NCBI GenBank assembly: GCA_040767225.1
Contig: JAXGOY010000001.1
Span: 31,128 to 95,127, forward strand
Origin: Candidatus Dojkabacteria bacterium
GTDB taxonomy: Bacteria > Patescibacteriota > Dojkabacteria > SC72
Length of the DNA: 64,000 nt
Direction of reading: 5' to 3'
Shown here: one piece after another, positions 1 to 64,000 of the stretch
How positions within the stretch are numbered: the stretch's first letter is position 1
Layout of the letters: the number at the start of each line of letters is the position of its first letter
Made by a program: the position numbers and the translations under genes
The notes under the pieces: generated by a model
The model's database searches: none
The model's input: the letters and a program-made list of their open reading frames with translations, nothing else
Told to the model about the DNA's origin: nothing

Positions 1-287
1 ATACCTCTTCCATTCATAACTGGAGTAATGTCCTTACTTGCAATATATATTCTCTGACCAGGCTTACTAACTCTTTCAAGTGTAGTTATAACTGGATCAT
101 TCCCATCATACAAAAGTTCAACATTAACCCCTTCCTCTGTTTCTTTATAATCTTTTATCATTTCTTCACTCTTTAATACCCTTAGAATCTCCATATTTAT
201 CTTTGTTCTAGGAACAATAACTGATTCCTTCTTTCTTTCTATTCCATTTTGTATTCTTGCTAAAAGGTCTGCAATTAAATCATTCAT
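1..287 (-). CDS. rpsH: 30S ribosomal protein S8 (N-terminal part; gene runs off the window start)
   Basis: Minus-strand ATG at 285-287 followed by MNDLIADLLARIQNGIERKKESVIVPRTKIN..., a typical S8 N-terminus. It lies directly downstream of S14, as in the spc operon. Confidence 0.85.
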   Translation of the reverse strand, partial: MNDLIADLLARIQNGIERKKESVIVPRTKINMEILRVLKSEEMIKDYKETEEGVNVELLYDGNDPVITTLERVSKPGQRIYIASKDITPVMNGRG

Positions 288-304
288 CTTTTAAATATAT
301 TAAA

Positions 305-499
305 TTACCATATAGATTTCTTAACTCCAGGGATTTCTCCCTTACTTGCTAGCTTTCTAAAACATATTCTACAGATACCATAATGTCTTAAATACCCCCT
401 TGACCTACCGCATAACTCACATCTGTTATACACTCTTGTTTTGTATTTACTTTTTTTCTTCAATTGTTTTGCTTTGTATTCTTTAGCTTCTGTTGACAT
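305..499 (-). CDS. rpsN: 30S ribosomal protein S14, zinc-binding type Z
   Basis: [64 protein letters not shown] (64 aa) with a CxxC...CxxC motif. The internal Met was chosen as start because the longer ORF overlaps rplE. Confidence 0.9.
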
Positions 500-1037
500 C
501 TTTCTTAAAAGGAAAACCAAATTTATCCAATAGTGCTTTAGCACTCTTATCATCTTTTGCAGTAGTAACAATAGTTACCTCTAAACTCCTTATCTTTCTT
601 ACATTATTAGCATCAATTTCAGGAAATACTGTATGGTCTTCAATACCAAGAGAATAATTTCCTGCACCATCAAATGCAGATGCACTCAATCCTCTGAAAT
701 CTTTAGTTCTAGGAAGAACAATATTAATTAATTTATCAAAGAACTCCCACATTCTATCACCTCTTAGAATAACTGAAACACCTATTTCCATTCCTTCTCT
801 AACTTTAAATGATGACACTGCCTTTTTTGCTTTATTAACCACAGGCTTTTGACCTGATATCTGTGTAACTAAGTCAATAATCTCATTCATTGCTTCAGCC
901 TCTTTTAATGCAGCTCCTGCTCCAACATTAATAACAATCTTGCTTAAAGTAGGAACCTCCATAATATTAGAGTATCCTAGTTCCTCTTTTAACTCTTTTT
1001 TTATTCTTTTGTCATATTCCTCTTTTAATCTTGCCAT
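483..1037 (-). CDS. rplE: 50S ribosomal protein L5
   Basis: 184-aa translation with L5 hallmarks ([18 protein letters not shown]...[11 protein letters not shown]). Its position between L24 and S14 matches the conserved order. Confidence 0.95.
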
Positions 1038-1426
1038 TATTCTTTTTTAGTTTTTGATTTAGTTTTACTTTTTACAGTTTTCTTAACTTCTTTCTTTTCT
1101 TCTTTTACCTCTTCCTTAGTAATAATCTCAATTACCTTTCCGCACTTTTTACATATTCTTTCAACCTTACCATTCTCTCTTTTAATACCTACTCTTGTTG
1201 GCTTACTACAGTTAGGGCATACAAGCATAACCTTAGATACATCCATAGGTTTAGCAATATCTATTATTGCAGACTTTTTCTCTTTTCCATCACCCTTTAC
1301 ATGCTTTTTATACATATTTAAACCATCTACAATAACCTTCCCATTCTTTACAGCAGAAACAACACCCTGTTTTCCAGTGTCCTTCCCATAAAGTATTTTT
1401 ACTGTATCTCCTTTTTTAATCTTCAT
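1037..1426 (-). CDS. rplX: 50S ribosomal protein L24 with an unusual Cys4 zinc knuckle and Lys-rich C-terminal tail
   Basis: KOW N-terminus MKIKKGDTVKILYGKDTGKQGVV and conserved KPTRVG core. The C-terminal hairpin reads VCPNCSKPTRVGIKRENGKVERICKKCGK and is followed by a K/E-rich tail. Confidence 0.9.
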   Translation of the reverse strand: MKIKKGDTVKILYGKDTGKQGVVSAVKNGKVIVDGLNMYKKHVKGDGKEKKSAIIDIAKPMDVSKVMLVCPNCSKPTRVGIKRENGKVERICKKCGKVIEIITKEEVKEEKKEVKKTVKSKTKSKTKKE

Positions 1427-1442
1427 ATATTTAATTCATAAA

Positions 1443-1811
1443 TTACAAAACCTCAGGAGCAAGAGAAACTATTTTATCAAACCCTTTCTCTTTTAATTCT
1501 CTTGCCACTGGACCGAATATTCTTGTTCCAACAGGATTCTTTTTATTATCAATTATCACTGCTGCATTATCATCAAATCTTATATATGTTCCATCTTTTC
1601 TTTTATGCTCTTTTGTGACTCTAATAATTACTGCAGTTAAGACATCATGCTTCTTAACTCCACTATTTGGTAAAGCTTTCTGTACTGCAATTTTAACAGT
1701 ACTCCCAAGACCAATAAACTTGATCTTAGAGTATCCTGGAGCTCCTATTAGCTTTCCTACTTTTGCTCCACTGTTATCTGCAATTGTTATATTACTTTCT
1801 CTTTGTATCAT
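1443..1811 (-). CDS. rplN: 50S ribosomal protein L14
   Basis: [17 protein letters not shown]...[23 protein letters not shown], 122 aa, canonical L14. Confidence 0.95.
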
Positions 1812-1813
1812 TT

Positions 1814-2062
1814 TTATTTAGTATTAACTACAACCCATTTAACATTCTTAGAGTAAGGTCTTGATTCTCTTATCACTACCTTATCTCCGACATTTAACTC
1901 TTTATTAGTATGTGCAAAGAACACTTTCTTTCTATTTACAACCTTTCTGTATACGGGATGAGATTGTAAGGTATCAACCCTAACCCTTACAGTACCTTGC
2001 ATACTGTTGCTTACAACTACTCCTTCAAATTGTTTCTTTCTATTTTTATTTTTCTTTTCCAT
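1814..2062 (-). CDS. rpsQ: 30S ribosomal protein S17
   Basis: 82 aa, [39 protein letters not shown]...[21 protein letters not shown]. Confidence 0.95.
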
Positions 2063-2122
2063 TTTTATTTCTAATATTTAAAACGGCTAGTATTCTATCA
2101 ATATTAAGCAAATCTAACAAGC

Positions 2123-2536
2123 CTATATCTCTTTTTTAGACACAAATTTAGTTTTAACTGGCAGTTTATTTGCCCCCAACCTTAATGCCTCTCTTGCGAC
2201 ATCCTCTGACACTCCACTCACTTCATAGATAATGTTACCCGGCTTTACAACTGCTACATATCCCTCAACCTCTCCTTTTCCACCTATCATTTTGCTATTA
2301 ATACCCCTTCTTGTATATGGTTTATGAGGAAATATCTTAACCCAAACCTTACCTTTTCTTTTCATATGCCCTGTTATAGCCCTTCTTCCTGCTTCTATTT
2401 GGTTAGCTTCTATCCATCCATGCTCCATAGATTTAATACCATACTCACCAAAAGCAATGGTATTATTTGCTGAAGCAACTCCATTCATTTTCCCTCTAAA
2501 TTCTTTTCTATATTTTCTAATTCTTGGCTGTAACAT
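2123..2536 (-). CDS. rplP: 50S ribosomal protein L16
   Basis: MLQPRIRKYRKEFRGKMNG...GEYGIKSMEHGWIEANQIEAGRRAITGHMKRKGKVWVKIFPHKPYT, 137 aa. Confidence 0.95.
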   Translation of the reverse strand: MLQPRIRKYRKEFRGKMNGVASANNTIAFGEYGIKSMEHGWIEANQIEAGRRAITGHMKRKGKVWVKIFPHKPYTRRGINSKMIGGKGEVEGYVAVVKPGNIIYEVSGVSEDVAREALRLGANKLPVKTKFVSKKEI

Positions 2537-2538
2537 AT

Positions 2539-3186
2539 TTATTCTTCTTCTTCAATTTTATTTTTTTCTCCTTTATACACCCAAACCTTTACACCCATTA
2601 ATCCAGCATCTAATGTTTGAGCAACCTCTTTTGCATAATCAATATCAGCTCTAAGTGTATGAGCAGGAACAGATCCTGCATTAGTTTTTATAGTTCTTGC
2701 TTGACTTGCATTATTTATTCTCCCAGACACCCATATTCTTATACCCTTTGCTCCTGCAAGCATAGCTTTTTCTCTTGCACTAGCCATCAAAAGCTTAGGA
2801 GGCTGTCTTCTCTCAATACCATCTGCAATTCCTCTCGCTATTATTCTTGCAGATATATCAGGTTTCTTAACTTCCCTTATCTTAACTTCAACATCCTTTT
2901 TAGTTATTCTTTTAAGATCCTTCTGTAACAAATCTATTCCTTCTCCACCCCTTCCTATCGCAACACCAGGTCTTGCAACAAACACTTCTATCTCAATTTT
3001 ATTTGCAGCTCTCTTTATACCAATAGAATCAATGCCTGCATCTTTCATTCTTTCACTTACAATCTTTTTTATCTGCAAATCCTGATACAAAGAAGCAGGG
3101 TACTCAGCTTTAGGAGAGTACCATACAGACTTCCATGTCTTGTTAATTCCTATTCTAATTATATTTGCATTTATCTTTCTTCCCAT
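2539..3186 (-). CDS. rpsC: 30S ribosomal protein S3
   Basis: MGRKINANIIRIGINKTWKSVWY..., KH domain and S3 C-terminal domain, 215 aa. Confidence 0.95.
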   Translation of the reverse strand: MGRKINANIIRIGINKTWKSVWYSPKAEYPASLYQDLQIKKIVSERMKDAGIDSIGIKRAANKIEIEVFVARPGVAIGRGGEGIDLLQKDLKRITKKDVEVKIREVKKPDISARIIARGIADGIERRQPPKLLMASAREKAMLAGAKGIRIWVSGRINNASQARTIKTNAGSVPAHTLRADIDYAKEVAQTLDAGLMGVKVWVYKGEKNKIEEEE

Positions 3187-3527
3187 TACTTAACTTCTAA
3201 TTCTAAATTAATATGAGACCTTCTCTTTAATATTCTGCTTGAACGACCTCTTGATGCATATCTTCCTCTTTTATATATTGGTGCCCCATCAATTGATATA
3301 TGAGATATTTTAAGCCCATCTTTATCTACTCCATATTTTTCATTTGCAGCAGCTACACCTGACAGAAGAGCTTTCTTCAAAAATATACTTCCCTTTTTAT
3401 TTGTAAACTGCAAAATATCTAAAGCCTCATTTACATCTTTTCCTCTTATTAAATCAGCAACCAACCTCAATTTAAGAGGGGATTGTGCAACATTTTTAAT
3501 TTTTATTTTTACTTTCTTTTCTTCCAT
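3186..3527 (-). CDS. rplV: 50S ribosomal protein L22
   Basis: MEEKKVKIKIKNVAQSPLKLRLVADLIRGKDVNEALDILQF... The internal Met at 3527 was used to avoid a long overlap with rpsS; the ORF is open to 3560. Confidence 0.9.
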   Translation of the reverse strand: MEEKKVKIKIKNVAQSPLKLRLVADLIRGKDVNEALDILQFTNKKGSIFLKKALLSGVAAANEKYGVDKDGLKISHISIDGAPIYKRGRYASRGRSSRILKRRSHINLELEVK

Positions 3528-3531
3528 ATTA

Positions 3532-3837
3532 TTATTCTTCAAATCTACCACTACTACCATATACTTTAGCTAACTTACCCTTCTTTGCATGACCTTTAAA
3601 CTTTCTTGTCTGTGTAAATTCACCAAGCCTATGTCCAATCATAGATTCTTCAATTAAAACCTCTTCATGCTTTTTACCATTATGAACAGCAAAGGTAAGT
3701 CCCACCATCTGTGGTGTAACTGTAGATGCTCTTGCCCATGTTTTAATAGGCTTCCTACTACCACTTTGTAGTGCCTGTTCTACTTTCTTCTGTAATTTTT
3801 CATCTACATATACTCCTTTTTTTAGTGACCTAGACAT
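3532..3837 (-). CDS. rpsS: 30S ribosomal protein S19
   Basis: [20 protein letters not shown]...[23 protein letters not shown], 101 aa. Confidence 0.95.
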
Positions 3838-3854
3838 ATTTACATTTTTCTAAA

Positions 3855-4703
3855 TTATTTCTTAGCAAAAGGCCTCTGTCGAGTCCTTCTCCTTTTAATT
3901 ATTAATTTGTCAGTTCTTTTGTTCTTTCTTGTTCTTGTACCAACTCTATGACCCCATATATCTTTTGCTCTACCAACAACTCCACGACCTTCTCCACCTC
4001 CATGAGGGTGCTCTACTGCATGCATTGCCATTCCTCTAACAACAGGTCTCTTACCTAAGTTCCTACTTCTCCCTGCTTTTCCAAGCTTTACATTAATCTT
4101 CTCTTCATTTCCAACCTGCCCTATTGTTGCCATTGCATCTGCAGGAACAAGCCTAATTTCACCTGATGGCATTTTTATCTGTACATACTTACCAGTAGGA
4201 TCAATACCCTGAACAACAATTGCTTGACCTGCCGACCTTCCAAAGGTAGCTCCCATTCCAACCTTACTCTCAACACAATGTACTATAGTACCTGAAGGAA
4301 TATTCTTAATTCTCATTGCATTCCCTGGAAGAATATCTGTAACATCATTAGAAATCACCTTGCTACCTACCTTTATTCCTCGAGGAGCAATTATATACCT
4401 TTTTTCACCATCAGCATACTGTAAAAGTGCTAAATGTGCACTCCTGTTAGGATCAAAATACAGACCTAATACCTTTGCTTCAATTCCAAACTTATCTCTC
4501 TTAAAATCAATCTTCCTTACCCTTCTTTTATACCCTCCGCCTCTATGCCTTACAGTAATTCTTCCCTGATTATTCCTTCCAGACTTCTGTTTTTTAGCAA
4601 CAGTTAACGATTTCGGCCCACTATCCTTTTCAAGCATAGACCTATCTTCTAATTTTGTTCCTCTTAATGTAGAGGTTGTTGGTTTAAATTCTTTTACTCC
4701 CAT
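3855..4703 (-). CDS. rplB: 50S ribosomal protein L2
   Basis: 282 aa, ...RNNQGRITVRHRGGGYKRRVRKIDFKR...MHAVEHPHGGGEGR. Confidence 0.95.
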   Translation of the reverse strand: MGVKEFKPTTSTLRGTKLEDRSMLEKDSGPKSLTVAKKQKSGRNNQGRITVRHRGGGYKRRVRKIDFKRDKFGIEAKVLGLYFDPNRSAHLALLQYADGEKRYIIAPRGIKVGSKVISNDVTDILPGNAMRIKNIPSGTIVHCVESKVGMGATFGRSAGQAIVVQGIDPTGKYVQIKMPSGEIRLVPADAMATIGQVGNEEKINVKLGKAGRSRNLGKRPVVRGMAMHAVEHPHGGGEGRGVVGRAKDIWGHRVGTRTRKNKRTDKLIIKRRRTRQRPFAKK

Positions 4704-4999
4704 TATTTAACAGTTAAAAATTCATCAATCTTATCACCCTTTTTAAGAGTAACAACAGCTTTCTTTAAATCACTCTTTCTAAAAGTCCTATTAGTTTTCC
4801 ATTCATTTATCTTTTTACCTGGTTTAACAGTAATATTTACACTAAGAACCTTTACTTTGTATTTTTTCTCAACAGCTTTCTTAATCTCTATCTTGTTAAC
4901 ATCTCTGCCGACAAAAAACACATATTTATTTTCCTCATTTGCAAGAGCATAGCTCTTTTCAGATATAACGGGTTTTAGCATAATTTCTTTATTTTCCAT
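4703..4999 (-). CDS. rplW: 50S ribosomal protein L23
   Basis: 98 aa, MLKPVISEKSYALANEENKYVFFVGRDVNKIEIKKAVE..., in L23 position between L4 and L2. Confidence 0.9.
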   Translation of the reverse strand: MENKEIMLKPVISEKSYALANEENKYVFFVGRDVNKIEIKKAVEKKYKVKVLSVNITVKPGKKINEWKTNRTFRKSDLKKAVVTLKKGDKIDEFLTVK

Positions 5000-5594
5000 T
5001 TAAAAGCCTATTCTCTAATTTATTAACAGAATCTTTATCAATAACTATAGCTTTACTCTTTACAACATCTTTTACATTTACTCTCATTGGATTAACAATG
5101 TTAACCCCTTTAATATTTCTAACTGCCAATTTCAAATTTTCAATATCACTAATTACAAGGGTACTTTTTGATATATTCTTTTCCATTTTTTCTCTAATAT
5201 CTTTAATCTCTCCTTTAGAGTTAACATTTACCACTTTAACGGCATCATTTCTATTTCTTTCTGAAAGTACAATACACATAGCTTCTTTAGACATCTTTTT
5301 GTTAATCTTTCTTTTCCAATTCTTAATATTAGGACCAAATGTAACACCACCTCCTACCCAAAGAGGTGACCTTATTGATCCCTGTCTTGCTCTTCCTGTA
5401 CCCTTCTGTTTCCAAGGTTTTTTTCCTCCTCCTGACACATCCCCTCTACCTTTAACAGAAGATGTCCCTTTTCTTTCATTGCTGTTAAGTACATAAAGAA
5501 CTTGTGCAACTAAATCAGCATTGTAAGGTACATCCCATACTTTAGGATTTAACTTGATTTCTTCAATTTTTTCTTTCTTTACTTTTTCTTCCAT
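4989..5594 (-). CDS. rplD: 50S ribosomal protein L4
   Basis: 201 aa, ...GGGKKPWKQKGTGRARQGSIRSPLWVGGGVTFGP... Confidence 0.95.
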   Translation of the reverse strand: MEEKVKKEKIEEIKLNPKVWDVPYNADLVAQVLYVLNSNERKGTSSVKGRGDVSGGGKKPWKQKGTGRARQGSIRSPLWVGGGVTFGPNIKNWKRKINKKMSKEAMCIVLSERNRNDAVKVVNVNSKGEIKDIREKMEKNISKSTLVISDIENLKLAVRNIKGVNIVNPMRVNVKDVVKSKAIVIDKDSVNKLENRLLNGK

Positions 5595-5596
5595 AT

Positions 5597-6184
5597 TTAC
5601 TCAGTATATATTTTTACTAAATCACCATTAGAACCTGGGAGCGGACCACTAATTAAAAGAATATTCTCTTTTATGCCTACAATTCTTTTGTTCTTAATTG
5701 TTACAGTATCATGACCCATTCTTCCTGCCATTCTCTTTCCTTTATACACCCTTCCAGGAGTAGTTCTTGCTCCAATTGCACCTGGTGCTCTTAATCTATC
5801 GGATTGTCCATGAGTTCTAGGACCTCCTTTAAAACCATGCCTTTTTACAACCCCTTGAAACCCTTTACCTTTAGAAATTCCTGTTACAGTCACAGTGTCT
5901 CCTTCATTAAAGGTTTCTGCTACTAACTCACTTCCTGCTTTAAACCCTTCAGGAAGCTCACTTTCAACTACCCATTTATACATTGGTACATATCCCAGTT
6001 CTTTATACTGCCCTAGCTGTGCCTTTGTACCCTTCTTTTTATTTCCCAAACCAAGTTCCACCTTTCCATCTTTTCTGATATTCGCTACCTTGCAACCAGT
6101 AACATCAACCAAAGTAACAGGCACAACCCTGTCATCTACAAAAATCCTTGTCATTCCTTTTTTTATTCCCAATATTGCTTTCAT
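5597..6184 (-). CDS. rplC: 50S ribosomal protein L3
   Basis: MKAILGIKKGMTRIF...GKGFQGVVKRHGFKGGPRTHGQSDRLRAPGAIG... The internal ATG at 6182-6184 was chosen; the longer ORF overlaps rpsJ. Confidence 0.93.
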   Translation of the reverse strand: MKAILGIKKGMTRIFVDDRVVPVTLVDVTGCKVANIRKDGKVELGLGNKKKGTKAQLGQYKELGYVPMYKWVVESELPEGFKAGSELVAETFNEGDTVTVTGISKGKGFQGVVKRHGFKGGPRTHGQSDRLRAPGAIGARTTPGRVYKGKRMAGRMGHDTVTIKNKRIVGIKENILLISGPLPGSNGDLVKIYTE

Positions 6185-6188
6185 ATAT

Positions 6189-6500
6189 TTACTGTATTTC
6201 AATACCAACACCAGCAGGCATCTGAAGATGCTGCAGTGCATCTATTGTCTTAGGTGTAGGATCAATGATATCAATTACTCTTTTATGAGTATTAATCTCA
6301 AAATGTTCAATTGAACTCTTATAGATAAATGGAGATCTATTAACTGCAATCTTTCTTTTCCTTGTAGGAAGAGGTATAGGGCCTGCGACCTTAGCACCTG
6401 TACTAATTGCAGTCTCAATTATACTTCTTGAGGACTTATCTAAAACTAAAGAATCATATCCTTTTAACTTTACTCTGATTTTTGAACTTGTCTCACTCAT
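6189..6500 (-). CDS. rpsJ: 30S ribosomal protein S10
   Basis: [50 protein letters not shown]..., 103 aa. Confidence 0.95.
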
Positions 6501-6533
6501 TCTATCTTAAAGAGCTAAATTAAACTTAAAACC

Positions 6534-6557
6534 GCAGGGAGATTTTACTCTCCCTGC
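6534..6557 (-). terminator. Stem-loop between tuf and the S10 operon, a candidate intrinsic terminator or attenuator
   Basis: GCAGGGAGA-TTTTAC-TCTCCCTGC forms a perfect 9-bp stem 7 nt after the tuf stop. On the minus strand it is followed by GGTTTTAAGTTT. Confidence 0.45.
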
Positions 6558-6564
6558 AAGAGAA

Positions 6565-7731
6565 TTACTTAAGAATCTCTGTTACAACTCCTTTCCCTAC
6601 TGTAGCTCCTCCCTCTCTAATTGCAAAACTCTGACCTTTCTCTAATACAACTGGAACAACTAATTTAACTGTAAACTCAACATTATCTCCTGGAGCAACC
6701 AATTCAGTACCTTCAGGTAATGAAACCTCACCTGTAACATCTGCTGTTCTAACATAGAACTGAGGCTTATACCCTGTTACAAATGGTGTATGTCTTCCAC
6801 CTTCCTCTTTGCTCAAAATATATACCTGAGCTTTAAATTCTGTATGAACTTCTCCTGTACCTGGAGCAACAAGAACCTGTCCTCTTTCAACATCTGTTCT
6901 CTTCAAACCTCGAAGAAGTATTCCGACATTATCACCTGCCTCTGCTTCTTTCATTGATTTGTTGAAAGTTTCAATACCAGTAGCTGCAGTCTTCTGAGGC
7001 TTTCTTCCCATTCCTAGTATTTCTACCTCTTCGTTTAATTTCAATTTTCCTCTTTCAATTCTTCCTGTTACAACTGTACCTCTACCTTCAATAGAGAACA
7101 CATCCTCAATTGGCATAAGGAATGGCTTATCAACCTCTCTTTGAGGTATCTCAATGTACTCATCAACAGCTTTCATGAGTTCTCTAACTGAAGTAAGTCC
7201 CTCTTCCTCTCCTTTCTCAGCTTTAAGTGCATTACCGACAATTATTGGTGCATTTCTATCATATCCATTCTTCTCAAGAAGATCTGCAACATCTGTTTTA
7301 ATTAATTCTAAAATCTCAGGGTCTGCCTCACCAAAGGTATTAATAAAAGCAAGCATCTTAGGGACACCAACCTGCCTTGCTAAAAGAACATGCTCTCTTG
7401 TCTGAGGCATAACACCATCATCAGATGATACGACTAATATTGCACCATCCATCTGAGCTGCACCTGTAATCATATTCTTAATGTAGTCTTTATGACCTGG
7501 GCAATCTACTAATGCATAGTGTCTGTTCTCTGTCTCAAATTCAACATGAGCAATTGCAACTGTAATTGATTTTGCCCGTGATTCAGGATCTTTATCCAAT
7601 TTATCAATCATTTTATCTCTCTCTGGGGAGAAAGCATTAAGAATACCACGTACTAAAGTGGTCTTCCCATGATCAATATGGCCTAATGTACCAATATTGA
7701 CATGAGGTTTTGTTCTCTCATAGTCTGCCAT
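6565..7731 (-). CDS. tuf: Elongation factor Tu
   Basis: [26 protein letters not shown]...[26 protein letters not shown]..., 388 aa. Confidence 0.97.
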
Positions 7732-7856
7732 GAGTATATTTTAATTAATTTATATATATTCTTATTGTTTTTTAACAATATTTTTCTCTTACTGTATAAC
7801 AGTACAATACGCAACGAATATTATCAAAAAACAAGTATTTATGCAAGTATTACTTA

Positions 7857-9953
7857 TTATTTTTTTAAGCCAGCTATCTCATCTGCAATATTTTTAGGTA
7901 CTTCAGCATAGTGAGAAGGCTCCATATATGCGACACCTCTCCCACTTGTTAGAGATCTTAACTCACTTGTATAACCAAATAATTCTGACAAAGGAACTAA
8001 TGCATTTATAACAGTAATACCGTTTCCAATATCTTCAGTACCCTGAATTTGACCTCTCTTGCTACTTAGCGAACCTGTAATATCTCCCATGTATTGGCTT
8101 GGTGCCTCAACTGAAACATCCATAATTGGCTCTAAAAGAATTGGCTGTGCTTTTTTACATCCTTCTCTAAACGCAATAGCACCTGCAATCTTAAATGCTA
8201 CCTCAGATGAGTCAACTTCGTGATATGATCCATCAAATAATGTAACCTTAACATCAACTACAGGATATCCAGCTACAACACCTGTTTTCATAGCCTCGAC
8301 AACACCCTTTTCAATAGCAGGAATAAATTCTTTAGGGATTGCACCACCCTTTATTGCGTTTATAAACTCAAAACCTTTACCCTTTTCATTAGGTTCAATT
8401 TTAAGCCAGCAGTGACCATATTGTCCCTTACCACCTGATTGTCTAATATACTTACCTTCAGACTGCTCACATACACCCTTTATAGTCTCTCTGTATGCAA
8501 CCTGTGGTTTTCCTACATTAGCTAGAACATTAAACTCCCTTTTCATTCTGTCTACCATAATATCTAAGTGAAGTTCTCCCATTCCAGAAATAATAGTTTG
8601 ACCTGTTTCTTGATTAGTTTCGACCTTAAATGTTGGGTCTTCTCTTGTGAGCTTGTTTAATGCTTCTGCCATCTTCTCTTCATCAGACTTAGTTGCAGGC
8701 TCTATTGCTTGAGAAATTACTGGCTCTGCAAATGTGATTTGCTCAAGGATAATAGGGTTAGCCTCATCACAAAGAGTATCTCCTGTTGTAGAATATTTAA
8801 GCCCTACTATTGCACCAATATCTCCAGCTCTAAGCATCTCAACCTCCTCTCTATCATCTGCATGCATTAGCACCAATCTACTTACTCTTTCTCTAACACC
8901 TTTTGTAGAGTTATACACATATGATCCTGCCTTAAGAGTACCAGAATAAACCCTAAAATATGAAAGATTCCCAATGTGAGGGTCACTAACAAGCTTAAAT
9001 ACAAGTCCACAAAAAGGCTCATTTTCATCTGGTTTCCTTTCAATTTCAGAACCAGTTCTAGGATCATCTCCCTGTACAGGAGGTAAATCTAGAGGAGATG
9101 GTAGACAAAGAGCAATGTAATCCAAAATTGTTTTAGCCATTACAGTTCTAGAATCACCACCTAAAACAGGAAATAGCTTCCCTTCAATAGTACCCTTTCT
9201 TAAGGCAACTTTTAGCTCTTCAACAGTAATTTCTTCACCAGCAAAATACTTCTCCATTAATTTATCATCCATTTCAACAAGAGCTTCAATAAGAGCAGCC
9301 CTTTGTACCTCTGCCTTGCTCTTTAAATCATCAGGAATAGGAATCTCTTTTAGTTCTTGTGCTTCTACACTATCATATGAAAATGCCTTATTGTAAAGTA
9401 AATCTACATATCCATGAAGCTGACTTTCTCTTCCTATTGGAATAGTAAGTGCTACTGCCTTATTGCTTAATCTCTGTTTTATAGTTTCAAAACTCTTATC
9501 AAAATCTCCTCCTATAAGGTTTATTTTGTTTAAAAAGCATATTCTAGGAACATGATATTTATTAGCTTGTCTCCATACTGTTTCAGACTGAGGCTCAACA
9601 CCTTTTCTTCCATCAAAAACAACAACTGCACCATCAAGTACCCTTAAAGACCTTTCAACCTCTGCAGTAAAATCTACATGACCAGGTGTATCTATAATAT
9701 TAATTCTATATCTCTTTCCATCAAAATCCCAAAAACATGTAACAGCAGCAGATTGAATAGTAATTCCCCTTTCTCTTTCCTGCTCCATAAAGTCAGTAGT
9801 AGTAGCACCTTCGTCTACCTCTCCAATTTTATGAATCTGCCCTGTAAAGTACAAAAGTCTTTCAGTAGTAGTTGTTTTTCCTGCATCTATATGAGCGATA
9901 ATTCCAATATTCCTTATCTGCTCAAGAGGCATTTTTACATCATAGGTTTGCAT
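7857..9953 (-). CDS. fusA: Elongation factor G
   Basis: 698 aa, [20 protein letters not shown]...[27 protein letters not shown]... Confidence 0.97.
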
Positions 9954-10005
9954 ATTTTAAAAGTATAAATTAAAGCCTAAATGGAAATCTTAGGACACGA
10001 GAGCG

Positions 10006-10014
10006 ATTATACCA
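10006..10014 (-). promoter_or_regulatory. Candidate extended -10 element (TGGTATAAT) upstream of fusA
   Basis: On the minus strand the sequence reads tTGGTATAATcgc about 50 nt upstream of the fusA ATG, immediately after the stop of the upstream TPR gene. Confidence 0.3.
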
Positions 10015-10016
10015 AA

Positions 10017-11465
10017 CTAATCTATCTGTGCCAACAGTGTTTGTGCTTCTTTTGATACAACTCCCTTTAGGTCATACTCTATAGCCTTTTTAGCATACTC
10101 TTTTGCTTTCTCAAAATCATTATCTTTTATACTAATTTCTGCAACAAGCAAGTTATATCTCGGATCATACTGGTTAAGTTCCCAAAAAACATCTAAAACC
10201 TCTTGTGCTTCATCAAGCTTTGATTTTTTGATAAGATAGCTACCTTTTGAATACAAGAACTCTGCCTTCTCACTATCATCTAAATCTTCATATGACACTT
10301 TATTTACATAATATGTAAACTTTTCACTATCATCTCTTAAAGAATATATCTTTACATAATAAAGGGGAACCCATGTATCAGTAAATATCTTCTCAGCACT
10401 TCTCATTACCTCTAAGGCTTTCTCTGTTAAATTCTCTTTCATAAGGATATCTAGGTACTCTTTGTACATTGCGAAGTGAGCTTGTGAAGCACCATATGAT
10501 ATAGCACTATCATAATATGCAATTGAGCTATTTATATCATTAAGCTGATAATAATCTCTTGCAAGTACCCAGTAAATGTATTGATTAAGATCTCCTAAAG
10601 TAGAAATATCCTGCAGTACATCTATACTTTTGCGATAATCACCATTCTCATAATATGCCTTACCAAGAATATACAGTCCATCAGCATACTCCCCCATTTT
10701 ACCTAACTTAGGCTCCAAAAGAGCAATAGCTAGATATGGATACCCTCTATCAACATACTCTTTCCCAAGTTTAGCAGCATTAAAAAGCTCATCATCATTT
10801 AAACTACCCAGCACCTCATTCCACTTGGTATATGCCTCTCTCCACTTATCACCAGGTTCTATGCCTTTTAGAATTTCTTCTGCCTTTTTTGTATCACTTA
10901 AAGCTTGAATATATGAAAGAAGAAGATTAGATTCTATAACCATATCCCCTTCATATGTCTTCTCAAGAAGGTCTTTTGCCTTCTCTATTTGTCCAATTTG
11001 AAGATATGCTTTAGCACATCCAAGTGAAGCACTCATATCTTTATCAGACATTCCTAATGCTAACTGATAATTAGTTACTGCTTTATCAAACTCCCCAAGA
11101 TTGTAATATGCATCACCAACAAGAGTATACAGTTTAGCTTTATCACTCTGACTAAGCTGTCCTCCAGACTCTTCAATTACCTTAGCTGCATCCTCTGGTT
11201 TATTCTTAACTGTAAAAATACCAACTATTCTTTCAAAAGCATCTACTCTAGAGGGTATTATCTCAGTGGCATCATTTAGTTTATCAAGAGCCAAGGAATA
11301 TTCTTTCCCTTTAATTAAAAGATCTGCATCAGATACAATCCTTTCATACTCACTAACTTTTTCCTCTGACACAGTACACCCAGAAAGAATAAAAGATGAT
11401 AAGAATAATATACAGATAAATAAAAAATACTTTTTAAAATTTTTCATATCTTGTATTTTACACAT
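10017..11465 (-). CDS. TPR-repeat lipoprotein
   Basis: N-terminal signal peptide with lipobox (FILSGC, probable start MKNFKK at 11447). The rest is tetratricopeptide-like helical repeats (repeated Y-rich A...Y..G.Y..A motifs). Confidence 0.6.
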   Translation of the reverse strand: MCKIQDMKNFKKYFLFICILFLSSFILSGCTVSEEKVSEYERIVSDADLLIKGKEYSLALDKLNDATEIIPSRVDAFERIVGIFTVKNKPEDAAKVIEESGGQLSQSDKAKLYTLVGDAYYNLGEFDKAVTNYQLALGMSDKDMSASLGCAKAYLQIGQIEKAKDLLEKTYEGDMVIESNLLLSYIQALSDTKKAEEILKGIEPGDKWREAYTKWNEVLGSLNDDELFNAAKLGKEYVDRGYPYLAIALLEPKLGKMGEYADGLYILGKAYYENGDYRKSIDVLQDISTLGDLNQYIYWVLARDYYQLNDINSSIAYYDSAISYGASQAHFAMYKEYLDILMKENLTEKALEVMRSAEKIFTDTWVPLYYVKIYSLRDDSEKFTYYVNKVSYEDLDDSEKAEFLYSKGSYLIKKSKLDEAQEVLDVFWELNQYDPRYNLLVAEISIKDNDFEKAKEYAKKAIEYDLKGVVSKEAQTLLAQID

Positions 11466-11517
11466 CTTTTGACAATCATGCTATACTTGGAATATCCCGT
11501 AATATACTGGGATAGAT

Positions 11518-12462
11518 ATGGATAGTCAAAAGTCTTGTAAAAACAATGAATCTAATAAACATGTACTAATATCTCTTCTCCTTATAATTTTAGGAGTTTT
11601 CTCCTTTTTTCTAGTTATTAAATCTGATGACCTTGTTTTTGCAAGCCAGCCATTAATACCAATAGATGAAAAAATCAGGGAAGTATTATTTCTCCCCGAC
11701 CTATTGCAAGAAAAAGCCTCCTATGGACCAAAATTAATTACTATTCAAAGAGGAGATACTGTTTTTAACACTCTTACTACACTTAGCAATGTATATGACA
11801 TATTAAGAGAGAACAACATTGAGCTTAATAAAAATGATTATGTATACCTTAATACAGAGTATGTAATAAATGGAAGTGTAATAAAGATTGTAAGAACATC
11901 AAACACAATATTTGAAATGCTTGAAGAAATTCCTTTTGAAAAAGAAATTATTGAAAATCCTCAACTTCTAAAAGGAGAAGAAAAAGTAATACAAGAAGGT
12001 AAAAACGGAATTAAGAAGCTAGTATACTTTAATACCTATGAAGACAATGTGCTTGTTAAAAGTGAATTAATTGATGAAATAATAATTAAAAAACCAATAA
12101 AAGAGATAAAGGAGGTAGGAACATCTATGTACTCTCTTAATAATATTGAGAAGAAAGGATACAACTGTCCATTCTGGTATTCAGTTGTGGACTCAGGTCC
12201 ATATACACAAGAAGAAAAAGACTGGCTTAAGTTTATGATGTACTGTGAATCAGGATGTAATGCAGAATCAAATAAAAGTAATTACAAAGGCCTCTTTCAA
12301 TGGAGTCCTTACTGGTGGAATAAACAGTTCGACGAAAATATCTTTGATGGATATGCACAAATTAAACATACTGTAGAAAAATATAGAGCAGGAGAAGCAA
12401 CCAGAAGTAGTCAATGGCCAAGATGTAATGCAAAATATCTTAAAGCTACAGGAGGAAATTAA
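11518..12462 (+). CDS. RpfB-like cell-wall protein: N-terminal TM, G5 domain, C-terminal Rpf-type transglycosylase-like domain
   Basis: TM helix ISLLLIILGVFSFFLVI. G5-like block EKVIQEGKNGIKKLVYFNTYEDNVLVKSELIDEIIIKKPIKEIKEVGT. C-terminal WLKFMMYCESGCNAES...YKGLFQWSPYWW...QWPRC matches the Rpf signature (CESG, Y.GLFQ, W, WP.C). Confidence 0.65.
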   Translation: MDSQKSCKNNESNKHVLISLLLIILGVFSFFLVIKSDDLVFASQPLIPIDEKIREVLFLPDLLQEKASYGPKLITIQRGDTVFNTLTTLSNVYDILRENNIELNKNDYVYLNTEYVINGSVIKIVRTSNTIFEMLEEIPFEKEIIENPQLLKGEEKVIQEGKNGIKKLVYFNTYEDNVLVKSELIDEIIIKKPIKEIKEVGTSMYSLNNIEKKGYNCPFWYSVVDSGPYTQEEKDWLKFMMYCESGCNAESNKSNYKGLFQWSPYWWNKQFDENIFDGYAQIKHTVEKYRAGEATRSSQWPRCNAKYLKATGGN

Positions 12463-14504
12463 CTCTGCCAACTGTAATAATCACAAATATCCTGTGGTAT
12501 CTCACCTAAGAATCTTGACGGTATCTGTGTAGAATATCCCTCCCTGCTTAATCTTCTTTCAGAAAATGTTAAATAAAGCTTTTCCCTTGCCCTTGTAATA
12601 CCAACATAACACAGTCTTCTTTCTTCCTCTAACTCTTCTTCATCAGTAAATGATCTAGAATGAGGAAGTATTCCCTCCTCAACACCAACTATAAAAACAT
12701 AATCAAACTCTAACCCTTTTGATGAATGAAGTGTCATAAGGTTAACATAGTTTCCACTTCCATCTTGATTTTTACTTTGCTCAAGCTCTATAAGATTAAT
12801 CTCCTGCAAAAATATCTCTAAAGAATTATTTCCAAACTTTTGTGAGTATGCTGCTGCAACATTCTTTAACTCTTCAATATTCTCTTTCTTGTACTCTGCC
12901 TCCTGAGAACTATCATCGAACCATTCAATATATTTTGTTTTCTCCAATATTAAATCTATAACAGATAGAACATCTATCCCTTGACTTTCAAAATACAAAC
13001 TGCCAAATAAATCAACAATAGGTGAAAAGCTCATAATCTCATCCATTACAGATTCAACCTTTTTATACACTTTATCAGACATCTCTTCATGCTTTTCTAA
13101 AGAATTCTTTATGCTATATGCACCAACTAAAACCTCCCCTATACTACAACCACATTTTTTTGCAATGGAGTGTATAGCTGCAATTGACTTAGGTCCAATC
13201 TTTCTATTAGGAGTATTCAATACCCTAGTTATACTTAAATCATCTTTAAGATTAAAGATAAATCTCATATAGCTAAGAATATCCTTTATCTCTTTTCTAT
13301 CATAAAATCTAAACCCTCCTACTAGTTTATATGGAATACCATTTTTAAGCATTGCTTCCTCAATTGCCCTTGACTGATAGTTTGTTCTGTAAAGAACAGC
13401 TATATCAACTAAAGATATTCCATTTCTTCTTAGCCTATTAATTTCATCTACAACATACTGTGCTTCATCATCCTGATCTCTTGCTTGATATACAGTAATA
13501 GGGTTCCCCGAATCCTTTTCTGTCCACAGCTTTTTATTTACTCTAAACACATTCTGCTGAATAACTGACATTGCAGCAGATATGACATTACCTGTTGACC
13601 TATAATTCTGTTCAAGTTTAACTACCTTTACATTTTTAAAATCCCTTTCAAAGGACTGAATATTCTTAATATCTGCACCCCTCCATCCATAAATACCTTG
13701 ATCATCATCTCCAACTACACATATATTTCGATACTTCTGTGAAAGAAGTTTGGCAAACATATATTGTGCAGTATTTGTATCTTGATACTCGTCAATTAAA
13801 ATATATCTATAAATATCCTGATAATATGAAAGCACTTTTTTATTTTCAGATAAAAGCTTAACCGTTAAATATATTAAATCACCAAAATCAACAGAGTTCT
13901 GTAACCTTAATTGCTTCTGATACAAAGGATATATATCTGCAACAATATCTTCAATAAAGCCGCCATAATGCTGTGAGAATTGTTCAGGTGAAATTAACTC
14001 ATTTTTTGCATCAGATATAAAGTAGGCAATAGACTCTGGTTTTATTTGTTTAACATCAATATTTTTCTCAATAAGAATATCTTTTATTAAATTCTCAGTA
14101 TCAGTAGAATCACATATGGAAAAGTTTGGCATTAAACCAACATCTCTTGCATTTTGTCTTAAAAATAGTGCTCCAATTGAGTGAAATGTTCCTATAAGAG
14201 GGACATCTTTTGTATCAATATTCAACTCTTTAAGTAAACTGATAACCCTCTCCTGCATTTCTCCTGCTGCTTTTTTAGTAAATGTAACAGCCATTATATT
14301 TTTAGGAGATACATTCTTCTCTGTTATTAAATATGCAATTCTATTTGTAATAACTCTTGTTTTTCCTGATCCAGCACCAGCAAAAACTAGAAGTGGACCT
14401 TCTGTTGTCTGTACAGCAACCCTCTGTTGCTCATTTAATTTTCCCAGTATTATATCTTTGGAATTCACAGCATTGATTATATCTAAGACTGTATACACAT
14501 ACAA
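12459..14504 (-). CDS. uvrD: UvrD/PcrA-family ATP-dependent DNA helicase
   Basis: 681 aa, Walker A FAGAGSGKTRVITNRIAYLI, plus UvrD motifs (TFH, DEYQDTN, VGDDDQGIYGWRGA, YRS). Confidence 0.9.
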   Translation of the reverse strand: MYVYTVLDIINAVNSKDIILGKLNEQQRVAVQTTEGPLLVFAGAGSGKTRVITNRIAYLITEKNVSPKNIMAVTFTKKAAGEMQERVISLLKELNIDTKDVPLIGTFHSIGALFLRQNARDVGLMPNFSICDSTDTENLIKDILIEKNIDVKQIKPESIAYFISDAKNELISPEQFSQHYGGFIEDIVADIYPLYQKQLRLQNSVDFGDLIYLTVKLLSENKKVLSYYQDIYRYILIDEYQDTNTAQYMFAKLLSQKYRNICVVGDDDQGIYGWRGADIKNIQSFERDFKNVKVVKLEQNYRSTGNVISAAMSVIQQNVFRVNKKLWTEKDSGNPITVYQARDQDDEAQYVVDEINRLRRNGISLVDIAVLYRTNYQSRAIEEAMLKNGIPYKLVGGFRFYDRKEIKDILSYMRFIFNLKDDLSITRVLNTPNRKIGPKSIAAIHSIAKKCGCSIGEVLVGAYSIKNSLEKHEEMSDKVYKKVESVMDEIMSFSPIVDLFGSLYFESQGIDVLSVIDLILEKTKYIEWFDDSSQEAEYKKENIEELKNVAAAYSQKFGNNSLEIFLQEINLIELEQSKNQDGSGNYVNLMTLHSSKGLEFDYVFIVGVEEGILPHSRSFTDEEELEEERRLCYVGITRAREKLYLTFSERRLSREGYSTQIPSRFLGEIPQDICDYYSWQS

Positions 14505-14533
14505 TTAAAGAAGGTTATAAGGTGGAAAATATA

Positions 14534-15721
14534 TTAAATCTCTTTAGCATATTTCTGGTATACCCACCCTGTTTGATCTTTACCCAGCTTAATCTGATAC
14601 CATCCCTCTTCTTTCTTAATTACTGCATAGACCCATCCTTCATCTGCAACTTCCAGCACTTTACAGCTATACCATCTGCACTCTCTAATATTTACATATC
14701 CAAATTCAGGGGATGTAAGCTGAATTAATTTGTTATTTCCTCTAGTAATAGTAAACTGTACATCGAAATTACTTCCTTCAATAACATTATCTGCAGATTT
14801 CATAAAGTAGAAACTCTCTTTGTATTCACCAGGCTTACTTTTTGCCTCCATCTGGAATGTAACTTCTACAGTTTCTCCTGGCTTAACATTAACATTTTGT
14901 AAATGAGTAGGCTTGCTGAAACTTTCCCACTCCATATTAATAGCATGAGGACTTTCTTTAGAATCTACGGTAGAAATGTATATATAGCTAAGGTCACCGA
15001 ACCATATAAAGTCATTTTCATTTTTAATTTTTACTTTTACATCTAATCTATTTCCAACTTCAACTTCTTTTGCATAATCTACTGACACAATACTTCCTTT
15101 GTACTTAAGATGTTCAGTATCAGACCATTTTACTTCTGCAAGTGATGATACAATAGAGCTTCTAAGCTCCCCTGCAGAAACAGAATATGTCATATATGAT
15201 ACCTTATCACTACTTTTCTTTAATTTAAGTTCAACAAATTCCCAATTAGTATTCTTTATTCCATACTTGTATGAAAGTTCTTGTACCAAAGAGTTAAGAG
15301 CTTCTGATGTACGCGGAGCAAGGGTTGTACTATCATCCATTATCCCTATTAAAACAACATTTTGTCCACCTTCTAAGCCAGGGTTTATTCCTTCTCCTCC
15401 CCTTGCTCCTTCATATATATTTCCACTTTTATCTATTAAATAGTTATATGGAATATCATTTAAGCCAAGCCTTGTTACACTGTAGTAGTAAAGAGCTTTT
15501 ATCCATTCATTTGGCTTTCCTAAAAACTCTTTGTTGTATCCTCCTAACTGTGATATATATATTTTTTGAGGCAATGAATACATATCTGCTTGAACTGATA
15601 ATGTTTCATCCATACCAATATCTTTTCTTTTAACAATATCAACTGCAAACACAGACGAAGAGAGAACTAATAACATGAAAAAACTTAAGAAGATTGTAAA
15701 AAGATATTTTGGGAATCTCAT
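14534..15721 (-). CDS. Secreted N-acetylmuramoyl-L-alanine amidase (amidase_2/PGRP-like) with C-terminal SH3b domain
   Basis: Signal peptide. NYLIDKSGNIYEGARGGEG...VVLIGIMDD block typical of family 2 amidases. C-terminal GYVNIRECRWYSCKVLEVADEGWVYAVIKKEEGWYQIKLGKDQTGWVYQ resembles bacterial SH3. Confidence 0.6.
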   Translation of the reverse strand: MRFPKYLFTIFLSFFMLLVLSSSVFAVDIVKRKDIGMDETLSVQADMYSLPQKIYISQLGGYNKEFLGKPNEWIKALYYYSVTRLGLNDIPYNYLIDKSGNIYEGARGGEGINPGLEGGQNVVLIGIMDDSTTLAPRTSEALNSLVQELSYKYGIKNTNWEFVELKLKKSSDKVSYMTYSVSAGELRSSIVSSLAEVKWSDTEHLKYKGSIVSVDYAKEVEVGNRLDVKVKIKNENDFIWFGDLSYIYISTVDSKESPHAINMEWESFSKPTHLQNVNVKPGETVEVTFQMEAKSKPGEYKESFYFMKSADNVIEGSNFDVQFTITRGNNKLIQLTSPEFGYVNIRECRWYSCKVLEVADEGWVYAVIKKEEGWYQIKLGKDQTGWVYQKYAKEI

Positions 15722-15742
15722 AATAGATATTGTATCACACTT

Positions 15743-16759
15743 TTAATATGGTGCTGCTCCTTCCTCCTCAAATCCTTTCTCATACAAAACATCATCTTCA
15801 TCAATTATTCTGGTTGTAAGATAGGAGGGGTCTACTGCACATACAAACATTTTTGTTTTTGTCCAATATGTATCACCTGTTACTGTTATTATTCTTCCAT
15901 CACCAGTAAGTACATATGTTGGAAGTAGGAGTCCATTTCCACTATCGTTAAATATGTGCATTAACTGTATATCATTAGTAATATATTCCTTCATACTATA
16001 CTTTGCAGGATTTTGATAGAACCTATCTTCTATAATAGAAGACCCCAATCTTTTAGGATATTTTGAATTTACAACTAATTTATCTATTGGGGCTAACGGC
16101 AGATATTCATACTTAGTTAAATTATTCCTGTCTAATAAAAGAAGTGATAATTGGGTAATTAAACCTTTATTATTTGTTGTAATAACAAATGCATACCCAT
16201 CTAAATATGAGGACCCCACCTTTATATCATCAAATACATACACTCCTTTATATTCAGTTTTTTCATTTTCTTTACTAGTTTCTTTAAGTTCAATATCATT
16301 AATATCAAAATATTCACTAAAAAAGGTTTTAACATCTTCATCTGATAATATTTTAAAATCTATTGGTATTGTATCAGTTGATGTTATTGTTAATACCCCA
16401 GTAATGGGAGAAAACAGTATAAAAGAATTCTCCTTATACATTATTGATAAGTATTCAGGAATTTCAATATCTGAATTAAGGTTATAGAAGTTGTTAACAA
16501 AAGATATCATTTTGTCAGTATCAAACTCAGAGACTTTAAGGATTCTTTCTTCTTTTGGGATATCTATCTTAATCTTTGATACATCAACAGATATTTCTTC
16601 TTCATCAATAGGATATGGACTTTGAATTTTCTCTTTAGTACTTAAATAACCATCTTGAGTAACTTCTTCCTTAGAGAGAAGTAAGAGTACAAGCAGAATA
16701 GCAAGAAGAATAACTCCAACTATTATATATATTTTGTATTTTTTAAAAAATTCTTTCAT
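15743..16759 (-). CDS. Bitopic membrane protein (N-terminal TM, 310-aa exported domain), function unknown; VirB8-like topology
   Basis: Single TM IYIIVGVILLAILLVLLLLS then a soluble domain. Sits 21 nt from the amidase gene and 5 nt from the next gene in the same orientation. Confidence 0.5.
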   Translation of the reverse strand: MKEFFKKYKIYIIVGVILLAILLVLLLLSKEEVTQDGYLSTKEKIQSPYPIDEEEISVDVSKIKIDIPKEERILKVSEFDTDKMISFVNNFYNLNSDIEIPEYLSIMYKENSFILFSPITGVLTITSTDTIPIDFKILSDEDVKTFFSEYFDINDIELKETSKENEKTEYKGVYVFDDIKVGSSYLDGYAFVITTNNKGLITQLSLLLLDRNNLTKYEYLPLAPIDKLVVNSKYPKRLGSSIIEDRFYQNPAKYSMKEYITNDIQLMHIFNDSGNGLLLPTYVLTGDGRIITVTGDTYWTKTKMFVCAVDPSYLTTRIIDEDDVLYEKGFEEEGAAPY

Positions 16760-16764
16760 TATAT

Positions 16765-19356
16765 TTACTCACATGCACCTCCATTTACCTGGGCAGCAAC
16801 GTCTCTGTAACATGCAGTACTAGTATCCCAACATAGTGCAGCATTGACAGCCTCCTCTGGAGTACAAGCTGATGTACTAACCCTACAACCATATCCTCCA
16901 GCACCCTCTGACAAGTAGTCAGCACCCCATTCTCTTACCATTGACGGACAACTATCTCCTTGAATTTGATGAATTAATTCATGTACAAATAATAAGTAGG
17001 CATATCGATTTGAAGCCCCAAGTAACTTATCTACCTTACAATATACATAATCTAAACCACTATAACACCAAGCCCCATTTATACTCTCACAACCTGGACC
17101 ACCTGGACAAACCACTAATGCAAGTTCTACATAGATTGATCTGCCATATGTCTCAGATACATACTCTCTTGCACGCTTGTAAAGCTCATAAAGGTCATCT
17201 GCTCCCTCCCAGCCAGGTGGTATTATTGGTCCTGGGCTGCCACCACCACCCCCATTTGGTGGTATATAATAACCTTGATTCCCATATGCAGAACATTGAT
17301 TCACAGTATCTGGAACTACATAATTATATGAGAACGTCTTTCTATTCCATTTCTTCCATGATCCAACACTACCACCTAATACAACAATTGCTGCAATAAG
17401 ACCTACAATAGCAACTAACATTATTTGTACAAAAACCTTTGCAATTTTCCCTGCCAAATCCATAGCGATATTTACACCAATTGTTATAGCAATAGATGCC
17501 AGTGGAGTAAGAGCAACCCCAAGTGCACCAGCCACAGCACTTACAAGAGGTTTAATTAAGTTTCGTAAACCACCTTTTGCAACAAACTCTTTTAACATGC
17601 TCTCTCCTAAAGTCTTAGTAATCCAGTTCTTAAGAGCCTCGTTCTTCATAATGGCATCATAAATCTTTTGTCTAGCCTTCTTTAATGGTACATCAAAGAC
17701 CCCCTTTATCCTATCCTCTATCATCTTCTTTGTCCTAGCAGGAAAGCTAAAGATTTTTGTTAAATTCTTAAGATTCTTGGATTGTTTTAGCAGTTTCTCA
17801 ATTTTTTCAAAATCTTTTATTGAAAGAGTCCCACTAGCAAGTTGTGTCTGTATTCCTTCTAATGTTTTACTGATATACTCATTAAGGTCCTTTCCATCTA
17901 AAGCATATATACTATCAATTACATTATCAGCACCAATAGCTTTTCCTAATACTCCAGCTGCACCAAGTCCACCCAATAGCTCTTTTAACTGCTCATTGTT
18001 TTTATACAAACCTCTTGCAAATAATTCACCATTGTAAAAAAATGTCCTAAAGAGTGATCTTGGTGTTGCATAGTAAAGAGCTTCTCCCATTTCGTTATAT
18101 GCATTCTGTACTTTGTTTCTATCTTTCTTAGCAACATATATTTCCACTCCTGGTATTTTTTCTAATGTAACTTTCTTTACAGGAGTTAAATTATTCTTCC
18201 TTGGATCAAAAAAATCTCCATTGAGAATCAATCCAACAACATTGGTTCCTGTTGGACCACCAAGCATCTTTATTGAGTTAAGATATCCTTCCCATTTTCC
18301 AATCCCTGTAAACAAACTGTGTGCACCACCAACTTCTCTTAGTACTTTTTCCTTATCCTTTATTGCACGTTCAATTTCTTTTTTTTCATCTGCAGAAAGG
18401 TTCCCTTCTTTAAGCCTATCCTTTAAAGCATAAGTTTCCTGCTTTATTTTATCAAGATTAATAAGTAGTTTAGTCTTTTCATATATCTTCCTTTGTTCTT
18501 CTTGCTCAGAACCTTCTGGTGCATCCCGTAAAGAATATATTTTTTCTGTAAGATAATTATCTTCAAGCTCCCTATATAGCTCAGGATTGAAAATATCTAC
18601 CTCTTCTCCCAATTTCTTTTTCCCTAAGGCATTGTTAAAATTCTGTACCTCTGTGTCACTATATCTACGAGATAAATATGATTCTATTTCTTTACGACTA
18701 CTTTTTGCTCCAAGTTTACTTGAAAAGTCTAACTTCTCCTGCTCATTCATAGTAAACCAACGATTCCCAAATGTTTTTTGCCCAAGTAAATCTACCGCCC
18801 TATTAGCCACAAAATCTCTCTCTGCATATGAAGCAACACTCTGACCTACTGCTCTTGCAATTTTGTATGATTCTGCTTTTTCATTTGCAGAAGCATTTGC
18901 CAATGCTATCTGTTTAGCTTCTAAATTCCCATATTTATGAGCCCATGCTGTAGTTAAGAAATCATCTATAGCTTCACCAACCATACGAGCTCTTCCAGCT
19001 TTTCTATCTGCTTTTACATTGTTTATTGCCTTTTGAACCTGACCACCAGGATCTCTTAGCCAACTTCCTAAATTATTTGTAGTTAACTTTAAATTTCCCC
19101 TGCCACCAAAGAAATCAACCTGTGCTATCTTAACATCTAAAGCACTATTAAATTCATCAATTAAGGTATTTGAAATAAAGACACCTGGTTTTTCAAGTGA
19201 GGCAAATATTGCATCTGTAAGTGCACTAGAAGCAGATACTCCTGTAGGTGGTTTAACAGGCCTTCTTTTCTCAGGAGGTTTTTCTGATTCAGCAAGTATA
19301 AAATCAATAATTCCCCCTATTGCATCATAATTGTCATTTTTACCTTTAGTTGGCAT
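16765..19356 (-). CDS. Large membrane protein: 600-aa N-terminal domain, TM hairpin, Cys-rich C-terminal HExxH (zincin/DUF4157-like) domain
   Basis: 863 aa. TM pair near ALTPLASIAITIGVNIAM...VFVQIMLVAIVGLIAAIVVLGG. C-terminal 190 aa has 11 Cys, a Gly/Pro run (PPNGGGGGSPGPIIPPGW) and YAYLLFVHELIHQIQGDSCP. Confidence 0.55.
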   Translation of the reverse strand: MPTKGKNDNYDAIGGIIDFILAESEKPPEKRRPVKPPTGVSASSALTDAIFASLEKPGVFISNTLIDEFNSALDVKIAQVDFFGGRGNLKLTTNNLGSWLRDPGGQVQKAINNVKADRKAGRARMVGEAIDDFLTTAWAHKYGNLEAKQIALANASANEKAESYKIARAVGQSVASYAERDFVANRAVDLLGQKTFGNRWFTMNEQEKLDFSSKLGAKSSRKEIESYLSRRYSDTEVQNFNNALGKKKLGEEVDIFNPELYRELEDNYLTEKIYSLRDAPEGSEQEEQRKIYEKTKLLINLDKIKQETYALKDRLKEGNLSADEKKEIERAIKDKEKVLREVGGAHSLFTGIGKWEGYLNSIKMLGGPTGTNVVGLILNGDFFDPRKNNLTPVKKVTLEKIPGVEIYVAKKDRNKVQNAYNEMGEALYYATPRSLFRTFFYNGELFARGLYKNNEQLKELLGGLGAAGVLGKAIGADNVIDSIYALDGKDLNEYISKTLEGIQTQLASGTLSIKDFEKIEKLLKQSKNLKNLTKIFSFPARTKKMIEDRIKGVFDVPLKKARQKIYDAIMKNEALKNWITKTLGESMLKEFVAKGGLRNLIKPLVSAVAGALGVALTPLASIAITIGVNIAMDLAGKIAKVFVQIMLVAIVGLIAAIVVLGGSVGSWKKWNRKTFSYNYVVPDTVNQCSAYGNQGYYIPPNGGGGGSPGPIIPPGWEGADDLYELYKRAREYVSETYGRSIYVELALVVCPGGPGCESINGAWCYSGLDYVYCKVDKLLGASNRYAYLLFVHELIHQIQGDSCPSMVREWGADYLSEGAGGYGCRVSTSACTPEEAVNAALCWDTSTACYRDVAAQVNGGACE

Positions 19357-19371
19357 TTTCTATATACCTAA

Positions 19372-20862
19372 TTATTTACTACCAAACATACCTCCAATAA
19401 GCGGTACTTTTTGCAAGCTCTTTTGTACAGCCTCAAATCCAGCACCAAAACCTTGTTTAGAATCAGGTGGAATGAATGATTCAATAAACTTTGGAGCTTG
19501 AGCAGCGAAGAATAAAACAAAAATCTTTAAGACAAAAATAACAAGACCACCTGCAATATTAGGACCCTCTGCATCGTATCCTTCTGTTTCATATACAAGC
19601 TTTGCTGGTAATCGTAGTTTTGCTGTAGCATCATTTGCTAATAATGCATTTGGTATATTAACTATGAAGAATACAACAGGGAACACCAAAACACTTCTCA
19701 AAACACCTTTCACCCAATTCATAATCGCTTTATTATTCCCAGGTATAGCACCTAATGTAATTTGCAGAGGCCCTAAAATAACTGAGAGTAAAAGCTGAAA
19801 ATATGCTTTAAATAGTGTAATTAATACTTTAATTGCTCCAAATGCTATTATTCCCAATACTATTAAAGCAAAAAATAAACCAAGAGCACCAACAGCTGCA
19901 CCTGTTACCGCCCAACCAATTGGACCAGAAATAAGAGCTCCTAATCCTCCTACACCAGCAAGAATTCCTCCTAAACCAAGTGCACCACCAACTACACTAA
20001 TAATTGTAGCCAACTTAAGTTCTCCAGTAAACACATTAGAGAATAATTTCCCAAATCCAGCTATTGAAGTGGCAGTATCAGAAAGATCAAAAACACTTAC
20101 TATCAAACCTATTATCAATCCACCAAAATCTATAATAAGTCCTGCTATTGCGAAACTAAATGTTGCAACAACTAAAGCAATTATTACATTTGGTAAAACA
20201 TTACCCAATGTAACCATAGCCTGACCTCCTATCTTATGCCTAAACATAATCATAAACCCAGCAATAATCATTACAATAACAAAGAAAAGATATGAAAGGT
20301 TAAGTACATTAGTCCATAATGGCTGTATACCCGCAGCTTTAAGCTCACTATACCCTGACCATGTACCATCCTCAGCATACAGTGCAGTTGTGCTATCTTT
20401 ATACCCTGGAACCCATTGCTGTGCTAAATGATCAGGAACATTCACTAGAGGATAGCTTGCATAAACTGCCATTGAAGCATCATCTATCATCCCTATTACT
20501 CCTCTTCTTAAGTCATATGGAACATTTGCAGCTTCTAGCTTTGCTTTAGTTTCTTCATCCAGAAGGTCCTCTCCACCTAAATAAAGTACACCTGTCCAGA
20601 GCGTTGTTACATTTTGCTGTCCCAAACTTGTTTGAGAGTTATCTTCTGTCTCATCAGCATTATTTACAATATTATGGAATTTTTTCTCACCTTCCCAATC
20701 TGGAGTAATTGTTTGTGGAAGGTCTTCCTGTGCATAAGAATTCAATGTACCAAAAAGCAAAAATATAGTAAGGAAAGACATAAGAGAAACCTTAAAACTT
20801 TTTCTCTCTGTTATCTCCTTCATTTTATTTCCTAAGTTATATATCTTCCTTACATTACTCAT
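19372..20862 (-). CDS. Polytopic membrane protein with VirB6/TrbL-like architecture
   Basis: Signal peptide (FLTIFLLFGTLNSYAQE), a 150-aa exported domain, then 6-7 TM helices. Includes the Gly-zipper stretch VVGGALGLGGILAGVGGLGALISGPIGWAVTGAAVGALG and a C-terminal tail. Confidence 0.4.
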   Translation of the reverse strand: MSNVRKIYNLGNKMKEITERKSFKVSLMSFLTIFLLFGTLNSYAQEDLPQTITPDWEGEKKFHNIVNNADETEDNSQTSLGQQNVTTLWTGVLYLGGEDLLDEETKAKLEAANVPYDLRRGVIGMIDDASMAVYASYPLVNVPDHLAQQWVPGYKDSTTALYAEDGTWSGYSELKAAGIQPLWTNVLNLSYLFFVIVMIIAGFMIMFRHKIGGQAMVTLGNVLPNVIIALVVATFSFAIAGLIIDFGGLIIGLIVSVFDLSDTATSIAGFGKLFSNVFTGELKLATIISVVGGALGLGGILAGVGGLGALISGPIGWAVTGAAVGALGLFFALIVLGIIAFGAIKVLITLFKAYFQLLLSVILGPLQITLGAIPGNNKAIMNWVKGVLRSVLVFPVVFFIVNIPNALLANDATAKLRLPAKLVYETEGYDAEGPNIAGGLVIFVLKIFVLFFAAQAPKFIESFIPPDSKQGFGAGFEAVQKSLQKVPLIGGMFGSK

Positions 20863-20889
20863 TTTTGTATATATATAAAAAGTTATTTA

Positions 20890-22182
20890 TTATTGCGACA
20901 ACGGTATAGCTTCTGTTCTCTTCCCCTTTACTTGAGTCTGAAGAAATTCATTATACTCTCCAGGAGTAGGAGTAGATTCTACATTAGGTACATCATCATA
21001 TTTACTAACTTCCAACTCTTTATACAGATGAGACATATCCCATGCACACTTTACTCCAAAATCTCTTCCATCAATTTTAACAGTACAATCAGTTGTGTAA
21101 TATGTCTTACTTGACGAAGTTGTAGATGGAGGCTTTACAGCATTATTTCTTCTGTTCATATATGCATTTGTACATGCACCACTCTCATCACATCCATCAT
21201 CAGGACCAAAAGGAGAAGCCATTATTAATACAATATCTTCAGCATAGACACAACCTTCCTGATTAAAAAGACATTCATTCCATAAATCATCCGCTATACT
21301 CTTAAAATATGAAATAATTCTACGGCTTAATGATATATGGCATCCCTTAAAAGAAGTCTCCCATTCAATAAATACATCATTGTTTTTTTCACAGCTCTCA
21401 ATTGTTCTCTTCTCCTGTTCTTGTAATTTTTTTTCATTAGGATATCTGTATGTATCATACATAAGTTCGGCTCTTCCATTAGACTTTGTAGGAGTCACAT
21501 TTGATTTATTATTATACTCTTCTCCATCACACTCATTAGTAAGTTTTTTATCTACACCAACCTTCCCTTCTTCTGCAACCTGCCTTTCACCACCAGGCTG
21601 GGCTTCTACAGAATAATCTGTTGTAAATGGTTTATCTTCATCAGAAGGTTTATACTCATCAATTTGTTTTTTAGGAGGTAATTGTGAATTTGCAGTAATG
21701 TCATCAATTTGTTCACCTGCTGCTTTATATGTAGGTGTTTCTGTAGTGATTTTCCTATTTGAATCTGCTACCTCCATCCCAGAGAAAAGTTCAAGAGGTA
21801 CTGTAACAGAAACAAGGTATATCTCTGAATCTTTCTCTACTAAAGTCCCTGTCCTTTTACCCCATTTGTAATCTACAGACCCACTACCACTTTGTACACA
21901 AACCGCTTCAGATTCAATATTTACAGCATTCCCACCACATGAGAAAGTCTCACCAAGAACTTTATTCTCTGCCTGCTGTGTGCTTACTTTTACCTCCTCA
22001 GGCTTAGATGTATCAAGACTCTCAGTTTGAACTTGTGTATTTGCTAATGCTTCCTGTGCAGTTACCTCTTTTATCTCTGGCTCTTTTTTAAACTGATTAA
22101 CAACAAACACCATTAATACACACATAAGTGACATGCCCAGAAGCAAGAGAATTGGTTTTATTTTTTCAATAACCTTTTTCAT
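20890..22182 (-). CDS. Secreted Cys-rich protein, unknown function
   Basis: 430 aa, N-terminal TM/signal (ILLLLGMSLMCVLMVFVV). 18 Cys concentrated in the C-terminal half. 27-nt spacing to the upstream gene. Confidence 0.5.
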   Translation of the reverse strand: MKKVIEKIKPILLLLGMSLMCVLMVFVVNQFKKEPEIKEVTAQEALANTQVQTESLDTSKPEEVKVSTQQAENKVLGETFSCGGNAVNIESEAVCVQSGSGSVDYKWGKRTGTLVEKDSEIYLVSVTVPLELFSGMEVADSNRKITTETPTYKAAGEQIDDITANSQLPPKKQIDEYKPSDEDKPFTTDYSVEAQPGGERQVAEEGKVGVDKKLTNECDGEEYNNKSNVTPTKSNGRAELMYDTYRYPNEKKLQEQEKRTIESCEKNNDVFIEWETSFKGCHISLSRRIISYFKSIADDLWNECLFNQEGCVYAEDIVLIMASPFGPDDGCDESGACTNAYMNRRNNAVKPPSTTSSSKTYYTTDCTVKIDGRDFGVKCAWDMSHLYKELEVSKYDDVPNVESTPTPGEYNEFLQTQVKGKRTEAIPLSQ

Positions 22183-22185
22183 CCT

Positions 22186-23790
22186 TTATTCTAATCCTAC
22201 TATACCATAATTAGGAAGTAAATCTACTTTAGAACCAGTTGTTCCGCTAAGAGCACTAACATCTAATTGTATTTCATCCTGTGCGATATTAAAATCAAAC
22301 TTTTTATCCATTGCTCCCAGAAAACTCCCCTGCAATATGTCATCATCTGAAAAGAGAAAGTAAGAAGAACCATCTGAACTTCTTGCATCTCCGACTACTA
22401 ATGTCCAAGAACCCTGAGCATCCGGAAGAGTAGCAAGATATCCTGAACTTCCTGATGTTCCTTTGCTATCATTATCAATTATTTTAAATATAACAACCCA
22501 ATCAGAAGGATCTGGAGCATTTAAAACTTTACCAGTTCTCATATCAAATGCAGGAGCAGTAGATAATGTAGGCAATGTTGCAACGGAATATTTACTTCCC
22601 CCTTTATCATACACCTTACTCCCAGAGTGTATTTCAAAATAATATGTTGTATTAGGTGATAATCTGTCGCTACTAATATAATGAGAATAATATTTACCTT
22701 TACTAGTAAGAGTATCTCTTGAATCAATCATCTCACTATCTAATCCTGTTTTACTTGTACCATATTTTACATACCCTTCTTCTTTTTCACTTGATCTCCA
22801 TGCAACAACAAAGCTAGTGTCTGTAAGATTAGCAATAACTACACTATCCTGACCTGTTGTAAAAGTGAAACTGCCACTCATACTAGTAGACAAATCATTC
22901 CAAGGGACATCATTTCTTACAATATATACTTCCTCTAAAGGAGTCTCAATTGGATTTGTTGGTTCTGGATTTGGTTCTGGTTCTGGCTCTGGAGGAATTG
23001 GCTCTGCATAAATTGTTTCTCCAAGTAAAACTTCTTTTGGGAAATATGAGATAATTTCCGCTTTGTCTACTGTTTCAATTATTAAATCATTTTTAAGCTG
23101 TCCACTTTTATCAAATAAAGTAGAATAGCTACCTTTTAATACTGCACCTTCGTCTACATCATTTCTTGCTATAACAACAAGGTTAGTATTATCTGTTACT
23201 GGCAAAGAGGTTCCATCCTTTATACTTCTTAAAAGAGAAAGCTCAACAGTCCAATTACCACTCTGGGGAAGATCCACAGATACAGGGTAGCTACTTTTAT
23301 CCTCTAATGTAATATACACAACTGTATCTTTAATATTACTTCCAGCAACAGTACCCAATGCATATGAGGGAACAGGTGTATCTTCCATTACTGAAGCTGT
23401 TGTAAATTCATAAGGACCAGAGCTTCCCTTTGTATATTTCTCCTCATCTGAAACTATGACGAATGAGTATTTTGTTGAAGGTTCTAAGCCCTTTACTTCA
23501 ACATAATGGATTTTCCTTTTTCCATCACCTCTTTTATCAAGCATAGGATTTTGCTCTGTACCGTTGAGCACAGGAATAACATAGCCATTTACAGATTTGT
23601 CTGTAATCCAGCTAATCGTCAAAGAATTCGACCCAACATTAGAAACAACAATGTCATGGGGTGTAGGATCCTCTCCAGCTCTTGATATTAATTGTATCCC
23701 TTTATACACAGCAAAAACTGTTAAAGGAACACCCACTATCAAAATCAATACATATTTAAGCTGTCTTTGCTGATGAGGAGTTAATTTCAT
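22186..23790 (-). CDS. Membrane-anchored protein with two fibronectin-III/PAP-N-like beta-sandwich domains
   Basis: N-terminal TM (YVLILIVGVPLTVFAVY). Blocks SLTISWITDKSVNGYVIP...KYSFVIVSDEEKY and SFVVAWRSSEKEEGYVKYGT...TYYFEIHSG. PEPEPEPNPEP linker. Confidence 0.5.
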   Translation of the reverse strand: MKLTPHQQRQLKYVLILIVGVPLTVFAVYKGIQLISRAGEDPTPHDIVVSNVGSNSLTISWITDKSVNGYVIPVLNGTEQNPMLDKRGDGKRKIHYVEVKGLEPSTKYSFVIVSDEEKYTKGSSGPYEFTTASVMEDTPVPSYALGTVAGSNIKDTVVYITLEDKSSYPVSVDLPQSGNWTVELSLLRSIKDGTSLPVTDNTNLVVIARNDVDEGAVLKGSYSTLFDKSGQLKNDLIIETVDKAEIISYFPKEVLLGETIYAEPIPPEPEPEPNPEPTNPIETPLEEVYIVRNDVPWNDLSTSMSGSFTFTTGQDSVVIANLTDTSFVVAWRSSEKEEGYVKYGTSKTGLDSEMIDSRDTLTSKGKYYSHYISSDRLSPNTTYYFEIHSGSKVYDKGGSKYSVATLPTLSTAPAFDMRTGKVLNAPDPSDWVVIFKIIDNDSKGTSGSSGYLATLPDAQGSWTLVVGDARSSDGSSYFLFSDDDILQGSFLGAMDKKFDFNIAQDEIQLDVSALSGTTGSKVDLLPNYGIVGLE

Positions 23791-23821
23791 TTCATAATGA
23801 TACTAAGAAACAATGATAATA

Positions 23822-24121
23822 TCAATCATTTTTATCTTCTTCTCCTGATTTAAACCCCTCTACAATTCCAGATATTACACTTGCAACTGCGGAAATCCCA
23901 TGCAATGCACCTGTGATTTGTAACACAGGAGTCTTAACGGTATCAATAATCCGATTAACTTCAGAAACAATATTATTAATATCCTCTACAGCTTTGTTCA
24001 CCCCTTTTATAGAATCTCTAGACTCTTTAAGAAGCATTGCTAATTGATACAAAACATAACATACAAAAACTACTAATATTCCAACAATTAGCATCCAAAA
24101 TATAGCAGGTATTTCTTCCAT
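23822..24121 (-). CDS. Small membrane protein (N-terminal TM plus helical domain; DUF948-like), first gene of the operon
   Basis: 99 aa, TM IFWMLIVGILVVFVCYVLY. An AT-rich divergent intergenic region lies upstream at 24122-24204. Confidence 0.45.
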   Translation of the reverse strand: MEEIPAIFWMLIVGILVVFVCYVLYQLAMLLKESRDSIKGVNKAVEDINNIVSEVNRIIDTVKTPVLQITGALHGISAVASVISGIVEGFKSGEEDKND

Positions 24122-24204
24122 CTTTTTATCTCTTAAATTTAAAATATATTACAATTATCGTTATTTTTAATGGTATATGTCAAGTTAAATGATATAATTA
24201 CAGA

Positions 24205-24933
24205 ATGAATAGATTCTTTATAAAACATAAATTAAGTATAGGTGATGTAACACATCTCTCTGATTCGGACAGCGAATTTGTAATAAATAACCTTAAACTA
24301 AAACCAGAAAACTTCATAGAAGTTGAAACATATGAATCAATATTTCTAGGAGTAATCACTGATACATCCAATAACTCTGTTGAGGTTGAAATTATTAATA
24401 AGATTGAAGATAAAAAGAGTAAAAACATATTTGATGTAACAGTTATTCAATCATTAATAGGTAGAGAAAGAATGAATTTTGTTATTGAGAAGGCTGTAGA
24501 GATTGGAATAGATAGAATAATCCCAGTAGAATCACAGTATTCAAATATAAAAAGAAGTAAGGCAGTTAAAGAGTATGGACTATGGAAAAAAATCATTGAA
24601 GATGCTATTGAACAGTCAAGAAATATTAAACCTACGATAATTGAAAAACCTATTAAATTAGAAGATCTTAAGATTGATAATCATGTAAACAAGATATGTC
24701 TATCTACAGAGAATACTGATAGTATAAGTTTAAGAGAATACCTAAAAGGTATAAATATTAAACGACCCATTCTCTTTGCAGTTGGACCCGAAAAGGGCTG
24801 GGGAAGTAAGGATATCGAATTTTTTAAGGAGAATAATTTTAAATTTATTAAGCTTGAGGGAAATATACTAAGATCTGAAAGTACAGGCTTGGTTGTTGGA
24901 AGTATAATTGAGTATTTGAAAGGGAATATATAA
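24205..24933 (+). CDS. rsmE: 16S rRNA (uracil1498-N3)-methyltransferase RsmE
   Basis: 242 aa. VIQSLIGRERMNFVIEKAVEIGIDRIIPVESQYS...LFAVGPEKGW...LRSESTGLV is an RsmE-family pattern. Confidence 0.7.
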   Translation: MNRFFIKHKLSIGDVTHLSDSDSEFVINNLKLKPENFIEVETYESIFLGVITDTSNNSVEVEIINKIEDKKSKNIFDVTVIQSLIGRERMNFVIEKAVEIGIDRIIPVESQYSNIKRSKAVKEYGLWKKIIEDAIEQSRNIKPTIIEKPIKLEDLKIDNHVNKICLSTENTDSISLREYLKGINIKRPILFAVGPEKGWGSKDIEFFKENNFKFIKLEGNILRSESTGLVVGSIIEYLKGNI

Positions 24934-25955
24934 TGAGAAAAACTTTAAGAAGCAGTTACAAAAAATCCAGAGAAAGATATCAGAGAAGATCTCCTAAATA
25001 TTACACAAAAGAGGATATTTTCATTTCAAGAATGGCTAGTATTTTGATGGTTCCAAGACACAGAATAATTAGTATGTTTAGTCAAAGAGCAAAAACAACA
25101 ATTCGTTTAAACGGGCTAAAGGGTGCTCCAAAAGAAACATATAAAATGCTTAAATCAAGAGGATATATACTTACTCCAATACCTTGGGCTAACAATGTAT
25201 ATTTTGTAGAGAATAGGGATAAGGCAGAAATATCTCAAATTGAAGAATACAGAAATGGCCTTTTCTACATACAAGATTTATCAAGTATTCTTGCAACTCT
25301 AATATTAAATCCTCAAGAACAAGAAAATATCTTAGATATGTGTGCTGCTCCTGGTAGTAAAACAACACATATTGCAGATATTACAAATAATAAAGCAAAA
25401 ATATTGGCTAATGATTCAGAGGTTAGTCGTACTAACTCTCTGAGAAATGTAGTTGAACAGTTTGGTGCAAGTAATGTAAAAATAACATTAAGTGATGGAA
25501 GAGACTTTGGCAGGAAGTATCCTGAATATTTCGATAGGGTTTTGCTTGATGCTCCATGCAGTGGAGAGGGAAGAGTATATATGAATAGTTCTAATCCTCT
25601 TAGATTTTGGAGTATAAAAAAGGTTAAAAGCAGTACATATATTCAAAAAGAGCTAATAGATTCTGCTTTTAAGACATTAAAAACTAATGGGACACTTGTA
25701 TATTCAACATGTACACTTGAACCTGATGAGAATGAAGGAGTTATTACATATCTTTTAGAAAAGTTTAAGAATGCTAAGCTTGAAGATATTGATATTGTAA
25801 ATTCAAAAGAGTTTGAAGATCACAAAAAGCATATTGCAAGCGGAATTACACATTGGAGTGGAAATCAATACAACACACTAGTAAAGAAGTGTATAAGGAT
25901 AATTCCATCATCTGAAATGATGGGGTTCTTTATTGCAAAGATTAAAAAAGTATAA
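24933..25955 (+). CDS. RsmB/NOP2/Sun-family rRNA cytosine-C5 methyltransferase
   Basis: ILDMCAAPGSKTTHIAD (SAM motif I), LLDAPCSGEG (motif IV with catalytic Cys), and TLVYSTCTLEPDENE (second Cys). Confidence 0.8.
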   Translation: MRKTLRSSYKKSRERYQRRSPKYYTKEDIFISRMASILMVPRHRIISMFSQRAKTTIRLNGLKGAPKETYKMLKSRGYILTPIPWANNVYFVENRDKAEISQIEEYRNGLFYIQDLSSILATLILNPQEQENILDMCAAPGSKTTHIADITNNKAKILANDSEVSRTNSLRNVVEQFGASNVKITLSDGRDFGRKYPEYFDRVLLDAPCSGEGRVYMNSSNPLRFWSIKKVKSSTYIQKELIDSAFKTLKTNGTLVYSTCTLEPDENEGVITYLLEKFKNAKLEDIDIVNSKEFEDHKKHIASGITHWSGNQYNTLVKKCIRIIPSSEMMGFFIAKIKKV

Positions 25956-25956
25956 A

Positions 25957-28053
25957 CTACTTTTCTTCGCCATTCCCTTCCTTGGCCTGTTTAATACTTA
26001 ATCTCAACTTACCATCTCTTTCTTTAGAGATAAGCTTTACTTTAACTTCATCTCCTTCCTTTAAGTATTTCTTTACATCTTTTACATATTCATCAGTAAT
26101 CTCTGAAACATGAACTAATCCTGAAAGACCTGGAGCTATTTCAACAAATGCACCATATTCCATCAGTCCTACAACTTTTCCATCATATATTTCTCCAACA
26201 GTAGGAACAAGTCCAAGTTTTTTTACATAACTGAGTGCTTCATCAATAGATTTCTGATTCATAGAATATATATTTACAGATCCATCTTCTTCTACACTAA
26301 CCTCTGCACCTGTTTTCTCTGTTAACTCTCTAATATTTTTCCCACCTGGACCTATGAGTTCTCCAATTTTATCTACTGGAATGGAAGCTCTCGCAACTTT
26401 AGGTGCATATTTTGATATTTCTGCTTTTGGTTCAGATATGGCTTTTCTCATTACCTCTAAAATCTTTAATCTTGCTTCTTTAGATTTCTTAAATGTTTCT
26501 CTTACTATATCCATACTTAATCCTCTCATTTTTGTATCCATTTGTACTGCTGTAACTCCATCTGCTGTACCAGTAATTTTAAAATCCATATCTCCATAAA
26601 AGTCTTCAACATCTCGCATATCTACTAACACATGGAAACTACCATCTTCATTAGTTACAAGACCACATGCGACACCTCCAACCATCTTTCTAATAGGAAC
26701 ACCTGCAGACATTAATGCAAGTGTTGAACCACATGCTGATGCCATAGAAGAAGAACCGTTTTCTCCTTGTACCTCTGACATAACAAGAATTGTATATGGA
26801 AATTCATCAACAGAGGGAACTACAGGAATTAGAGCTTTTTCTGCCAACATCCCATGTCCTATTGCTCTTCTGCTTGGAGCAAGTTTTACTCTTTCAGCCT
26901 CACCATATGCAAAAGGAAGATCATTGTAATAGTGCATGTATCTTTTTTCTTTTTCACCAAGCATATCATCAATGAGTTTAGCATCCTCTAATGTTCCAAG
27001 TGTAGCAACAGATAACACCTGAGTTATACCTCTAGTAAATAATCCTGAACCATGAACTCTTGGGAGTAAATCTACCTCTGCCTCCATTTCTCTAATTTCA
27101 TCAAATCCTCTCCCATCAACTCTCTTCTTCTCCTCATTTATATACTTCCTCATTGCCTGCTTTTGAAGTAAATCATATCCTTCACTTAACTGAAGTTTAG
27201 AGTATTTACCTTCAAACTTCTTAAAAATTTCCTCTTTTGCAGCTTCATGGACACTCTTATCACTTTTTAAAAGATTATCTAATACCCTATCTCCTAGAAA
27301 TTCAGAAAGCTCTTTTACCATTGTTTCATCAGGCTGAAACGATGTATATGTTTTATCTTTTTTGTCTAGAAGTTTTACAAATTCATTTTGAGCATCTACC
27401 CATTTTTTCATTTCTTCAAGACCAGTTTCCATAGCTTTAAATACTTCACTCTCCTCAACCTCAAAACAACCTGCATCAATCATAGTAAACTCTTTACCAT
27501 CACCACCAAGAACATAGTTAAGCTGATTTTGTTTATCAACATCCTCCATATTCCTATATATATCCTTCATAACACCATCTTCCATACCAATCCTTACACC
27601 AGCAACAGGACCATCAAAAGGTGCTTTTGAATTAAGCAGTGCCACAGAAGCAGCATTAATTGCCAGTATCACAGGATCATTCTCTTCATCATATGACATA
27701 ACAGTAACAATGAGACTTAATTCGTCTCTGTAATCATGAGGGAACCTGCAACGAAGTGCTCTATCAATCATTCTTGCCTTAAGCACAGCATCATCACTAG
27801 GAAATCTCTCTATTTTAACAAATCTAGATCCACTAATTTTTCCAGAAGCATAAAACCTCTCAATATATTCAACAGACATAGGGAAAAAATCACTATCAGG
27901 GTTTGCAGGTGCTGTATTAACATTAACCTCCACTACTGTATCTCCCATTCTTGCAATAATTGCACTTTGAGATTTTAAAGCAAGTTTCCCAGTTTCAAAT
28001 GAACATTTTCTTCCATCTATTTCAAATTCATAAATCTTAGGATTAAATAGCAT
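25957..28053 (-). CDS. pnp: Polynucleotide phosphorylase
   Basis: 698 aa, two RNase PH domains, KH and a C-terminal S1 domain (GKVVGLMEYGAFVEIAPGLSGLVHVSEI). Confidence 0.95.
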   Translation of the reverse strand: MLFNPKIYEFEIDGRKCSFETGKLALKSQSAIIARMGDTVVEVNVNTAPANPDSDFFPMSVEYIERFYASGKISGSRFVKIERFPSDDAVLKARMIDRALRCRFPHDYRDELSLIVTVMSYDEENDPVILAINAASVALLNSKAPFDGPVAGVRIGMEDGVMKDIYRNMEDVDKQNQLNYVLGGDGKEFTMIDAGCFEVEESEVFKAMETGLEEMKKWVDAQNEFVKLLDKKDKTYTSFQPDETMVKELSEFLGDRVLDNLLKSDKSVHEAAKEEIFKKFEGKYSKLQLSEGYDLLQKQAMRKYINEEKKRVDGRGFDEIREMEAEVDLLPRVHGSGLFTRGITQVLSVATLGTLEDAKLIDDMLGEKEKRYMHYYNDLPFAYGEAERVKLAPSRRAIGHGMLAEKALIPVVPSVDEFPYTILVMSEVQGENGSSSMASACGSTLALMSAGVPIRKMVGGVACGLVTNEDGSFHVLVDMRDVEDFYGDMDFKITGTADGVTAVQMDTKMRGLSMDIVRETFKKSKEARLKILEVMRKAISEPKAEISKYAPKVARASIPVDKIGELIGPGGKNIRELTEKTGAEVSVEEDGSVNIYSMNQKSIDEALSYVKKLGLVPTVGEIYDGKVVGLMEYGAFVEIAPGLSGLVHVSEITDEYVKDVKKYLKEGDEVKVKLISKERDGKLRLSIKQAKEGNGEEK

Positions 28054-28144
28054 AAATATATATTATTAAATATTAAATATCAGAAATATAACTGTGTAGT
28101 TATATCAAGATAGCAGGAAAAAAGAAAGACCTAAAATATTCTCT

Positions 28145-28408
28145 TTATATCTTTAACTTCTTAGAAAAGATAGCATATCTCTCTGGTTCATTTTCTGAAA
28201 GATACTCTATTAACCTTCTTCTCTTTCCAACCTTTTGCAACAGACCTCTTCTTGAATGATTATCCTTTTTATGAACTTTAAGATGCTCGCTTAATCTCTG
28301 AATTTCTTCTGTTAGTATAGCAATTTGGACTTCTGGAGAACCCGTATCACCTTCGTGAAGTGCAAATTTATTGATTATCTTTTGTTTTTCATCTTTAGAT
28401 AGTGCCAT
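28145..28408 (-). CDS. rpsO: 30S ribosomal protein S15
   Basis: [57 protein letters not shown]..., 87 aa. Confidence 0.95.
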
Positions 28409-28503
28409 GTATTCTAGATTATCATTATATATTTATTTTGACAATAGGCAGATACAATATATACCCTATTGTATATTATTATAGGTTTAATGTCAATTAT
28501 TCA

Positions 28504-30063
28504 CTACTTAGAAAGCTTGTAACAATACACCTCATCACCTTCCATACAATCGATGTCGGTATCTAGTATAACTCCACAATCTTCCCCCTGTTTTGCTTCA
28601 TTCACTTTTTCTTTCCCTATTCTAACAGATTGTATTCTTCCTTCACCAATAATTTCATCATTTCGGACAACATAACATTTACAGTCCCTTTTTAATATCC
28701 CTTCCTTAACTCTGCATCCTAAAACTTTTGAACCATCTGAAAGTATAAACATCATCTTTACAACTCCGTTACCTATTTCCTCTTCAACTTGCTTTGGTGT
28801 TGAAAGCATATCTAATGCATCTTCAACCTCTTCAAGAAGCTTGTATATTATTTGATATGTTCTTACAAGAACACCATTCTTTTTTGCAAACTCTTCAGTG
28901 CTTTTGTCCATTCCCACATCAAAACCAAGTACTATTGCCTTAGAGAGTTTGGCCATTTCAATATCTTTATTTGATATATCCCCAACACCATCAGATACAA
29001 TATTAACTTTGTATTCATCTTTTTTTATCTTTTCTAATGAATGCCTAAGAGCTTCAAGAGACCCTTGTGAAGAACACTTAATTACAACATTTAGTTGTGT
29101 ATCTTTATTATCTTGCTGATCATCAAAAATTGAATTGAATATATCATCTTCTGTAATAGCAGTCTCACTTTCTATATTTTTTGATTTAAGCAATGGTTCA
29201 ATTAACTTAGGCTGATTTTCTTCAAGAATATATACTTCAGAACCAACAGGTATTAAATTAGAAATACCAATGATTTTTCCTCCACAACCGCACTGTAAAT
29301 CACAAATATTTTCCCCATCCTCTGAAATAACCCCTTTTATTCTTTCAACAATAACTTTTCCATCTTTAGAGTATCCAAGCCAAGAGCCCTTACATAGATT
29401 ACCAGTTACCAGTACAATTGAAGATATATTCCCCCTAGTCTTATCTCTTACAGACTCCAATACAAATGCTTTTGCCACAACACCCTTAGGCAGTTCTCCT
29501 CTATCTTGTAGACCTTCCACTTCAGCTACAAGAGTAATTAAATCTAAAAGTTCAGAAATTCCTTTCCCAGTCTTTCCAGATACTTCTACAACAGGAATAT
29601 CTCCACCCATACCTTCAAGTAAAAGTCCTTCATTGACAATATCTCTTTTTACCTTTGCTATATCAACATCAGGTAGATCTACCTTATTGATGACAACTAT
29701 TGGTTTAGCAGATGAATGTTTAATTATATCTATAGACTCAACTGTTTGAGGTTTTACCCCATCATTTGCAGCTACAACTAAAAGAACAATATCTGCAATA
29801 CTACCACCTCTAACTCTCATTAAATCAAATGCTTCATGACCAGGAGTATCTATAAAGGTAATTCTTTTAGAAGGATCATTATCTATTGCAACAGTAAATA
29901 CAGAAATCTTTTGAGTTATACCACCTGCTTCACAGCTTTGTACATTTGTCTTCCTTATATAATCAAGTATTGTAGTTTTTCCATGGTCAACATGACCCAA
30001 TATTGCAACAATTGGGATTCTGCTTTGAACACTTCTTTTATCTTTATCCGTTCTTTTAACCAT
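28504..30063 (-). CDS. infB: Translation initiation factor IF-2 (short form lacking N-terminal domains)
   Basis: 519 aa. G domain VAILGHVDHGKTTILD...DTPGHEAFDLMRVRGG...INKVD, beta-barrel domains, C-terminal IF2 domain. Confidence 0.9.
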   Translation of the reverse strand: MVKRTDKDKRSVQSRIPIVAILGHVDHGKTTILDYIRKTNVQSCEAGGITQKISVFTVAIDNDPSKRITFIDTPGHEAFDLMRVRGGSIADIVLLVVAANDGVKPQTVESIDIIKHSSAKPIVVINKVDLPDVDIAKVKRDIVNEGLLLEGMGGDIPVVEVSGKTGKGISELLDLITLVAEVEGLQDRGELPKGVVAKAFVLESVRDKTRGNISSIVLVTGNLCKGSWLGYSKDGKVIVERIKGVISEDGENICDLQCGCGGKIIGISNLIPVGSEVYILEENQPKLIEPLLKSKNIESETAITEDDIFNSIFDDQQDNKDTQLNVVIKCSSQGSLEALRHSLEKIKKDEYKVNIVSDGVGDISNKDIEMAKLSKAIVLGFDVGMDKSTEEFAKKNGVLVRTYQIIYKLLEEVEDALDMLSTPKQVEEEIGNGVVKMMFILSDGSKVLGCRVKEGILKRDCKCYVVRNDEIIGEGRIQSVRIGKEKVNEAKQGEDCGVILDTDIDCMEGDEVYCYKLSK

Positions 30064-30093
30064 TTTAAACTACAGTTTCTCATTTTAAAATTC

Positions 30094-31215
30094 TTACTCT
30101 TCTTTTTTATCTACAACTTCTTCTTGAGTATCCTCTGCATACTTTTCTACAGCATCTGTCTCCTCTCCCTGTGCACCAACTATATCTATCTTTACCCCCG
30201 TTAGCTTACATGCAAGTCTTACATTTTGTCCATCTCTTCCAATTGCTAAGGATAGCTGGTCAGATGGAGAAACAACAGTTGCAGTATCACCAAGTATTTC
30301 AACAGACTCAACCTTTGCAGGACTTAATGCATTAGCTACAAATCTTTCTAAATCCTCATCCCATTCAATTATATCAATTTTCTCTTCACCAAGCTCATTC
30401 ATAACATTTGCAATACGCATTCCTCTTTGACCAACACAAGAACCAATAGGGTCAATTCCTTCTTGATGGGATACAACTGCAATCTTGCTCCTTGAACCTG
30501 CTTCTCTTGCTACAGCCTTAATTTCTACAATTCCAGATTCAATCTCTGGAACCTCAAGTTTAAAGAGCTCAATTAAAAAATTAGGATCAGACCTTGAAAC
30601 AATCATGTCAGAATCTTCAATACTTTTAAGAAGCACTTTATATCTCTCCCCAACCCTATAAAACTCATTTGCAATCTGCTCTTCAGGAGGCATATATGCT
30701 ACTGCTTTCCCTATCTCCATAACTGCAGTACCTTTCTGCATCCTCTGCATTAATGCAGTAAATACCTGTCCCACTTTATCACTAAATTCACTTAACACAG
30801 ACTCTTTTTCAGATTCCCTTATCTTTTGCAAAAGTACCTGTTTAGCAGTTTGTGTTGCAATTCTTCCTAAATCCTCTGATGGCATCTCTATCTGAATAGA
30901 ATCACCCACTTCTACATTAGGTGATATCAACTCTGCTTCACTCAGTGCAATTTCTTTTTCAGGATTCTTAACTCTTTTAACAACTTCCTTAAGTGCAAAA
31001 AGCTTAAACTCGCCCGTTTCTCTGTTTACCTCTACAACCAAGTTACTTCCTGCTTTCTCTTCCTCATCATCCTCATTCTCTACTCTCCCATATTTTTCTT
31101 TTCTAACAGCACTAAGTATTGCAGATTCTAAAGCTTTAAAAACCTCCTCTTTATCAATTCCTCTTTCTGCAGATATCTGATTTATCGCTGCAACAAGCTC
31201 TGATGTCATTGCCAT
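30094..31215 (-). CDS. nusA: Transcription termination/antitermination factor NusA
   Basis: 373 aa, N-terminal domain, S1 and two KH domains (...IVSRSDPNFLIELFKLEVPEI...GSRSKIAV...DPIGSCVGQRGMRI...). Confidence 0.93.
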   Translation of the reverse strand: MAMTSELVAAINQISAERGIDKEEVFKALESAILSAVRKEKYGRVENEDDEEEKAGSNLVVEVNRETGEFKLFALKEVVKRVKNPEKEIALSEAELISPNVEVGDSIQIEMPSEDLGRIATQTAKQVLLQKIRESEKESVLSEFSDKVGQVFTALMQRMQKGTAVMEIGKAVAYMPPEEQIANEFYRVGERYKVLLKSIEDSDMIVSRSDPNFLIELFKLEVPEIESGIVEIKAVAREAGSRSKIAVVSHQEGIDPIGSCVGQRGMRIANVMNELGEEKIDIIEWDEDLERFVANALSPAKVESVEILGDTATVVSPSDQLSLAIGRDGQNVRLACKLTGVKIDIVGAQGEETDAVEKYAEDTQEEVVDKKEE

Positions 31216-31250
31216 AATATATATTCTTAAAAATTTAAATTGTTCATACT

Positions 31251-31276
31251 AAAAAAAAGGTGAGAAATACCTCACC
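31251..31276 (-). terminator. Rho-independent terminator downstream of dnaJ
   Basis: Minus strand reads GGTGAG-GTATTT-CTCACC followed by T8 (plus strand A8 at 31251-31258). Located 60 nt after the dnaJ stop and before nusA. Confidence 0.6.
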
Positions 31277-31335
31277 ATCCCTAAAATACAACTACCATGA
31301 AAGTATACCACATCTATTACAAAATCCCAAATGCA

Positions 31336-32433
31336 TTAAAGCTCACTTAACTCTTCCCACAATTTCTTTTCTTCTTTTTTAAGTCTCTTAGGAATATCCA
31401 CATTAACTTTTACATACAAATCTCCTCTTGCATTCTCTTTTCTAAGAATTGGAGCACCCTTCCCTTTAATTTTAAAGATTGTTCCTGGTTGAGTACCAGC
31501 AGGTATTTTTAATTTAACCTTTCCATCTATTGTTTCCACTTCAACAGTACCACCCAGTACTGCTGTATGTATAGGGATACTTTCAACAGAGTACAAATCA
31601 TTACCACGTCTATCAAACTTCTCTGAAGGCTCAACTTCTAATTCAATATACAAATCTCCATATTCTCCATCTAATGCGGCATTTCCACCTTCTCTAAATC
31701 TTAGTACCATACCATCATATGCTCCTGCAGGAATTTTAATCTTCATATCTTCTGTTTTTGATTCAAGGCCTGTACCACCACACTTACTACAAACAGACTC
31801 TGGAATAGTTCCTAAGCCTCCACACTTTGAACACTCTGTCATAACAGAAATTTGTCCTAAGAAGCTATTTTGAAGCCTTCTCTCTCTCCCAGTACCTTTA
31901 CAAACATCACATGTCTTTCTTTTACCAGTAGAACTTCCTGTTCCATTACACTCAGAGCACTTAACTTTCCTCTTTATCCTTACATTAAACTCACCACCCT
32001 TCATTGCTTCTTCAAATGTAAATCTCATCCTATACCTAATATCTTCACCCCTAGAGACTCTCTGCCTTCTTGCTGTCTGCTGTCCAAATCCAAAATCAAA
32101 CCCAAAATCACTTCCACCAAAGAATGTATTAAATATATCCCCCATATCAAATGGAGCACCTCCATATGTATAGTCAAATCCTCCTCCATTTCCACTTCTG
32201 GGATCAAAACCTTGTGTACCGGCATGACCATACTGGTCATATGCCTGTCTCTTTGCATCATCTGAAAGAACCTCATATGCCTCCTGTATCTCTTTAAACT
32301 TTTCTTCAGCATCCGCTTCTTTGTTTACATCAGGATGATACTTCTTCACAAGCCTTCTATATGCCCTCTTTATATCTTCTTTTTTAGCATCCTTGCTTAC
32401 ACCAAGGACTTCATAGTAATCTCTCTTTGTCAT
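31336..32433 (-). CDS. dnaJ: Chaperone DnaJ
   Basis: J domain with HPD (KKYHPDVN), G/F region, and four CxxCxGxG zinc-finger repeats. Confidence 0.95.
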
Positions 32434-32514
32434 ACGGACAATATTCTAGCAGACAAATGAATTAAGTACCACATATGTGACATTGAAACACTTAATTGGT
32501 AATATATTCTACAT

Positions 32515-33309
32515 ATGGATGAAGACATTCGAATTAAAAAAGTAAGTGAGAAAAAGATATCAGAAACAAAGAAAACAATCTCTTGGATATTAGGAGTAAT
32601 TGGTATACTAATTATATTAAGTCAAGCTATTCCTCTTCTGGTATCATACATACAAGGACAAATACAGCTCTCAAAACAAAACTCAATGAAAGATCCACTT
32701 CCGCAGTCTTACAAACAGTATATACAAGATGAATTTGCATATTATGACCCAGGAAAAAGCTACTTTGAGAATCTATCTAAAACAGCAGAAGGACTTCAGT
32801 ATCAAGGACTTTTCTCCTATGACCCAACAACAAAAACAACAAAAGAAATTGTCGTAAACAAAGAATACAAAAAAAATATGTACCTTTCAATTCCAGAGGT
32901 AGGAATAGATAAAGTAAGATTAACTCCTAATGTAGAAAGCTCCGAAGAAAAAGTATATGACCAATATCTAAAATATGGTCTTGCCCATTTTAAAGGAACA
33001 CCACTCCCAGGTGATGGAGGAAACTCTTTCATATACGGACATAGTGCTGTTGAAAGTTTCTTTAAGTCTCACTCAAATCTTCCTGAAACAATATTCACAA
33101 GATTAGAGAATGTAGATATTGGAGATACAGTAGAGATATACAGAGATGACCAAGTTTTAAAATATGTTGTAAGAAACAAAAAGATTGTTTCTGCAGATGA
33201 TCTTTCAATACTTCAAACACAAACAGATAAAGAAACAGTTACATTAATGACATGCTGGCCACTAGGTGCTGGTATAAAAAGACTAGTGGTAGTAGCTGAA
33301 AGGATTTAA
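32515..33309 (+). CDS. Sortase (transpeptidase), membrane anchored
   Basis: N-terminal TM. Catalytic His block FIYGHSAVESF. TLxTC active-site motif VTLMTCWP. Conserved Arg in GIKRLVVVAERI. Confidence 0.8.
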   Translation: MDEDIRIKKVSEKKISETKKTISWILGVIGILIILSQAIPLLVSYIQGQIQLSKQNSMKDPLPQSYKQYIQDEFAYYDPGKSYFENLSKTAEGLQYQGLFSYDPTTKTTKEIVVNKEYKKNMYLSIPEVGIDKVRLTPNVESSEEKVYDQYLKYGLAHFKGTPLPGDGGNSFIYGHSAVESFFKSHSNLPETIFTRLENVDIGDTVEIYRDDQVLKYVVRNKKIVSADDLSILQTQTDKETVTLMTCWPLGAGIKRLVVVAERI

Positions 33310-33327
33310 TTTGTGTAATATATATGT

Positions 33328-34635
33328 ATGGACGAAAAAAAGAAAAAAATATTAAAGATCCTTGCAATAGTAGTTGGCTTTGTAATAGTGCTATCAATTT
33401 TAATGGCTGTACTAAGCAGTAGTAAACCAAAACAAGTTGAACTAACTTTCTGGGGCTTCTGGGAAGAAGAAGAGGTAATGCACCCTCTAATTGAGAAATA
33501 TGAAGCTGAAAATCCTGGTGTAAAGATAACATATGCAATTCAACCATTAAGAAATTATGAGTCTTTGCTATATACAAGACTTGAGCAGGCAGAAATATCA
33601 AATGAGCCTGCACCTGATATAGCAATGATACATAACAGCTGGGTGCCAAAATTTAGAAAATATCTGTCACCTCTCCCTTCATCTGTAATGAGTGCAGATG
33701 AATACAGTAAAGAATTTTACCCAACAGCAATAGAAGATTTTACTGGAAGTGATGGAAAAATATATGCAATTCCTCTTCAAATTGATGGCCTTATGATTAT
33801 ATACAACAAAGAACTCCTTAGAGAAGCTGGGTATAATGTACCTCCGACTGACTGGGACTCCTTTATGGAAGCAGCAGATAATCTTACAAAAAGAGATGCA
33901 AATGGAAAAATTATACAATCTGGTTTAGCAATTGGTACATCAAGAAATATTACCCACTCAACAGATATACTTTTCTACTTCTATCTTCAAAATCTCGCTC
34001 AAATACTTAGCGAAGATAAAACAATGATGAATCTTACATCCCCCAGGGCACTTGCTGCATTTGATAAATACACCTCATTTGTAAAAGAGAAAAACCCTAC
34101 TTGGGCATCATATCTCCCTAATGATCTTACATATTTCGTTGATGGAAAGGTTGCAATGATGTTTGGAACAAGCTGGAGAGCACTTGAAATACTGGAATAT
34201 ACAGAAGATATAGAGTTTGGACTCGCTCCATTGCCACGTCTTACAAACAATGATGAGGTCTACTATGCTACATATTGGGGAACTACTGTAAGTAAAACAA
34301 GTAAAGACACTTTAGAAGCATGGAAATTTGTAAAGTTTTTAAGTGAGCCAGAACAGCTACGAAGACTCTATCAAAATGCTGCTAAGACAAGAGCATTTGG
34401 TGAACCGTATTCTAGAGTATCTATGAATGCCGAGTTAGCTGAAAACAAGTATACACAGGCACTTGCATACATGGCTCCATATATGAAATCATTCCAAGTA
34501 GGAGAACAGGCATTTGTTGAAGAAAAACTTAAACAAGCAATAACTGCTGTAGCAGAAAATGGAAGATCCAGTAACTCTACCCTACAAGCTATTCAAAACG
34601 AAATTAATATTAAACTTGCAGTAAGCAATAAATAA
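33328..34635 (+). CDS. ABC transporter extracellular solute-binding protein (family 1, sugar type)
   Basis: 435 aa, N-terminal TM/signal, ELTFWGFWEEEE...ENPGVKITY, typical SBP_bac_1 layout. Confidence 0.75.
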   Translation: MDEKKKKILKILAIVVGFVIVLSILMAVLSSSKPKQVELTFWGFWEEEEVMHPLIEKYEAENPGVKITYAIQPLRNYESLLYTRLEQAEISNEPAPDIAMIHNSWVPKFRKYLSPLPSSVMSADEYSKEFYPTAIEDFTGSDGKIYAIPLQIDGLMIIYNKELLREAGYNVPPTDWDSFMEAADNLTKRDANGKIIQSGLAIGTSRNITHSTDILFYFYLQNLAQILSEDKTMMNLTSPRALAAFDKYTSFVKEKNPTWASYLPNDLTYFVDGKVAMMFGTSWRALEILEYTEDIEFGLAPLPRLTNNDEVYYATYWGTTVSKTSKDTLEAWKFVKFLSEPEQLRRLYQNAAKTRAFGEPYSRVSMNAELAENKYTQALAYMAPYMKSFQVGEQAFVEEKLKQAITAVAENGRSSNSTLQAIQNEINIKLAVSNK

Positions 34636-34652
34636 AGAATAATATATATTAG

Positions 34653-36581
34653 ATGAGTAACAGAATTAACCCAACAAAAAGAAAAAACAAGGAGCTATTC
34701 CTTACACTCCTACTGTTGCTTACACTCCCTGTTTTTGTATTTAGTATTATAGAAAACAGGAGTTTTGATACAAGAAATAAAGCCTTTGAGGAAATTATGC
34801 TTAGTAAACTTAATCCCTGTATTATTACCTTTCCTAATGTTAATCCATATACACTTGAAGTAAATAAAACTGTAAGAATTCAGGTAGATGCAATATCTGA
34901 CAGCTCTTCAATTAAGGAAATAACAATAAAAGATGAAAGAGGAGAAACACTGTTTAATAAGGAATATGATTCTACAATTAACACAAGGGTAACAGAGTCT
35001 TTTGCATATACACCTAAATTTGAAGGAGCATACAATCTCACAGGTACATTGGTTGATATGACAGGAAAAAGCTTTGCATGTGTAATAAGTAGTCCATATA
35101 AAATGGCTGATGAAAAGGCAGTAAAAGCAATTACATCTAACTCTAAACCTGAGTTTATAACTACCCCGCAAGCATCTAAACCCTCACAAAGTATTAAAGT
35201 AGGAGAAACATATGAATATTCACTTGAAGCACAAGATACAGATAAAGATACAATAAATTATGCTTTTTCATTTACAAAAGGAGAAACATGGCTAAAGGCA
35301 ACAGTAATTAATGATGGTGGAAAGGGAAAGCTAAGTATAAAGTTTAGGGGAACACCTAAAAGAGCAGGAAGCTATCTAGCAAATGTCTTCATACATGATG
35401 GATACAGTATGCATCTTTCTTCTCAATCCTGGGTTATAAGTGTAAGCCCAGAAGGAAATGATAATCCTGTAGTTACAATAATAGACCCAGTTTCAGATAT
35501 GAAGATTACACAAGATACTAAACTTACAGTAACTTGGGAAGTAATTGATAGCAATCAAATATTAAAATATGAAATATATATTACTTCTAACCCTGCAAAT
35601 GAATCAGCATGGAAAGCAATAGATACAAATATACCATCAACTCAAAATTCATATACTATTGATCTATCAGGATTAGAAAATGGTGCTTACAGAGTGATAG
35701 TAAGAGCAATAGATGACCAAGACCCAGCAGGAGTAGGAATTGATGTTTCAAAAGAGATAATTATGGCAAAAGAGGAAGAAGAAGGACCTGATGATAAAGT
35801 AGAACTTCCACAACCACAAGTAATTAATGTATCTCCTACAAGTACTGATGAAATAAGTAATACCTCACCGACTATAAAGGCCTCTCTTATCGCAACTCAA
35901 AATAATACAATAGTAGAGGATAGTATTGTCTTTAAGATAGATGATATTGACAAGACAGAAGAATTAAAAATAAACAAAATATCAGATTCTGAGCATACAT
36001 TAATATATATTCCTGAAACACCCCTTGCTGAAGGTTTACATAAAGTATCTGTATCATTTAAAGATTCTAGTGGAGAAGATATAACTAAAGAGTGGACATT
36101 TACAATATCAGGAACACAGCAGGGTGATACTTTTAACATATTTGGTCTTGAAATATCTAAAAGAACTACGTACATAATACTGGGAGGAATAACACTAATA
36201 CTTCTTGCGATATTTATACCTTCTATCATTTCCTCTTTATGGAAAGAAGATTCTAAACAAGCATCAGCGGAAAACATGGCACTTCCAGAATCAATACCAC
36301 CTACTCCTCCAACCGAGATGCCTCAACCTAGTCCCCAACCGACACAAAGTACTGCCCAGCCACAAGAGTCTGAACAAGTATTTCAAGCACCTGAGCCTGA
36401 AATACCACAAATGCCTCAACCTAGCCCCCAACCGACACAAAGTACTGCCCAACCACAGGAACCCCAAGCTACATTTACAGCCCCTGAACCACAAGAAGAT
36501 CTTTCATTGCTCTATGAGGAGATAAAGAAACTAGAGGAAGAGACTCAAACAAAAGAAACACCCAATAACTCTACAGAGTAA
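34653..36581 (+). CDS. Surface/membrane protein with Ig-like beta domains, C-proximal TM and repeated Pro/Gln-rich tail
   Basis: Signal-like N-terminus (LFLTLLLLLTLPVFVFSII). TM at IILGGITLILLAIFIPSIISSL. Tail contains MPQPSPQPTQSTAQPQE twice. Confidence 0.55.
   Translation: MSNRINPTKRKNKELFLTLLLLLTLPVFVFSIIENRSFDTRNKAFEEIMLSKLNPCIITFPNVNPYTLEVNKTVRIQVDAISDSSSIKEITIKDERGETLFNKEYDSTINTRVTESFAYTPKFEGAYNLTGTLVDMTGKSFACVISSPYKMADEKAVKAITSNSKPEFITTPQASKPSQSIKVGETYEYSLEAQDTDKDTINYAFSFTKGETWLKATVINDGGKGKLSIKFRGTPKRAGSYLANVFIHDGYSMHLSSQSWVISVSPEGNDNPVVTIIDPVSDMKITQDTKLTVTWEVIDSNQILKYEIYITSNPANESAWKAIDTNIPSTQNSYTIDLSGLENGAYRVIVRAIDDQDPAGVGIDVSKEIIMAKEEEEGPDDKVELPQPQVINVSPTSTDEISNTSPTIKASLIATQNNTIVEDSIVFKIDDIDKTEELKINKISDSEHTLIYIPETPLAEGLHKVSVSFKDSSGEDITKEWTFTISGTQQGDTFNIFGLEISKRTTYIILGGITLILLAIFIPSIISSLWKEDSKQASAENMALPESIPPTPPTEMPQPSPQPTQSTAQPQESEQVFQAPEPEIPQMPQPSPQPTQSTAQPQEPQATFTAPEPQEDLSLLYEEIKKLEEETQTKETPNNSTE
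36318..36500 (+). repeat. Two tandem copies of a 93-nt (31-codon) unit
   Basis: atgcctcaacctag(t/c)ccccaaccgacacaaagtactgccca(g/a)ccaca(a/g)ga at 36318-36367 and 36411-36460. The following PEPE segments are also similar. Confidence 0.8.
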
Positions 36582-36604
36582 ATCCTTTCTGATATAATTA
36601 TCAA

Positions 36605-38392
36605 ATGAGAAAACTTACATATGCACAACTGCGAAATGAATATATAGACTTTTTCAAAAACAAAGGTCATATTGAAATACCTAATGCTCCACTTGTCCCA
36701 GAAGATGATCCTTCAGTCCTTTTTGTAAATGCTGGAATGTTTCCCCTTGTTCCATTTCTAAAAGGAGAAAAACACCCACTAGGAAACAGACTTGTAAACT
36801 CTCAAAGATGTTTAAGAACAGGTGATATAGATGAGGTTGGAGATGAGTATCACTGTACTACTTTTGAGATGTTAGGAAATTGGTCTTTAAATGACTATTT
36901 CAAGAAAGAAGCAATAGAGATGACAATGGAATTCTTCATTGATGTACTGCAAATGGATATAAATAGAATATATGTTTCAGTATTTAAGGGGGAAGACAAT
37001 ATACCAAAAGATACAACCTCTATTGAAATATGGAAAAGTGTATTTTCAAAATATGGTATTGATGCTAATGTCGGAAATAATGAAAAAATTCAAGAGTTTG
37101 GAAAGAAAAATAACTGGTGGGGACTGACTACAGGAGGACCATGTGGACCTGATTCAGAAATCTTTTATGACACAGGCAAACAACCATGTAATAACAACTG
37201 TAATGTTAATTGTAATTGCGGGAAATATATTGAGATAGGAAATAATGTGTTTATGGAATATCTCTTTGAAAATGGAGAGTATCTAGCTCTTGGAAGACAT
37301 AATGTGGATTTTGGTGGAGGCCTTGAAAGAGTTACAATGATAAGTCAAAATGCAGGCTCCTTCTATGAAACAGATATATACAAACCTGTACTAAATAAAG
37401 TAAAAGAACTCTCAAAAATAGATAACTTGCACTCACAAAGAATAATAGCTGATCATATAAAGGCAGCAGTAATTGTAATAATGGATGGAATAACACCATC
37501 AAATACTATGCAAGGATATGTCTTAAGAAGGCTAATAAGAAGAGCAATGAGGCATGCAAGAATAGTTGGTATAGAGAATGGTTTTACCTCAGTAATTGGA
37601 GATATATGTATAGACCAGTTCAAACAGATATATCCTCAACTTGATAAACAAAGAAATTACATATTAAATGAATTAAAAAAAGAAGAAGACAGATTTAATA
37701 AAACACTTGATAAAGGATTAAAAGAGCTTGATAAATATATCTCTCATACAAATACAATATCAGGAAAAGAAATATTTACACTCTATGAAACTTATGGTTT
37801 ACCTAAAGAAGTAACAGAGGAAATACTTACTGAAAAAAATATAACTGTTACCAATCCTGAAAGCTTTGAAGAAGCAAAAAAACTGCATCAGGAAAAGTCC
37901 AGAACCTCATCTGCAGGGATATTTAAAGGTGGTCTTGCAGATACATCAGAAATGTCAACAAAATATCATACAGCTACACATCTTCTACTAGCAGCATTAA
38001 GAAAAGTATTAGGAAATCATGTATATCAAAAGGGAAGTAATATTACACCTGAAAGATTACGACTAGACTTTCCAAATCAGGAAAATCTTACACAAGAGCA
38101 GCTTCAGAAAGTAGAAGATTTAGTTAACCAAGCTATAAAAGAAAAACTCCCTGTTACATACGAGCAATTACCAAAAGAAGAAGCATTAAAACTTGTTCCT
38201 TTTGCAGCATTTAAAGAAAAATATGGAGATACTGTAAAAGTATATTACATAGGTGATAAGAAAAATCCATTCTCAATTGAAATATGCAATGGACCACATG
38301 TTGATAACACATCTGTATTAGGTACCTTTAAAATCATAAAGCAGGAGAGTGTAGGAAATGGAATAAAAAGAATAAAAGGAGTTCTTAACTAA
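36605..38392 (+). CDS. alaS: Alanyl-tRNA synthetase (compact form: catalytic plus editing domains, no C-Ala domain)
   Basis: N-terminal AlaRS core (FVNAGM, SQRCLRTGDIDEVGDEYHCTTFEMLGNWS, GPCGPDSEIFYD) and editing-domain HxxxH/C..H motifs (HTATHLL, CNGPHV). 595 aa. Confidence 0.85.
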   Translation: MRKLTYAQLRNEYIDFFKNKGHIEIPNAPLVPEDDPSVLFVNAGMFPLVPFLKGEKHPLGNRLVNSQRCLRTGDIDEVGDEYHCTTFEMLGNWSLNDYFKKEAIEMTMEFFIDVLQMDINRIYVSVFKGEDNIPKDTTSIEIWKSVFSKYGIDANVGNNEKIQEFGKKNNWWGLTTGGPCGPDSEIFYDTGKQPCNNNCNVNCNCGKYIEIGNNVFMEYLFENGEYLALGRHNVDFGGGLERVTMISQNAGSFYETDIYKPVLNKVKELSKIDNLHSQRIIADHIKAAVIVIMDGITPSNTMQGYVLRRLIRRAMRHARIVGIENGFTSVIGDICIDQFKQIYPQLDKQRNYILNELKKEEDRFNKTLDKGLKELDKYISHTNTISGKEIFTLYETYGLPKEVTEEILTEKNITVTNPESFEEAKKLHQEKSRTSSAGIFKGGLADTSEMSTKYHTATHLLLAALRKVLGNHVYQKGSNITPERLRLDFPNQENLTQEQLQKVEDLVNQAIKEKLPVTYEQLPKEEALKLVPFAAFKEKYGDTVKVYYIGDKKNPFSIEICNGPHVDNTSVLGTFKIIKQESVGNGIKRIKGVLN

Positions 38393-38393
38393 T

Positions 38394-38846
38394 ATGAATA
38401 TACAATATCCTATCTTAGCAATTGATTACGGAGCAAAAAGAATAGGTTTAGCCATATCAGATAGTAAAGGCTTAATTGCCTCACCTTTAACTGTACTTAA
38501 TGTAACCAAGAATATGGGAATTAATAAAATAATAGAAGAAATTAAATCAATAATTGAGGAGTATAGAATAAAGACAATTTTAATAGGAAGACCTCAGGCA
38601 TTTCAGAGTACATATACTAAGTCTTTAAAGAAAATAGACTCTTTTGCACAAAAGATAAAAGATGATATAAGGATACCTGTAACATTTTATGATGAGAGTT
38701 ATTCTACTATTCAAGCTCAAAATATGTTACTATCTCTTGGTCAGAATACTAAATCTACGAAGAGTAAAATTGATATGATATCTGCAACAGTGTTCCTTCA
38801 AGAATTCTTAAATTCTAAACAAAATAAAAATGAAAAGCTTAATTAA
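38394..38846 (+). CDS. ruvX: Holliday-junction resolvase-like RuvX/YqgF
   Basis: MNIQYPILAIDYGAKRIGLAISD..., 150 aa, immediately downstream of alaS as in many bacteria. Confidence 0.85.
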   Translation: MNIQYPILAIDYGAKRIGLAISDSKGLIASPLTVLNVTKNMGINKIIEEIKSIIEEYRIKTILIGRPQAFQSTYTKSLKKIDSFAQKIKDDIRIPVTFYDESYSTIQAQNMLLSLGQNTKSTKSKIDMISATVFLQEFLNSKQNKNEKLN

Positions 38847-39828
38847 AATAATAATGTTAGCAGTAATTACTGTAATAGCTATAACAATTTTAGCAAAAGT
38901 AAACTTTAACTCTGTTATTAAAAAACCAAATAGTGAAAGTAGTGAGAAAGTTACATTGCAGATAGAACAGGGGGAATCTGTTGATTCAATAATTGATAAA
39001 TTAGTTGATGCTGGGATATTAAAAGAAAATTGGAAGAACCACTTTAAGTATTATCTTAAAATAAATGATTTATCTCAAAAGCTCCAAGCAGGAATATATG
39101 AAATTCCTAAGAATTTAAATATAAAGGAGATTGCAGAAACTCTTCAGCAGGCAAGAGGTTTAGATATATGGGTAACAATTCCAGAAGGACTCAGAAAAGA
39201 TGAAATTGCAGAAATACTTGCAACAGAGCTTGCAAAAGGAGGATATAAGAATTTTAACTCTTCTGATTTTCTTAAATTAACAACTAATCCATCCTTCATT
39301 CAGTCTTTAGGATTTAATTACGAATTAACTGATTTAGAAGGTTTTCTTTTCCCAGATAAATATGCATTCTCAGTAGATGAAACAATCGAAGATATCTTAA
39401 AGAAATTAACAAATAATTTTAAAGCAAAGGTAGGAACTGAAGATAGCTATGAAGATATAATCATAGCTAGTATGGTTGAAAGAGAAGGATACAATGCACA
39501 GGATAGAGCAATGATTGCTGATATTATACAAAGAAGATACGAAGAGGGATGGCTTCTTCAAATAGATGCAACACTTCTTTACCCACTAAAAGATTGGAAG
39601 CATGTAATTACTCAAGAAGATAAAGGTAGTGATAATCCATATAATACATATAAATACGCTGGTCTCCCACCTACTCCGATATGCAACCCTGGGCTGGAAT
39701 CAATTAATGCTGTAAGAAACCCACAGCATAATGACTACTATTATTACATTCACGATGAAGAAGGAAATATCTACTATGCTAAGAATTTAACAGAGCATAA
39801 TCAAAATATTGAGAAATATCTGAAATAA
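38830..39828 (+). CDS. mltG: Endolytic murein transglycosylase MltG/YceG family
   Basis: N-terminal TM, YceG-like domain (...VTIPEGLRKDEIAEILA...IIIASMVEREGYNAQDRAMIADIIQRR...), conserved alaS-ruvX-mltG order. Confidence 0.75.
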   Translation: MKSLIKIIMLAVITVIAITILAKVNFNSVIKKPNSESSEKVTLQIEQGESVDSIIDKLVDAGILKENWKNHFKYYLKINDLSQKLQAGIYEIPKNLNIKEIAETLQQARGLDIWVTIPEGLRKDEIAEILATELAKGGYKNFNSSDFLKLTTNPSFIQSLGFNYELTDLEGFLFPDKYAFSVDETIEDILKKLTNNFKAKVGTEDSYEDIIIASMVEREGYNAQDRAMIADIIQRRYEEGWLLQIDATLLYPLKDWKHVITQEDKGSDNPYNTYKYAGLPPTPICNPGLESINAVRNPQHNDYYYYIHDEEGNIYYAKNLTEHNQNIEKYLK

Positions 39829-39849
39829 CTAAGTTCTAAGATATATCTT

Positions 39850-41295
39850 GTGGAAGTATCTATAAATCTTACAGACAAAGAAATAAATAATAAGAAGCAT
39901 ACTAAAGAAGAGTCTCTTCAAACACATACAAAGAAGAAAAGACCTTTTCTAACAATTCTCTTTATCTTCCTTGTACTAATTATTGGAAGCGGGTTGTATT
40001 TTGGGTATAAAGGGTACATGACAGGAAAAGGAATAGGTCTTAATCTTTCTCCTAGTGATTTAATAGGAAAACAAAAAGAACCAGAATTAAAGAAAGACAG
40101 CACTGGAGTATATACTAATATATTAATTGTAGGGATAGATACAAGAACAAAGCTTAAAACATTAAATACAGATGTTATTATTGTTGCATCATATAATCAC
40201 AAAACAAAGGATGTTGTAATGATATCTATACCAAGAGACTTCTGTACAAAGGTAAATCCAAGTAAAACATCATATGGAAAGATTAATTCTGCATATTCAA
40301 TATATGAAGCAAAAGAAAAAGGTGGTGGTCTAGAGGGGTTAAAAGGTGTTGTAGAAGAAATTACAGGAATGGAAATTCAATACTATGCAATGATTAATTT
40401 TAATGGTTTTGTAGAACTTGTTGATGCAGTAGGAGGATTGTATATAAATGTTGAAAATAGTTTTACAGATTATAATTACCCTGCAGAAACAGGATATGGT
40501 ACACAAACAATATCCTTTAAAGCAGGTCCCCAGCTTATGAACGGAGATACTGCACTTAAATATGCGAGGTCAAGACAATCTCAACAGAATGGGGAAGGAT
40601 CAGATTATGCAAGAGCAAAAAGACAGCATAAAGTAATTGATGCCTTTATTAAAAAAGTTTTAAGCACAGAAACACTCCTTAATCCTAGCAAACTTATGTC
40701 CCTGCTTTCTTCTGTTCAGGATAATATAAAGATATCTGAATTTACTATTGATGATATTCAGGCAGGAGTCAATATATTAAAATCTCTATCTGGTGAAAAC
40801 TCTACATCATCAACATACTCCTTTGTACTTGACCCTACACTTGGAAACTACTCTCTAATTGGTCCACAAACAAGCTGTGGAGAGTATAATATAGGGCCGA
40901 AAGAGGGGTTAGGGAGATATACAAAAATTAAGGAATATATAAACCTTGCACTAAACTACCCTGCTCTTTATTCAGAGAATCCCTCTATATATTCATATGA
41001 CACAGGATTAGGGTACCAGAATACAAAAACAAAAACAGATGAATTAAAAACAAAGTTTAAATACCTAAATATTAGATTTCAAGGAACAAAGTTTAATGAT
41101 AAAGAAGGAGTATATATATACTCAAATACAACAGATAAATTCTCTAAATCAGTTGATATACTAGCAAGCTATCTTAAAATAACTAATAAAGTTAAACCAG
41201 AATATTTAACTACAGCAACAGGAGGTGATATCTCTATCCTTTTTGGAAAAGAGATAATACAAGATAATGCTGTAGAGATTCAACAAGGTGAATAA
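39850..41295 (+). CDS. LytR-CpsA-Psr (LCP) family cell-wall glycopolymer transferase
   Basis: N-terminal TM then NILIVGIDTR...RDFCTKVN...YARSRQS...; probable GTG start. Confidence 0.75.
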   Translation: MEVSINLTDKEINNKKHTKEESLQTHTKKKRPFLTILFIFLVLIIGSGLYFGYKGYMTGKGIGLNLSPSDLIGKQKEPELKKDSTGVYTNILIVGIDTRTKLKTLNTDVIIVASYNHKTKDVVMISIPRDFCTKVNPSKTSYGKINSAYSIYEAKEKGGGLEGLKGVVEEITGMEIQYYAMINFNGFVELVDAVGGLYINVENSFTDYNYPAETGYGTQTISFKAGPQLMNGDTALKYARSRQSQQNGEGSDYARAKRQHKVIDAFIKKVLSTETLLNPSKLMSLLSSVQDNIKISEFTIDDIQAGVNILKSLSGENSTSSTYSFVLDPTLGNYSLIGPQTSCGEYNIGPKEGLGRYTKIKEYINLALNYPALYSENPSIYSYDTGLGYQNTKTKTDELKTKFKYLNIRFQGTKFNDKEGVYIYSNTTDKFSKSVDILASYLKITNKVKPEYLTTATGGDISILFGKEIIQDNAVEIQQGE

Positions 41296-42224
41296 TGTAC
41301 AAACTATATATAGGAAATGAAACATATCTTTCTCTGAAAAGGGCTCAAGAAGATATTAAAGAGCTTCTTAAAAATGAGAATTTAGAATATATATCTCTTG
41401 ATGCAGAGGAGACTGAAAGCTCTAAGATAATAGACTTACTCTCTTCTCAATCTTTGTTTAACTTACCAAGATTAATATTTCTTAAAAGACTTTATAAAAA
41501 TAAAGATAGAGAGAATTTAATTCCATATATACTTGAATTTCTTAAGAATAATACACCAGATAATATAATAATATGGGAAGATCAAAAGGTAAGCTCTGCT
41601 ACAAAATATGTAAAATTCTTTAAAACAACAAATACTCTTGTTGAAGTAAACAAGATGTATAAACCAGCATTCATAAAGTTTGCCAATGAGCTGTCTAAGG
41701 AGTATGGATTAGATATAAGTAGAGAGGTTCTTACTCTTCTTTGTACATACTCCAACTATGATACACAAAGATTAGAAAATAATATAAAGAAACTCTACTT
41801 ACTAGAATTAAATAAAAAAATAGAAGAAGAAGATGTAAAGAATATAATAGTTGACACTCTCGAAGATGATATATGGAAACTTCTTGATGAAATGAATAAA
41901 ACAGAAGGTCAACCATTAAAAATTTTAGAAAGAATACTAAGTCAAAGAGTTGATCCAAAGTATATATTTCCTATGATAGCAAGAAACATGAGATTAATTA
42001 CTATGACTAAATATCTACTAGATCACCACTACAAATATCCTGAAATAGCTTCAATAGTGAGAGTTCCTCCATTTACAGTTAAAACACTGGTTGAAGCAAG
42101 TGATAAATATGATTGGGACAAGATTATGAGTAAATATGAGAAACTCTGTAATCTTGATTATGAGATAAAAATAGGAAGAATAGACCCCAAGCTTGGGCTT
42201 ACTCTATTTTGTACAACAGTATAA
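41295..42224 (+). CDS. holA: DNA polymerase III delta subunit (HolA-like)
   Basis: 309 aa with length and helical layout of HolA (MYKLYIGNETYLSLKRAQEDIKELL...SLFNLPRLIFLKRLY...). Assignment is by overall pattern only. Confidence 0.45.
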   Translation: MYKLYIGNETYLSLKRAQEDIKELLKNENLEYISLDAEETESSKIIDLLSSQSLFNLPRLIFLKRLYKNKDRENLIPYILEFLKNNTPDNIIIWEDQKVSSATKYVKFFKTTNTLVEVNKMYKPAFIKFANELSKEYGLDISREVLTLLCTYSNYDTQRLENNIKKLYLLELNKKIEEEDVKNIIVDTLEDDIWKLLDEMNKTEGQPLKILERILSQRVDPKYIFPMIARNMRLITMTKYLLDHHYKYPEIASIVRVPPFTVKTLVEASDKYDWDKIMSKYEKLCNLDYEIKIGRIDPKLGLTLFCTTV

Positions 42225-42233
42225 GGAAACTTG

Positions 42234-42262
42234 TTGACATGATATATATATTCTCATAAACT
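42234..42262 (+). promoter_or_regulatory. Candidate sigma70-like promoter (TTGACA-17-TAAACT) for the downstream surface-protein gene
   Basis: TTGACA at 42234-42239 and TAAACT at 42257-42262, 37 nt upstream of the 42299 ATG, in a 74-nt intergenic region. Confidence 0.25.
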
Positions 42263-42298
42263 TTATATACGTATATCAATACGTTAAGAAAACTTTAA

Positions 42299-44053
42299 AT
42301 GGAACCTACAGACAGGAAAACTAAAACAACATTAAAAAATTTAATGATAATAGGAGCCGTTCTCATTGTAGTATTAATCGTAGTGCTAGTATATTTCTTT
42401 GTAATAAAGGAGGATGAAACAGAAACTCCACAGCCAACAGCCGAAACGACATGTGGATGTTACATAATAGATCCCGCAGTAGTAAATGATTGTGGTGATC
42501 CTAAAAGAGCATTCATCTTCAACCTAAATACTGTTTCAGCAGATCAGGTATGTAATGCAAAATGTGATATTAATGATATAGCAGATAATCTCCTTAACTC
42601 TACAACTCCTAAGGAATCACTAAAAACATGCCCTGTGAGAAGCATATCAGATACAAGATGTGAAAATCTCATACTTAGAGATCAGGATGGAAAGATAATA
42701 ACAGGGAGAGTTAAACCTACGGATGAAATAAATGCAGAAGCAACTTTTGATAAATCTACCTATGTAGATTATACCTTTAAAGTAAATAGTGAGGATAGCA
42801 CTCCTGACAAAGTTGATGGAAATAAAATAACAAAGAAAATTACACCTCCACCAGCTGTTACCGCTATTGAGATAGTTGCAACAGCCAAAGATTCTCAAGG
42901 AGAACAAATAAATTCAATGGTATGTAGAAGAATTCTAGATGTTGAAACAAGTGGGGCAACAGCAGTAACTGGAATGACAGCTATAACAGAACAGCAATCT
43001 GACGGGAAAACAAAAATATCTCAAATAAGCATATCTGTTGGTCAACTTAATAGTGAAAATATAAAGATTAGATTCTCATTTGATCCCACATTTACAACAT
43101 TAACTGCAATAGATGGAATAATAGTAGATCCTACAAAAGGCACAATAGAGATGTCAAAACTTGATTTGTATGATCCAAACAATTTTAGCAATGATTCATT
43201 TAATATTCTTAATGACCATTTAGGAGAGCTTAACATAACAGCTGAGGTATTTGTAAATGAATCTAGTATAGGATCCGCAAGTACAACTGTAACATTTATA
43301 GACACTTCACCAGAAGAAGAACCACAACCAGAAGAACCGCAACCTCTTCCTGACTCAGAAAAGTCTAACTTTGTTGCAACAAAAGCGGTAGGACAATCGT
43401 GTGTACAAAGAACAGAAGGTACAAACTCTGCAACATATACAATTACTGTAAAAAATAACAGAGATGTACAAGATCAAATAGCTTCTGTAAAAGATAAATT
43501 ACCTCTTGGGTTTGTATATACAACTAATAGCTCAATAGTAAATGGAACAGCTATTGTAGATACTGATATGGTAAAAATTACAACCGTGGGTGATACACAA
43601 GAGATAATCTGGGAACCTTCTGCACCATGGAGCATACCAGCAGGAGGAACATTAACTATAGTATTCCAAGCAACAGCAGGAGCTAAATCATTAACAGGAC
43701 AAAATCTAAATGAGGTAATTGTAAACCCTGTCCAAATACCACTAGACCCTTCTACTCTACGATCTCAAGTATACATAGTTGTAGCACAAGATTGTGCTAA
43801 TATTACTGATGAAGAAAAAGAAATACCGAAGACAGGAATATTTGACAGCTTTATTGGAAGAATTGCAGTTGGAATATTCATAATTATAATCGGGTGGATA
43901 ATATATGTAAGACCAGAAGGAACACTCCTTACTGAAAAAATTATCACATCAAAAGCATACGATGACTTTGAGTTTAGAAAAAGTAAAATAACAAATCCAA
44001 AGAAATATTTTGAAGAAAAAGTCTTAAGAAAAAACTCTAAAGGGAATCGATAG
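42299..44053 (+). CDS. Surface protein with DUF11-type (conserved repeat) beta domains and C-terminal IPKTG sorting-signal-like motif
   Basis: N-terminal TM. Domain TYTITVKNNRDVQDQIASVKDKLPLGFVYTTNSSIVNG...WEP...AGGTLTIVFQATAG. C-terminus EIPKTGIFDSFIGRIAVGIFIIIIGWIIYV followed by a charged tail. Confidence 0.55.
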   Translation: MEPTDRKTKTTLKNLMIIGAVLIVVLIVVLVYFFVIKEDETETPQPTAETTCGCYIIDPAVVNDCGDPKRAFIFNLNTVSADQVCNAKCDINDIADNLLNSTTPKESLKTCPVRSISDTRCENLILRDQDGKIITGRVKPTDEINAEATFDKSTYVDYTFKVNSEDSTPDKVDGNKITKKITPPPAVTAIEIVATAKDSQGEQINSMVCRRILDVETSGATAVTGMTAITEQQSDGKTKISQISISVGQLNSENIKIRFSFDPTFTTLTAIDGIIVDPTKGTIEMSKLDLYDPNNFSNDSFNILNDHLGELNITAEVFVNESSIGSASTTVTFIDTSPEEEPQPEEPQPLPDSEKSNFVATKAVGQSCVQRTEGTNSATYTITVKNNRDVQDQIASVKDKLPLGFVYTTNSSIVNGTAIVDTDMVKITTVGDTQEIIWEPSAPWSIPAGGTLTIVFQATAGAKSLTGQNLNEVIVNPVQIPLDPSTLRSQVYIVVAQDCANITDEEKEIPKTGIFDSFIGRIAVGIFIIIIGWIIYVRPEGTLLTEKIITSKAYDDFEFRKSKITNPKKYFEEKVLRKNSKGNR

Positions 44054-44432
44054 AAAACTGTAAAGGAAGTCCATCTTTACCATAAATCACATCATTTGAA
44101 ACTATAACAAAATAGTATTTTTTAGTACTTACTAAGTTTTGAATAGTTACCCTATGCTCATTACTCTTTATCTCATTTTCTAAATCTACTGCAACCATAT
44201 CTAATCCCCCTACTTCTTTACCATATAAAATATATGCTGAACATTTCTCTTTGCTTTTCCATGAAATAACAACAGAGCTTGGAGATTCTCCCTTTTTAAT
44301 CTCAATATTGTAAGGAGTACAACCTTCTACATATACAGAGTCTTGCGAAGCAGATGATTTAATTACAAACAGTGAAATAACTGAAATAAATACTATTAAT
44401 ATAACAATTGTTATTACCCATTTATTCTTCAT
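44037..44432 (-). CDS. Small membrane-anchored FN3/PAP-N-like protein
   Basis: 131 aa, N-terminal TM, VVISWKSKEKCSAYILYG...KKYYFVIVSNDVIYG. Confidence 0.45.
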   Translation of the reverse strand: MKNKWVITIVILIVFISVISLFVIKSSASQDSVYVEGCTPYNIEIKKGESPSSVVISWKSKEKCSAYILYGKEVGGLDMVAVDLENEIKSNEHRVTIQNLVSTKKYYFVIVSNDVIYGKDGLPLQFSIDSL

Positions 44433-44823
44433 ACTCTTTTACAATTATATAATCAGTTAAAGTGTAACTATTACTACTGCCATATGCCGTTATTTCCACT
44501 TTATAAGTTCCGACATCAGTAATACTTGGAACACCTGCAATACCCATATCATCTGTTACCTTAAGCCAAGGTGCACCATCAACCGTTATTATAACATTAT
44601 CTGAACTGCATCCTGCTATCATAGGGTAAAAAGAATACTCCTCCCAAACATATGCAACTCTTGGTATCTCATTAATTATATATGGCACACATCCACTCTC
44701 TTGTACACTTACTCCTTTAACTTCTTCCTCTTTCTTAGAAGCTAAATGTATGCAGGAAGCAATAGCAGCTGTAGGAATCAGTATGCAGAAGATAATGAGT
44801 AGTACCTTTTTAGTATTTATCAT
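44422..44823 (-). CDS. Small putative lipoprotein
   Basis: Start chosen at MINTKKVLLIIFCILIPTAAIASC (signal plus Cys); the ORF is open to 44901. Confidence 0.4.
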   Translation of the reverse strand: MINTKKVLLIIFCILIPTAAIASCIHLASKKEEEVKGVSVQESGCVPYIINEIPRVAYVWEEYSFYPMIAGCSSDNVIITVDGAPWLKVTDDMGIAGVPSITDVGTYKVEITAYGSSNSYTLTDYIIVKEYEE

Positions 44824-44928
44824 ATCTATTAACAAGTGTATCAATAAAATCTGCTGTTTACAAACATTCCAGTTATATATATAATACAGCACAGTTATCA
44901 ATGATTTAATAATATATTTTTACATATC

Positions 44929-45225
44929 ATGCCAAATCTAAAAACATCAATAAAAGACCTAAGAAGTACAAAAAGAAAAACTGTTTACAACGACAGATTA
45001 AGAAAAAGAATTAAAAGGTCGGAAAAGAATTTTAAAGATAATATAAAAGAAGGAGATAAAGAAAGGGCAGAAGCATCCTTAAAACAAACTTATAAGGTTC
45101 TTGACAAAGCAGCTAAGAAAAATGTTATAAAAAAGGGTAAGGCAAGTCGAAAAAAATCAAGACTTGCAAGTCAACTTAATAAACTGTCCAAAGATAATGT
45201 CAAAACTACTCAAAAGAGCGCTTAA
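44929..45225 (+). CDS. rpsT: 30S ribosomal protein S20
   Basis: MPNLKTSIKDLRSTKRKTVYNDRLRKRIKRSEKNFKD..., 98 aa basic helical protein. Confidence 0.85.
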   Translation: MPNLKTSIKDLRSTKRKTVYNDRLRKRIKRSEKNFKDNIKEGDKERAEASLKQTYKVLDKAAKKNVIKKGKASRKKSRLASQLNKLSKDNVKTTQKSA

Positions 45226-45745
45226 AAGTTCCATATTTCCTGCAATACTAATGATTGCAGCTAAAACATTGGGAATTTTTATCGTTTCTATAAAATACGG
45301 ATACACTGTAGAGATAGGTAATGATGTAGGAGGAGTATTTTCAACTCAGCTATATTTTGATAATCCTCAAACTGCATACTTCGTTAACTCAATATCAGAT
45401 TTAATCATGCTTCTTGCAATAGCACTCCCTACTGCATATCAAGTAATTAAGGTAGTTCTTTTTCAGAGTACATTTACTAACCCAAGAACAATAGTTAAGA
45501 TAGCACAATTTAACATCTTAAAATGGGTAACAAAAGATGATACAAACTTTGTTCAAATCTTTGTATGGTGTATATTCCTTTGGCTTTGCAGTGGAGTAGT
45601 AATTAAAAATGCACTTCAAGGAGATACATATACATGGATTGCATATCTTGCAGGGGTATTTTCACTTCTCTGCGGATTAGGTATACTAAAAGCATTTGAA
45701 ATAGAAATAAACAGGGTATATCCTGATAGTAAGAAATATTACTAA
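45197..45745 (+). CDS. Integral membrane protein, unknown function
   Basis: 4-5 hydrophobic helices. Start set at MSKLLKRALK (45197); the ORF is open from 45164. Confidence 0.4.
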   Translation: MSKLLKRALKSSIFPAILMIAAKTLGIFIVSIKYGYTVEIGNDVGGVFSTQLYFDNPQTAYFVNSISDLIMLLAIALPTAYQVIKVVLFQSTFTNPRTIVKIAQFNILKWVTKDDTNFVQIFVWCIFLWLCSGVVIKNALQGDTYTWIAYLAGVFSLLCGLGILKAFEIEINRVYPDSKKYY

Positions 45746-46299
45746 TGAAAAATAATAAACTTAAAAAAACTCTTTCTTTAGTTATTGAACCAATAGCATT
45801 GGGATTACTTGCACTTCTTTTTATAATCCCCACTATAACAGTAATGAATTTAAAACCTCTTGCTAAAAAGATTAAAGATGTTGATGTCCTTGGTTTAAGT
45901 CAAAATGCACAGGTAGAAATAACTCTTGTAGGAGGAACACATCAAATATTTAGTCAGGAAAAGCTTGAACAAGAAGAAGATGGAACATATAAATACACTA
46001 CAATTATCACAAGCAGAGATGCAAACAGATACTCCAAACCTATACTTGAAATAAAAAATGGAAAATCATCAAGTGTAAAACTAGAGGTATATGGATATAC
46101 AGACCTTCCTACACATTCGGACATTTCTTTAATAATTAATGACCAGATATACAGAATTCAAAATCCTGAGGGGAATACAATAACACAAAGAATTCTTCTG
46201 GAACCTAACCAGAAATACATAGTATATCTTGCCATTGAAAACTTCTCAAATGTGAAGTTTAACGAAGACTTTACACTTGAGATAAAAGAGATTGAGTAA
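45745..46299 (+). CDS. Exported/membrane-anchored beta-rich protein, unknown function
   Basis: 184 aa, N-terminal TM LVIEPIALGLLALLFIIPTITV, translationally coupled to the upstream gene. Confidence 0.4.
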   Translation: MKNNKLKKTLSLVIEPIALGLLALLFIIPTITVMNLKPLAKKIKDVDVLGLSQNAQVEITLVGGTHQIFSQEKLEQEEDGTYKYTTIITSRDANRYSKPILEIKNGKSSSVKLEVYGYTDLPTHSDISLIINDQIYRIQNPEGNTITQRILLEPNQKYIVYLAIENFSNVKFNEDFTLEIKEIE

Positions 46300-46346
46300 T
46301 ATATAGTATCCTTTTGTATTGTAAATATAATATAATTACCCATATT

Positions 46347-48170
46347 ATGGGTAATACAGATTTAAATAAAATAAGAAATTTCTCAATAATTGCACATATA
46401 GATCATGGGAAATCTACACTAGCAGACAGGATATTAGAGTTGTGCAATGTTAATATATCCAGAGATAAAAGAAAGTCTAGAATACTTGATAGATTAGAGT
46501 TAGAACAAGAGAAAGGAATTACAATAAAACTTCAAGCATGTACAATGAACTGGAATGGATATGAACTCAATCTCATAGATACCCCTGGGCATGTTGATTT
46601 CTCATATGAAGTATCACGCTCACTTGCTGCATGCGAAGGAGCAATACTTCTTGTTGATGCTTCTCAAGGTATACAGGCACAAACAATATCAAATGCACAA
46701 AAAGCAATGGAGCTAGGATTAAAATTAATCCCTGCAATAAACAAAATAGATTTACCCAATATAAATATAAAAGAAAGAGAAGATGAACTTGTACAACTTC
46801 TTGGTTTTAAAAGAGAAGATATTCTTAAAGTATCAGGAAAAACAGGAGAGGGTGTAAAAGAGTTACTTGATGCAGTAATTGAGAAATGCCCTCCTCCAAA
46901 GGGTGATTCTAACAAACCACTTAAAGCATTAATATTTGACTCTTTTTATGATGAACATAAAGGAGTGGTCGTCGCTGTAAGAATATTTGATGGGGAAATA
47001 AAGTACATTCCAAACAAAACCAAAGAGCTGTATATCCTTCAGATGAAAACATCCTTTAAACCAACAGAAATAGGAATATTTACTCCAACTATGAAAGAAA
47101 CAAATGAACTATGTGCTGGAGATGTGGGGTATATTGCTACTGGATTTAAAGATATAACAATGTTTACAGTAGGAGATACAATATCAGATAGCATGAATAC
47201 ACTACCACTTCCAGGGTATAAAGTACCAAAACCAAATGTATATGCTACTTTCTTTCCTACTGATATTGACCAGTACGAATCTTTAAAAATAGGATTAAGC
47301 AAATTAAGTATGAATGATGCTGCACTTACATTCTCTGAACAAAGATCCAATCTTCTTGGTACAGGGTTTAGATGTGGATTCTTAGGTCTTCTACATATGG
47401 AAATAATACAAGAAAGATTAGAAGAGGAGTACGATGTAAGTTTAATAATTACAGCACCAACAGTAGAGTATAAAGTGATAAAGACAGATGGTACAAAAAT
47501 TGACATACAGACACCACAAGAATTACCAGACCCCTCTGAAATTACTCAAATACTTGAACCATGGGTAAGACTTAAAATCATGACACCAAGTAAATACATG
47601 GGGGCAATAATGGAAATGTGCCAATACAAAAGAGGAGAGTATGTCAATACAACATATCTACCTACTTTCTCAGACAAAATACAAACAAAAGATCAGTATA
47701 TCATCCTAGAATATGATATCCCTCTAGCATCATTAGTATCCAATTTTTTTGATATGCTAAAAAACAAATCAAGCGGATATGCCTCTATGGAGTATGAGTT
47801 TATAGATTTCTTCCCAGTAGACCTTGTTAAAGTTTCAATACTTGTTAACCATGAGGAAATTCCAGCATTAAGTTTTCTTGAGACAAAAGAGAATGCACAA
47901 ACAAAAGCAGCAAAACTACTAGAAGTTATGAAAGAAGAAATACCAAGACAACAGTTCCCTATTCCTCTTCAAGCAGCAATAGGAGGTAAAATAATAGCAA
48001 GAGAGGATGTGAAAGGATACAGAAAAGATGTTACTGCTAAACTGTATGGAGGAGACTATACAAGAAAATTAAAACTTCTTGAAAAACAAAAGAAAGGTAA
48101 AAAAAGATTAAAACAGATAGGACAAGTAAATATTCCTCAAGAAGCATTTTTAAGTATATTGAAAATATAA
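46347..48170 (+). CDS. lepA: Elongation factor 4 (LepA)
   Basis: NFSIIAHIDHGKSTLADRIL...[16 protein letters not shown] plus the LepA C-terminal domain. The internal ATG at 46347 was used. Confidence 0.93.
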   Translation: MGNTDLNKIRNFSIIAHIDHGKSTLADRILELCNVNISRDKRKSRILDRLELEQEKGITIKLQACTMNWNGYELNLIDTPGHVDFSYEVSRSLAACEGAILLVDASQGIQAQTISNAQKAMELGLKLIPAINKIDLPNINIKEREDELVQLLGFKREDILKVSGKTGEGVKELLDAVIEKCPPPKGDSNKPLKALIFDSFYDEHKGVVVAVRIFDGEIKYIPNKTKELYILQMKTSFKPTEIGIFTPTMKETNELCAGDVGYIATGFKDITMFTVGDTISDSMNTLPLPGYKVPKPNVYATFFPTDIDQYESLKIGLSKLSMNDAALTFSEQRSNLLGTGFRCGFLGLLHMEIIQERLEEEYDVSLIITAPTVEYKVIKTDGTKIDIQTPQELPDPSEITQILEPWVRLKIMTPSKYMGAIMEMCQYKRGEYVNTTYLPTFSDKIQTKDQYIILEYDIPLASLVSNFFDMLKNKSSGYASMEYEFIDFFPVDLVKVSILVNHEEIPALSFLETKENAQTKAAKLLEVMKEEIPRQQFPIPLQAAIGGKIIAREDVKGYRKDVTAKLYGGDYTRKLKLLEKQKKGKKRLKQIGQVNIPQEAFLSILKI

Positions 48171-49243
48171 TGATTGAAACATTAACACTTCAAAATTTTA
48201 GAAAGTTTAAAAACAAAACCTTTGAGTTTAATAAAAACACAGTTATTCTTTACGGTCATAATGCACAAGGTAAAAGCTCAGTACTTGAAGCTATATATCT
48301 AATCAGTACAGGAGTATCTCCATGGGCATCATCAAATGAGTATATTAACTTAAACCAAAATAGCCAGACACATGCACGTATAGAAACAATAGAAAATGGA
48401 AAATCATATGTATACTTTAAAAATAAAGATAAAAGAGTATTAAAAATAGAAGGGAAGAATACAAGTGCTAGAAAATTTTTTGAAAATAGGTCTGCAAATA
48501 TATTTAATCCCGAACAAATAGATCTGTTAATGATATCTCCTTCTGAAAGAAGAAACTTCCTTGATAATATAATATTAAAATATGACTATGAGTATGAAAC
48601 ACTTCTTAGAGATTTTCACAAAATATTAAGACAAAGAAATGCATATTTAAAAAAACTCTCAAAGCTCTTCTATGATAAAGGAATAATCGCCGTAAATGAC
48701 CCTCAGTTAAACTTTTGGAGTAATCATTTTTGCCTTACATCTGCACATATACTTAAGAGCAGAATACTTTTAACAAAAGAATTATCTCTAAATGAATATG
48801 AGGTAAAGTATAAAACAAAAATAGATTTTGATAAAAGAAAAATAAACAATGTTGAATATCTTAAAGAGTGTATAGAGAGAGATTTAGAGTCTAGTAAGAA
48901 GAGGGACATAGCAACAGGATATACAAATATAGGCCCGCATAGAGATGACTGGGATATATTTAATGATAAAGATATTAAGAAATTTGGGTCAAGAGGAGAG
49001 AAAAGGTTAGCAATAGGGAATTTAATCTTTGAAATACAGAATATTGTATACAGAAAGACATCAAGTTACCCTATCCTCCTTCTTGATGATATTGCTTCAG
49101 AATTAGATATAGTCAATATTAAAAAAATACTACCTAAGAAAATATTAAACAAACAACAGACCTTTATTACAACAATTGATTTTAAGCATTTACCAAAAGA
49201 AATTATAAAAGATGCACAATTAATACATCTAGATGAAAAGTAA
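48170..49243 (+). CDS. recF: DNA replication and repair protein RecF
   Basis: MIETLTLQNFRKFKNKTFEFNKNTVILYGHNAQGKSSVLEAIYL (Walker A), SMC-like signature and LLLDDIASELD Walker B. 357 aa. Confidence 0.85.
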   Translation: MIETLTLQNFRKFKNKTFEFNKNTVILYGHNAQGKSSVLEAIYLISTGVSPWASSNEYINLNQNSQTHARIETIENGKSYVYFKNKDKRVLKIEGKNTSARKFFENRSANIFNPEQIDLLMISPSERRNFLDNIILKYDYEYETLLRDFHKILRQRNAYLKKLSKLFYDKGIIAVNDPQLNFWSNHFCLTSAHILKSRILLTKELSLNEYEVKYKTKIDFDKRKINNVEYLKECIERDLESSKKRDIATGYTNIGPHRDDWDIFNDKDIKKFGSRGEKRLAIGNLIFEIQNIVYRKTSSYPILLLDDIASELDIVNIKKILPKKILNKQQTFITTIDFKHLPKEIIKDAQLIHLDEK

Positions 49244-49294
49244 TATAATATCTCCACTATTTCTTTTAATTCTGATAAACTAGATATACGGAAT

Positions 49295-50098
49295 ATGAGA
49301 CAGCATGCTATACCACAAAACATTTTAGATGTTGAATTTAAGATTTTTACTAAGTTCACACTTAAAGAATTTGCTTACTTAGGAATAGGTGTAGGCATAG
49401 GAGGAGTATTTTTGTACTTTACAACTAAGGGACAGTTCCCTGGTATTGTAGGTGTTCCCCTGTTTATTCTCTTCTCAAGCATAGGGGTGTTCTTTGCACT
49501 TGTTCCAATAAATGATCAGCCTGCTGACAAGTTCATATCTAATTTCTTCTATGCAGTTAATCGTCCTACTCAAAGGGTATGGCTTAACAAAGAGTTAAAA
49601 GATGAAAGAACTAAACCTGCAATACAACCTGAAAAGAAAAAACAAAAAATATTTGGGGGATCTAAAATTGATCAAACAGGACAGGAGGTATATACTGAAA
49701 GTTCAGAGAAGAAGCAACCTGTACAACAAACTGTAGAGCAAGTAATTCCTTCTGCACAAGTTTCTACTAATGAGAAAATAATAATAAATGAAGAAAATAT
49801 ATCTAAGTATCAATTTAAAATTCAAAGTGTAGATAAACTACCTGGAAATATTAATCTGTGGTTATGTACAAAAGACAATCAGCCTATTCCTAATGTCCAG
49901 ACATATTTAAAAGACAAAGATGGAAAACTCCTTTATGCAAACAAAACAGGAAAGAATGGATACTTTCTTACTAATAAGGAGTATCCTGAAGGAATATATA
50001 ATATTGAATTTGAAGGAGCACCCTTTACAATACCTCCCATAAGTATTGTACTTACAAAAAATATGGGTAAATTACCTTATAGAATAGAAGTAAAATAA
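49295..50098 (+). CDS. Two-TM membrane protein with C-terminal beta-sandwich; candidate VirB3/TcpE/PrgI-like T4SS component
   Basis: TM hairpin FAYLGIGVGIGGVFLYFTT / PLFILFSSIGVFFALVPI near the N-terminus. C-terminal KDGKLLYANKTGKNGYFLTNKEYPEGIYNIEFEG is carboxypeptidase-regulatory-like. Directly upstream of the VirB4 gene. Confidence 0.4.
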   Translation: MRQHAIPQNILDVEFKIFTKFTLKEFAYLGIGVGIGGVFLYFTTKGQFPGIVGVPLFILFSSIGVFFALVPINDQPADKFISNFFYAVNRPTQRVWLNKELKDERTKPAIQPEKKKQKIFGGSKIDQTGQEVYTESSEKKQPVQQTVEQVIPSAQVSTNEKIIINEENISKYQFKIQSVDKLPGNINLWLCTKDNQPIPNVQTYLKDKDGKLLYANKTGKNGYFLTNKEYPEGIYNIEFEGAPFTIPPISIVLTKNMGKLPYRIEVK

Positions 50099-50742
50099 TG
50101 GACGCAAATGCAAGAGCAAGAACAACAGCATCAACACAAGATCACCTTGAAATAAAGGATATTGTAGATGATTTAGTAATTACTAAAAGCGGAACTGTAG
50201 CAATGGTAATCCAAACATCAGCAATTAACTTTGATCTTTTAGCTGAATATGAGCAGGATAGTAAAATATTTGCATTTGCAGGACTTCTTAATTCTTTAAA
50301 CTTCCACATACAGATATTAATAAGAACAAGAAGAATAGATATTTCTAATTATGTAGACTATCTTAAAAATCAAGAGAAAGCCGATATGACACCAGGACTA
50401 AAAAAACAGCTAAACATATATACACAATTTATTCAGAGATTAATTATTGAAAATGATGTACTTGATAAAAACTTCTTTCTAGTTATCCCTTACAACCCTG
50501 GAGGAAGTATGCCTACTGCTAACATATTAAAATCCAAAAAGTCTAAACAAGAAATTGAACAGAATATGCAAATGAAACAGAGTCAACTTTTAGAAAAAGC
50601 AAAAATATTTCTCTTTCCTAAAAGAGACCATATACTCAAACAGCTAAATAGAATGGGTTTGGGAGGAAAACAGCTTACAACAAAAGAATTAATTACAGAG
50701 TTTTACACTATATATAATCCAGAAGAAGAAAGAGGAGAATAA
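50098..50742 (+). CDS. Soluble 214-aa protein, unknown function; N-terminal motif resembles the start of VirB4-family proteins
   Basis: HLEIKDIVDDLVITKSGTVAMVIQTSAINFDLLAE parallels the VirB4 N-terminal segment (DHIVLLEDGSIMSIARIDGVAFELEE). Ends 1 nt before the VirB4 ATG. Confidence 0.35.
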   Translation: MDANARARTTASTQDHLEIKDIVDDLVITKSGTVAMVIQTSAINFDLLAEYEQDSKIFAFAGLLNSLNFHIQILIRTRRIDISNYVDYLKNQEKADMTPGLKKQLNIYTQFIQRLIIENDVLDKNFFLVIPYNPGGSMPTANILKSKKSKQEIEQNMQMKQSQLLEKAKIFLFPKRDHILKQLNRMGLGGKQLTTKELITEFYTIYNPEEERGE

Positions 50743-50743
50743 T

Positions 50744-53149
50744 ATGGCAGAAGATAATAAATATCAATCAAAAACAATAGAAGAATTAAAAGAAAAGGAA
50801 AGCTCTCTTACTGAGAATAAGTTTGCCACATTTACACAGGATTTAGCTAAAGACTTAGAACAGATTCAAGAGAAAAAAAATAATGAAAATAATCAACTAA
50901 ACCAGAAAGAAAGATACAATGATCCTGTTGATGAAAAGAAAAAAGAGGTAAAAAAGAATCCAATCCTTAAATTCTTAGATAATTTTATTCCTGAAGAGCA
51001 GAAAACTAAATCTCAGACAGCTGCACAACAACAACCAGTAGAAAGCAAAGTTAGTGAAACTAAATATGAAGGTTTAACACTTCAAGATATAATAGCTCCA
51101 ATTGATATTGAAGTTGACTTTAATCATTTACAAATGGGTGATTACTACTTCAGGACTTTCTTCATTAGTGGGTATCCCAGATTTGTTGGTCCAAACTGGC
51201 TTTCTCCAATTATCAATTTTGAGCACTCCCTGCGAATAAGTACATTCTACTACCCTGTTGATTCTAAAATAATAATGGAAAAATTAAAGAAAAAGATTGC
51301 AGAAATGGAAGCAACAATATATACACAAATGGAAGAAAGAAAAGTTATTGATGCTTCTTTAAAGGTAGCTCTATCTGATGCCCAGCAGCTTCAAGATTCA
51401 ATTGCAGAGGGAACTGAGAAATTCTTTCATTTTGCTATGTATATAACAATATATGCACCTAATAAAGATTTACTTGAAAAATACAGTCGTAATGTAGTAT
51501 CTACTTTAGCTGCAATAGGGGTAACTGCAAAACCTGCAACACTTCAACAAGAGCCAGGCTTCATTAGTACACAGCCATTAGGATTAGACAAGCTGTATGT
51601 AACAAGAAATATGGATACAACCTCTCTTGCTACTACATTTCCATTTGTTACATCTGAACTTACAATGGATCATGGAATTATGTATGGAATAAATATGCAT
51701 AACAAGAGTCTAGTTATTTTTGATAGATTTGAACTTGAAAATGCTAATTCTGTTGTATTTGCAAAATCTGGAGCTGGTAAAAGCTATTTTGTAAAACTTG
51801 AAGCACTAAGAAGCTTAATGCTTGGAACTGATATTATCATTATAGACCCTGAAAGAGAGTATGAAGATCTTTCAAGAGCTGTAGGAGGTTCATATATATC
51901 CTTCTCACAAGACAAAGGGGATAAAATGAATCCATTTGAGCTCTCAGGAGTATATGAAGAAGGTGAAGATGAGTTAAGAATAAAGATACAATCTCTCATT
52001 GGATTCTTTAAGATAATGTTTGATGGACTAAGCAATACTGAAATATCTATACTTGATAGAGCATTAATTCTTACATACAGAGAAAAAGGTATAACATATG
52101 ATCCTGCAACACAAAAGAACCCTCCTCCTATGCTTGAAGATTTATATAAAGTATTAAAGGGAATGGCAGAAGAAGAAGCTCATGACATGGCAAGAAGAAT
52201 GGAAAGATTTATCATTGGAAGTGGTGCTGGTGTATTTAATGAGGCTACAAACTTTGAAATAAATAATTCTTTTACAGTATTTAGTGTAAGAGATCTTCAG
52301 GAAGAACTAAAACCTTTATCAATGTATCTTATGCTTGACTTTATATGGACTGTAATAAGAAAAGAAAAAAAGAGAAGACTTCTCATAGTTGATGAGGCAT
52401 GGTATATGATGCAAAGAAAAGATTCTGCAGAGTTTATGTACTCCATAGCTAAGAGAGCAAGAAAATACTACCTCGGACTTACAACAATAACACAAGATGT
52501 TGCAGACTTTATGCATAATGATTTAGGTAAAGCAATAATTCAAAATGCATCAATGTCTATGCTGATGATGCAAAGCCCTTCTGCTGTAGAAGCAATTCAA
52601 GAGGTATTTCATCTTTCTGATGGAGAAAAAGCTTTCTTGCTAAACTGTGAAAAAGGTCAAGGATTATTCTTTGCAGGTCAAAATCATGTAGCAATGCAGG
52701 TCATATCAAGTGTACAAGAGAACACCCTTATCACCTCAGATCCAAGAGAGCTTGAGAGAATGAGATTAATGGGTGAAAAAGAGAAAAGCATCGAAGAGCT
52801 TTCTGCAATATTTGAGCCTCCTGCAACTCAAATGTCTGTATCTACAGAAACACCAAAGAATAAAGATCTGATAGAAAGAGCTGTAGGAAAGAGAAAAGAA
52901 GATATTAAAGAAATAAAAGAAGAAAGGGAGAAATATCAAGAGGAGTTAAAGAAACGATTAGAAGAACAAGATAGACAACTAAACCCTGATAAATATAACT
53001 CACAAAAAAGTATGGGACAATTAATTGAAGAAAATACTGTTCCAGGGCAAGTAATGAAAGAGAGAAAAGAAATTCAAAAAGGTAAAATGCATATTACCCC
53101 ACAAGGAGTAGTATCTGATGAAAATGAACAACAACCAAAGCAACAATAA
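50744..53149 (+). CDS. VirB4/TrbE/CagE-family type IV secretion ATPase
   Basis: 801 aa. CagE_TrbE_VirB-like block (YYFRTFFISGYPRFVGPNWLSPII). Walker A VFAKSGAGKSYFVK. Walker B RRLLIVDEAWYMM. K/E/Q-rich N- and C-terminal tails. Confidence 0.7.
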   Translation: MAEDNKYQSKTIEELKEKESSLTENKFATFTQDLAKDLEQIQEKKNNENNQLNQKERYNDPVDEKKKEVKKNPILKFLDNFIPEEQKTKSQTAAQQQPVESKVSETKYEGLTLQDIIAPIDIEVDFNHLQMGDYYFRTFFISGYPRFVGPNWLSPIINFEHSLRISTFYYPVDSKIIMEKLKKKIAEMEATIYTQMEERKVIDASLKVALSDAQQLQDSIAEGTEKFFHFAMYITIYAPNKDLLEKYSRNVVSTLAAIGVTAKPATLQQEPGFISTQPLGLDKLYVTRNMDTTSLATTFPFVTSELTMDHGIMYGINMHNKSLVIFDRFELENANSVVFAKSGAGKSYFVKLEALRSLMLGTDIIIIDPEREYEDLSRAVGGSYISFSQDKGDKMNPFELSGVYEEGEDELRIKIQSLIGFFKIMFDGLSNTEISILDRALILTYREKGITYDPATQKNPPPMLEDLYKVLKGMAEEEAHDMARRMERFIIGSGAGVFNEATNFEINNSFTVFSVRDLQEELKPLSMYLMLDFIWTVIRKEKKRRLLIVDEAWYMMQRKDSAEFMYSIAKRARKYYLGLTTITQDVADFMHNDLGKAIIQNASMSMLMMQSPSAVEAIQEVFHLSDGEKAFLLNCEKGQGLFFAGQNHVAMQVISSVQENTLITSDPRELERMRLMGEKEKSIEELSAIFEPPATQMSVSTETPKNKDLIERAVGKRKEDIKEIKEEREKYQEELKKRLEEQDRQLNPDKYNSQKSMGQLIEENTVPGQVMKERKEIQKGKMHITPQGVVSDENEQQPKQQ

Positions 53150-53326
53150 CAAAACAATATATCAATATAATGTAACTGCTAATTCGGACATTAACTATAC
53201 TAATATTCCCAAGATGAATAACAATGGGAATGGTACCCCCAACCCTCCAATACAAAAACAACCGTTTGAACCTGCACTAAAGAGAGCACAGATGGCATTA
53301 AAGCTGGTAAATCCTTTTAAAGGTGT

Positions 53327-54445
53327 TTAACTTAAAGGACCTTGATCAGGAAGAACATACTGTTTGAGATTATCAGGTGTAATTACAATAGGAATACTCT
53401 TTCCACTCACAATTTCCCTTGCTGCACTTCTAAGTAGTGTTGCAATATTCCTTTCAAGCTGACGTATACCTGCATCAAAACCAACTGGTCTTATAATCAA
53501 AGGCCATACATCTTCAGATATTTGAATGTATTCAGGAGGCAATCCCATAGATGCTAATGTTCTAGGAAGTATATATGATTTAGCAATAATCTCTTTCTCT
53601 TGATCACTATAACTTGTAAAACGAATAACCTCGAGTCTATCAAGCAATGCAGCAGATAGCCCTCCTAAGTTATTTGCAGTACATATAAAGAATACTTGAG
53701 ATAAATCGACAGGATAGTCAATATAATGATCTACAAATGTAGAGTTTTGCTCAGGATCAAGTATCTCAAGCAGTGCAGCCATCATATCATTCTGAACACC
53801 TTTGTTCTGACTTGATTTTTCAATTTCATCTATAAGAATAACAGGATTCATAGTACCAGCTCTTACTAAAGACTTTATAATCTGCCCAGGTTCCGCATCA
53901 GGCTCATGTCTAGGAACACCTCTAAGTGTCCTTACATCTCCCACTGCCCCAAGAGATATTCTTGCAAACTTTCTTCCCATTGCTTTTGCTATTGATTGTG
54001 CAATAGATGTTTTTCCAACACCCTGAAGACCTACAAAAAGTAAAGTAGGTATTTGTGGTGAATTATCTGTAACATTTCCACCTCTAGCTCTTTGCATATT
54101 TTTCAATTGCATTACTGCAAGATAATCAAGAATCATCTCCTTTATAGTATCCATACCATAATGAGTAGAATCCATCATTCTTCTTGCATTTTCTATATCC
54201 AGATTATCCTTAGATACAACTCCCCATGGGATTCTTGTAATCCAATCAACATATTTATCTACACTCTCAAACTCAGAGCTATAATTACCAAGCCTAGCCA
54301 TTCTCTCAAGCCTTTGGATAGTTTTCATCGTCTGCTCTTTTAGCTCAATAGGGGCATTAGAAGATGCCAATTTATTCTGAAGCTCAACTATCTCAGACAT
54401 TACATTATCATTTACTGTTGTGTAATCCATATCAAAATATATCAC
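53327..54445 (-). CDS. Lon-type AAA+ ATPase module without a protease domain
   Basis: LLFVGLQGVGKTSIAQSIAKAMGRKFARISLGAVGDVRTLRGVPRHEPDAEPGQIIKSL...ILIDEIEKSS...LLEILDPEQN...LLDRLEVIRFTSYSDQEK aligns along the Lon ATPase. The protein ends where the S16 peptidase domain would begin. Confidence 0.7.
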   Translation of the reverse strand: MIYFDMDYTTVNDNVMSEIVELQNKLASSNAPIELKEQTMKTIQRLERMARLGNYSSEFESVDKYVDWITRIPWGVVSKDNLDIENARRMMDSTHYGMDTIKEMILDYLAVMQLKNMQRARGGNVTDNSPQIPTLLFVGLQGVGKTSIAQSIAKAMGRKFARISLGAVGDVRTLRGVPRHEPDAEPGQIIKSLVRAGTMNPVILIDEIEKSSQNKGVQNDMMAALLEILDPEQNSTFVDHYIDYPVDLSQVFFICTANNLGGLSAALLDRLEVIRFTSYSDQEKEIIAKSYILPRTLASMGLPPEYIQISEDVWPLIIRPVGFDAGIRQLERNIATLLRSAAREIVSGKSIPIVITPDNLKQYVLPDQGPLS

Positions 54446-54488
54446 ATATACTATGAGGATTCTTGACCTATAACATCAAATAACATAC

Positions 54489-55778
54489 TTACTTCAAACC
54501 ACTTAAAACAGCCTCCTTAACAGCATTAGCAGCATACTTCATATCAGACTCATTATTATATATTCCTAAACTAAATCTTAATGTAGGACCAATCTTAAAT
54601 CTATCATGCAGTGGTTGTGCACAATGGAAACCCTCTCTAAAACAAATTCTCTTTTTATTAAGTAAATCTACAATACCTTCTCCATCTTTCTTTGTTTGAA
54701 TACTTTCAACATCTTTACACCCTCTAAATCTGAAACCTTTTATAGTAAATGCAATACTCCCATATTTCTGAGAAATATCATCAGGACCAAAATGAACAAA
54801 CCAATCTATTCCATTAAACTCATTTAAAAAATACCCTATTAACCCCTGTTCATGATTAATTATCATATCCCATCCCCCAACCATATCAACACGACCCTTA
54901 AGCCACTCAATTGCAGCACCCAAACCAATTCCTCCTGCAATATCAGGAGTACCAGCCTCAAATCTCCATGGCAGTTCATTGTATTCAAAACCCTTTTTCG
55001 TAACTAAAGAAACCATCTCTCCACCACCCATCCATGGAACAAGGTCTTCAAGATATTTCATATTTACATACACAGCACCACTTCCTGTAGGCCCATACAC
55101 CTTATGTCCAGAAAATACTAATGCATCACAACCCAAACTTTTAACATCAACAGGTACTCTAGCAATGCTTTGTGCAGCATCAAGCATTGTAAAAGCATCT
55201 ACCTTCTTAGCAATCTTAAATATCTCCTCTACATCATTCTTAACACCCAATACATTTGAAATATGAACAACAGATACAATCTTTATCTTCTCCCCCTCCT
55301 TTTTAACTAAATCCTTAAACCAATTTAAATCTAATGTGTAATCATCTTTTACAGGTATATACTCTATTCTAAACTTTATCTCTTTTTGCAACAGCATCCA
55401 TGGAATAATATTACTGTGATGCTCCATCTCTGTAATTACAACAATATCCCCATCAGAAAGAAGCTTTCTTCCTACAGTATTAACAAGAAAATTTAATCCT
55501 TCGGTACTGTTTCTTACAAAAAATATCTCTTTATATGAATCTGAATTTATAAAATCAGAAACAGTTTCGTGAGCCTCTTGCCAAAGATTAGTAGCATTAA
55601 TAGAAAGGTCATATGGACCCCTATGAATATTAGCATTCTCCTGCTCATAATACTGATTAATCCTATCTATAACCTCTTGAGGTTTCTGAGTGGTAGCAGC
55701 ACTATCAAGATATACAAGTCCCTTACCTAAGAATTTATCTTTTAGAATAGGGAACTCTTTTCTAATATCTTCAAACAT
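54489..55778 (-). CDS. sufS: Cysteine desulfurase (SufS/CsdA-like class V aminotransferase)
   Basis: 429 aa, PLP-Lys block ALVFSGHKVYGPTGSGAVYV and the RFEAGTPDIAGGIGLGAAIEWL motif. Confidence 0.8.
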   Translation of the reverse strand: MFEDIRKEFPILKDKFLGKGLVYLDSAATTQKPQEVIDRINQYYEQENANIHRGPYDLSINATNLWQEAHETVSDFINSDSYKEIFFVRNSTEGLNFLVNTVGRKLLSDGDIVVITEMEHHSNIIPWMLLQKEIKFRIEYIPVKDDYTLDLNWFKDLVKKEGEKIKIVSVVHISNVLGVKNDVEEIFKIAKKVDAFTMLDAAQSIARVPVDVKSLGCDALVFSGHKVYGPTGSGAVYVNMKYLEDLVPWMGGGEMVSLVTKKGFEYNELPWRFEAGTPDIAGGIGLGAAIEWLKGRVDMVGGWDMIINHEQGLIGYFLNEFNGIDWFVHFGPDDISQKYGSIAFTIKGFRFRGCKDVESIQTKKDGEGIVDLLNKKRICFREGFHCAQPLHDRFKIGPTLRFSLGIYNNESDMKYAANAVKEAVLSGLK

Positions 55779-55797
55779 ATTAATTACATTGTTTAAT

Positions 55798-56385
55798 TTA
55801 AAAATTCTTCCATATTTTACTCGCTTGTACTGTCAAATCACCAACATACTTACTATTTAAACTTTTACTACCATATGGCTTCTCGCAAGGAGTATCAAGC
55901 TCCTCAAAAGCAATTTGTGCAATCTTCATACCTACATATATTCTAATAGGAAGAGGAGAAAGATTAACCATTTCTAGTGTTAATCTTAATTTGTTTCCTG
56001 GATCTAAAAATCCAGCAGTAGCATGTATAATTAACCCTATTCTTGCAAGAGAGCTCTTTCCTTCAAGTCTTCCAACATGTTTACTATCTACTCCCGTTAT
56101 CTCAATGACATTAGCAAGTACAAGCTGGTGTGGTTCTATTACAAATCCGCTATCACTTATCTGTGTTCTAATCATTAATTCATCAACAGGTTTCTTAACA
56201 TCAATAATATTATTTCCATTAGTATTAAAATACATAATATTTTTATCAAGATGTAAATCATATGATGCAGGCTGAAGACTATCTTGTGAGAATGGAGATA
56301 TACTTATCTCTCCTGTATTAATTTTTTCCTTAATGCTTTTATCAGAAAGTATCATATTTAAAACTTTTAATTTAACTCCTATCAA
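55798..56385 (-). CDS. dcd: dCTP deaminase
   Basis: 195 aa, dUTPase-fold motifs (GFLDPGNKLRLTLEMVN, IYVGMKIAQIAFE). Confidence 0.8.
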   Translation of the reverse strand: MIGVKLKVLNMILSDKSIKEKINTGEISISPFSQDSLQPASYDLHLDKNIMYFNTNGNNIIDVKKPVDELMIRTQISDSGFVIEPHQLVLANVIEITGVDSKHVGRLEGKSSLARIGLIIHATAGFLDPGNKLRLTLEMVNLSPLPIRIYVGMKIAQIAFEELDTPCEKPYGSKSLNSKYVGDLTVQASKIWKNF

Positions 56386-57966
56386 TAAACTGATCTCTTG
56401 ATGCAGGATCAGGCATTTCTATTTTTCTTAGTAAAGGATACCATATACTATCATTACTATTTAATAACTCTAACCATTTGTATACTAGTGCTCTGTATGC
56501 AATATGACCTCCTCTTGCACTTCGCAAACTAATTGTATACTGCAGGTCATCAATAGAAGCATAGAAACAGTATCTAGTTGCATGAGCATGAGGAAGAAGA
56601 TATTTAGTAAACTCCTGAGAGTACTCCTCGGACACAACTTTAAGTGAATCATTTCTCCATCTCTTTATCATATTATATGTTCCTATTAAAGCTTTCTCAT
56701 ACTCTTTCTTTAATTCGGACATCTCAGGTATATCAAGATAATTACATAGGAAGAAGCAATCCTTGCTATCTCTGTTTAACTCATTATCAATATCTATCTC
56801 ATCATGTAAAAGTGGTATAAATCTCTCAAAACTCCTATGTCTATTTAAATCTTTTAATGTACATAATGCAGACATACCCTCTATCTTAATTGAACCACTC
56901 TGTCCAAGATTGCCTATAAGGTTGTGCTGATTATGATTCTTAAAAAGAACTTCACCAATATATTCAGAATCTTCATCATCAAATTCAAGCTCATTCTCAC
57001 TACCCAATGGATTTATTAATAGCTCATAATGAGTAAAAAGGTCTTCTACTGCATTATCGTTATAACTAACAGTACATGAATCACTCTCACTTCCTTTATT
57101 AATATATTGCCTTTGTGCTGAAACCTTTTTCCTAAGATACTCTAGTATCTCTTTGGTAGAGTCCTTTCTTGAATAATTAGCCTCAGTGTGCCTTACAAGA
57201 CCATCAGCTTCCCTAATATACCCATCTATATTTACATCAGAATCTCCAAGCAAGTTATATATCAACTTTCCCACCTCTCTATCTACAATACTATCCCCTG
57301 CATTAAGATATGATATTAACTCAGACCAGTTTCTTGCAGACATGACTGCTGCCATACTTGTCTGCACTCCATATGGAAGAAGGTATCTTGCACAATCAAA
57401 ACTTCTTGCCTGTAATGCAGATTTTTCTTCTTTAATATCCTCATTAATATTAAAATACTCCTTAAATATCTCCTTTGTCTTTTTTAACAAAACAGAGTAA
57501 TCATCCATCTGTTTTAAGATTATATTTTCATACTCTTTCCTAATCTCTTGGTTATTACAAATCTCCTTAGGAATTTTAATATACTTAGGTTCTTCAAAAT
57601 TCTGATATCTTGTAGACCTTTCCTGACCTGATATTACAGAATTAAGATAGAATATTTTCATTGCAGAAAGCATTGGAATATTTTCAATACATACAAAGAG
57701 CTGAGCCATATCACCTACAGATTTATGACCATATCCATGAAATATCGCTTCTAGTCTTTGTGCAGCATCAGTATTATTCTTAATAATTTCAGATGCAATA
57801 TCAATTACACTATCAGAAGATTACTGTATCTTGCACCTAAATATGCATTGATAGAGGGCTGTTTTTGATTAACATTCTCAAGAAGAGTACGAACCTTAAA
57901 CTGATTCCAGTCAGCTTCAGACTCTATACTTGCTATTTGTATATCTTTTCTAAATGTACCTTTCAT
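56372..57966 (-). pseudogene. thyX: Long two-lobed flavin-dependent thymidylate synthase (ThyX-like) interrupted by one frameshift
   Basis: ORF 56372-57709 (open to 57820) carries FHGYGHKSVGDMAQLFVCIEN, ARSFDCARYLLPYGVQT...SARNWSELISYL, RHR in LNRHRSFERF and LPHAHATRYCFYASIDDLQYTISLRSARGGHIAYRAL. A separate 53-codon ORF 57805-57966 (MKGTFRKDIQ...INAYLGARYSNLLIV*) encodes the ThyX N-terminus in another frame. The gene is flanked by dcd and glyA. Confidence 0.55.
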
Positions 57967-59200
57967 ATTCCTGTATATTAAAATCCTTACTAAAATCTCT
58001 CACCTCATCTTTAATTCTCTTAAGATTATCCTCAGAGCTATCATTTAGTGCCCTGTATATATACTCTGAGATTTGGAACATATCTTTTTCTTTCATACCT
58101 CTTGTAGTAACAGCAGCACTCCCTATCCTTACACCTGAAGGATCCCATGGTTTTCTTTCATCAAATGGTATTGCATTTTTGTTTAATGTAATATTTACAG
58201 ATTCTAGAATATCAGAAACCTCTTTACCACTCTTTCCTATACTCTTAATCGTATCTACTAAAAACATATGATTATCAGTACCACCAGATACAATATTAAA
58301 CCCTTTATCTGCTAAAGAAGATGCCAAAGTTTTTGCATTACTAATTACTTGTTTTGCATATTCCTTAAACTCATTACTTTGAGCTTCTTTTAAGGCAACA
58401 GCTATGCCTGCTGTAATATGATTATGAGGACCTCCTTGAAGCCCTGGAAATACTGCCTTATCTATTAACTCTCCATACTCTTCCTTGCACATAATTATAG
58501 CTCCTCTTGGACCTCTGAGAGTTTTATGAGTAGTTGTTGTAACTACATCTGCAATACCTACAGGAGAAGGATACAGTCCTGCTGCAACAAGTCCTGCAAC
58601 ATGTGCTATGTCAGCAACAAGTATTGCACCAACCTCATCAGCAATCTTTCTAAATTCATTCCAATCAACTATTCTTGAATATGCACTAAACCCGCTCCAT
58701 ATGAGTTTTGGTTTATGCTCCAGAGCTATTCTTCTTACATCATCATAATCAATATATCCCTCTTTATTTACACCATAACTTACTGAATCAAAATATTTCC
58801 CACTTATAGATACCTTAAAACCATGTGTAAGATGCCCTCCTGCTGAAAGATCCATTCCCATTGTTCTATCTCCTGGTTTAAGGAATGCAAAGTGTACAGC
58901 TAAATTAGCAGGAGAGCCAGAATATGGCTGAACGTTTACATGTTCTGCACCAAAAAGTTCTTTTGCTCTATTAATACATTCTTCTTCTATTTTATCAATA
59001 TACTCATTACCACCATAATATCTTTTATGTGGATATCCTTCTGAGTATTTGTTTGTAAGTATACTCCCCATTGCTTTAAGTACATCTTCACTTACATAAT
59101 TCTCAGAAGCGATAAGCTCTATTCCTTCTTTCTGTCTTTTAGATTCCTCTTGTATATATTCAAATATTTCATCTTTATACATTTCTTTTATACATCTCAA
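57950..59200 (-). CDS. glyA: Serine hydroxymethyltransferase
   Basis: 416 aa. YSGSPANLAVHFAFLKPGDRTMGMDLSAGGHLTHG, and PLP-Lys TTTTHKTLRGPRG. Confidence 0.95.
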   Translation of the reverse strand: MRCIKEMYKDEIFEYIQEESKRQKEGIELIASENYVSEDVLKAMGSILTNKYSEGYPHKRYYGGNEYIDKIEEECINRAKELFGAEHVNVQPYSGSPANLAVHFAFLKPGDRTMGMDLSAGGHLTHGFKVSISGKYFDSVSYGVNKEGYIDYDDVRRIALEHKPKLIWSGFSAYSRIVDWNEFRKIADEVGAILVADIAHVAGLVAAGLYPSPVGIADVVTTTTHKTLRGPRGAIIMCKEEYGELIDKAVFPGLQGGPHNHITAGIAVALKEAQSNEFKEYAKQVISNAKTLASSLADKGFNIVSGGTDNHMFLVDTIKSIGKSGKEVSDILESVNITLNKNAIPFDERKPWDPSGVRIGSAAVTTRGMKEKDMFQISEYIYRALNDSSEDNLKRIKDEVRDFSKDFNIQEYERYI

Positions 59201-60022
59201 TTAAATTATCAAACAAACATGCTATTGTCATAGGACCAACTCCTCCAGGAACTGGAGTAATATATCCTACGATATCTTTTACACTATTAAAATCAACATC
59301 TCCCACTAACTTACCCTCACTATTTCTATTTGTTCCAACATCAATTACAATACTTCCATTTTTAACATATTCAGAATTAATATATTCAGCCCTTCCTATA
59401 CTTGATACTAATATATCTGCATCTTTACATATATCTTTTAGTTCTTGTGTATGTGAATGACATATGGTTACAGTAGCATTTCTTGTTTTGAAGCATTGCT
59501 GCAATGGGTAGTCCTGATATATCTCCTCTACCAATAACAACTGCTCTTTTCCCTTCAATTTGTATATCATAGTTATCCAACAATTTAATTACTCCTTTAG
59601 CAGTAGCAGGTGGTATTGCAGATGAATCATTTTAAATAGTTTTCCTAAATTAGTAGATGTAAGTCCATCAACATCTTTAGAAGGGAGTATACTTTCTAAT
59701 ACTTCACTTTCGTTAATATGCTCAGGCATTGGTAGTTGTACCATAATTCCATCAACTTCATTCTCATTATTAAGCTCTTTATGAGTTTAATTAATTGAGC
59801 CTGTGAAATGTCTTTATCAAATGTATGTATATTTACTAATATTCCTAAATCTAATGCTTTTTTCTCTTTCATATTTACATACATCTGACTAGCATAATCA
59901 TCTCCTACAAGCATTATATCTATTCTTGGTGCTCTTTTACCTTCTTGAAGATATTTCTGGATTTCTGTTTTTAGATTCTGTAACATCACAGATGATGTAT
60001 ATTTACCGTCTAATATTTCCAT
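59175..60022 (-). pseudogene. folD: Methylenetetrahydrofolate dehydrogenase/cyclohydrolase FolD, disrupted by three +/-1 frameshifts
   Basis: N-terminal fragment 59696-60022 (ILDGKYTSSVMLQNLKTEIQ...IMLVGDDYASQMYV). Continuous FolD sequence (NNENEVDGIMVQLPMPEHINESEVLESILPSKDVDGLTSTNLGKLFK / NDSSAIPPATAKGVIKLLDNYDIQIEGKRAVVIGRGDISGLPIAAMLQNK / NATVTICHSHTQELK...VGTNR...PVPGGVGPMT) is recovered only by shifting frame near 59785, 59650 and 59495, each at an A-run. Confidence 0.7.
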
Positions 60023-60052
60023 TTATGTATATTTAAAATTATTCTATGTATT

Positions 60053-60732
60053 TTACTCCATATCTCTTACTGCTGTAACTATACCCCTTCTTGTATTTGA
60101 TCCTACAGGCCAGCATGTCATTAAAGTAAGAGTGTCCTGATCCATATATTTACCTAAATATTTTATCTCCTCTGGTTTAACTACCTTAAACTCTACCACC
60201 TTGTATTTATATATCTTTCCTTCATAGCTTACATATATCTGATCCTCTTTCTCTAACTCTCTAAAAGATAGAAGTAGACATTGTATTTTCTTCTTTCATA
60301 GAAATTAACAGTAGAGTGTGCAAAAAGAAATACATTACCATGTTCATCTGGTAGTGCAGACCCTTTTGCATGTGCTACTCCATATACAAGTGCATTTCTA
60401 TATTCCTCAAAGTTATTAATATCCACATTCTTTATTACCTTTGCATTTGCTTTTATCTTAGGAATATATATTCCAAAATCACTGTTTACAAATACAATCT
60501 CTGTATCTTCATCTATCTTCTCAGTGATATTTTGTTCATTTTCTGTAATTTCTACTTTAATTTCCTTAGGTGGTTTAGGTGAAAAACGATAATCAAAATA
60601 TGATGACAAAAATGGCTGATATGTAAAAAACAGTATAATTAATCCAACAAGGAGAAGCAGGATACCTGTGTATTTCAGGTATCCTGTTTTTTTCTTTTTA
60701 CTTTTTTCTTCTGATGTAGTTGTAGATTCCAC
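60053..60732 (-). pseudogene. Second sortase gene, interrupted by a frameshift
   Basis: N-terminal ORF 60253-60732 (TM, ...VYGVAHAKGSALPDEHGNVFLFAHSTVNFYERRKYNVYF). The C-terminal part, in the -1 frame to a stop at 60053, reads SFRELEKEDQIYVSYEGKIYKYKVVEFKVVKPEEIKYLGKYMDQDTLTLMTCWPVGSNTRRGIVTAVRDME. The shift lies in ttctatctttt. Confidence 0.65.
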
Positions 60733-61711
60733 TTCCTAATACTACCACAATTAGTGATATAATGAGATATTTGTATTTATCCCATATACTTTCTTCTGTT
60801 TCTTTTTCTTCTGTTTTAGTTTCGTCTTTCGTATCAGTTTCTACTTCCTCTTCCTGTTGTGCAGTAGTCTCTTCCCCTGCTACTTCTCCTGTACTAGTTG
60901 TTTCCTGCTCCTGCTGTGTAGTGGTTTCTTCTCCTGCTACTTCTTCACTTTCCTGTGATGTTGATGTCTGTGTCTGTTCTACAACTGTAACAACATTATC
61001 AGTAACCAGAGCAGATACATTGCTGTACTCATCTACTGCTCTTACTGCATAGTAATATTCTTTTGAGCAGTCAGCTGGTGTATCAGTATATGTTGATAAT
61101 GCATTTGGTGTAACAGTAAGATATGGTTTTGTAATTAGTGTTGTATCATCTGCATAGAATGATTTCTGATTATCAGATCTAAATATCTGTACTTTTGATG
61201 TTGATGATTTGAATTTCAGAGTATATGTACATACTGTTTTCTCTTTTGAATATTCTGTTACTGGAGATGGTTTGTCTGCTACTTTTACAGTAACTACTTC
61301 TGATTCTGCTCCTTCTCCATCAGTAGTTGATGCTATGGCTTTAAAGTAGTATGTTCCACTTCCTGTAACTATACTTTGATCTACCTTACAATCTCCACTG
61401 TTTGTTGTTTTAGATATATCAAAATTAGAGAAGTTTACTCCATCAAGAGAGTACTGACATTGTACAGTTATTGGTTTTACTGGTATTGAGAGTGCTACAT
61501 ATGTAATATTAAACTCTCTATCAGTTATACCTATTTTAGGTTCTTCTAATCTAACACTTACTTTTGCAGTAGTTTGAGCATATGTTTGAACTGGTTTAAG
61601 TAGTGTAAATATACCAATAGCAAATACAAAAGTTATTACTAAGATACTTGTTTTTCTCTTTTTAAAGAATAGTAAGAAGATTCCTAATATCATAGATATT
61701 AATGCTCCCAA
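60698..61711 (-). CDS. Surface protein with FN3-like beta domains, acidic T/E-rich repeat region and C-terminal TM anchor
   Basis: TTG/ATG start region MGALISMILGIFLLFFKKRKTSILVITFVFAIGIFTLLKPVQTYAQT (signal-like). C-terminal ...EESIWDKYKYLIISLIVVVLGSGIYNYIRRKK. The reading frame stays open upstream to 61846. Confidence 0.5.
   Translation of the reverse strand: MGALISMILGIFLLFFKKRKTSILVITFVFAIGIFTLLKPVQTYAQTTAKVSVRLEEPKIGITDREFNITYVALSIPVKPITVQCQYSLDGVNFSNFDISKTTNSGDCKVDQSIVTGSGTYYFKAIASTTDGEGAESEVVTVKVADKPSPVTEYSKEKTVCTYTLKFKSSTSKVQIFRSDNQKSFYADDTTLITKPYLTVTPNALSTYTDTPADCSKEYYYAVRAVDEYSNVSALVTDNVVTVVEQTQTSTSQESEEVAGEETTTQQEQETTSTGEVAGEETTAQQEEEVETDTKDETKTEEKETEESIWDKYKYLIISLIVVVLGSGIYNYIRRKK
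60845..60960 (-). repeat. Imperfect tandem duplication (about 57 nt) encoding EVAGEETT(T/A)QQE repeats
   Basis: Copies at 60845-60901 and 60902-60960 (ttcctg(t/c)t(g/c)...ctcttc(c/t)cctgctacttc). Confidence 0.5.
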
Positions 61712-61903
61712 TGTTATATATGTTTCTGCACCTGTTTTGGGTAATATAAGAGTAGTGGATGCTCCTAATACTTCTCCTCCATCTTCTATTGGTTCTATTA
61801 CTAATACTTTTGTTCCTACAAAGTTGTCTCCCAGTATTCTGTATTAACATCTTCTGATTAGTGCATAACTGATTCCTAAGTACATCTCCACTATCTTTCT
61901 CTG

Positions 61904-64000
61904 CTAGTAAGGAGAATCTCCTTGTACAAATGCAATATCTTTGTAAAGGCCTGGTTCATTAAGAAGGTTTATTTTAGCAGTATATGTTAATGTTACTATT
62001 TCTCCTTCTTTCATATCTCCTAGATTCCAAGTTGCTAGTCCTTCATTGTATTCAGGTTCTGTAGTAATACTTCCTTTGATATTTCCTCTTACAGATGAGT
62101 TAGCTGTCCATGTACCAGACATATATTCAAATCCTTTTGGTAATATATCTGTTACTTTTACATTTTTAATTAGATATGTTCCTTTTTCTTCATTAGATGG
62201 TGCAGTTACTATTATTGTATACAGAACTGTACTTCCAGTTAGTAATCCGTCAATAGGGCTATCATTGTCTTTAGTTATTTTTAATTGTGAAGGAATTGCA
62301 TAGTTACCAAAGTTATATTCTAGACCAACTACAAAATTAGTTGACTGATCTCGATCTGACGGCTTCTCTGGCAACTGTATAATGTGACAGTTATCATCTT
62401 CATTAATTGGATAACTCTGGTTCCATCCTTCCTTTTGGACCTCACATACTTTGTATGTACCTGGGAACAGATGGTCAAACCAATACCATCCAAAATGAGT
62501 TTCTGTATCATCTGTATCCATACTCTTTAGAGGTGTTTCATCGAATCCTTCTTCATTCCCTTTATAGAGATTTATTGTCCAACCTGAAAGTAGTGGTTCC
62601 TCATCAGTTAATCCATCCATATCTATATCATTCCATTTATATCCATGTACAACCCCATTAGGAGTGTTATAGAAGGTACATATTGTATTACTATCTTTAC
62701 TTACATCAACAGAATACATAGTATATCCATCCAACGAACCGTTATTAATTCCACAATTCGCACCAACTATTTCATATCCAAGTTCAACATTTTCTTTAAC
62801 ATCGTAAGTACCTGTTTTAAGTTCAGAAAATACAATCTTTCCATTAAGGAAATCCGTTTTAGAAGATGAGGGATTACTTGTATCATTACTCACTCCGTCT
62901 ACATCAAATTCCCAATTTATACCCATGATTTGATCACCTGTTGTTGTTAAATCTCCGTCTTCATCTATTACTTTGTATACTGTTAGAGATCCAGTATCTC
63001 TTGTATTGGTGAATGTACATGTAATAGTTTCTCCTGCATCTAATTCAAGACTTTCAGCAGTTTCATTATCATTTATTGAACTAATACAACTTGTATTTGT
63101 TAATTCCCAACCAGAAGTAGTTAATTCTTCAATTGAGTATGAGCCTGGTGCTAACCATCCACTATCTATTGATTGATCATTTATTAGGAAGAAATTATCT
63201 CCCCAACTTGAATCAAATTCAAAGGCTTGTTGACTTTGGTCTGGCAAGGTTGTTAATTTCTCAACTATTATTTTTCCACCCTCTAATTCGACAGTAGCAT
63301 CATCTGTATCTGTATCAATAGATCCATCATTATCTGTTGCGGTAGCTGTTACCACATCAGTATAAAAACCAGGGTTACCGTTAACTGCTCCTGTAAATGT
63401 ACATGTATATATTCCTCCGTTAGCAGGAATAGTACCACCAGTAGCACAAGTATCTCGTCCATTTAGATTTCCATATATATTATCTGTTAAAGTTGTTAAT
63501 GTTACTGATTCTTTACTATTGTTTGTAACTACAACTGTAAACAAGACATCTCCACCAGGTACTGATAAAACAAGTGTACCAGCTGTCTTAGTTACTAAAA
63601 TTGTTGGTAATACATTACTAAAGTCTACTGTCGCATCATCTGTGTCTACTGCTTCTGTTTCATCATTGTCTACTGCCTTTCCTGTAAAGACATTAACATG
63701 ATCTGGTCCTGTATAATCTCCCTCCACCCACTTTGTAATACTAAAATCACATGTCGCTCCTGATGCTAATACTGTTCCTACTTTACAATCAGCATCTCCT
63801 GATAAAGTACCATATACACTATCACTTAGACTTTTAATTGTTACTGACTCCTCACTTGATGTGTTCTTAACTGTAAAGGTAAAGGTTACATTGCCTCCTG
63901 TCTCGGGGATTGCTGTTGGATTGGCTGTCTTAGTTACTTCAATTGTTGGTAATACATTACTAAAGTCTACTGTTGCATCATCTGTGTCTACTGCTTCTGT
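61904..64000 (-). CDS. Large surface protein with tandem DUF11-type repeat domains (3' part; gene continues beyond window end)
   Basis: Open on the minus strand from the window end to a TAG at 61904-61906. Contains a repeated 115-aa unit (TEAVDTDDATVDFSNVLPTI(L/E)VTKTA...V.N.S.ESV.L..L.D..YG.L.G...C...G.I.A.G...C.F) and beta-rich modules. No sorting signal precedes the stop. Confidence 0.7.
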   Translation of the reverse strand, partial: TEAVDTDDATVDFSNVLPTIEVTKTANPTAIPETGGNVTFTFTVKNTSSEESVTIKSLSDSVYGTLSGDADCKVGTVLASGATCDFSITKWVEGDYTGPDHVNVFTGKAVDNDETEAVDTDDATVDFSNVLPTILVTKTAGTLVLSVPGGDVLFTVVVTNNSKESVTLTTLTDNIYGNLNGRDTCATGGTIPANGGIYTCTFTGAVNGNPGFYTDVVTATATDNDGSIDTDTDDATVELEGGKIIVEKLTTLPDQSQQAFEFDSSWGDNFFLINDQSIDSGWLAPGSYSIEELTTSGWELTNTSCISSINDNETAESLELDAGETITCTFTNTRDTGSLTVYKVIDEDGDLTTTGDQIMGINWEFDVDGVSNDTSNPSSSKTDFLNGKIVFSELKTGTYDVKENVELGYEIVGANCGINNGSLDGYTMYSVDVSKDSNTICTFYNTPNGVVHGYKWNDIDMDGLTDEEPLLSGWTINLYKGNEEGFDETPLKSMDTDDTETHFGWYWFDHLFPGTYKVCEVQKEGWNQSYPINEDDNCHIIQLPEKPSDRDQSTNFVVGLEYNFGNYAIPSQLKITKDNDSPIDGLLTGSTVLYTIIVTAPSNEEKGTYLIKNVKVTDILPKGFEYMSGTWTANSSVRGNIKGSITTEPEYNEGLATWNLGDMKEGEIVTLTYTAKINLLNEPGLYKDIAFVQGDSPY
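63250..64000 (-). repeat. Tandem 345-nt coding repeats (DUF11-like domain units)
   Basis: actaaagtctactgt(c/t)gcatcatctgtgtctactgcttctgt recurs at 63615-63660 and 63961-64000. A third copy at the protein level lies near 63270-63340. Confidence 0.6.

Follow-up and report, generated by a model that had tools for sequence, protein, structure and literature searches.

The 863-residue membrane protein described here ends in a cysteine-rich domain of the zincin-like fold class, placed at a position that is occupied by cell-wall hydrolase domains of an unrelated fold in most of its orthologues. We think it probable, if far from assured, that the protein is a tethered, exchangeable extracytoplasmic zinc peptidase, which would act on peptidoglycan and work together with a cognate partner. 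It would be the central component of a cell-envelope operon specific to Dojkabacteria, in which a scaffold made up of an N-terminal peptide, a helical domain, membrane segments and a Pro/Gly tether would carry, on the outer side of the membrane, a catalytic module that can be exchanged; the module here would be a disulfide-rich zincin peptidase of a previously undescribed kind. The window, that is, the whole stretch of 64,000 nucleotides that was analysed, comes from an uncultured bacterium of the Dojkabacteria, within the candidate phyla radiation (CPR). The six genes of the operon are:

22186..23790, (-) strand: first operon gene, 534 aa, signal-anchored, with two fn3 / purple-acid-phosphatase-N-like domains (PF16656 E=3.5e-17, PF00041 E=1.9e-11); gene order conserved
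20890..22182, (-) strand: envelope protein, 430 aa, signal-anchored, 12 Cys; gene order conserved
19372..20862, (-) strand: polytopic membrane protein upstream of the modular protein, 496 aa, 0 Cys; gene order conserved
16765..19356, (-) strand: modular membrane protein, 863 aa, from the ORF listing (ATG start; stop codon 16765-16767)
15743..16759, (-) strand: partner gene, 338 aa, an N-terminal TM anchor and an ectodomain of about 300 aa; 5-nt gap to the stop codon of the modular gene
14534..15721, (-) strand: last operon gene, 395 aa, secreted, with a weak Amidase_2 match (E=0.011), an Ig-like region and SH3 (SH3_3 E=2.5e-5)

In every Dojkabacteria genome sampled, this envelope operon is flanked by rsmE/rsmF on one side and pcrA on the other, and its gene order and flanks are constant in more than 40 loci. 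Searches with the modular protein returned 43 homologues, and the family was located at 57 loci in species-representative genomes, the labels of which are nearly all Dojkabacteria/WS6 or CPR. The profile of the 430-residue protein gave no credible match to PDB sequences. The 395-residue product of the last gene is, from its domain matches, a probable peptidoglycan amidase; its orthologue in locus L001 has the same weak families on record, and its divergence follows the species and not the three-gene cassette described below.

The modular protein begins with a Cys-free helical N-terminal part, continues with two hydrophobic stretches and a Pro/Gly linker, and ends in a Cys-rich domain of 148 residues. 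A preliminary description made from the sequence had quoted the strings IPPNGGGGGSPGPIIPPGW and YAYLLFVHELIHQIQGDS, both of which are present in the translation of the (-) strand frame 16765..19356, and had reported 11 cysteines in the C-terminal part; these were counted in the last 196 residues, the first 667 having none. The segments referred to below are:

19252..19356, (-) strand: residues 1-35, N-terminal peptide (NYDA.G.I.DFI..E..KP..KRRP.KP), highly conserved in the alignment
17569..19251, (-) strand: residues 36-596, all-helical N-domain, fold not matched (full-length AF2 model)
17356..17568, (-) strand: residues 597-667, two hydrophobic stretches (600-632 and 641-667) with DLAGKIAK between them (translation, conservation, flank charges)
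17212..17355, (-) strand: residues 668-715, juxtamembrane motif (KKWNRKTFSYNYVVPDTVNQCSAY), then a Pro/Gly-rich linker (alignments)
16768..17211, (-) strand: residues 716-863, Cys-rich zincin-like domain of 148 aa, predicted to be catalytic (AF2, Foldseek)
16960..16983, (-) strand: residues 792-799, HELIHQIQ (H792, E793, H796, Q799), predicted zinc-binding/catalytic motif (translation)
16915..16932, (-) strand: residues 809-814, EWGADY (E809...D813), invariant ExxxD motif (translation, alignments)

Comparison of the full protein with Pfam, NCBIfam, PHROGs and PADLOC gave nothing useful, a marginal Peptidase_M1 match being confined to the HExxH motif, and there was no credible match among PDB sequences. 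A tblastn search of 50,697 phage records returned no match, so that an origin from a tape-measure protein or an endolysin is unsupported.

The AF2 model of the C-terminal domain is confident (pLDDT 91.8, pTM 0.89), and its elements follow the order helix, three strands, active-site helix, second helix. Foldseek comparison with the PDB placed the minigluzincins selecase (4QHI/4QHF) and jannalysin (4JIX) at the top (prob 0.92-1.0; TM by target 0.49-0.58), with HtpX, ZMPSTE24 and PprI next, and the structural matches in BFVD, which holds viral proteins, were IrrE, SprT, MMP and M48-like. Every top match, in the PDB as in BFVD, is an HExxH metallopeptidase, with probabilities of 0.9-1.0 but E-values of only 0.02-0.6 and TM of 0.37-0.58. 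A zincin-like fold, the absence of which had been named in advance as grounds for abandoning the proposal, is thus predicted by a confident model.

The HELIHQIQ sequence sits in the model helix spanning residues 783-799. The H, E, L, H and Q of HELxHxxQ are invariant in alignments of the domain; HExxH itself is found in 29 of 29 homologues with the same C-terminal type and is kept in essentially all non-fragment matches of the profile search. Since the motif is invariant in homologues and falls, in a confident model, on the helix where it would be expected, we conclude from alignment and model together that it is not a chance occurrence. EWGADY is contained in the following helix, residues 805-814, and its Glu lies 12-20 residues beyond the second His across the family. 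Among the invariant columns of the domain there is no His outside HExxH, and in the model E809 is a candidate third zinc ligand of the gluzincin type. Zinc would then be held by H792 and H796 of HELIH and by E809 of EWGAD, with E793 serving as the general base. About 11 cysteines of the module are also conserved.

Relatives of this domain are few, numbering only 78 among 1.84 billion representative proteins. The family matched no Pfam model, DUF4157 included; the M48/M56 models gave no match, PF01551 (Peptidase_M23) and its HxxxD and HxH motifs are absent from the protein in the window, and the domain profile found no credible match among PDB sequences. Judged from the modelled fold, the domain is a new and very rare zincin family. 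With the minigluzincins (selecase, and jannalysin/abylysin of archaea) and the M48/M56 cores (HtpX, ZMPSTE24/Ste24 and BlaR1/MecR1), it shares a helix, a three-stranded sheet, the HExxH helix and the next helix, and the motif pair HELSH...EKVCD of MecR1 has the same HExxH...ExxxD pattern (PMC6925264). None of these proteins, however, matches it by sequence or HMM, and they differ from it in several respects. The third zinc ligand of minigluzincins is reported to be a His (PMC6925264), whereas the present domain lacks a conserved third His and offers an invariant Glu as the candidate. Minigluzincins are soluble, stand-alone proteins of ~110 residues and the M48/M56 core is embedded among transmembrane helices, whereas the domain described here is a module of an 863-residue membrane protein, separated from the preceding membrane segments by a linker of 48 residues. 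Its 11 or so conserved cysteines set it apart from both groups, as does its predicted extracytoplasmic, tethered position, the others being cytosolic or membrane-embedded.

The preliminary description had likened the motif to that of DUF4157, an approximately 80-residue HExxH domain in envelope-acting toxins (PMC6899460), and the form HExxHxxQ is indeed alike. PF13699 was nevertheless matched neither by the protein (E<=1), nor by its isolated C-terminus (E<=0.1), nor by 18 members of the family (E<=10), and the best 50 of 68 PDB structural matches contain no entry for the VgrG2b C-terminal domain. As no member matches PF13699 even at E<=10, the resemblance is one of motif, and we consider it very improbable that this is an effector domain of the DUF4157 family.

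How such a domain reaches the outside of the cell is a real puzzle, as had been pointed out, because a large N-domain precedes it with no signal peptide; hydropathy over 15 residues peaks at 1.26 within the first 55 residues, compared with 2.6-3.7 in the signal-anchored neighbours. The domain is predicted to be extracytoplasmic from its 11 cysteines, against none in the preceding 667 residues, and from the P0101-type and P0109-type architectures, in which it follows ordinary N-terminal signal anchors. The two TM helices proposed earlier correspond to real hydrophobic stretches. The first of these, however, is 33 residues long with a conserved G613 and a kink at T617-P618, and 47 of 52 homologues have a helix breaker, (T/G/S)(P/G), at positions 617-618; a pair of TM helices is therefore one reading among others. 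AF2 places helices at 597-611, 618-661 and 664-675 with low confidence, and flank charges considered under the positive-inside rule do not discriminate between topologies. Two membrane crossings combined with a cytoplasmic N-terminus would leave the C-terminal domain inside the cell.

The N-terminal part has no match in Pfam, NCBIfam, PHROGs or PADLOC and no recognisable trafficking domain. The full-length AF2 model has a pLDDT of 70, and its N-domain found no meaningful match among PDB structures. The Cys frequency of this domain is 0.02%, against a background of 0.95%. Residues 1-35 are disordered or form a short helix in the model (pLDDT 31-45); they contain the invariant or near-invariant columns M1, D11, G14, D18, F19, E23, K26, K30, R31 and P33, a degree of conservation that makes the peptide a candidate docking or targeting motif.

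The function of the domain is best approached through what takes its place. In about 70% of orthologues, the zincin position is held by a divergent M23/LytM peptidase, sometimes with a CHAP domain, which sits behind the same juxtamembrane motif and linker; the motif KKWNRKTFSYNYVVPDTVNQCSAY is conserved and common to orthologues of both types, and the region 668-715 marks the boundary of module exchange in the alignments. Pfam E-values for these modules range from 8e-7 to 7e-3 for Peptidase_M23, with an HLHLE motif, and reach 2e-9 for CHAP, and precomputed PF01551/PF05257 annotations exist at the module position in orthologues. Although M23/LytM endopeptidases, multidomain membrane-anchored forms among them, share this position, their fold and motifs (HxxxD/HxH) are unrelated to HExxH...E. 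Both module types in the family are Cys-rich and both are zinc peptidase types. Neither the N-domain tree nor the species-proxy tree separates the two, which are interleaved in both. Between close strains, the N-terminal and C-terminal parts are 96-98% and 48% identical in one comparison and 80-82% and 100% identical in another; from these sequence comparisons, we conclude that the two parts recombine independently. The repertoire amounts to two or three kinds of module, all of them known or predicted cell-wall hydrolases. An extra insert in the L024-type orthologue had been considered SLT-like, which neither Pfam nor PDB supports. Some operons contain a 1030-residue fn3 protein, which lacks the HExxH domain; the domain was not found at those loci.

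M23/LytM and CHAP domains are dedicated peptidoglycan hydrolases, and their repeated substitution for the zincin domain in orthologues backs the peptidoglycan-remodelling role suggested in the preliminary description. Because M23/LytM, with or without CHAP, holds the same position in most orthologues, the peptide part of peptidoglycan would be the most likely substrate; the operon's own amidase/SH3 protein also counts towards this link. HExxH zincins of this fold class are not known to include an established peptidoglycan hydrolase. For VgrG2b-Cter, the best-studied envelope-acting HExxH toxin, no peptidoglycan hydrolase activity was shown (PMC6899460). The enzyme, M23-like elsewhere, might instead cut a protein, such as the ectodomain of the partner or another product of the operon, in maturation or signalling. 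Most of its structural neighbours (selecase, HtpX, ZMPSTE24, IrrE/PprI and SprT) are proteases acting on proteins, and the specificity of an enzyme for its substrate would explain co-variation with the partner equally well. The nature of the substituting domains argues against such processing, as does the presence in the operon of a further wall protein of the amidase/SH3 type, and we regard it as improbable.

The gene that follows encodes a membrane-anchored protein, which divides into two deep clades, and the clade corresponds to the module type in 10 of 10 and in 26 of 26 cases; two further metagenome loci agree. The two subtypes are nevertheless a single family, homologous over the full length (hhalign prob 99.6%, 16% identity). 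At matched N-domain distance, partners from pairs of different type diverge by 0.82-0.90, compared with 0.35-0.73 for other pairs. At a finer scale the co-variation is loose, partners being 89% identical where the C-terminal domains are 48% identical. No partner-like gene stands next to the HExxH domain in its other architectures, and the profiles of both subtypes gave no credible match to PDB sequences. Correspondence between clade and module suggests that the enzyme cooperates with this protein encoded 5 nt downstream, which may serve as an inhibitor or immunity protein, as a docking partner or as an activator.

Comparison of near-identical genomes reveals divergent alleles in exactly three genes, those of the polytopic protein, the modular protein and the partner. 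Loci L006 and L012, for example, have ~95% DNA identity everywhere outside a tract that covers exactly these three genes, and over short distances the genes of the cassette are far more divergent than those flanking it. The N-domain is hypervariable among close strains, with 38-71% identity where the PcrA proteins of the genomes are 92-99% identical. Hypervariability of the N-domain and the polytopic protein in near-identical genomes is unusual for a housekeeping autolysin. The enzyme would cooperate with the upstream polytopic protein as well, the two being exchanged as a unit between strains. The modular swapping, the co-varying partner and the hypervariable cassette had all been missed in the first reading.

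These same observations bear on the possibility that the cassette is a polymorphic effector, a contact-dependent weapon or a host-attack or recognition device of an epibiotic CPR cell, in which the N-terminal part would be exported or surface-exposed by the polytopic protein, the peptidase would be a warhead aimed at a host's or competitor's wall, with the partner as an immunity factor. Discordant exchange of C-terminal modules on a conserved N-terminal part, a downstream gene whose type tracks the module, allelic replacement between ~95% identical genomes, central genes diverging far beyond their flanks at short distances and an N-terminal part almost free of Cys, as in exported neighbours, are all in keeping with it. 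Precedent is provided by Tpe1/Tpi1 and VgrG2b/PA0261, in which an HExxH toxin of the envelope is paired with an immunity protein anchored there (PMC6899460). As in the Tpe/Tpi systems (VgrG2b with PA0261), an HExxH peptidase predicted to act in the envelope is placed at the C-terminus of a conserved delivery or scaffold part and is followed by the gene of an envelope-exposed, putatively cognate protein (PMC6899460), and as in polymorphic toxins the C-terminal modules recombine independently of the N-terminal part. Unlike either, the protein comes with neither a T6SS nor another known delivery apparatus and has no DUF4157 HMM match; it has membrane segments of its own, homologous partners, a narrow repertoire and a single fixed core locus. 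A broad toxin repertoire is missing, the two or three kinds of module all being known or predicted wall hydrolases, and full-length homology of the 'immunity' proteins across both types would be unusual for non-homologous toxins. Each locus has one domain match, and orphan module or immunity cassettes were not seen. The lack of a recognisable trafficking domain and of a secretion ATPase within 10 kb also weighs against an effector, as does the nature of the locus, a core operon present once per genome at a constant place in the chromosome, and we consider an effector possible but rather unlikely. A related and bolder proposal is that the cassette constitutes a new surface apparatus of epibiotic CPR bacteria, the ~600-residue N-domain being exported by the polytopic partner for strain-specific attack on, or recognition of, the wall of host or competitor cells and the warhead and immunity-like alleles being kept polymorphic by frequency-dependent selection. 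This is speculative and we judge it unlikely; if true, the cassette would represent both a route of secretion and delivery and a determinant of host range for which no counterpart has been described.

The polytopic protein invites comparison with type IV secretion systems (T4SS). It has an N-terminal hydrophobic, signal-like segment and many hydrophobic, TM-like stretches; its family profile returned only unannotated Dojkabacteria orthologues, and comparison with PDB sequences gave no credible match. PrgK, TraG and CwlT are VirB1-type hydrolases of monoderm T4SS, and the modular family resembles such proteins in being large, in combining membrane anchoring with domains of the M23/SLT/CHAP type and in lying beside a polytopic, putatively VirB6-like protein. 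The operon could accordingly be imagined as the envelope-spanning part of a patescibacterial T4SS, with a VirB6-like channel protein, a VirB8/TcpC-like bitopic protein and a VirB1-like wall-opening hydrolase, the modular protein, that would digest the wall locally for assembly. The window does encode PrgI/VirB3 (49295-50098) and a VirB4/CD1110-type ATPase (50744-53149), and monoderm loci carry very large hydrolases, such as the 957-residue SLT protein beside VirB4 in pCDC3875. CPR T4SS loci include VirB1 proteins with SLT and CHAP domains but are often without an identifiable VirB1, and in Southlakia peptidase/lysozyme genes beside virB4 are essential (bioRxiv 10.1101/2025.01.22.634366), which we counted in favour. 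The Pfam TrbL/VirB6 match, on the other hand, is weak, below the family cut-off and confined to two of 15 polytopic orthologues (best E=6e-5), of which only that of L037 is identified. In the window VirB4 is separated from the operon by 31 kb, and a search for VirB4/PrgI at more than 40 loci found none closer to the operon than 10 kb. The modular protein, besides lacking this linkage, differs from VirB1-type hydrolases in its zincin catalytic domain and in showing no detectable homology; hhalign of the family profiles against CD1112 VirB6 and the 957-residue SLT hydrolase of pCDC3875 found nothing, and tblastn with the VirB6-like orthologue against 72,556 plasmids gave no match. An accessory role in a T4SS therefore seems to us improbable.

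Overall, a tethered, exchangeable wall peptidase with a cognate partner remains the reading that we favour. Bacteria of the CPR, Dojkabacteria included, are abundant, mostly uncultured and thought to live attached to other cells. This envelope operon, present across sampled Dojkabacteria and made up of proteins that are all without annotation, bears on the question of how such cells manage their own wall and get through that of a host. Replacement of one catalytic module by another amounts to a natural 'domain-swap experiment' that connects the new domain in function with the M23/CHAP hydrolases of the wall, and the swapping pattern points to an unstudied, fast-evolving cell-envelope machine. 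Sharply bounded cassette replacement is a signature that usually marks molecules of conflict or recognition. The compact, disulfide-rich predicted peptidase may lend itself to direct expression and assay, and the cassette provides testable candidates for determinants of host interaction and strain specificity in a lineage that has no genetic system.

The target is one of six tightly spaced minus-strand genes that form a run in the ORF listing of the window, where GC content is about 33%. Judged by its relatives, the window derives from a Candidatus Dojkabacteria genome (WS6, Patescibacteria/CPR). Across window positions 1-64000, GC skew changes with the strand on which each gene block is coded: it is strongly negative (-0.2 to -0.43) at 1-32 kb and 54-64 kb, and at 34-53 kb it lies close to zero or just above it. 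The features of the target are as follows.

16765..19356, (-): target ORF in the ORF listing, 863 aa, ATG start
16960-16983, window coordinates: HELIHQIQ, mapped from the target translation
16915-16932, window coordinates: EWGADY, mapped from the target translation
Target residues 600-632 and 641-667: two hydrophobic stretches, from the translation

The preliminary description of this gene is confirmed: every string it quoted, the Pro/Gly hinge and YAYLLFVHELIHQIQGDS, occurs in the translation, the 11 cysteines claimed for the C-terminal part are counted in the last 196 aa, and no signal-peptide-like segment is present at the N-terminus, as it had stated.

Searches of the target against Pfam, NCBIfam, PHROGs, PADLOC and PDB sequences gave no match, the sole exception being a marginal Peptidase_M1 alignment that spans the HExxH. 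In alignments of 16-18 diverse homologues, H792, E793, L794, H796 and Q799, the segment E809-W-G-A-D-Y814 and seven cysteines of the C-terminal domain are invariant. An AlphaFold2 model of this domain, built from the homologue alignment (pLDDT 91.8, pTM 0.89), has a helix followed by three strands, the HExxH helix and the EWGADY helix. Foldseek comparison of the model with the PDB is led by selecase (4QHI/4QHF/4QHJ) and jannalysin (4JIX), for which the probability is 0.92-1.0, the TM by target 0.49-0.58 and the E-value 0.03-0.6, and HtpX, ZMPSTE24 and PprI come next; the full-length model gives the same PDB matches, and those in BFVD are IrrE-, SprT-, MMP-, lethal-factor- and M48-like viral proteins. 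Because of these PDB and BFVD matches, the domain as modelled is a zincin, which supports the earlier zincin-type claim. Assignment to DUF4157 is unsupported: none of 18 family members matches it even at E<=10.

The invariant HExxH...ExxxD fits the gluzincin pattern and is shared with MecR1 (M56), for which HELSH...EKVCD is reported (PMC6925264). Whereas the third zinc ligand of minigluzincins is reported to be a His (PMC6925264), the predicted candidate here is E809. We conclude that the HExxH domain is a new zincin family. It is very rare: a profile search of 1.84 billion representatives yields 78 matches (E<=1e-3), most of them at the C-termini of 800-1200 aa proteins. Proteins of ~470 aa carry the domain behind an ordinary N-terminal signal anchor, and it is also present in fn3-containing proteins of ~1000-1080 aa. 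Four proteins from this search, P0077 (2589 aa), P0099 (1525 aa), P0113 (1421 aa) and P0116 (525 aa), match the profile only over its N-terminal half (positions ~6-70), in 4 to 17 tandem copies lacking HExxH, which may be repeats of a helix/sheet sub-domain or Cys-rich element.

A homology search with the target returned 43 relatives, and in those aligning over only 80-83% of its length Peptidase_M23 or CHAP replaces the HExxH domain. Among 57 loci of species-representative genomes, 43 complete orthologues could be classified by module: 12 are of the HExxH type and about 31 carry a divergent M23 (Pfam E 8e-7 to 7e-3) with an HLHLE motif and a conserved SH...D upstream of it, a few having CHAP in addition. 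Both types share the N-part, the membrane segments, a juxtamembrane motif (K.NK.TYSYNYV.P.TV..C..Y) and the Pro/Gly linker, and they are interleaved both on the N-domain tree and on a species-proxy tree of three other genes. The N- and C-parts are discordant at strain level too: P0002 and P0003 have C-domains 100% identical and N-domains only 80-82% identical, and P0005-P0007 have N-domains 96-98% and C-domains 48% identical. On this Dojkabacteria-specific membrane scaffold, the HExxH domain is one of two peptidase modules that can replace each other. The orthologue at L024:1-3420, like those of P0083 type (~1140 aa), contains an additional Cys-rich stretch of roughly 190 aa inserted between linker and HExxH domain, and it has 21 Cys after the membrane; its sequence '...IAIWIHESAASDY...' is SLT-like in appearance, a likeness that Pfam and PDB sequence searches do not support.

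An extracytoplasmic position of the C-terminal domain (C-out) is a well-supported prediction, because its cysteines are conserved and the same domain lies behind ordinary signal anchors in other proteins. Two membrane crossings place both ends of a protein on the same side. At 33 aa the first hydrophobic stretch is long, and it is kinked at conserved positions (G613; T/G/S-P/G at 617-618 in 47/52 homologues). A hairpin or re-entrant element may therefore form there, which would make the number of crossings odd; the full-length AF2 model has helices at 597-611 and 618-661, at low confidence. Charges flanking the stretches do not discriminate between topologies. Cys frequency is 0.02% in the N-part, 5.2% in the C-part and 0.95% in other window ORFs; near-absence of Cys is common to the N-part and exported neighbours, and the cytoplasmic VirB4 of the window is also Cys-poor (1 in 801 aa). 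The first 35 residues are nearly invariant in the homologue alignment and, with the hypervariable remainder of the N-part, would fit, speculatively, an N-part that carries a targeting peptide and is exposed or exported.

Gene order is identical in all loci: fn3 protein, 430-aa Cys-rich protein, 496-aa polytopic protein, target, a signal-anchored partner of roughly 330 aa and an amidase/SH3 protein, always flanked by rsmE/rsmF and pcrA-G5-TPR. An extra ~1000-aa gene lies between rsmE and the fn3 gene at L001:1986-5078, with equivalents in L027, L037, L044 and L046; it has a weak purple-acid-phosphatase-N/fn3 match, lacks the HExxH domain and is absent from the window. The partners are a single family (hhalign of two subtypes, prob 99.6% at 16% identity) with two deep clades, each tracking the module type without exception (10/10 HExxH, 26/26 M23); subtype also equals module type in two further metagenome loci. 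The partner of L012 (M23) falls in the M23 clade although its sister L006 is of the HExxH type, and at matched N-domain distance partners of different-type pairs are much more divergent than those of same-type pairs. Divergence of the amidase gene reflects species phylogeny rather than the cassette. The coupling of partner and module loosens at fine scale: C-domains that are 48% identical go with partners 89% and neighbouring genes 96-99% identical. Two close relatives of the window strain have a damaged partner gene. In one, an in-frame fusion joins it to the amidase gene as a single 481-495-aa ORF (L002:11885-13369); in the other it is split into 98-aa and 126-aa ORFs (L070:5303-6254). Assembly errors or real partner decay could be responsible.

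Comparison of L006 with L012, two Dojkabacteria genomes about 95% identical in DNA, reveals identities of 95.3% and 94.6% in the two flanks of the locus and an inner tract, from the start of the polytopic gene to the end of the partner gene, that is 68-78% identical or unalignable. This sharply bounded replacement (L006:8511-13686 versus L012:8504-13601) comprises exactly polytopic protein, target and partner, with an HExxH module in L006 and M23 in L012.

Amino acid identity, L006 versus L012; mean over every pair whose PcrA identity is 90% or higher
fn3 protein: 98%; mean 87%
430-aa protein: mean 61%
Polytopic protein: 53%; mean 60%
Target N-part: 61%; mean 59%
Target C-part: unrelated
Partner: no hit
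Amidase: 95%; mean 86%
PcrA: 99%; mean 95%

L029 and L026 share C-domain (72%) and partner (84%) but not N-part (32%) or polytopic protein (44%); independent recombination therefore affects at least two blocks.

The window also contains what looks like a type IV secretion system (T4SS) core locus, ~31 kb from the target.

48170-49243, (+): RecF
49295-50098, (+): PrgI/VirB3-family protein
50098-50742, (+): 214-aa protein, no Pfam match, a possible counterpart of the TrsD-like component of CPR
50744-53149, (+): VirB4/TraC-like ATPase, CD1110 type

This set matches the CPR T4SS of bioRxiv 10.1101/2025.01.22.634366, and the recF neighbourhood may be the origin-proximal location reported for CPR. 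Were the target's operon part of a T4SS, the polytopic protein would be VirB6-like, and 2/15 of its orthologues do have a TrbL/VirB6 Pfam match, below threshold; however, no VirB4 lies within 10 kb of the operon in the more than 40 loci sampled, and neither profile nor BLAST searches support the kinship. Elsewhere in the window are a LytR-CpsA-Psr family protein (39850-41295, (+)), a signal-anchored protein of 584 aa that has 10 Cys and matches nothing in Pfam (42299-44053, (+)) and a 607-aa DUF11/SdrD_B/SpaA-type surface protein (61904-63727, (-)).

The HExxH domain is predicted, as its most likely activity, to cleave peptidoglycan peptides outside the cytoplasm in a zinc-dependent manner, which may serve the cell's own wall, attack or recognition. 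The closest functional precedent is VgrG2b-Cter/PA0261 (Tpe/Tpi), in which an HExxH module acting in the envelope has a cognate protein anchored there; peptidoglycan hydrolase activity was not detected for this system (PMC6899460). In Dojkabacteria the HExxH module is paired with its matching partner within a three-gene cassette exchanged between strains, a pattern which, we infer, is characteristic of molecules subject to diversifying or frequency-dependent selection.

Follow-up and report, generated by a model that had tools for sequence, protein, structure and literature searches.

A conserved PrgI-TrsD-VirB4 module, probably the energising core of a Patescibacteria-type T4SS, on a Candidatus Dojkabacteria chromosome

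Patescibacteria carry a phylum-wide core of VirB4, TrsD and PrgI, usually without a relaxase, and Dojkabacteria genomes with VirB4 are included in the surveyed dataset (PMC12102498; Quinonero-Coronel 2025). The T4SS of this phylum is non-conjugative and derived from the MPF-FATA type (Quinonero-Coronel 2025; Wang 2023; PMC12102498, PMC10633639). It has been shown to be essential to the epibiotic growth of Southlakia (PMC10633639), which places it among the few machines known to be required for the epibiotic life of ultrasmall bacteria, while its function has been termed completely unknown (PMC11665869). In the present study, a stretch of 64 kb (the window) was analyzed, whose best database matches are Candidatus Dojkabacteria/WS6 (Patescibacteria). 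Our results indicate that the locus at 49295-53330 is very probably the conserved energising core of a Patescibacteria-type, MPF-FATA-derived T4SS on the chromosome of this organism. The core is real and under selection, and it is an ordinary member of the published system. A reading made from the sequence alone (the sequence-only reading) had framed the arrangement as unusual, whereas it belongs to a published, phylum-wide core. The central observation thus holds but is not new, since it matches the published Patescibacteria T4SS and a survey that includes Dojkabacteria.

The closest relatives are the T4SS of Southlakia epibionticum (SEML1_0006-0019) and those of the 2025 survey, with which the locus shares a chromosomal VirB4 from a clade specific to Patescibacteria and nested in MPF-FATA, PrgI/VirB3 and TrsD homologues adjoining virB4, and the lack of a relaxase. 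The VirB4 is 53-57% identical to those of other Patescibacteria lineages. However, the module is cut down here to PrgI, TrsD and VirB4 plus one small class-specific gene, and, in contrast to Southlakia, it has no adjoining VirB2-like pilin array, VirB6 or hydrolase; such genes are frequent, though not universal, near virB4 in Patescibacteria T4SS. Unlike in many Patescibacteria classes, the module is not beside dnaA/dnaN, although recF is adjacent. The features are listed in Table 1.

Table 1. Coordinates of the module and of the candidate membrane protein within the window
Feature	Coordinates	Strand	Size or residues	Basis
ORF1, PrgI/VirB3-family protein	49295..50098	+	267 aa	Pfam PrgI match, AF2 model
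ORF1, membrane helical hairpin			aa 23-73	
ORF1, juxtamembrane helices			aa 77-106	
ORF1, disordered K/Q/E-rich linker (flexible)			aa 110-159	
ORF1, C-terminal transthyretin/CarboxypepD_reg-like beta-sandwich	49772..50095	+	aa 160-267	AF2 + Foldseek fold match
ORF2, TrsD/TraC-like protein	50098..50742	+	214 aa	TrsD/TraD, PF26593, fold match, natural fusion
ORF3, VirB4-family ATPase, CD1110 type	50744..53149	+	801 aa	NCBIfam conju_CD1110
ORF3, Walker A GAGKS	51770-51784		aa 343-347	
ORF3, Walker B LLIVDEAW	52379-52402		aa 546-553	
ORF3, conserved H[IL]TPQG motif of the tail	53090-53107			
Fourth gene, small hydrophilic protein	53118..53330	+	70 aa	Conserved ORF, NPF[KR]G C-terminus
Candidate VirB6-like polytopic membrane protein	19372..20862	-	496 aa	TM prediction + neighbourhood elsewhere

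The three ORFs that the sequence-only reading had placed at 49295-53149 are all intact, and its assignment of ORF3 to the CagE/TrbE/VirB4 proteins was borne out. All three hallmark motifs are present, namely Walker A, Walker B and the block YYFRTFFISGYPRFVGPNWL at residues 134-153. The best curated model was NCBIfam conju_CD1110 (389 bits against a cut-off of 325, model positions 101-734), and the mycoplasma-ICE VirB4, TraC and VirB4_CagE models gave lower values. A disordered N-terminal stretch of ~110 aa is followed by the second half of the VirB4 N-terminal domain, the P-loop C-terminal domain and a charged tail of ~140 aa. The protein thus combines a P-loop domain bearing both Walker motifs with the N-terminal domain specific to VirB4, as in the VirB4/TraC/CagE family. 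Pfam P-loop_TraG matched with 92.6 bits, and the best solved relative is the VirB4 ATPase domain of Thermoanaerobacter (PDB 4AG5, 176 bits). In a neighbor-joining tree, ORF3 falls inside a monophyletic group of all sampled Patescibacteria sequences (100/100); this tree is distance-based and was built on 553 columns from a small sample, with five Firmicutes/Actinobacteria references and no diderm outgroup.

ORF2 is the N-terminal module of VirB4, ~200 residues long, present as a separate gene. The sequence-only reading had described it as a tightly coupled but unknown soluble protein; the coupling stands, as ORF1 and ORF2 share one base in the junction TAATG, but the protein is recognizable as TrsD/TraC-like. 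NCBIfam TrsD/TraD (NF041427) matched with an E-value of 4.7e-8, although its 33 bits are far under the curated cut-off of 200; Pfam PF26593 (TraC-like) is recorded in the precomputed annotation. In the AF2 model (pLDDT 82), the 14 best PDB fold matches found by Foldseek were all TrwK/VirB4 of R388. A natural TrsD-VirB4 fusion (P0459), found on three contigs, is collinear with both proteins, at 42% identity to ORF2 and 56% to ORF3. By these features, ORF2 is a TrsD member at the level of the domain rather than of the narrow NCBIfam subfamily. In addition, the TrsD profile aligns with residues 21-206 of the full-length CD1110-type VirB4 of Clostridium botulinum, as well as separate proteins encoded 5' of short VirB4s in Pontibacillus and B. 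cereus, with no match on the short VirB4s themselves. Judged from these matches, the first ~100-200 positions of the CD1110 model are supplied by ORF2. ORF2 and ORF3 are joined by TAA-T-ATG, and a GGAG lies nine bases upstream of the ORF3 start.

Similar split pairs are known from plasmids. The TrsC-TrsD-TrsE genes of pGO1/pSK41 type in Staphylococcus and the Bacillus/Pontibacillus pairs have the same order (VirB3-like, TrsD-like, VirB4) and the same VirB4 without its first ~200 residues, which are carried by the TrsD-like protein. Unlike the window, the conjugative ones among these plasmids have relaxase, T4CP, VirB6-like and hydrolase genes; their VirB4s are 30-37% identical to ORF3, and the best TrsD-like match is ~31%. 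The CTn2/CD1110-family VirB4s of Clostridia, the family of the best-scoring model, differ in being single polypeptides borne on plasmids or ICEs with a MOBP relaxase, and are ~30% identical. The C. botulinum protein is collinear with ORF2 over its first ~200 residues, and its neighbours are PrgI and VirB6/TrbL CD1112. The R388 complex of TrwM (VirB3) and TrwK (VirB4) (PDB 7O41, 8RTB) provides a structural template for a VirB3 that holds VirB4, and ORF2 resembles TrwK in its fold (Foldseek E 1.7e-4, probability 1.0, ~180-200 aligned columns). However, R388 is a diderm MPF-T system whose VirB4 is unsplit and resembles ORF3 in sequence only over the P-loop domain (22 bits), and whose VirB3 has no extra domain.

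ORF1, whose 3' end lies 646 nt before virB4, has the features of a PrgI/VirB3 protein. It passed Pfam PrgI (PF12666) at residues 6-93 with 36.2 bits against a cut-off of 27, lies 5' of virB4, and forms a two-helix hairpin in the AF2 model (residues 23-44 and 50-73), in agreement with the two-transmembrane protein previously proposed for the VirB3/TcpE/PrgI position. A carboxypeptidase-regulatory-like beta-sandwich fused to this protein had also been proposed, and it was confirmed at the level of the fold. The domain was modelled with a pLDDT of ~90, and its top Foldseek matches in the PDB were CnaB pilin domains, transthyretin and the carboxypeptidase D regulatory domain (E 6e-5 to 1e-3). In the Pfam search, this region gave weak matches only to SdrD_B (E 0.022) and bMG3 (E 0.074), and CarboxypepD_reg (PF13620) gave no match on ORF1 itself at E <= 5. 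Orthologues from two other Patescibacteria lineages carry a recorded CarboxypepD_reg annotation, and one of them, in locus L087, scored 33.7 bits on PF13620 against a cut-off of 32.3 when rescored. The beta-sandwich is kept across 67 aligned ORF1 orthologues, and its fusion to PrgI recurs in other Patescibacteria lineages; the Pontibacillus VirB3/PrgI-like protein, in contrast, is too short for such a domain (116 aa). Because the hairpin consists of two helices and its flanks are K/R-rich, the beta-sandwich is predicted to be cytoplasmic.

The sequence-only reading had listed three genes and missed a fourth. This conserved gene overlaps the 3' end of virB4 by 32 nt, has a GGAG 9 nt upstream of its ATG, and is also called in public contigs. 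Of the 76 sequences that contain a VirB4 ORF (the window and 75 related loci), 71 have an ORF at this position whose product ends in NPF[KR]G. The body of the protein is variable, but its C-terminus (aL+LxNPF[KR]Gx-stop) is near-invariant, and its dN/dS is 0.09-0.31. No Pfam or NCBIfam family matched it.

Several parts of a T4SS were sought in the window. No recognizable homologue of VirB6, VirB8, VirB1, VirB2 or VirD4 was found beside the module or, by HMM, in the 64 kb, so a complete machine is not demonstrated here; nor did the window hold small two-TM pilin-like ORFs or arrays of them. Faint CD1107 and Mbov_0395 matches at 60698-61711 were traced to a low-complexity linker and a C-terminal anchor. 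The 496-aa protein, encoded 29 kb from the triad, has a signal/anchor, an outside domain of ~150 aa and seven predicted TM helices. Two T4SS loci from other Patescibacteria (L085, E 1.5e-12; L087, E 6e-11) each encode a homologue of this protein 4-7 kb upstream of PrgI. The 496-aa protein matched no TrbL, VirB6 or PrgH family in Pfam or NCBIfam, and the HH probability against the TrbL-like protein of Pontibacillus was 3%. Its topology and the gene neighbourhood in L085 and L087 make it a candidate, not a proven, VirB6 analogue.

The reduced gene content could mean that three genes have survived from an integrated conjugative element that decayed and no longer functions. The usual MPF-FATA order is VirB6-VirB3-(TrsD)-VirB4-hydrolase, as on plasmids of Pontibacillus, Brevibacillus and C. 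botulinum, and only its VirB3-TrsD-VirB4 part is present. However, the ORFs and Walker motifs are intact, and in 71 of 80 species loci the triad keeps its order and its chromosomal position, with VirB4 identities of 58-97%; contig ends interrupt the remaining nine. The surrounding block (S20-lepA-recF...Lon-csd-dcd-thyX-glyA-folD) is conserved class-wide. The dN/dS of ORF1-ORF3 is 0.04-0.10, in line with 0.04-0.05 for the neighbouring lepA and recF at equal divergence, and the triad is thus under purifying selection like that on these housekeeping genes. Its GC content resembles that of the surroundings, no repeat boundary is present around it, and no integrase, relaxase, coupling protein (T4CP), transposase or replicon function was found in the whole 64-kb window, which extends the earlier remark that mobile-element genes were missing nearby. 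Both the selection data and the synteny contradict decay, which is highly improbable. The lack of relaxase, T4CP and integrase genes, the housekeeping synteny, the purifying selection and the phylum literature support a chromosomal, non-conjugative use, as the sequence-only reading had argued, with DNA uptake, assembly of a pilus-like filament or delivery of effectors as candidate roles. The locus also resembles the Patescibacteria T4SS clade in its VirB4 grouping, its Patescibacterium host, its chromosomal position and the lack of a MOB gene in the 64 kb.

The neighbourhood of recF (TIGR00611, 229 bits), which lies directly upstream of the triad, bears on two further explanations. The module had been described as directly downstream of recF; this holds in the window but not generally, as direct adjacency was seen in only 10 of 61 related species, and in most species the two are kept apart by a gene on the minus strand or by a distance of up to 5 kb. 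The recF neighbourhood is without functional message. A non-T4SS, HerA/FtsK-type ATPase pumping DNA in repair together with RecF would fit the adjacency in the window and the Pfam DUF87 (HerA central domain) match at ORF3 residues 338-417 (30.9 bits). Yet this match spans only a generic P-loop stretch, whereas the whole of ORF3 passes the CD1110 equivalog, ORF3 has the N-terminal block specific to VirB4 and is accompanied by PrgI and TrsD as partners, and the tree places ORF3 with the Patescibacteria VirB4s and not with HerA or FtsK. This explanation is refuted by the family scores, and we give it hardly any credence. The module might instead import DNA or RNA, like Helicobacter ComB or archaeal Ced, to feed a nucleotide-auxotrophic cell, with recF nearby reflecting that role. 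Nucleic-acid uptake has been proposed for Patescibacteria T4SS (PMC11665869; bioRxiv 10.64898/2026.06.21.733656), ABY1-class T4SS genes lie near comF, recG and radA (PMC12102498), and neither a coupling protein nor a relaxase is present. However, the CedB and CedD models scored 52 and 20 bits, with cut-offs of 700 and 600, the module has no DNA-binding or nuclease component, and recF adjacency is rare. Import is unlikely, though it deserves consideration, and it concerns the cargo of the Patescibacteria-type T4SS rather than a different machine.

If the locus is the core of such a T4SS, the PrgI/VirB3-like protein would sit in the cytoplasmic membrane through its helical hairpin and hold the VirB4 ATPase there. 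VirB4 would be built from two polypeptides, ORF2 providing the first half of the N-terminal domain and ORF3 the second half and the P-loop motor. The assembled oligomer, driven by ATP, may build and power a channel across the envelope, perhaps together with a pilus. The channel's membrane components would be encoded elsewhere, the 496-aa polytopic protein being one candidate. The most likely task of the machine is to carry macromolecules, either protein or nucleic acid, between the presumably episymbiotic cell and its host; an epibiotic lifestyle is assumed for this organism by analogy with its phylum. Given the lack of a relaxase and coupling protein and the vertical inheritance among housekeeping genes, the machine would not serve self-transfer.

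The locus is no new kind of system. It represents a minimal ATPase module, conserved class-wide, in which PrgI, TrsD, VirB4 and one small gene stand apart from pilin, channel and hydrolase genes. In the literature consulted, we found no description of the fourth gene with its NPF[KR]G end, the H[IL]TPQG motif of the VirB4 tail, the recurrence of the PrgI beta-sandwich fusion across Patescibacteria lineages, the candidate VirB6-like protein, or the limited extent of recF adjacency. The split VirB4 with its natural fusion counterpart, the beta-sandwich on VirB3 and the two short invariant motifs offer handles for structural and interaction studies of a T4SS without a coupling protein. Parts of this module that are specific to the lineage may even functionally replace the missing coupling protein in Dojkabacteria and partly in other Patescibacteria, although we consider this quite doubtful. 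The tethered, probably cytoplasmic beta-sandwich of PrgI may be a docking platform, and the fourth protein, through its invariant NPF[KR]G end, may bind to it as a dedicated adaptor, as a regulator or as the first substrate. A part for the H[IL]TPQG tail of VirB4 is conceivable too, and the channel half may lie at a second locus at 14.5-23.8 kb, where the 496-aa polytopic family is found together with wall hydrolases.

Three plus-strand ORFs make up the module, in exact agreement with the coordinates claimed by the sequence-only reading. They are tightly coupled, with translational coupling between neighbors: the ORF1 stop and the ORF2 start have one base in common (TAATG), a single base lies between the ORF2 stop and the ORF3 start, and a GGAG stands nine bases upstream of the ORF3 start. 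Promoter and terminator scans gave an outcome no better than shuffles. Together the genes encode a membrane-anchored VirB3-like protein and a VirB4 in two pieces whose ATPase motifs are intact.

Coordinates of the features discussed, as window positions
Feature	Position	Strand	Basis or content
RF03531 match	12556-12656	-	Rfam, 72.8 bits
Unannotated six-protein cluster	14534-23790	-	no family assigned with confidence, except fn3 in the first protein
Cluster, in order: 534 aa, 430 aa, 496 aa, then 863 aa	14534-23790	-	fn3 in 534 aa; signal/anchor and seven predicted TM helices in 496 aa
Cluster, 863-aa protein	14534-23790	-	two TM helices and Cys-rich HExxH C-terminal domain
Cluster, end: 338 aa, 395 aa	14534-23790	-	338 aa bitopic; weak amidase_2-like and SH3-like matches in 395 aa
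ORF1, PrgI/VirB3-like membrane anchor, 267 aa	49295-50098	+	ORF scan, Pfam PrgI
ORF2, TrsD/TraC-like, 214 aa	50098-50742	+	ORF scan, NCBIfam TrsD/TraD
ORF3, VirB4-family ATPase, 801 aa	50744-53149	+	ORF scan, NCBIfam CD1110 equivalog
VirB4 tail motif H[IL]TPQG, aa 783-788	53090-53107	+	
Small fourth gene, 70 aa, overlapping virB4 3' end	53118-53330	+	conserved ORF position and C-terminus
Lon-like AAA+ protein, 372 aa	53327-54445	-	
thyX/folD/sortase region	56372-60732	-	
Surface protein, 337 aa	60698-61711		

The ATPase motifs quoted earlier for ORF3 were all found: Walker A GAGKS (aa 343-347), Walker B LLIVDEAW (aa 546-553), and YYFRTFFISGYPRFVGPNWL (aa 134-153). ORF3 scored 389 bits against the curated NCBIfam equivalog for CD1110 family VirB4-like conjugal transfer ATPases (cut-off 325 bits), and stepwise lower against the NCBIfam models for mycoplasma-ICE VirB4 (285), F-type TraC (174), and VirB4_CagE (117); the model of CedB, an archaeal DNA importer, gave only 52 bits. 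The closest solved structure is the Thermoanaerobacter VirB4 ATPase domain (4AG5, 176 bits), and the match to R388 TrwK in the PDB sequence search was confined to the P-loop region. Membership of a HerA/FtsK clade had been named as a finding that would overturn the VirB4 assignment. Pfam DUF87/HerA does match ORF3, weakly and within a generic P-loop stretch only, and this restriction together with the VirB4-family scores excludes the HerA/FtsK alternative.

ORF2, left as an unknown protein by the sequence-only reading, can be named as TrsD/TraC-like. It matched NCBIfam TrsD/TraD with an E-value of 4.7e-8 but a score well short of the narrow curated threshold, as well as the N-terminal part of the NCBIfam model for full-length mycoplasma VirB4, and Pfam's newer TraC-like family, PF26593, is found in its orthologues. 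The PDB sequence search returned nothing useful for ORF2; the 14 best PDB matches to its AlphaFold2 model (pLDDT 82) were all R388 TrwK/VirB4 chains, after which the probability fell to about 0.5 or less. Searching 1.84 billion representatives by profile retrieved 1,862 clusters, in which the ORF2 domain was N-terminal in all cases and was followed in many members by long low-complexity tails. One retrieved protein, P0459 (787 aa, three contigs), is a natural collinear TrsD-VirB4 fusion: its residues 7-199 correspond to ORF2 (42% identity) and residues 213-785 to ORF3 117-681 (56%). The ORF2-family profile also matched residues 21-206 of a full-length Clostridium botulinum CD1110 VirB4. In Pontibacillus and Bacillus cereus, where VirB4 is short (about 620 aa), the profile picked up the small standalone protein encoded ahead of it but not VirB4 itself. 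ORF2 might instead have been a duplicate of an N-terminal part retained in ORF3. This was rejected, since profile-profile comparison within Dojkabacteria found no similarity between ORF2 and ORF3, and ORF2 is therefore the missing first part of VirB4. Taken together, the P0459 fusion, the TrwK fold matches, the profile matches, and the lack of ORF2-ORF3 similarity show that ORF2 and ORF3 are a split VirB4, the same arrangement as TrsD-TrsE in pGO1-type systems. In other Patescibacteria, four TrsD/TraC-like proteins (P0403, P0413, P0462, P0474) carry Q/P/S/T-rich disordered tails of 300-500 residues, which end in LPPI[AS]EI[TE] in three of the four and in the related PPLPEI in P0403; the Dojkabacteria protein is without such a tail.

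PrgI is the monoderm equivalent of VirB3, and ORF1 passed the Pfam PrgI cut-off (36.2 bits against 27). The AlphaFold2 model of ORF1, built from an alignment of 67 orthologues, contains a membrane hairpin (helices 23-44 and 50-73) followed by two more helices that end at residue 106. A disordered linker (110-159) then leads to a beta-sandwich modelled with confidence (160-267, pLDDT about 90). The best PDB fold matches of this beta-sandwich were CnaB-type pilin domains, transthyretin, and the carboxypeptidase D regulatory domain (E 6e-5 to 1e-3); the PDB sequence search gave nothing useful. The earlier description of a two-TM protein fused to a beta-sandwich was therefore right. The Pfam CarboxypepD_reg model did not match ORF1 of the window; it matched the 464-aa PrgI orthologue of another Patescibacteria lineage (L087, 33.7 bits against a cut-off of 32.3) and, weakly, that of a second (L091, 374 aa), and PrgI of a third lineage (L085) had the same C-terminal pattern. 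Thus, the fusion appears to be widespread in the phylum and not peculiar to this genome. The two membrane helices and their K/R-rich flanks predict a cytoplasmic beta-sandwich.

All close homologues belonged to Candidatus Dojkabacteria (WS6), a class of Patescibacteria. The PrgI, TrsD, and VirB4 genes were found in this order in 71 of 80 species-level loci, the other nine being cut by contig ends. The class-wide order is S20, two small genes, lepA, recF, a variable interval, PrgI, TrsD, VirB4, and a small ORF, continuing with Lon-like AAA, csd, dcd, thyX, glyA, and folD. In the window, lepA and recF overlap by one base and recF (TIGR00611, 229 bits) ends 51 nt upstream of ORF1, so the module does lie immediately downstream of recF as reported, but this does not hold as a general arrangement. 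Because direct adjacency occurred in only 10 of 61 loci, the recF neighborhood carries no functional message. The usual occupant of this variable spot is a minus-strand nucleotidyltransferase-like gene, present in most Dojkabacteria species of loci L012-L080 (about 255 aa, with a GS-x-AAG...DDDID motif by sequence inspection), or, in some of these loci, up to 5 kb of assorted unrelated genes. The extra genes found there or after virB4 in other species (nucleotidyltransferase-like, assorted cargo, an ABC transporter) included no T4SS part.

The module is vertically inherited and under strong constraint. Compared with one 97%-identical relative, dN/dS was 0.095 for PrgI, 0.036 for TrsD, and 0.047 for VirB4, beside 0.047 for lepA and 0.040 for recF. 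In a neighbor-joining tree of the VirB4 core alignment, the window sequence fell inside the Dojkabacteria group (100/100), and all sampled Patescibacteria formed one group (100/100) against the Firmicutes and Actinobacteria references. The nearest VirB4s outside Patescibacteria (37-38% identity) were from two large replicons that are recorded as plasmids and are non-mobilizable, in Pontibacillus sp. ALD_SL1 (898 kb) and Streptomyces (p1). At the Pontibacillus locus, the gene products in order are pilin-like, weakly TrbL/VirB6-like, weakly VirB3-like, TrsD-like, VirB4, and a member of the DD-metalloendopeptidase family, with flagellar genes alongside; the locus may be another non-conjugative use of T4SS machinery.

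As claimed earlier, mobile-element genes are missing nearby: a scan of all ORFs of at least 110 aa in the 64 kb, excluding those that fall inside longer annotated genes, found no integrase, relaxase, coupling protein, or transposase. The ORFs were otherwise housekeeping, apart from surface and sortase proteins and the unannotated cluster. The 337-aa surface protein was rejected as a VirB2; its faint CD1107-like and Mbov_0395 pilin matches sit on an acidic/Thr-rich linker and the C-terminal anchor. Two proteins of the S20-lepA interval, TM193 and hyp184, were dropped as VirB6/VirB8 candidates with no supporting match, and hyp184 resembles an all-beta domain on inspection. The unannotated cluster resembles the VirB6/wall-hydrolase half of monoderm T4SS loci, and two other Patescibacteria T4SS loci (L085, L087) encode homologues of its 496-aa protein at a distance of 4-7 kb upstream of PrgI. 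HMM and profile comparisons found no sequence link between this protein and TrbL/VirB6, and an exact-sequence look-up returned no database record. The 863-, 338-, 430-, and 395-aa proteins had no significant match to the T4SS-locus proteins of Pontibacillus (L084), L085, or L087, and a PDB search with the 863-aa protein found no informative match. The cluster is a candidate for the T4SS half that comprises channel and hydrolase.

VirB4 has been reported in 2,417 of 3,035 Patescibacteria genomes, mostly as one clade nested in MPF-FATA, with TrsD and PrgI/VirB3 as the commonest neighbors and relaxases almost always absent; Dojkabacteria assemblies with VirB4 are in the genome table, and the authors concluded that the system had been recruited to a function other than conjugation (Quinonero-Coronel et al., 2025; PMC12102498). 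In Southlakia, epibiotic growth requires the T4SS genes (Wang et al., 2023; PMC10633639). The sequence-only reading of a chromosomal, non-conjugative T4SS agrees with both reports; it is therefore correct in observation and interpretation, but describes a published system, one that is real and biologically important. From R388 structures and family biology, PrgI would hold the VirB4 oligomer at the membrane, ORF2 would supply the part missing from the ORF3 N-terminal domain, and a channel encoded elsewhere would be both assembled and used for transport at the expense of ATP hydrolysis. Because relaxase and coupling protein are absent, and given the Southlakia data, the machine probably serves host interaction rather than conjugation. 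A later review calls the role of the Patescibacteria T4SS "completely unknown" (PMC11665869), and later reviews weigh effector delivery or nucleic-acid uptake (for nucleic acid, PMC11665869; bioRxiv 10.64898/2026.06.21.733656). Within a host-interaction role, DNA or RNA import is a live sub-hypothesis for the cargo.

Our analysis adds class-specific details, namely the fourth gene, the VirB4 tail motif, and the 14534-23790 cluster; in the published accounts of Patescibacteria T4SS that were consulted, no mention was found of the gene, the motif, or an association of the cluster with the T4SS. An ORF at the fourth-gene position ending in NPF[KR]G was present in 71 of the 76 sequences with a VirB4 ORF (75 related loci and the window). 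Its C-terminus is near-invariant (...aL+LxNPF[KR]Gx, or L-x-[LI]-x-N-P-F-[KR]-G-x) and its body variable and hydrophilic; a GGAG lies 9 nt upstream, and dN/dS was 0.09-0.31. It matched no Pfam or NCBIfam family, and no comparable called gene followed virB4 in the few loci of other Patescibacteria lineages inspected. The H[IL]TPQG motif lies in the charged, otherwise poorly conserved tail of VirB4, is preceded by R-x-[DE]-x-Q-[KR]-G, and is kept in nearly all Dojkabacteria orthologues.

At their stops, the fourth gene and the convergent Lon-like gene overlap by 4 nt. The Lon-like gene has the same place across the class, and its product aligns with Lon only over the ATPase and lid region (model positions 253-567 of 795); neither a protease domain nor an N-terminal domain was detected. 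Relative to 91-95% identical public contigs, the thyX/folD/sortase region has single-base indels, several in homopolymer runs, that leave folD in four ORF pieces, thyX at 445 instead of 531 aa, and the sortase at 159 instead of 226 aa. Either the assembly is in error here or the genes have recently become pseudogenes; the T4SS genes are intact. The sole Rfam match, RF03531, is a Clostridioides difficile sRNA "included into helicase gene"; its position within the coding sequence of the UvrD/PcrA helicase makes coding conservation the probable source of the match.

Follow-up and report, generated by a model that had tools for sequence, protein, structure and literature searches.

Clustered frame-changing indels across thyX, glyA, folD and a sortase locus of a Dojkabacteria genome: a probable consensus artefact

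Genes and indels at the locus

The window analyzed here, 64,000 nucleotides of a contig from Candidatus Dojkabacteria bacterium, carries on its minus strand the genes thyX, glyA and folD followed by those for a sortase and its surface-protein substrate. Examination of the minus-strand frames confirmed the disruptions that a first-pass annotation had noticed in thyX, folD, the sortase and the surface protein. Alignment of the window with its closest relative, L082 (an ENA metaSPAdes short-read contig with 97.35% identity, used as the reference for indels), placed 11 frame-changing indels of 1-2 nt each in a patch of 4,088 nt (57821..61908) that belongs to no particular strand and straddles a synteny break at 60056. 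Ten of these fall in the coding sequence of five genes, namely one in thyX, one in the last codons of glyA, three in folD, one in the sortase and four in a linker of the surface protein, and the eleventh lies in the folD-sortase spacer. Each lesion position that had been noted earlier lies within about 20 nt of an indel placed by alignment, and the earlier counts of one in thyX, three in folD and one in the sortase hold, but the indels in glyA, the spacer and the linker had been missed.

The thyX gene (56372..57966, minus strand) codes for the 531-aa form of the Pfam Thy1 domain protein typical of Dojkabacteria, and is split into two pieces (57966-57805 and 57820-56372) by a 1-nt deletion at 57821 (AGTAGATCT to AGTA-ATCT) within the conserved ARYSRS motif. 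The neighboring glyA, encoding SHMT (57950..59182, minus strand), carries a single lesion, a 1-nt deletion at 57972 (CC to C) that rewrites its last three codons (...DFNIPGI* to ...DFNIQEYERYI*) and places the stop at 57950 instead of about 57963; the gene is otherwise intact. The 849-bp folD (59175..60022, minus strand) has three frame-changing indels, at 59780 (-1), 59629 (-1) and 59479 (+1), and lies in four frame pieces (60022-59696, 59786-59589, 59631-59425 and 59588-59175); when corrected it codes for 282 aa covering positions 1-115 of 115 of the Pfam domain THF_DHG_CYH and 2-159 of 160 of THF_DHG_CYH_C. In the spacer between folD and the sortase gene (60023..60052, minus strand) two nucleotides are missing at about 60041 relative to L082 and L083 (a JGI assembly), or one when measured against L001 (an NCBI MAG with 91.5% nucleotide identity to the window) and L081 (a Logan contig with 92.4% identity).

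The sortase gene (60053..60732, minus strand; pieces 60735-60253 and 60295-60053) is interrupted by a 1-nt deletion at 60260 (TTAGGAGA to TTAG-AGA). Its corrected product of 226-227 aa covers positions 1-124 of 125 of the Pfam Sortase domain and keeps the catalytic histidine in LFAHS, the cysteine in TLMTCWP and the arginine. The canonical ATG is replaced by ACA, and since that codon also stands in the intact L082 gene we rejected this loss as evidence of decay.

The gene for the sortase substrate (60698..64000, minus strand) is one continuous ORF in the relatives and runs off the end of the window. It codes in order for SpaA/SdrD-B/DUF11 domains, an LPKTG signal (61744-61730), a TM segment and KKRK, which are followed by a second signal-like TM segment, a module of 300 aa and a C-terminal TM plus RRKK. 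In the linker (61830..61915, minus strand) four small indels (61908 +2, 61881 +1, 61863 +1 and 61837 -1) shift the frame 1->0->1->2->1 within about 75 nt; they total a multiple of three, and the 380 downstream codons stay open. Such a concentration of four indels within 75 nt is implausible as a mutational history. The two stop codons reported earlier ahead of the sorting signal, TAG at 61906-61904 and TAA at 61846-61844, do stand in frame, after the large surface ORF and before the LPKTG signal, but they result from the four linker indels and are not point nonsense mutations. An alternative genetic code was also considered and rejected, as TAG and TAA are the normal terminators of 64 of the 66 long ORFs and homology changes frame across the two stops.

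The sequence contexts of the indel sites are heterogeneous, with runs no longer than 5 nt and, at several sites, no run at all. The earlier statement that all the frameshifts occur at A or T homopolymers is wrong: only about four of the ten coding indels are in A/T runs, these being 59479 (AA to AAA), 59629 (A5 to A4), 59780 (TT to T) and possibly 61863. Outside such runs, besides the change at 57972, GG is shortened to G at 60260, AGA lacks its G at 57821, a lone A is inserted at 61881, and the indel at 61908 consists of the dinucleotide TC. The broken genes contain only small indels, with no nonsense substitutions or large deletions. When the 11 indels are reversed the ORFs regain their full length, leaving no stops in thyX, folD, the sortase or glyA, and the surface gene is likewise free of stops if the alternative placement at 61863 is used.

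Confinement of the indels and state of the genes in relatives

The part of the window that aligns to L082 amounts to 12.2 kb, and 4.09 kb of it contain all 11 frame-changing indels; by our own arithmetic the chance of such clustering is (0.335)^11, or about 6e-6, well beyond what chance would give. No frame-changing indels were found against L082 in 50061-57820 (7.7 kb) or against L081 in 46378-57820 (11.4 kb), and none are apparent in the remaining ~50 kb of the window. That stretch is tiled by long ORFs, and its suspicious adjacent ORF pairs proved from their Pfam coverage to be complete separate genes. The view that the other genes are intact stands, except for the altered tail of glyA. The patch is contiguous, spans genes of unrelated function and ends partway through operons; dcd, sufS and the surface gene over its N-terminal 2 kb are clean.

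A comparison with sister genomes, which the first-pass annotation had proposed, found the four independent assemblies L001, L081, L082 and L083 to be intact at every comparable site. The same operon occurs in about 25 more distant Dojkabacteria loci, with a FolD of 282 aa and a ThyX of 531 aa that are each encoded in a single frame, and ThyX is 531 aa long in more than 100 cluster representatives. L082, which has none of the lesions, counts as conspecific in the flanks, where its mismatch is 0-1.4%; it is not the identical strain and differs from the window within the tract that holds the patch, which we counted against reading the lesions as artefacts. Exact-protein look-ups with GlyA from either of two start codons, SufS, EF-Tu, a 595-aa protein and the predicted protein P0121 recovered no second assembly of the identical strain. 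The sortase/surface-protein island is genuinely absent from L001 and L081, with a sortase remnant of ~180 nt being retained in L001, and is present in other close relatives. Among the distant relatives, thyX is absent in L022 and partial in L020. Given that sister and distant lineages did lose such genes, their loss is biologically possible.

Selection on the broken genes and their strain-divergent setting

Most substitutions in the broken genes are synonymous (pN/pS 0.10-0.20). Measured against L001, folD has a dN/dS of 0.147 and thyX one of 0.098, as compared to 0.143 for the intact dcd, while against L082 pN/pS is 0.14 for the sortase, 0.20 for folD and 0.10 for thyX. Changes of the window lineage in folD and thyX together number 23 nonsynonymous to 70 synonymous, versus 42 to 100 for L001/L081, whose copies are intact (Fisher p = 0.46). 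The amino-acid changes specific to the window are conservative and rarely affect invariant sites. Pooled amino-acid changes lean weakly to the window branch (37:32 in folD and thyX versus 31:53 in intact genes), a point that speaks against an artefact, but the codon-level test of nonsynonymous and synonymous changes does not show this lean. These substitution patterns indicate that strong purifying selection acts on the broken genes, with no relaxation specific to the window. We also considered sequencing errors of the substitution type within the patch and rejected them, as the mismatches to L082 are mainly synonymous.

The patch lies inside a strain-divergent tract that spans from about 56000 to at least 62287, in which synonymous sites differ from L082 4-10 times as often as in the flanks (pS 0.06-0.17 vs 0.015-0.037) and overall divergence is 13% at 61.5-62 kb. 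It also adjoins the island without counterpart in L001 and L081. A search of 55-64 kb for repeats, IS elements and inverted repeats found nothing significant besides the tandem domain repeats of the surface gene. Local assembly errors in MAGs are expected at strain-variable positions, where they give incorrect protein-coding sequences (Chen et al. 2020, PMC7111523), and the combination of a divergent tract with an island boundary is thus a setting in which such errors are to be expected.

Consensus error, gene decay and other readings

The indels are observed directly, as are the limits of the patch that holds them, the lack of such lesions in the relatives and the signature of selection. The cause of the pile-up is inferred, like the sequencing platform, and is very probably a local error of consensus or polishing at a strain-variable locus. 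Such an error is favored over gene loss because the close relatives are intact and the genes are still under selection. The first-pass annotation had left the choice between poor polishing and ongoing decay undecided; the intact relatives, the restored ORFs and the purifying selection favor the former. The true genome would then likely have intact thyX, glyA, folD and sortase genes, and a single fused gene for the LPXTG surface protein. The patch is located where conspecific strains differ most, in a recombinant divergent tract beside the sortase/surface-protein island, and reads from mixed strains, a drop in coverage or an assembly bubble resolved along a path of low depth could there leave 1-2-nt indels uncorrected.

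Indel errors that fragment genes are well documented in long-read assemblies (PMC12007338, PMC8011154). Our case resembles the long-read and hybrid assembly errors treated by Kastor (PMC12007338) and Homopolish (PMC8011154) in that indels of 1-2 nt turn conserved genes into apparent pseudogenes and can be recognized, and "repaired", when close relatives are used as a reference. It differs from them in that those errors are usually genome-wide and in longer homopolymers, unlike the single 4.1-kb patch seen here with ~40% of its indels in short A/T runs. With the local errors of MAGs (PMC7111523) it shares its occurrence in a CPR MAG, the incorrect coding sequence and the strain divergence next to an island boundary, and here too the consensus is probably unsupported by the reads; those errors are normally single spots, unlike the 11 spots over 4 kb in the present case.

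That thyX, folD, the sortase and its substrate were genuinely lost by very recent pseudogenization, in line with the reductive evolution of the CPR and salvage of thymidine and folate products from a host, appears unlikely. The deletion of the sortase/surface island in the nearest sister lineages with its remnant in L001, the missing or partial thyX in L022 and L020, and the position of some indels within short A/T runs of a 33% GC genome are consistent with it. Genuine pseudogene clusters are known in Mycobacterium leprae, Rickettsia and insect endosymbionts, and like these the patch has neighboring metabolic genes with frameshifts in a small AT-rich genome of the symbiont type. Real pseudogenes gather nonsynonymous and nonsense substitutions and deletions along with indels and are shared among strains, unlike the patch, in which none of these accompanying changes is seen and whose lesions are absent from the four relatives compared. 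Ten independent coding indels in 4.1 kb, three of them in one 849-bp gene and four within 75 nt, come with no nonsense substitution, larger deletion or rise in the ratio of nonsynonymous to synonymous changes; the lesions ignore pathway boundaries, affecting the glyA tail and the spacer and sparing dcd, and the conspecific L082 is intact.

A mixed origin, with real decay of the sortase and surface-protein genes as parts of a shed island and consensus errors in thyX, glyA and folD, is very unlikely. It accords with the absence of the island in L001 and L081 and with the fast evolution of surface-protein linkers, as reflected in the high divergence from L082 at 61.5-62 kb. Yet lesions of one type and density extend over the entire patch, the sortase retains the catalytic residues and a low pN/pS and shares its ACA codon with the intact L082 gene, and the linker indels preserve the downstream frame. 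It is highly improbable that a real, single and recent burst of indels was confined to the recombination tract, for instance by error-prone repair synthesis during import of a divergent allele beside the sortase island; in a CPR symbiont living on salvage, this event would have simultaneously disabled thymidylate synthesis, folate interconversion and the sortase together with its substrate. Programmed recoding, by which ribosomal frameshifting or transcriptional slippage would bypass the breaks and allow the genes to be expressed, has next to no likelihood. Rescue by slippage needs long tracts of about nine or more A. Work by Tamas and colleagues (PNAS, 2008) reportedly found poly(A)-tract frameshifts to be rescued in this way in some AT-rich endosymbionts, to which the patch is similar in having indels in A runs of an AT-rich reduced genome. 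It is unlike them in that its runs are of 2-5 nt or absent and the orthologues lack such tracts. As the orthologues in about 30 relatives are single-frame at every site, no slippery site or motif is conserved as a recoding signal, and this effectively refutes recoding on the sequence evidence; ten such sites over five genes would also be unprecedented. Our search of the literature on CPR sortases and LPXTG proteins and on Dojkabacteria pseudogenes found nothing relevant.

Under the favored reading of a consensus error the patch is biologically ordinary. Taken at face value it would give a wrong picture of metabolism, with no dTMP synthesis, no FolD and one sortase-substrate pair fewer. That the capacity for dTMP and C1-folate was lost along with that pair, which had been raised as an implication of the disruptions, appears unsupported in view of the intact relatives, the proteins restored by correction, the maintained selection and the indifference of the patch to gene function. 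Left uncorrected, the patch would add spurious pseudogenes and truncated proteins to the databases, for instance the 331-aa "protein" P0121, in fact no more than the tail end of the fused surface protein. Recognizing it guards against such errors, and we flag 56-62 kb of the contig for re-polishing. Separately, the sortase substrate is encoded by a single conserved ORF in which the LPXTG signal is internal, an organization that may be of more interest than the indel patch itself.

The operon and its frame-changing indels

In this Dojkabacteria genome (WS6, candidate phyla radiation; GC ~33 %) one finds on the minus strand, between 54.4 and 64 kb and in conserved order, a Lon-like AAA+ gene, sufS, dcd, thyX, glyA, folD, a sortase gene and a large LPXTG surface-protein gene, and about 28 related MAG loci share the operon folD-glyA-thyX-dcd-sufS-lonAAA. 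Nearly all of these loci encode FolD (282 aa) and ThyX (531 aa) in a single frame, and each of the more than 100 ThyX cluster representatives recovered by protein search is 531 aa long. This is about twice the usual ThyX length, and the Pfam Thy1 model matches two stretches of the protein (window 56372-57966, minus strand). As the first-pass annotation had proposed, we compared the region with sister genomes, namely four independently assembled close relatives: L001 (NCBI MAG; 91.5 % identity to the window, covering 47973-60056), L081 (Logan contig from SRR19237648; 92.4 %, 46378-60056), L082 (ENA metaSPAdes contig at 4x coverage; 97.35 %, 50061-62287) and L083 (JGI, 1.6 kb; 92.3 % nucleotide identity, 59653-60881). 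The genes are intact in all four, each over its covered span.

Relative to L082 the window displays exactly 11 frame-changing indels, all within 57821-61908 (hereafter the patch): -1 in thyX at 57821 (the G of AGA is lost); -1 in the glyA tail at 57972 (CC to C); +1 at 59479 (AA to AAA), -1 at 59629 (A5 to A4) and -1 at 59780 (TT to T) in folD; -2 at 60041 in the folD-sortase spacer; -1 in the sortase at 60260 (GG to G); and, in the surface-protein linker, -1 at 61837, +1 at 61863, +1 at 61881 (an isolated A) and +2 at 61908 (a TC dinucleotide). The remaining indels against L082, L081 and L001 are harmless, being multiples of 3 nt (among them four 3-nt events in the surface gene), one locally compensating pair (57113/57108) or intergenic.

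Three-frame translation bore out the previously annotated breaks in thyX (near 57821), folD (four frame pieces) and the second sortase (near 60260). The two in-frame stops reported ahead of the LPKTG motif (61744-61730) are likewise present, as TAG at 61906-61904 and TAA at 61846-61844, but both arise from the four linker indels, an origin which that inventory had missed along with the 60041 spacer indel and the glyA frameshift. In relatives the linker reads GDSLLAEKDSGD(V/I)LGISYDPSEYLHTD(T/K)LG(D/N)NFVGT; homology of the window with L002, L005 and the database proteins P0130/P0122 passes through frames 1->0->1->2->1, as the successive pieces GDS / LLAEKDSGDVL / GISYAL / SEDVNTE / ILGDNFVGT. 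The placement of all frameshifts at A or T homopolymers was mistaken, with only about four of the ten coding indels lying in such runs. Long ORFs do tile the rest of the window, and the adjacent ORF pairs suspected of being split genes are complete, separate genes with full Pfam coverage each (RuvX, YceG, RsmE, RsmB, S15); however, glyA is not intact as had been supposed. Its frameshift (window 57950-57975) converts the true C-terminus DFNIPGI, whose stop overlaps the thyX ATG, to DFNIQEYERYI, and through the 57972 deletion the usual ATGA stop/start overlap of glyA and thyX is lost.

A strain-divergent tract and a polymorphic island

Mismatch density to L082 is 0-1.4 % at 50-56 kb, 1.8-5.8 % at 56-61.5 kb and 13 % at 61.5-62 kb, and synonymous divergence reaches 0.06-0.17 in the tract ~56000-62287, as against 0.015-0.037 in the flanks (dcd, sufS, lonAAA). 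Thus, the window and L082 are conspecific, with different (recombinant) alleles of the tract, which has the look of a tract of homologous recombination surrounding the surface-protein locus. Homology of L001 and L081 to the window stops exactly at 60056, and at this site (L001 7580-9160; L081 6052-7943) both have an ABC-transporter gene in place of the island formed, upstream of folD, by the sortase and surface-protein genes; L001 still keeps ~180 nt of the sortase 3' end as a remnant at 8961-9114. The island is present in the window, in L082 and in the more distant Dojkabacteria loci L002, L003, L005, L006, L008 and L009. The 60056 boundary falls within the patch, dividing it into parts of 2.2 kb and 1.9 kb; apart from tandem domain repeats in the surface gene, 55-64 kb contained no significant repeats and no mobile elements as an alternative cause. 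Besides this, L001 has an ORF of 451 aa and a GNAT gene at the island site.

Selection on the broken genes and the origin of the patch

Undoing the indels restores full-length ORFs whose products match Pfam models end to end, with the sortase retaining its His, Cys and Arg. Against L001, dN/dS is 0.147 for folD and 0.098 for thyX (0.037-0.143 for intact genes), and against L082, pN/pS is 0.14 for the sortase, 0.20 for folD, 0.10 for thyX and 0.05 for glyA. Codon changes in folD and thyX on the window lineage number 23 nonsynonymous to 70 synonymous, versus 42 to 100 in the intact L001/L081 copies (Fisher p = 0.46), where neutrality would predict roughly 4 to 1. When 6-9 outgroups are used to polarise them, the amino-acid changes (window versus L001: folD 10 and 12; thyX 27 and 20) are conservative and rarely affect invariant sites. 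Therefore, purifying selection acted on the broken genes through essentially the entire history of the lineage.

The patch is very probably a local consensus or polishing artefact, by far the likeliest reading of these sequence comparisons. Ten independent coding indels without a measurable neutral substitution phase are unlike pseudogene accumulation, as are three within the 849-bp folD and four inside a 75-nt stretch in the surface linker; neither nonsense substitutions nor larger deletions were found in the broken genes. The patch is also blind to function, striking dTMP and folate genes, the glyA tail, a spacer, the sortase and the surface-protein linker, and leaving dcd and sufS untouched, as well as the surface gene over its first 2 kb. 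Genuine, extremely recent decay might draw on the loss of the island in relatives and of thyX in the Dojkabacteria locus L022, but it would need an indel-only mutational burst and appears improbable; a mixture of real decay and consensus error is a very slim prospect. Programmed recoding across the breaks is effectively excluded because the orthologues are single-frame and the sites heterogeneous. An artefact would have arisen by local assembly errors or failed polishing at a strain-variable, structurally polymorphic locus, a classic site of such errors in MAGs (PMC7111523), and gene-fragmenting indel errors are typical of long-read consensus (PMC12007338, PMC8011154).

Surface-protein architecture and neighboring genes

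The sortase-substrate gene (window 60698-64000, minus strand; L002 6532-8451; L082 3-2057) is one continuous ORF in L002, L003, L005, L006, L009, L082 and proteins P0122, P0124, P0127 and P0130, and no stop separates its halves in any of these six loci. SpaA/SdrD-B/DUF11 domains are followed by (G)EVLGAS..LPxTG, a hydrophobic segment and KKRK, then by a second hydrophobic, signal-peptide-like segment ending TYA|Q, a ~300-aa module, an acidic low-complexity stretch and a C-terminal TM segment with RRKK. It is unusual for an LPXTG signal to lie mid-polypeptide, ahead of an apparent re-insertion/signal sequence and a further anchored module, and this predicted layout suggests a polyprotein that sortase, and perhaps signal peptidase too, would process. 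The database protein P0121 (331 aa) is the tail of this gene, the breaks upstream having led to its being called from an internal ATG, and the 331-336-aa entries as a group (P0121, P0123, P0125, P0126) are probably just such internal-ATG calls of the tail. The sortase ATG start (M-S-E-E-K) is conserved in L002, L003, L005, L006, L008 and L009; its position is ACA (Thr) in the window (60714-60732) and in the intact L082 gene (2020-2040). A GTG six codons upstream is likely the start, despite an AGGA box spaced only ~2 nt from it.

In L022 dcd directly follows glyA (junction 11182), thyX being absent, and in L020 (4335-5348) the match is limited to ThyX residues 1-81 and 310-531; judging from these two loci, some members of the phylum seem able to dispense with thyX or to be losing it. 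The Lon-like protein (372 aa; window 53327-54445, minus strand) combines an AAA+ domain with a Lon lid domain and lacks the protease domain; it is not a truncation artefact, since its length and position are conserved in relatives (L001 371 aa; L081 366 aa). Adjoining the operon on the plus strand (46314-53149), and syntenic in L081 and L001, is a type-IV-secretion-like set coding for a VirB4/TraG-type ATPase (801 aa) and PrgI-like, TraC-like and SMC_N/AAA_23 proteins. Among 66 long window ORFs the stop codons are TAA (52), TAG (12) and TGA (1; 23822-24148), and TGA is a genuine stop in relatives, terminating glyA in L001 and L082.

Follow-up and report, generated by a model that had tools for sequence, protein, structure and literature searches.

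Why should a sortase sorting signal lie inside an open reading frame, cut off by stop codons from the protein that it ought to anchor? The Schneewind-type tripartite C-terminal LPXTG signal of Gram-positive surface proteins is well established. Near one end of the window (the whole stretch of 64,000 nucleotides analysed here, which comes from a Dojkabacteria/WS6-like Patescibacteria MAG), an LPKTG motif lies between two in-frame stop codons and a frame that runs on into a further surface protein. The first-pass annotation attributed this to two nonsense mutations that had severed the signal from its substrate, and to loss of the stop codon after the KKRK tail or recombination between two genes. 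We argue here that the locus belongs to a family of giant surface proteins with a mid-protein LPXTG signal, which would be processed by sortase as a polyprotein with the topology, cleavages and product fate proposed below, and that the gene in this assembly is broken by private indels. We give this reading as a whole a probability of about 0.72.

The order of elements described in the first-pass annotation is exact, and translation of 62029-60695(-) returned precisely the string that it gave: the DUF11 ORF is followed by TAG, TAA, LPKTG, a 22-aa hydrophobic segment, KKRK and an open frame (Table 1). Two in-frame stops do separate the sorting signal from its DUF11/SpaA-type substrate in the window sequence. 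After KKRK the frame is open up to the stop of the 337-aa ORF (60700-60698), and the open frame after LPKTG amounts to 343 codons. From 64000 to 60713 the sequence can be aligned to relatives in one frame. The part of the passenger within the window contains DUF7507, SpaA-type prealbumin-like, SdrD-B-like and DUF11 domains (Pfam, NCBIfam). DUF11 was identified by both PF01345 (53.9 bits, cut-off 24.6) and TIGR01451 (41.1 bits, cut-off 24), whilst TIGR04226, a model of a prealbumin-like/isopeptide-type domain, matched at its cut-off. The sorting signal scored 26.0 bits against Pfam PF00746 (curated cut-off 20) and 24.5 bits against TIGR01167 (curated cut-off 15.9). Since both curated cut-offs are exceeded, the signal is more than a chance resemblance. 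The pentapeptide, hydrophobic segment and positive tail of these models are all present; the extreme C-terminal position is not.

Table 1. Features of the interrupted surface-protein locus, in window coordinates.
Feature	Position	Strand	Evidence or remark
Passenger, C-terminal part of giant surface protein	61907..64000	-	ORF continues beyond window end; Pfam and NCBIfam matches
Private 2-nt insertion (CT), opens frameshift pair 1	61910..61911	-	Alignments to L002, L051, L052, L055
TAG stop closing the DUF11 ORF	61904..61906	-	
Stretch between the stops, 19 codons	61847-61903	-	
Private 1-nt insertion (A), closes pair 1	61881..61881	-	Alignments to relatives; frame back at 'LGISY'
Private 1-nt insertion, opens pair 2	61859..61863	-	Exact site within 5 nt ambiguous
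TAA stop within shifted segment 2	61844..61846	-	
Private 1-nt deletion, closes pair 2	61837..61838	-	Frame back at 'LGDNFVGT'
Linker with conserved NFVGT and GEVLGAS, 5' of sorting motif	61745..61843	-	VLG at least 95% conserved
LPKTG sortase recognition motif, internal to native ORF	61730..61744	-	PF00746/TIGR01167 above cut-off; invariant in relatives
Region spanning VLG and LPKTG, as peptide			GEVLGASTTLILPKTGAETY
TM1, 22-aa hydrophobic segment of sorting signal, AETYITLGALISMILGIFLLFF	61664..61729	-	AF2 helix, residues 45-59
KKRK loop, predicted cytoplasmic	61652..61663	-	Loop net positive in 138/138 parsed family members
TM2, internal signal-peptide-like segment ending TYA|Q (AxA-type site)	61577..61651	-	AF2 helix 64-82; invariant -1 Ala
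Two beta-sandwich (FN3-like) ectodomains with conserved Cys pair and Y-x-K lysine	60974..61576	-	AF2, Foldseek, conservation
Acidic T/E/Q-rich disordered stalk with repeated GEVAG motifs	60770..60973	-	AF2 pLDDT <50
TM3, RRKK tail and TAA stop, C-terminal membrane anchor	60698..60769	-	
Cognate sortase gene	60053..60732	-	Overlaps 3' end of surface-protein gene; split by private 1-nt deletion at ~60261

That no stop follows KKRK reflects neither loss nor recombination in this genome; reading through is the conserved state. A continuous ORF was seen in 9 of the 15 homologues recovered initially (JGI, ENA, NCBI, Logan), and in 44 of the 49 related loci whose retrieved DNA includes the junction. 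Some of these loci lie in species-representative genomes (Dojka-, Roizman-, Moranii-, Parcubacteria and others), the rest in metagenomes; all sequences used originate from MAGs or metagenomes. The first-pass annotation had proposed looking for orthologues that end with LPxTG, a TM segment, a K/R tail and a stop. This arrangement is found in 5 of the 49 loci, whereas in the other 44 the frame continues. In untruncated continuous loci LPxTG is preceded by as many as 2,428 aa and followed by 330-368 aa, and full-length family members begin with an N-terminal signal peptide. The native order is signal peptide, passenger, GEVLGAS, LPxTG, TM1, K/R loop, TM2 (AxA), two FN3 domains, acidic stalk and TM3 with a K/R tail. 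The passenger is variable, reaching ~2,700 aa, and is built of SpaA_2, SpaA_4, DUF11, DUF7507 and SdrD_B repeats (SpaA/Cna-B-like).

We searched 1.84 billion representatives with a profile and obtained 1,894 matches at E<=1e-3, of which 625 reached E<=1e-30. Of the 1,894, the best 150 all match from near the start of the profile and most of them to its end, and they place the module at the C-terminal end of proteins 463-3,052 aa long. LPx[TS]G and a TM segment, with 311-398 aa downstream, are present in 146 of 159 retrieved proteins. Six of the remaining 13 are short products that begin after the position of the motif, and 5 of the other 7 carry MPSTG, MPATG, FPATG or LAVTG. Among homologues down to ~30% identity LPxTG is invariant. 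The x position accepts A, S, G, N, K, R, V, Q, D, E or Y and L, P, T and G are fixed, a pattern which argues that the motif is under selection. An NJ tree of the module, built from 25 sequences only, is no more than indicative.

The segments that follow the motif are equally regular. The uncharged run after LPxTG has a median length of 21 aa across the family. The loop between TM1 and TM2 has a median of 7 aa, with a median of 4 K+R and 0 D+E, and its net charge is positive in every one of the 138 cases parsed, which supports the topology proposed below. TM2 has the sequence features of a type I signal peptide (KKRK / ILVITFVFAIGIFTLL / TYA|Q), with cleavage predicted. The alanine at -1 of this site is invariant in a ten-sequence alignment, and small-x-Ala occurs at the end of TM2 in every locus listed. 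An AF2 model of a 381-aa query comprises TM1, TM2, two confident beta-sandwiches (pLDDT ~90), a disordered stalk (pLDDT <50) and TM3. The beta-sandwiches match tandem FN3 structures in Foldseek; these matches were generic and the fold search gave no functional clue. No Pfam or NCBIfam model covers either the FN3 module or the junction. At its start, the second FN3 domain carries a Y-x-K motif whose lysine shows a conservation of at least 95% in the family.

Wherever DNA extends beyond the end of the ORF, a sortase gene lies directly downstream. In relatives it is intact (226 aa) and scores 58 bits against TIGR01076 (cut-off 39.35), placing it among the PF04203/TIGR01076 sortases. In the window the first of its two fragments retains the catalytic His ('FAHST'), and the second the Cys ('TLMTC') and Arg ('NTRRG'). 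With the class C model (NF033745) it scored 74 bits against a cut-off of 160, and the class D and E models were also below cut-off. Sortases are common in CPR (PMC6744442).

Five related loci (L040, L041, L043, L044 and L049, including one from a Collierbacteria MAG) carry the two halves as separate genes. Here, the upstream gene stops 24-34 aa after LPxTG, and the downstream gene opens with a classic signal peptide of the form M-(R/K), h-region, AxA. This precedes a conserved '(L/V)SVR(L/V)EQPK(S/T)P' that is shared with the fused form. TM2 and this N-terminal signal peptide are homologous. In three of the loci the downstream gene starts 8-17 nt before the upstream gene ends, and in another frame. 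Like the window, these cassettes of other Patescibacteria have a homologous passenger C-terminus (VLGAS-LPxTG-TM-K/R), an FN3 module and a sortase in the same order. Unlike the window, they have a stop after the K/R tail, and the FN3 module has a gene and an N-terminal signal peptide of its own; this gene overlaps or abuts the upstream one. On comparison of the sequences, we regard the split loci as Rosetta-stone evidence for the fused architecture. The joining of genes suspected in the first-pass annotation thus holds in a deep evolutionary sense, given these five loci with two overlapping or abutting genes, and does not hold as an event in this genome.

A sortase-processed polyprotein is the likely mechanism behind the conserved architecture and the synteny with sortase, judging from sequence features. 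The protein would be exported by Sec until TM1 halts transfer. The K/R loop would remain cytoplasmic and fill two roles: it would be the sorting signal's charged tail and also supply the n-region of the internal signal peptide. TM2 would then re-initiate translocation, so that the FN3 module is also placed outside, anchored by TM3. Sortase may cleave LPXT|G and pass the passenger to the envelope, and signal peptidase probably cleaves after AxA. From one ORF, such processing would give two surface proteins in equal (1:1) amounts.

By textbook definition, however, a cell wall sorting signal is C-terminal, and an internal motif could therefore in principle serve only in a hairpin anchor. The internal LPxTG would then be no sortase site, TM1, loop and TM2 a mere helical hairpin, and the protein a one-piece, polytopic membrane-anchored adhesin; the TM anchor already present at the C-terminus fits this. 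We consider it unlikely, because L, P, T and G are fixed with x free in ~150 clusters at <=50% identity, an adjacent and overlapping sortase gene is always present, and in the split loci this motif forms a canonical sorting signal at the C-terminus. A more elaborate and rather speculative possibility is that the FN3 module acts as the acceptor. The acyl-enzyme at LPXT might be resolved by the Y-x-K lysine or by the N-terminus made by signal peptidase, so that the adhesin would be mounted covalently on the membrane-anchored acidic stalk and not on peptidoglycan. If true, this would constitute a built-in, basal pilin-like, cell-wall-independent and 1:1 self-anchoring sortase system in Patescibacteria.

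We now turn to the stops themselves, which interrupt the gene 30-55 codons upstream of LPKTG. Indels were called against four close relatives (L002, L051, L052 and L055; 89-95% nt identity), all of which are uninterrupted. The linker contains four indels private to this assembly (+2, +1, +1 and -1), which form two compensating frameshift pairs. The ancestral 'CTC TTA GCA G' already contains the TAG out of frame, where the +2 insertion exposes it, and the ancestral 'LLAEKDSGDVL' can still be read in the +1 frame. Undoing the four indels restores an open frame, 'GDSLLAEKDSGDVLGISY...LGDNFVGT', the same as in relatives. Since each pair exposes an out-of-frame stop, the TAG and TAA are not nonsense substitutions, as they had been taken to be. 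That two such substitutions cut off the sorting signal, with the stop after KKRK lost or two genes recombined here, is in our view very improbable. The stops are indeed present, none follows KKRK, and some lineages do carry both halves as separate genes. However, the stops sit in the shifted segments between indels, and there is no stop after the K/R tail in the 44 continuous loci and in hundreds of protein clusters.

Both triplets are genuine terminators here, a point that the first-pass annotation had proposed to check. All 52 long ORFs in the window, complete ribosomal protein genes included, end in TAA (45) or TAG (7). TGA ends none of them, which is unusual. Because TAA and TAG are the only terminators used in the window, recoding is excluded, and the relatives lack stops at both sites; reassignment of TAG and TAA to sense was rejected on these grounds. 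The broader suggestion that reassignment, programmed read-through or frameshifting allows the ORF to be expressed as written could point to the frame regained after each stop and to the absence of TGA stops. We give it practically no weight, given the stop usage and the uninterrupted relatives, and the indel sites have no slippery or repeat contexts.

The linker indels are part of a wider cluster. Twelve private indels fall within 57.8-61.9 kb (4.1 kb), and none was detected over the other ~58 kb. The cluster damages the surface-protein gene, the sortase, FolD (three frameshifts), ThyX and the 3' end of SHMT; the genes for DCD, an aminotransferase, an AAA protein and ribosomal proteins are intact in the window, as is 61.9-64 kb. 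Outside the linker there are seven deletions and one insertion among eight indels, whilst the linker indels are mostly insertions. Positions 60261, 59781, 59633, 59481 and 57821 are among the sites outside the linker. Synonymous to nonsynonymous changes number 11:7 in the sortase, 14:13 in FolD and 17:9 in ThyX, at 2.6-3.2% divergence. Most indel contexts are not homopolymers, and homopolymer-type sequencing error was accordingly rejected as a general cause. Inspection by eye revealed no consistent methylation-motif context. A scan of metagenomes returned four loci only, none from the same strain; the closest relative found was L055 (95.4% nt identity), obtained by cluster look-up, which has an intact locus.

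The cluster may be either a local assembly or consensus error or a recent decay of the locus. We would put even odds on the former, in which the four linker indels and the eight others are artefacts and the real gene is intact; a stretch of very low coverage, or one bridged by long reads with poor polishing, is a possible source. The confinement of all 12 indels to 4.1 kb suggests this, as do the involvement of four functionally unrelated genes, of which FolD and ThyX are intact in all relatives, and the intact locus of L055. Moreover, the broken genes still show constrained substitutions at low divergence, which fits poorly with the long neutral period that so many indels would need. Against error stand the non-homopolymer contexts of most indels, the locally raised substitution density around indel pair 2, and the SHMT body (1.5 kb), which lies inside the cluster and is spared, as selection would predict. 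Somewhat less likely, in our view, is the alternative that the indels are real and that the adhesin-sortase locus, with the neighbouring FolD and ThyX, consists of recent pseudogenes in this strain. Substrate and dedicated sortase are both broken, as expected after loss of either; SHMT is affected in its last codons alone; and deletions predominate outside the linker, though not within it. However, it is hard to explain why, in a compact genome that is otherwise intact, FolD and ThyX should decay within 4 kb alongside an unrelated surface-protein locus, and the low divergence and constrained-looking substitutions also speak against decay. Moreover, as there are stops in both shifted segments, the pairwise restoration of frame in the linker would not have been selected. 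The stops in the window are not to be taken as biology without read support.

The family resembles several known systems. As in the canonical LPXTG signal there is an LPxTG pentapeptide, an uncharged segment of ~21 residues and a K/R-rich tail, and as in canonical systems a SpaA/Cna-B-like and DUF11 substrate has its sortase encoded alongside. Here, however, the signal is not C-terminal, and the K/R tail continues into a second TM/signal-peptide-like segment and ~300 residues. Sortase-dependent pilus and adhesin clusters likewise have a prealbumin-like/isopeptide-type substrate adjoining its own sortase. In contrast to these, the FN3 membrane module is translationally fused and the sortase falls below the class C, D and E cut-offs; we saw no genes for separate major, minor or basal pilins. 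The 'midcut-by-XrtH' family (NF033207), cut mid-protein according to the model name, shares the concept of a processing signal for a sortase-like enzyme inside a polypeptide, but there the enzyme is an exosortase, the signal is of PEP-CTERM type and the bacteria are Gram-negative. The window protein scored 27.1 bits against that model (cut-off 45), a weak match to N-terminal repeats only. In a literature search of limited extent we found no description of a mid-protein LPXTG architecture.

Sortase substrates are defined, and sought by annotation pipelines, as C-terminal LPXTG proteins, whereas this family puts the signal mid-protein. By profile search it comprises at least 625 clusters at 50% identity, in several lineages of Patescibacteria. 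Gene callers and curators may take these genes for fusions or errors, or call a second gene for their downstream part; a 331-aa product (P0001) recorded for this contig is an example of the latter. With this design a single gene would supply a giant adhesin along with a membrane-anchored FN3 protein. If the cleavage is true, the product would be a natural sortase-processed polyprotein, and the gene would provide a Rosetta-stone link between adhesin, FN3 module and sortase in organisms that live attached to host cells.

At its surface-protein end the window has every gene on the (-) strand, and the translation of 62029-60695 (-) is identical to the string reported in the first-pass annotation: ...FVQGDSPY, TAG, QRKIVEMYLGISYALIRRC, TAA, YRILGDNFVGTKVLVIEPIEDGGEVLGASTTLILPKTGAETYITLGALISMILGIFLLFFKKRKTS..., with the next stop at the end of the 337-aa downstream surface-protein ORF. 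The LPKTG signal described there, set between two stops and an open frame, is therefore present as read. The signal is statistically real, scoring 26.0 bits against PF00746 (cut-off 20) and 24.5 bits against TIGR01167 (cut-off 15.9). DUF7507, SpaA-type, SdrD-B-like and DUF11 domains are found in the upstream ORF, and the surface-protein ORF is followed by genes for a sortase, FolD, SHMT, ThyX and dCTP deaminase.

Positions of the sorting signal, modelled segments and indels private to the window
Feature	Position	Strand	Remark
TAG stop	61906-61904	(-)	
TAA stop	61846-61844	(-)	
LPKTG	61744-61730	(-)	
Hydrophobic segment (TM1)	61729-61664	(-)	
KKRK	61663-61652	(-)	
Helix (TM1)	residues 45-59		AF2 model
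Helix (TM2)	residues 64-82		AF2 model
Beta-sandwich	residues 94-188		AF2 model, pLDDT about 90
Beta-sandwich	residues 196-270		AF2 model, pLDDT about 90
Disordered acidic region	residues 290-351		AF2 model
Terminal helix (TM3)	residues 353-380		AF2 model
Linker indel, +2 nt	61911-61910		private to window
Linker indel, +1 nt	61881		private to window
Linker indel, +1 nt	about 61863-61859		private to window
Linker indel, -1 nt	about 61838		private to window
Sortase indel, 1 nt	60261		private; His and Cys in separate fragments
Indels in cluster, 1 nt	60042-60044		private
FolD indels, 1 nt	59781, 59633, 59481		private; gene in four pieces
SHMT indel, 1 nt	57973		private; last codons altered
ThyX indel, 1 nt	57821		private; N-terminal 48 codons detached

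The open frame beyond the signal had been attributed to loss of a stop codon, and we find no such lesion. A homologue search with a query running from the TAA through the last codon of the 337-aa ORF returned 15 proteins. Nine of these read as a single ORF that extends upstream past KKRK, the hydrophobic segment and LPxTG to reach DUF11 sequence; the nine come from JGI, ENA, NCBI and Logan assemblies, at identities down to 33%. Scanning species-representative genomes gave 47 loci, whose host MAGs are mostly Dojkabacteria/WS6 with some Roizman-, Moranii-, Collier- and Parcubacteria. When metagenome loci were counted with these genomes, 49 loci contained the junction and 44 of them cross it in one uninterrupted ORF, in which LPxTG is preceded by as many as 2,428 aa and, unless at a contig end, followed by 330-368 aa. 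Orthologues had been suggested as a check for C-termini of the form LPKTG-TM-KKRK-stop; these 44 continue past the K/R tail, and the five split loci stop there.

When 1.84 billion cluster representatives were searched with a profile, 1,894 matched at E<=1e-3 (625 at E<=1e-30). The best 150 of the 1,894 all match from near the profile start, most to its end; these proteins are 463-3,052 aa long and carry the match at their C-terminus. LPx[TS]G with a TM segment occurs in 146/159 retrieved proteins, with 311-398 residues downstream (median 355), and two hydrophobic segments lie beyond the motif in 144 of the 146. The other 13 include six short products that start beyond the motif, and five of the remaining seven carry MPSTG, MPATG, FPATG or LAVTG. 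Across the related loci and the family alignment the L, P, T and G are invariant and x is free, and a 'VLG' placed 3-5 residues before LPxTG is at least 95% conserved. Full-length members have a classic N-terminal signal peptide, and their passengers, the giant part before LPxTG, are arrays of SpaA_2, SpaA_4, DUF11, DUF7507 and SdrD_B domains. Judged from these comparisons, our main result is that read-through past the sorting signal is the native architecture. What was flagged represents a large and conserved variation on how sortase substrates are built, one that apparently has no earlier description. The MAG UBA9296 carries two such fused loci (L005 and L006), paralogous but different in sequence, so one cell can hold several cassettes.

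The loop between TM1 and TM2, the signal-peptide-like segment after KKRK, has a median length of 7 residues and medians of 4 K+R and 0 D+E, and is net positive in 138/138 parsed sequences. TM2 ends in a small-x-Ala site (TYA|Q in the window) whose Ala is invariant. An AF2 model of a 381-aa stretch resolves two beta-sandwiches after TM2, both of which Foldseek matches to tandem FN3 domains (Robo3, neogenin; E about 1e-7). A Cys pair is conserved in this FN3 module, and so, at 95% or more, is the Lys of a Y-x-K motif where the second domain begins. Neither the junction nor the FN3 module is covered by any Pfam or NCBIfam model. A 'GEV(L/A)G' motif resembling that before LPxTG recurs in the acidic stalk ahead of TM3 (window 60770-60973 (-)), its final G at least 95% conserved in the family alignment, and the anchor at the C-terminus resembles another sorting signal that lacks LPxTG.

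The split form (L040, L041, L043, L044 and L049) bears on the origin of this junction. Here the upstream gene stops 24-34 residues past LPxTG, as a textbook C-terminal sorting signal, and the FN3 module is its own gene, starting M-(R/T/E/K)-K, an h-region and AxA, then '(L/V)SVR(L/V)EQPK(S/T)P' as in the fused proteins. Since the split FN3 genes start with a homologous signal peptide, TM2 in the fused proteins derives from what was the downstream gene's own signal peptide, and the K/R loop doubles as charged tail for sorting and as signal-peptide n-region. At three of the five loci the two genes share 8-17 nt, read in different frames, so that a small indel would suffice for fusion; at the other two they lie a few nt apart. 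A rough NJ tree groups the split forms and places a fused Roizmanbacteria member within that group, a weak hint that fusion or fission took place more than once. Another locus, L039, looks split at about 7470 because of an N run within the fused gene.

A sortase gene lies directly 3' in every locus with DNA past the ORF, often overlapping it by about 17 nt. It passes the general sortase model and none of the class models. Sortases are reported to be frequent in CPR bacteria (PMC6744442). The window contains a second sortase homologue at 32515-33309 (+), well away from this locus, with about 30% tblastn identity to the L001 sortase. The sortase of L015 (8283-8937) aligns in two pieces and may be frameshifted. 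Elsewhere in the window, a small ORF with an FN3/purple-acid-phosphatase N-domain match (44037-44432 (-)) overlaps a 159-aa ORF with no family match (44422-44901 (-)); the pair may represent a further surface-protein gene, or one gene that has been split.

The two stops had been read as nonsense codons severing the signal from its substrate. We set the DNA against that of four relatives in which no stop interrupts the ORF: L002 (89% identity over 2.7 kb), L051, L052 and L055 (95.4% over 1,958 nt). Against all four, the window carries four private indels that form two compensating pairs, and the ancestral frame is kept before, between and after them ('LGISY', 'LGDNFVGT'). 'SLLAEKDSGDVL', in frame in close relatives, is readable in another frame of the window. 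The TAG lies inside the first shifted segment, as the out-of-frame 'T TAG CAG' of ancestral 'CTC TTA GCA G', and the TAA inside the second; reverting the four indels opens the frame as 'GDSLLAEKDSGDVLGISYAQSEDVNTExLGDNFVGT', with 48/60 residues identical to L051. Therefore, the stops are by-products of frameshifts and not nonsense substitutions. Recoding is excluded, as 52/52 long ORFs of the window terminate in TAA (45) or TAG (7). None ends in TGA, a triplet common out of frame; TGA stops do occur in related loci of similar GC content (2/13 ORFs in L001), and TGA seems to be avoided both as stop and as sense codon in this genome.

Further frame-breaking indels called against L051, together with two in an intergenic spacer, bring the private total to 12 in 4.1 kb (57.8-61.9 kb). 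In the rest of the window we found no private frame-breaking indel: dCTP deaminase, an aminotransferase and an AAA protein can each be aligned in a single frame, profiles match the ribosomal protein genes over their full length, gene order from 61.9 to 64.0 kb follows that of relatives without a break, and up to 61.7 kb 92% of the window is taken up by ORFs of at least 100 aa. The broken genes diverge from L051 by 2.6-3.2%, with synonymous:nonsynonymous ratios (sortase 11:7, FolD 14:13, ThyX 17:9) that look constrained rather than neutral, which favours either error or very recent events. We give roughly even odds to a local consensus error; however, most of the indels lack a homopolymer context, the 1.5-kb SHMT body is spared and substitutions are locally raised around the second indel pair. 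These three features are all compatible with real mutations in a recently decaying region, a somewhat less probable reading. In either case the flagged stops are peculiar to this assembly, whether as an ordinary lesion or as an artefact. L055, the closest relative through the surface-protein and sortase genes, loses synteny at the sortase 3' end (window about 60045), where 143-aa and 431-aa genes follow in place of FolD (L055 2138-3955).

The window element shares three of four sequence features with a canonical LPXTG sorting signal, differing in its non-C-terminal position, and is predicted to work like one. Sortase-pilus clusters are alike in domain types and a dedicated sortase, but the sortase here falls short of class C. 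The nearest conceptual analogue of a mid-protein signal is the exosortase-associated NCBIfam 'midcut-by-XrtH', of which the window protein is not a member (27 bits, cut-off 45). Our full-text literature search, incomplete in coverage, turned up no account of an LPXTG in mid-protein or of this family.

We propose that the N-terminal signal peptide would initiate Sec export of the passenger, that TM1 would act as a stop-transfer with the K/R loop retained inside, and that TM2 would restart translocation, leaving the FN3 module outside and tethered via TM3 and its K/R tail. The positive-inside pattern and split-gene homology support this topology. The adjacent sortase would then cut LPXT|G and pass the passenger to the envelope, and signal peptidase would probably trim the FN3 module at AxA to leave a small hairpin remnant; motif invariance, sortase linkage and established sortase biology point to both cleavages and to the passenger's destination. 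The main alternative, in which LPxTG stays uncut and the hairpin is merely an anchor, is unlikely because the motif is invariant. Under the cleavage model, a still more speculative and improbable extension has the passenger transferred to the FN3 module, at its conserved Lys or at its new N-terminus. If the FN3 module is the acceptor, the product would be an adhesin mounted on a membrane stalk.
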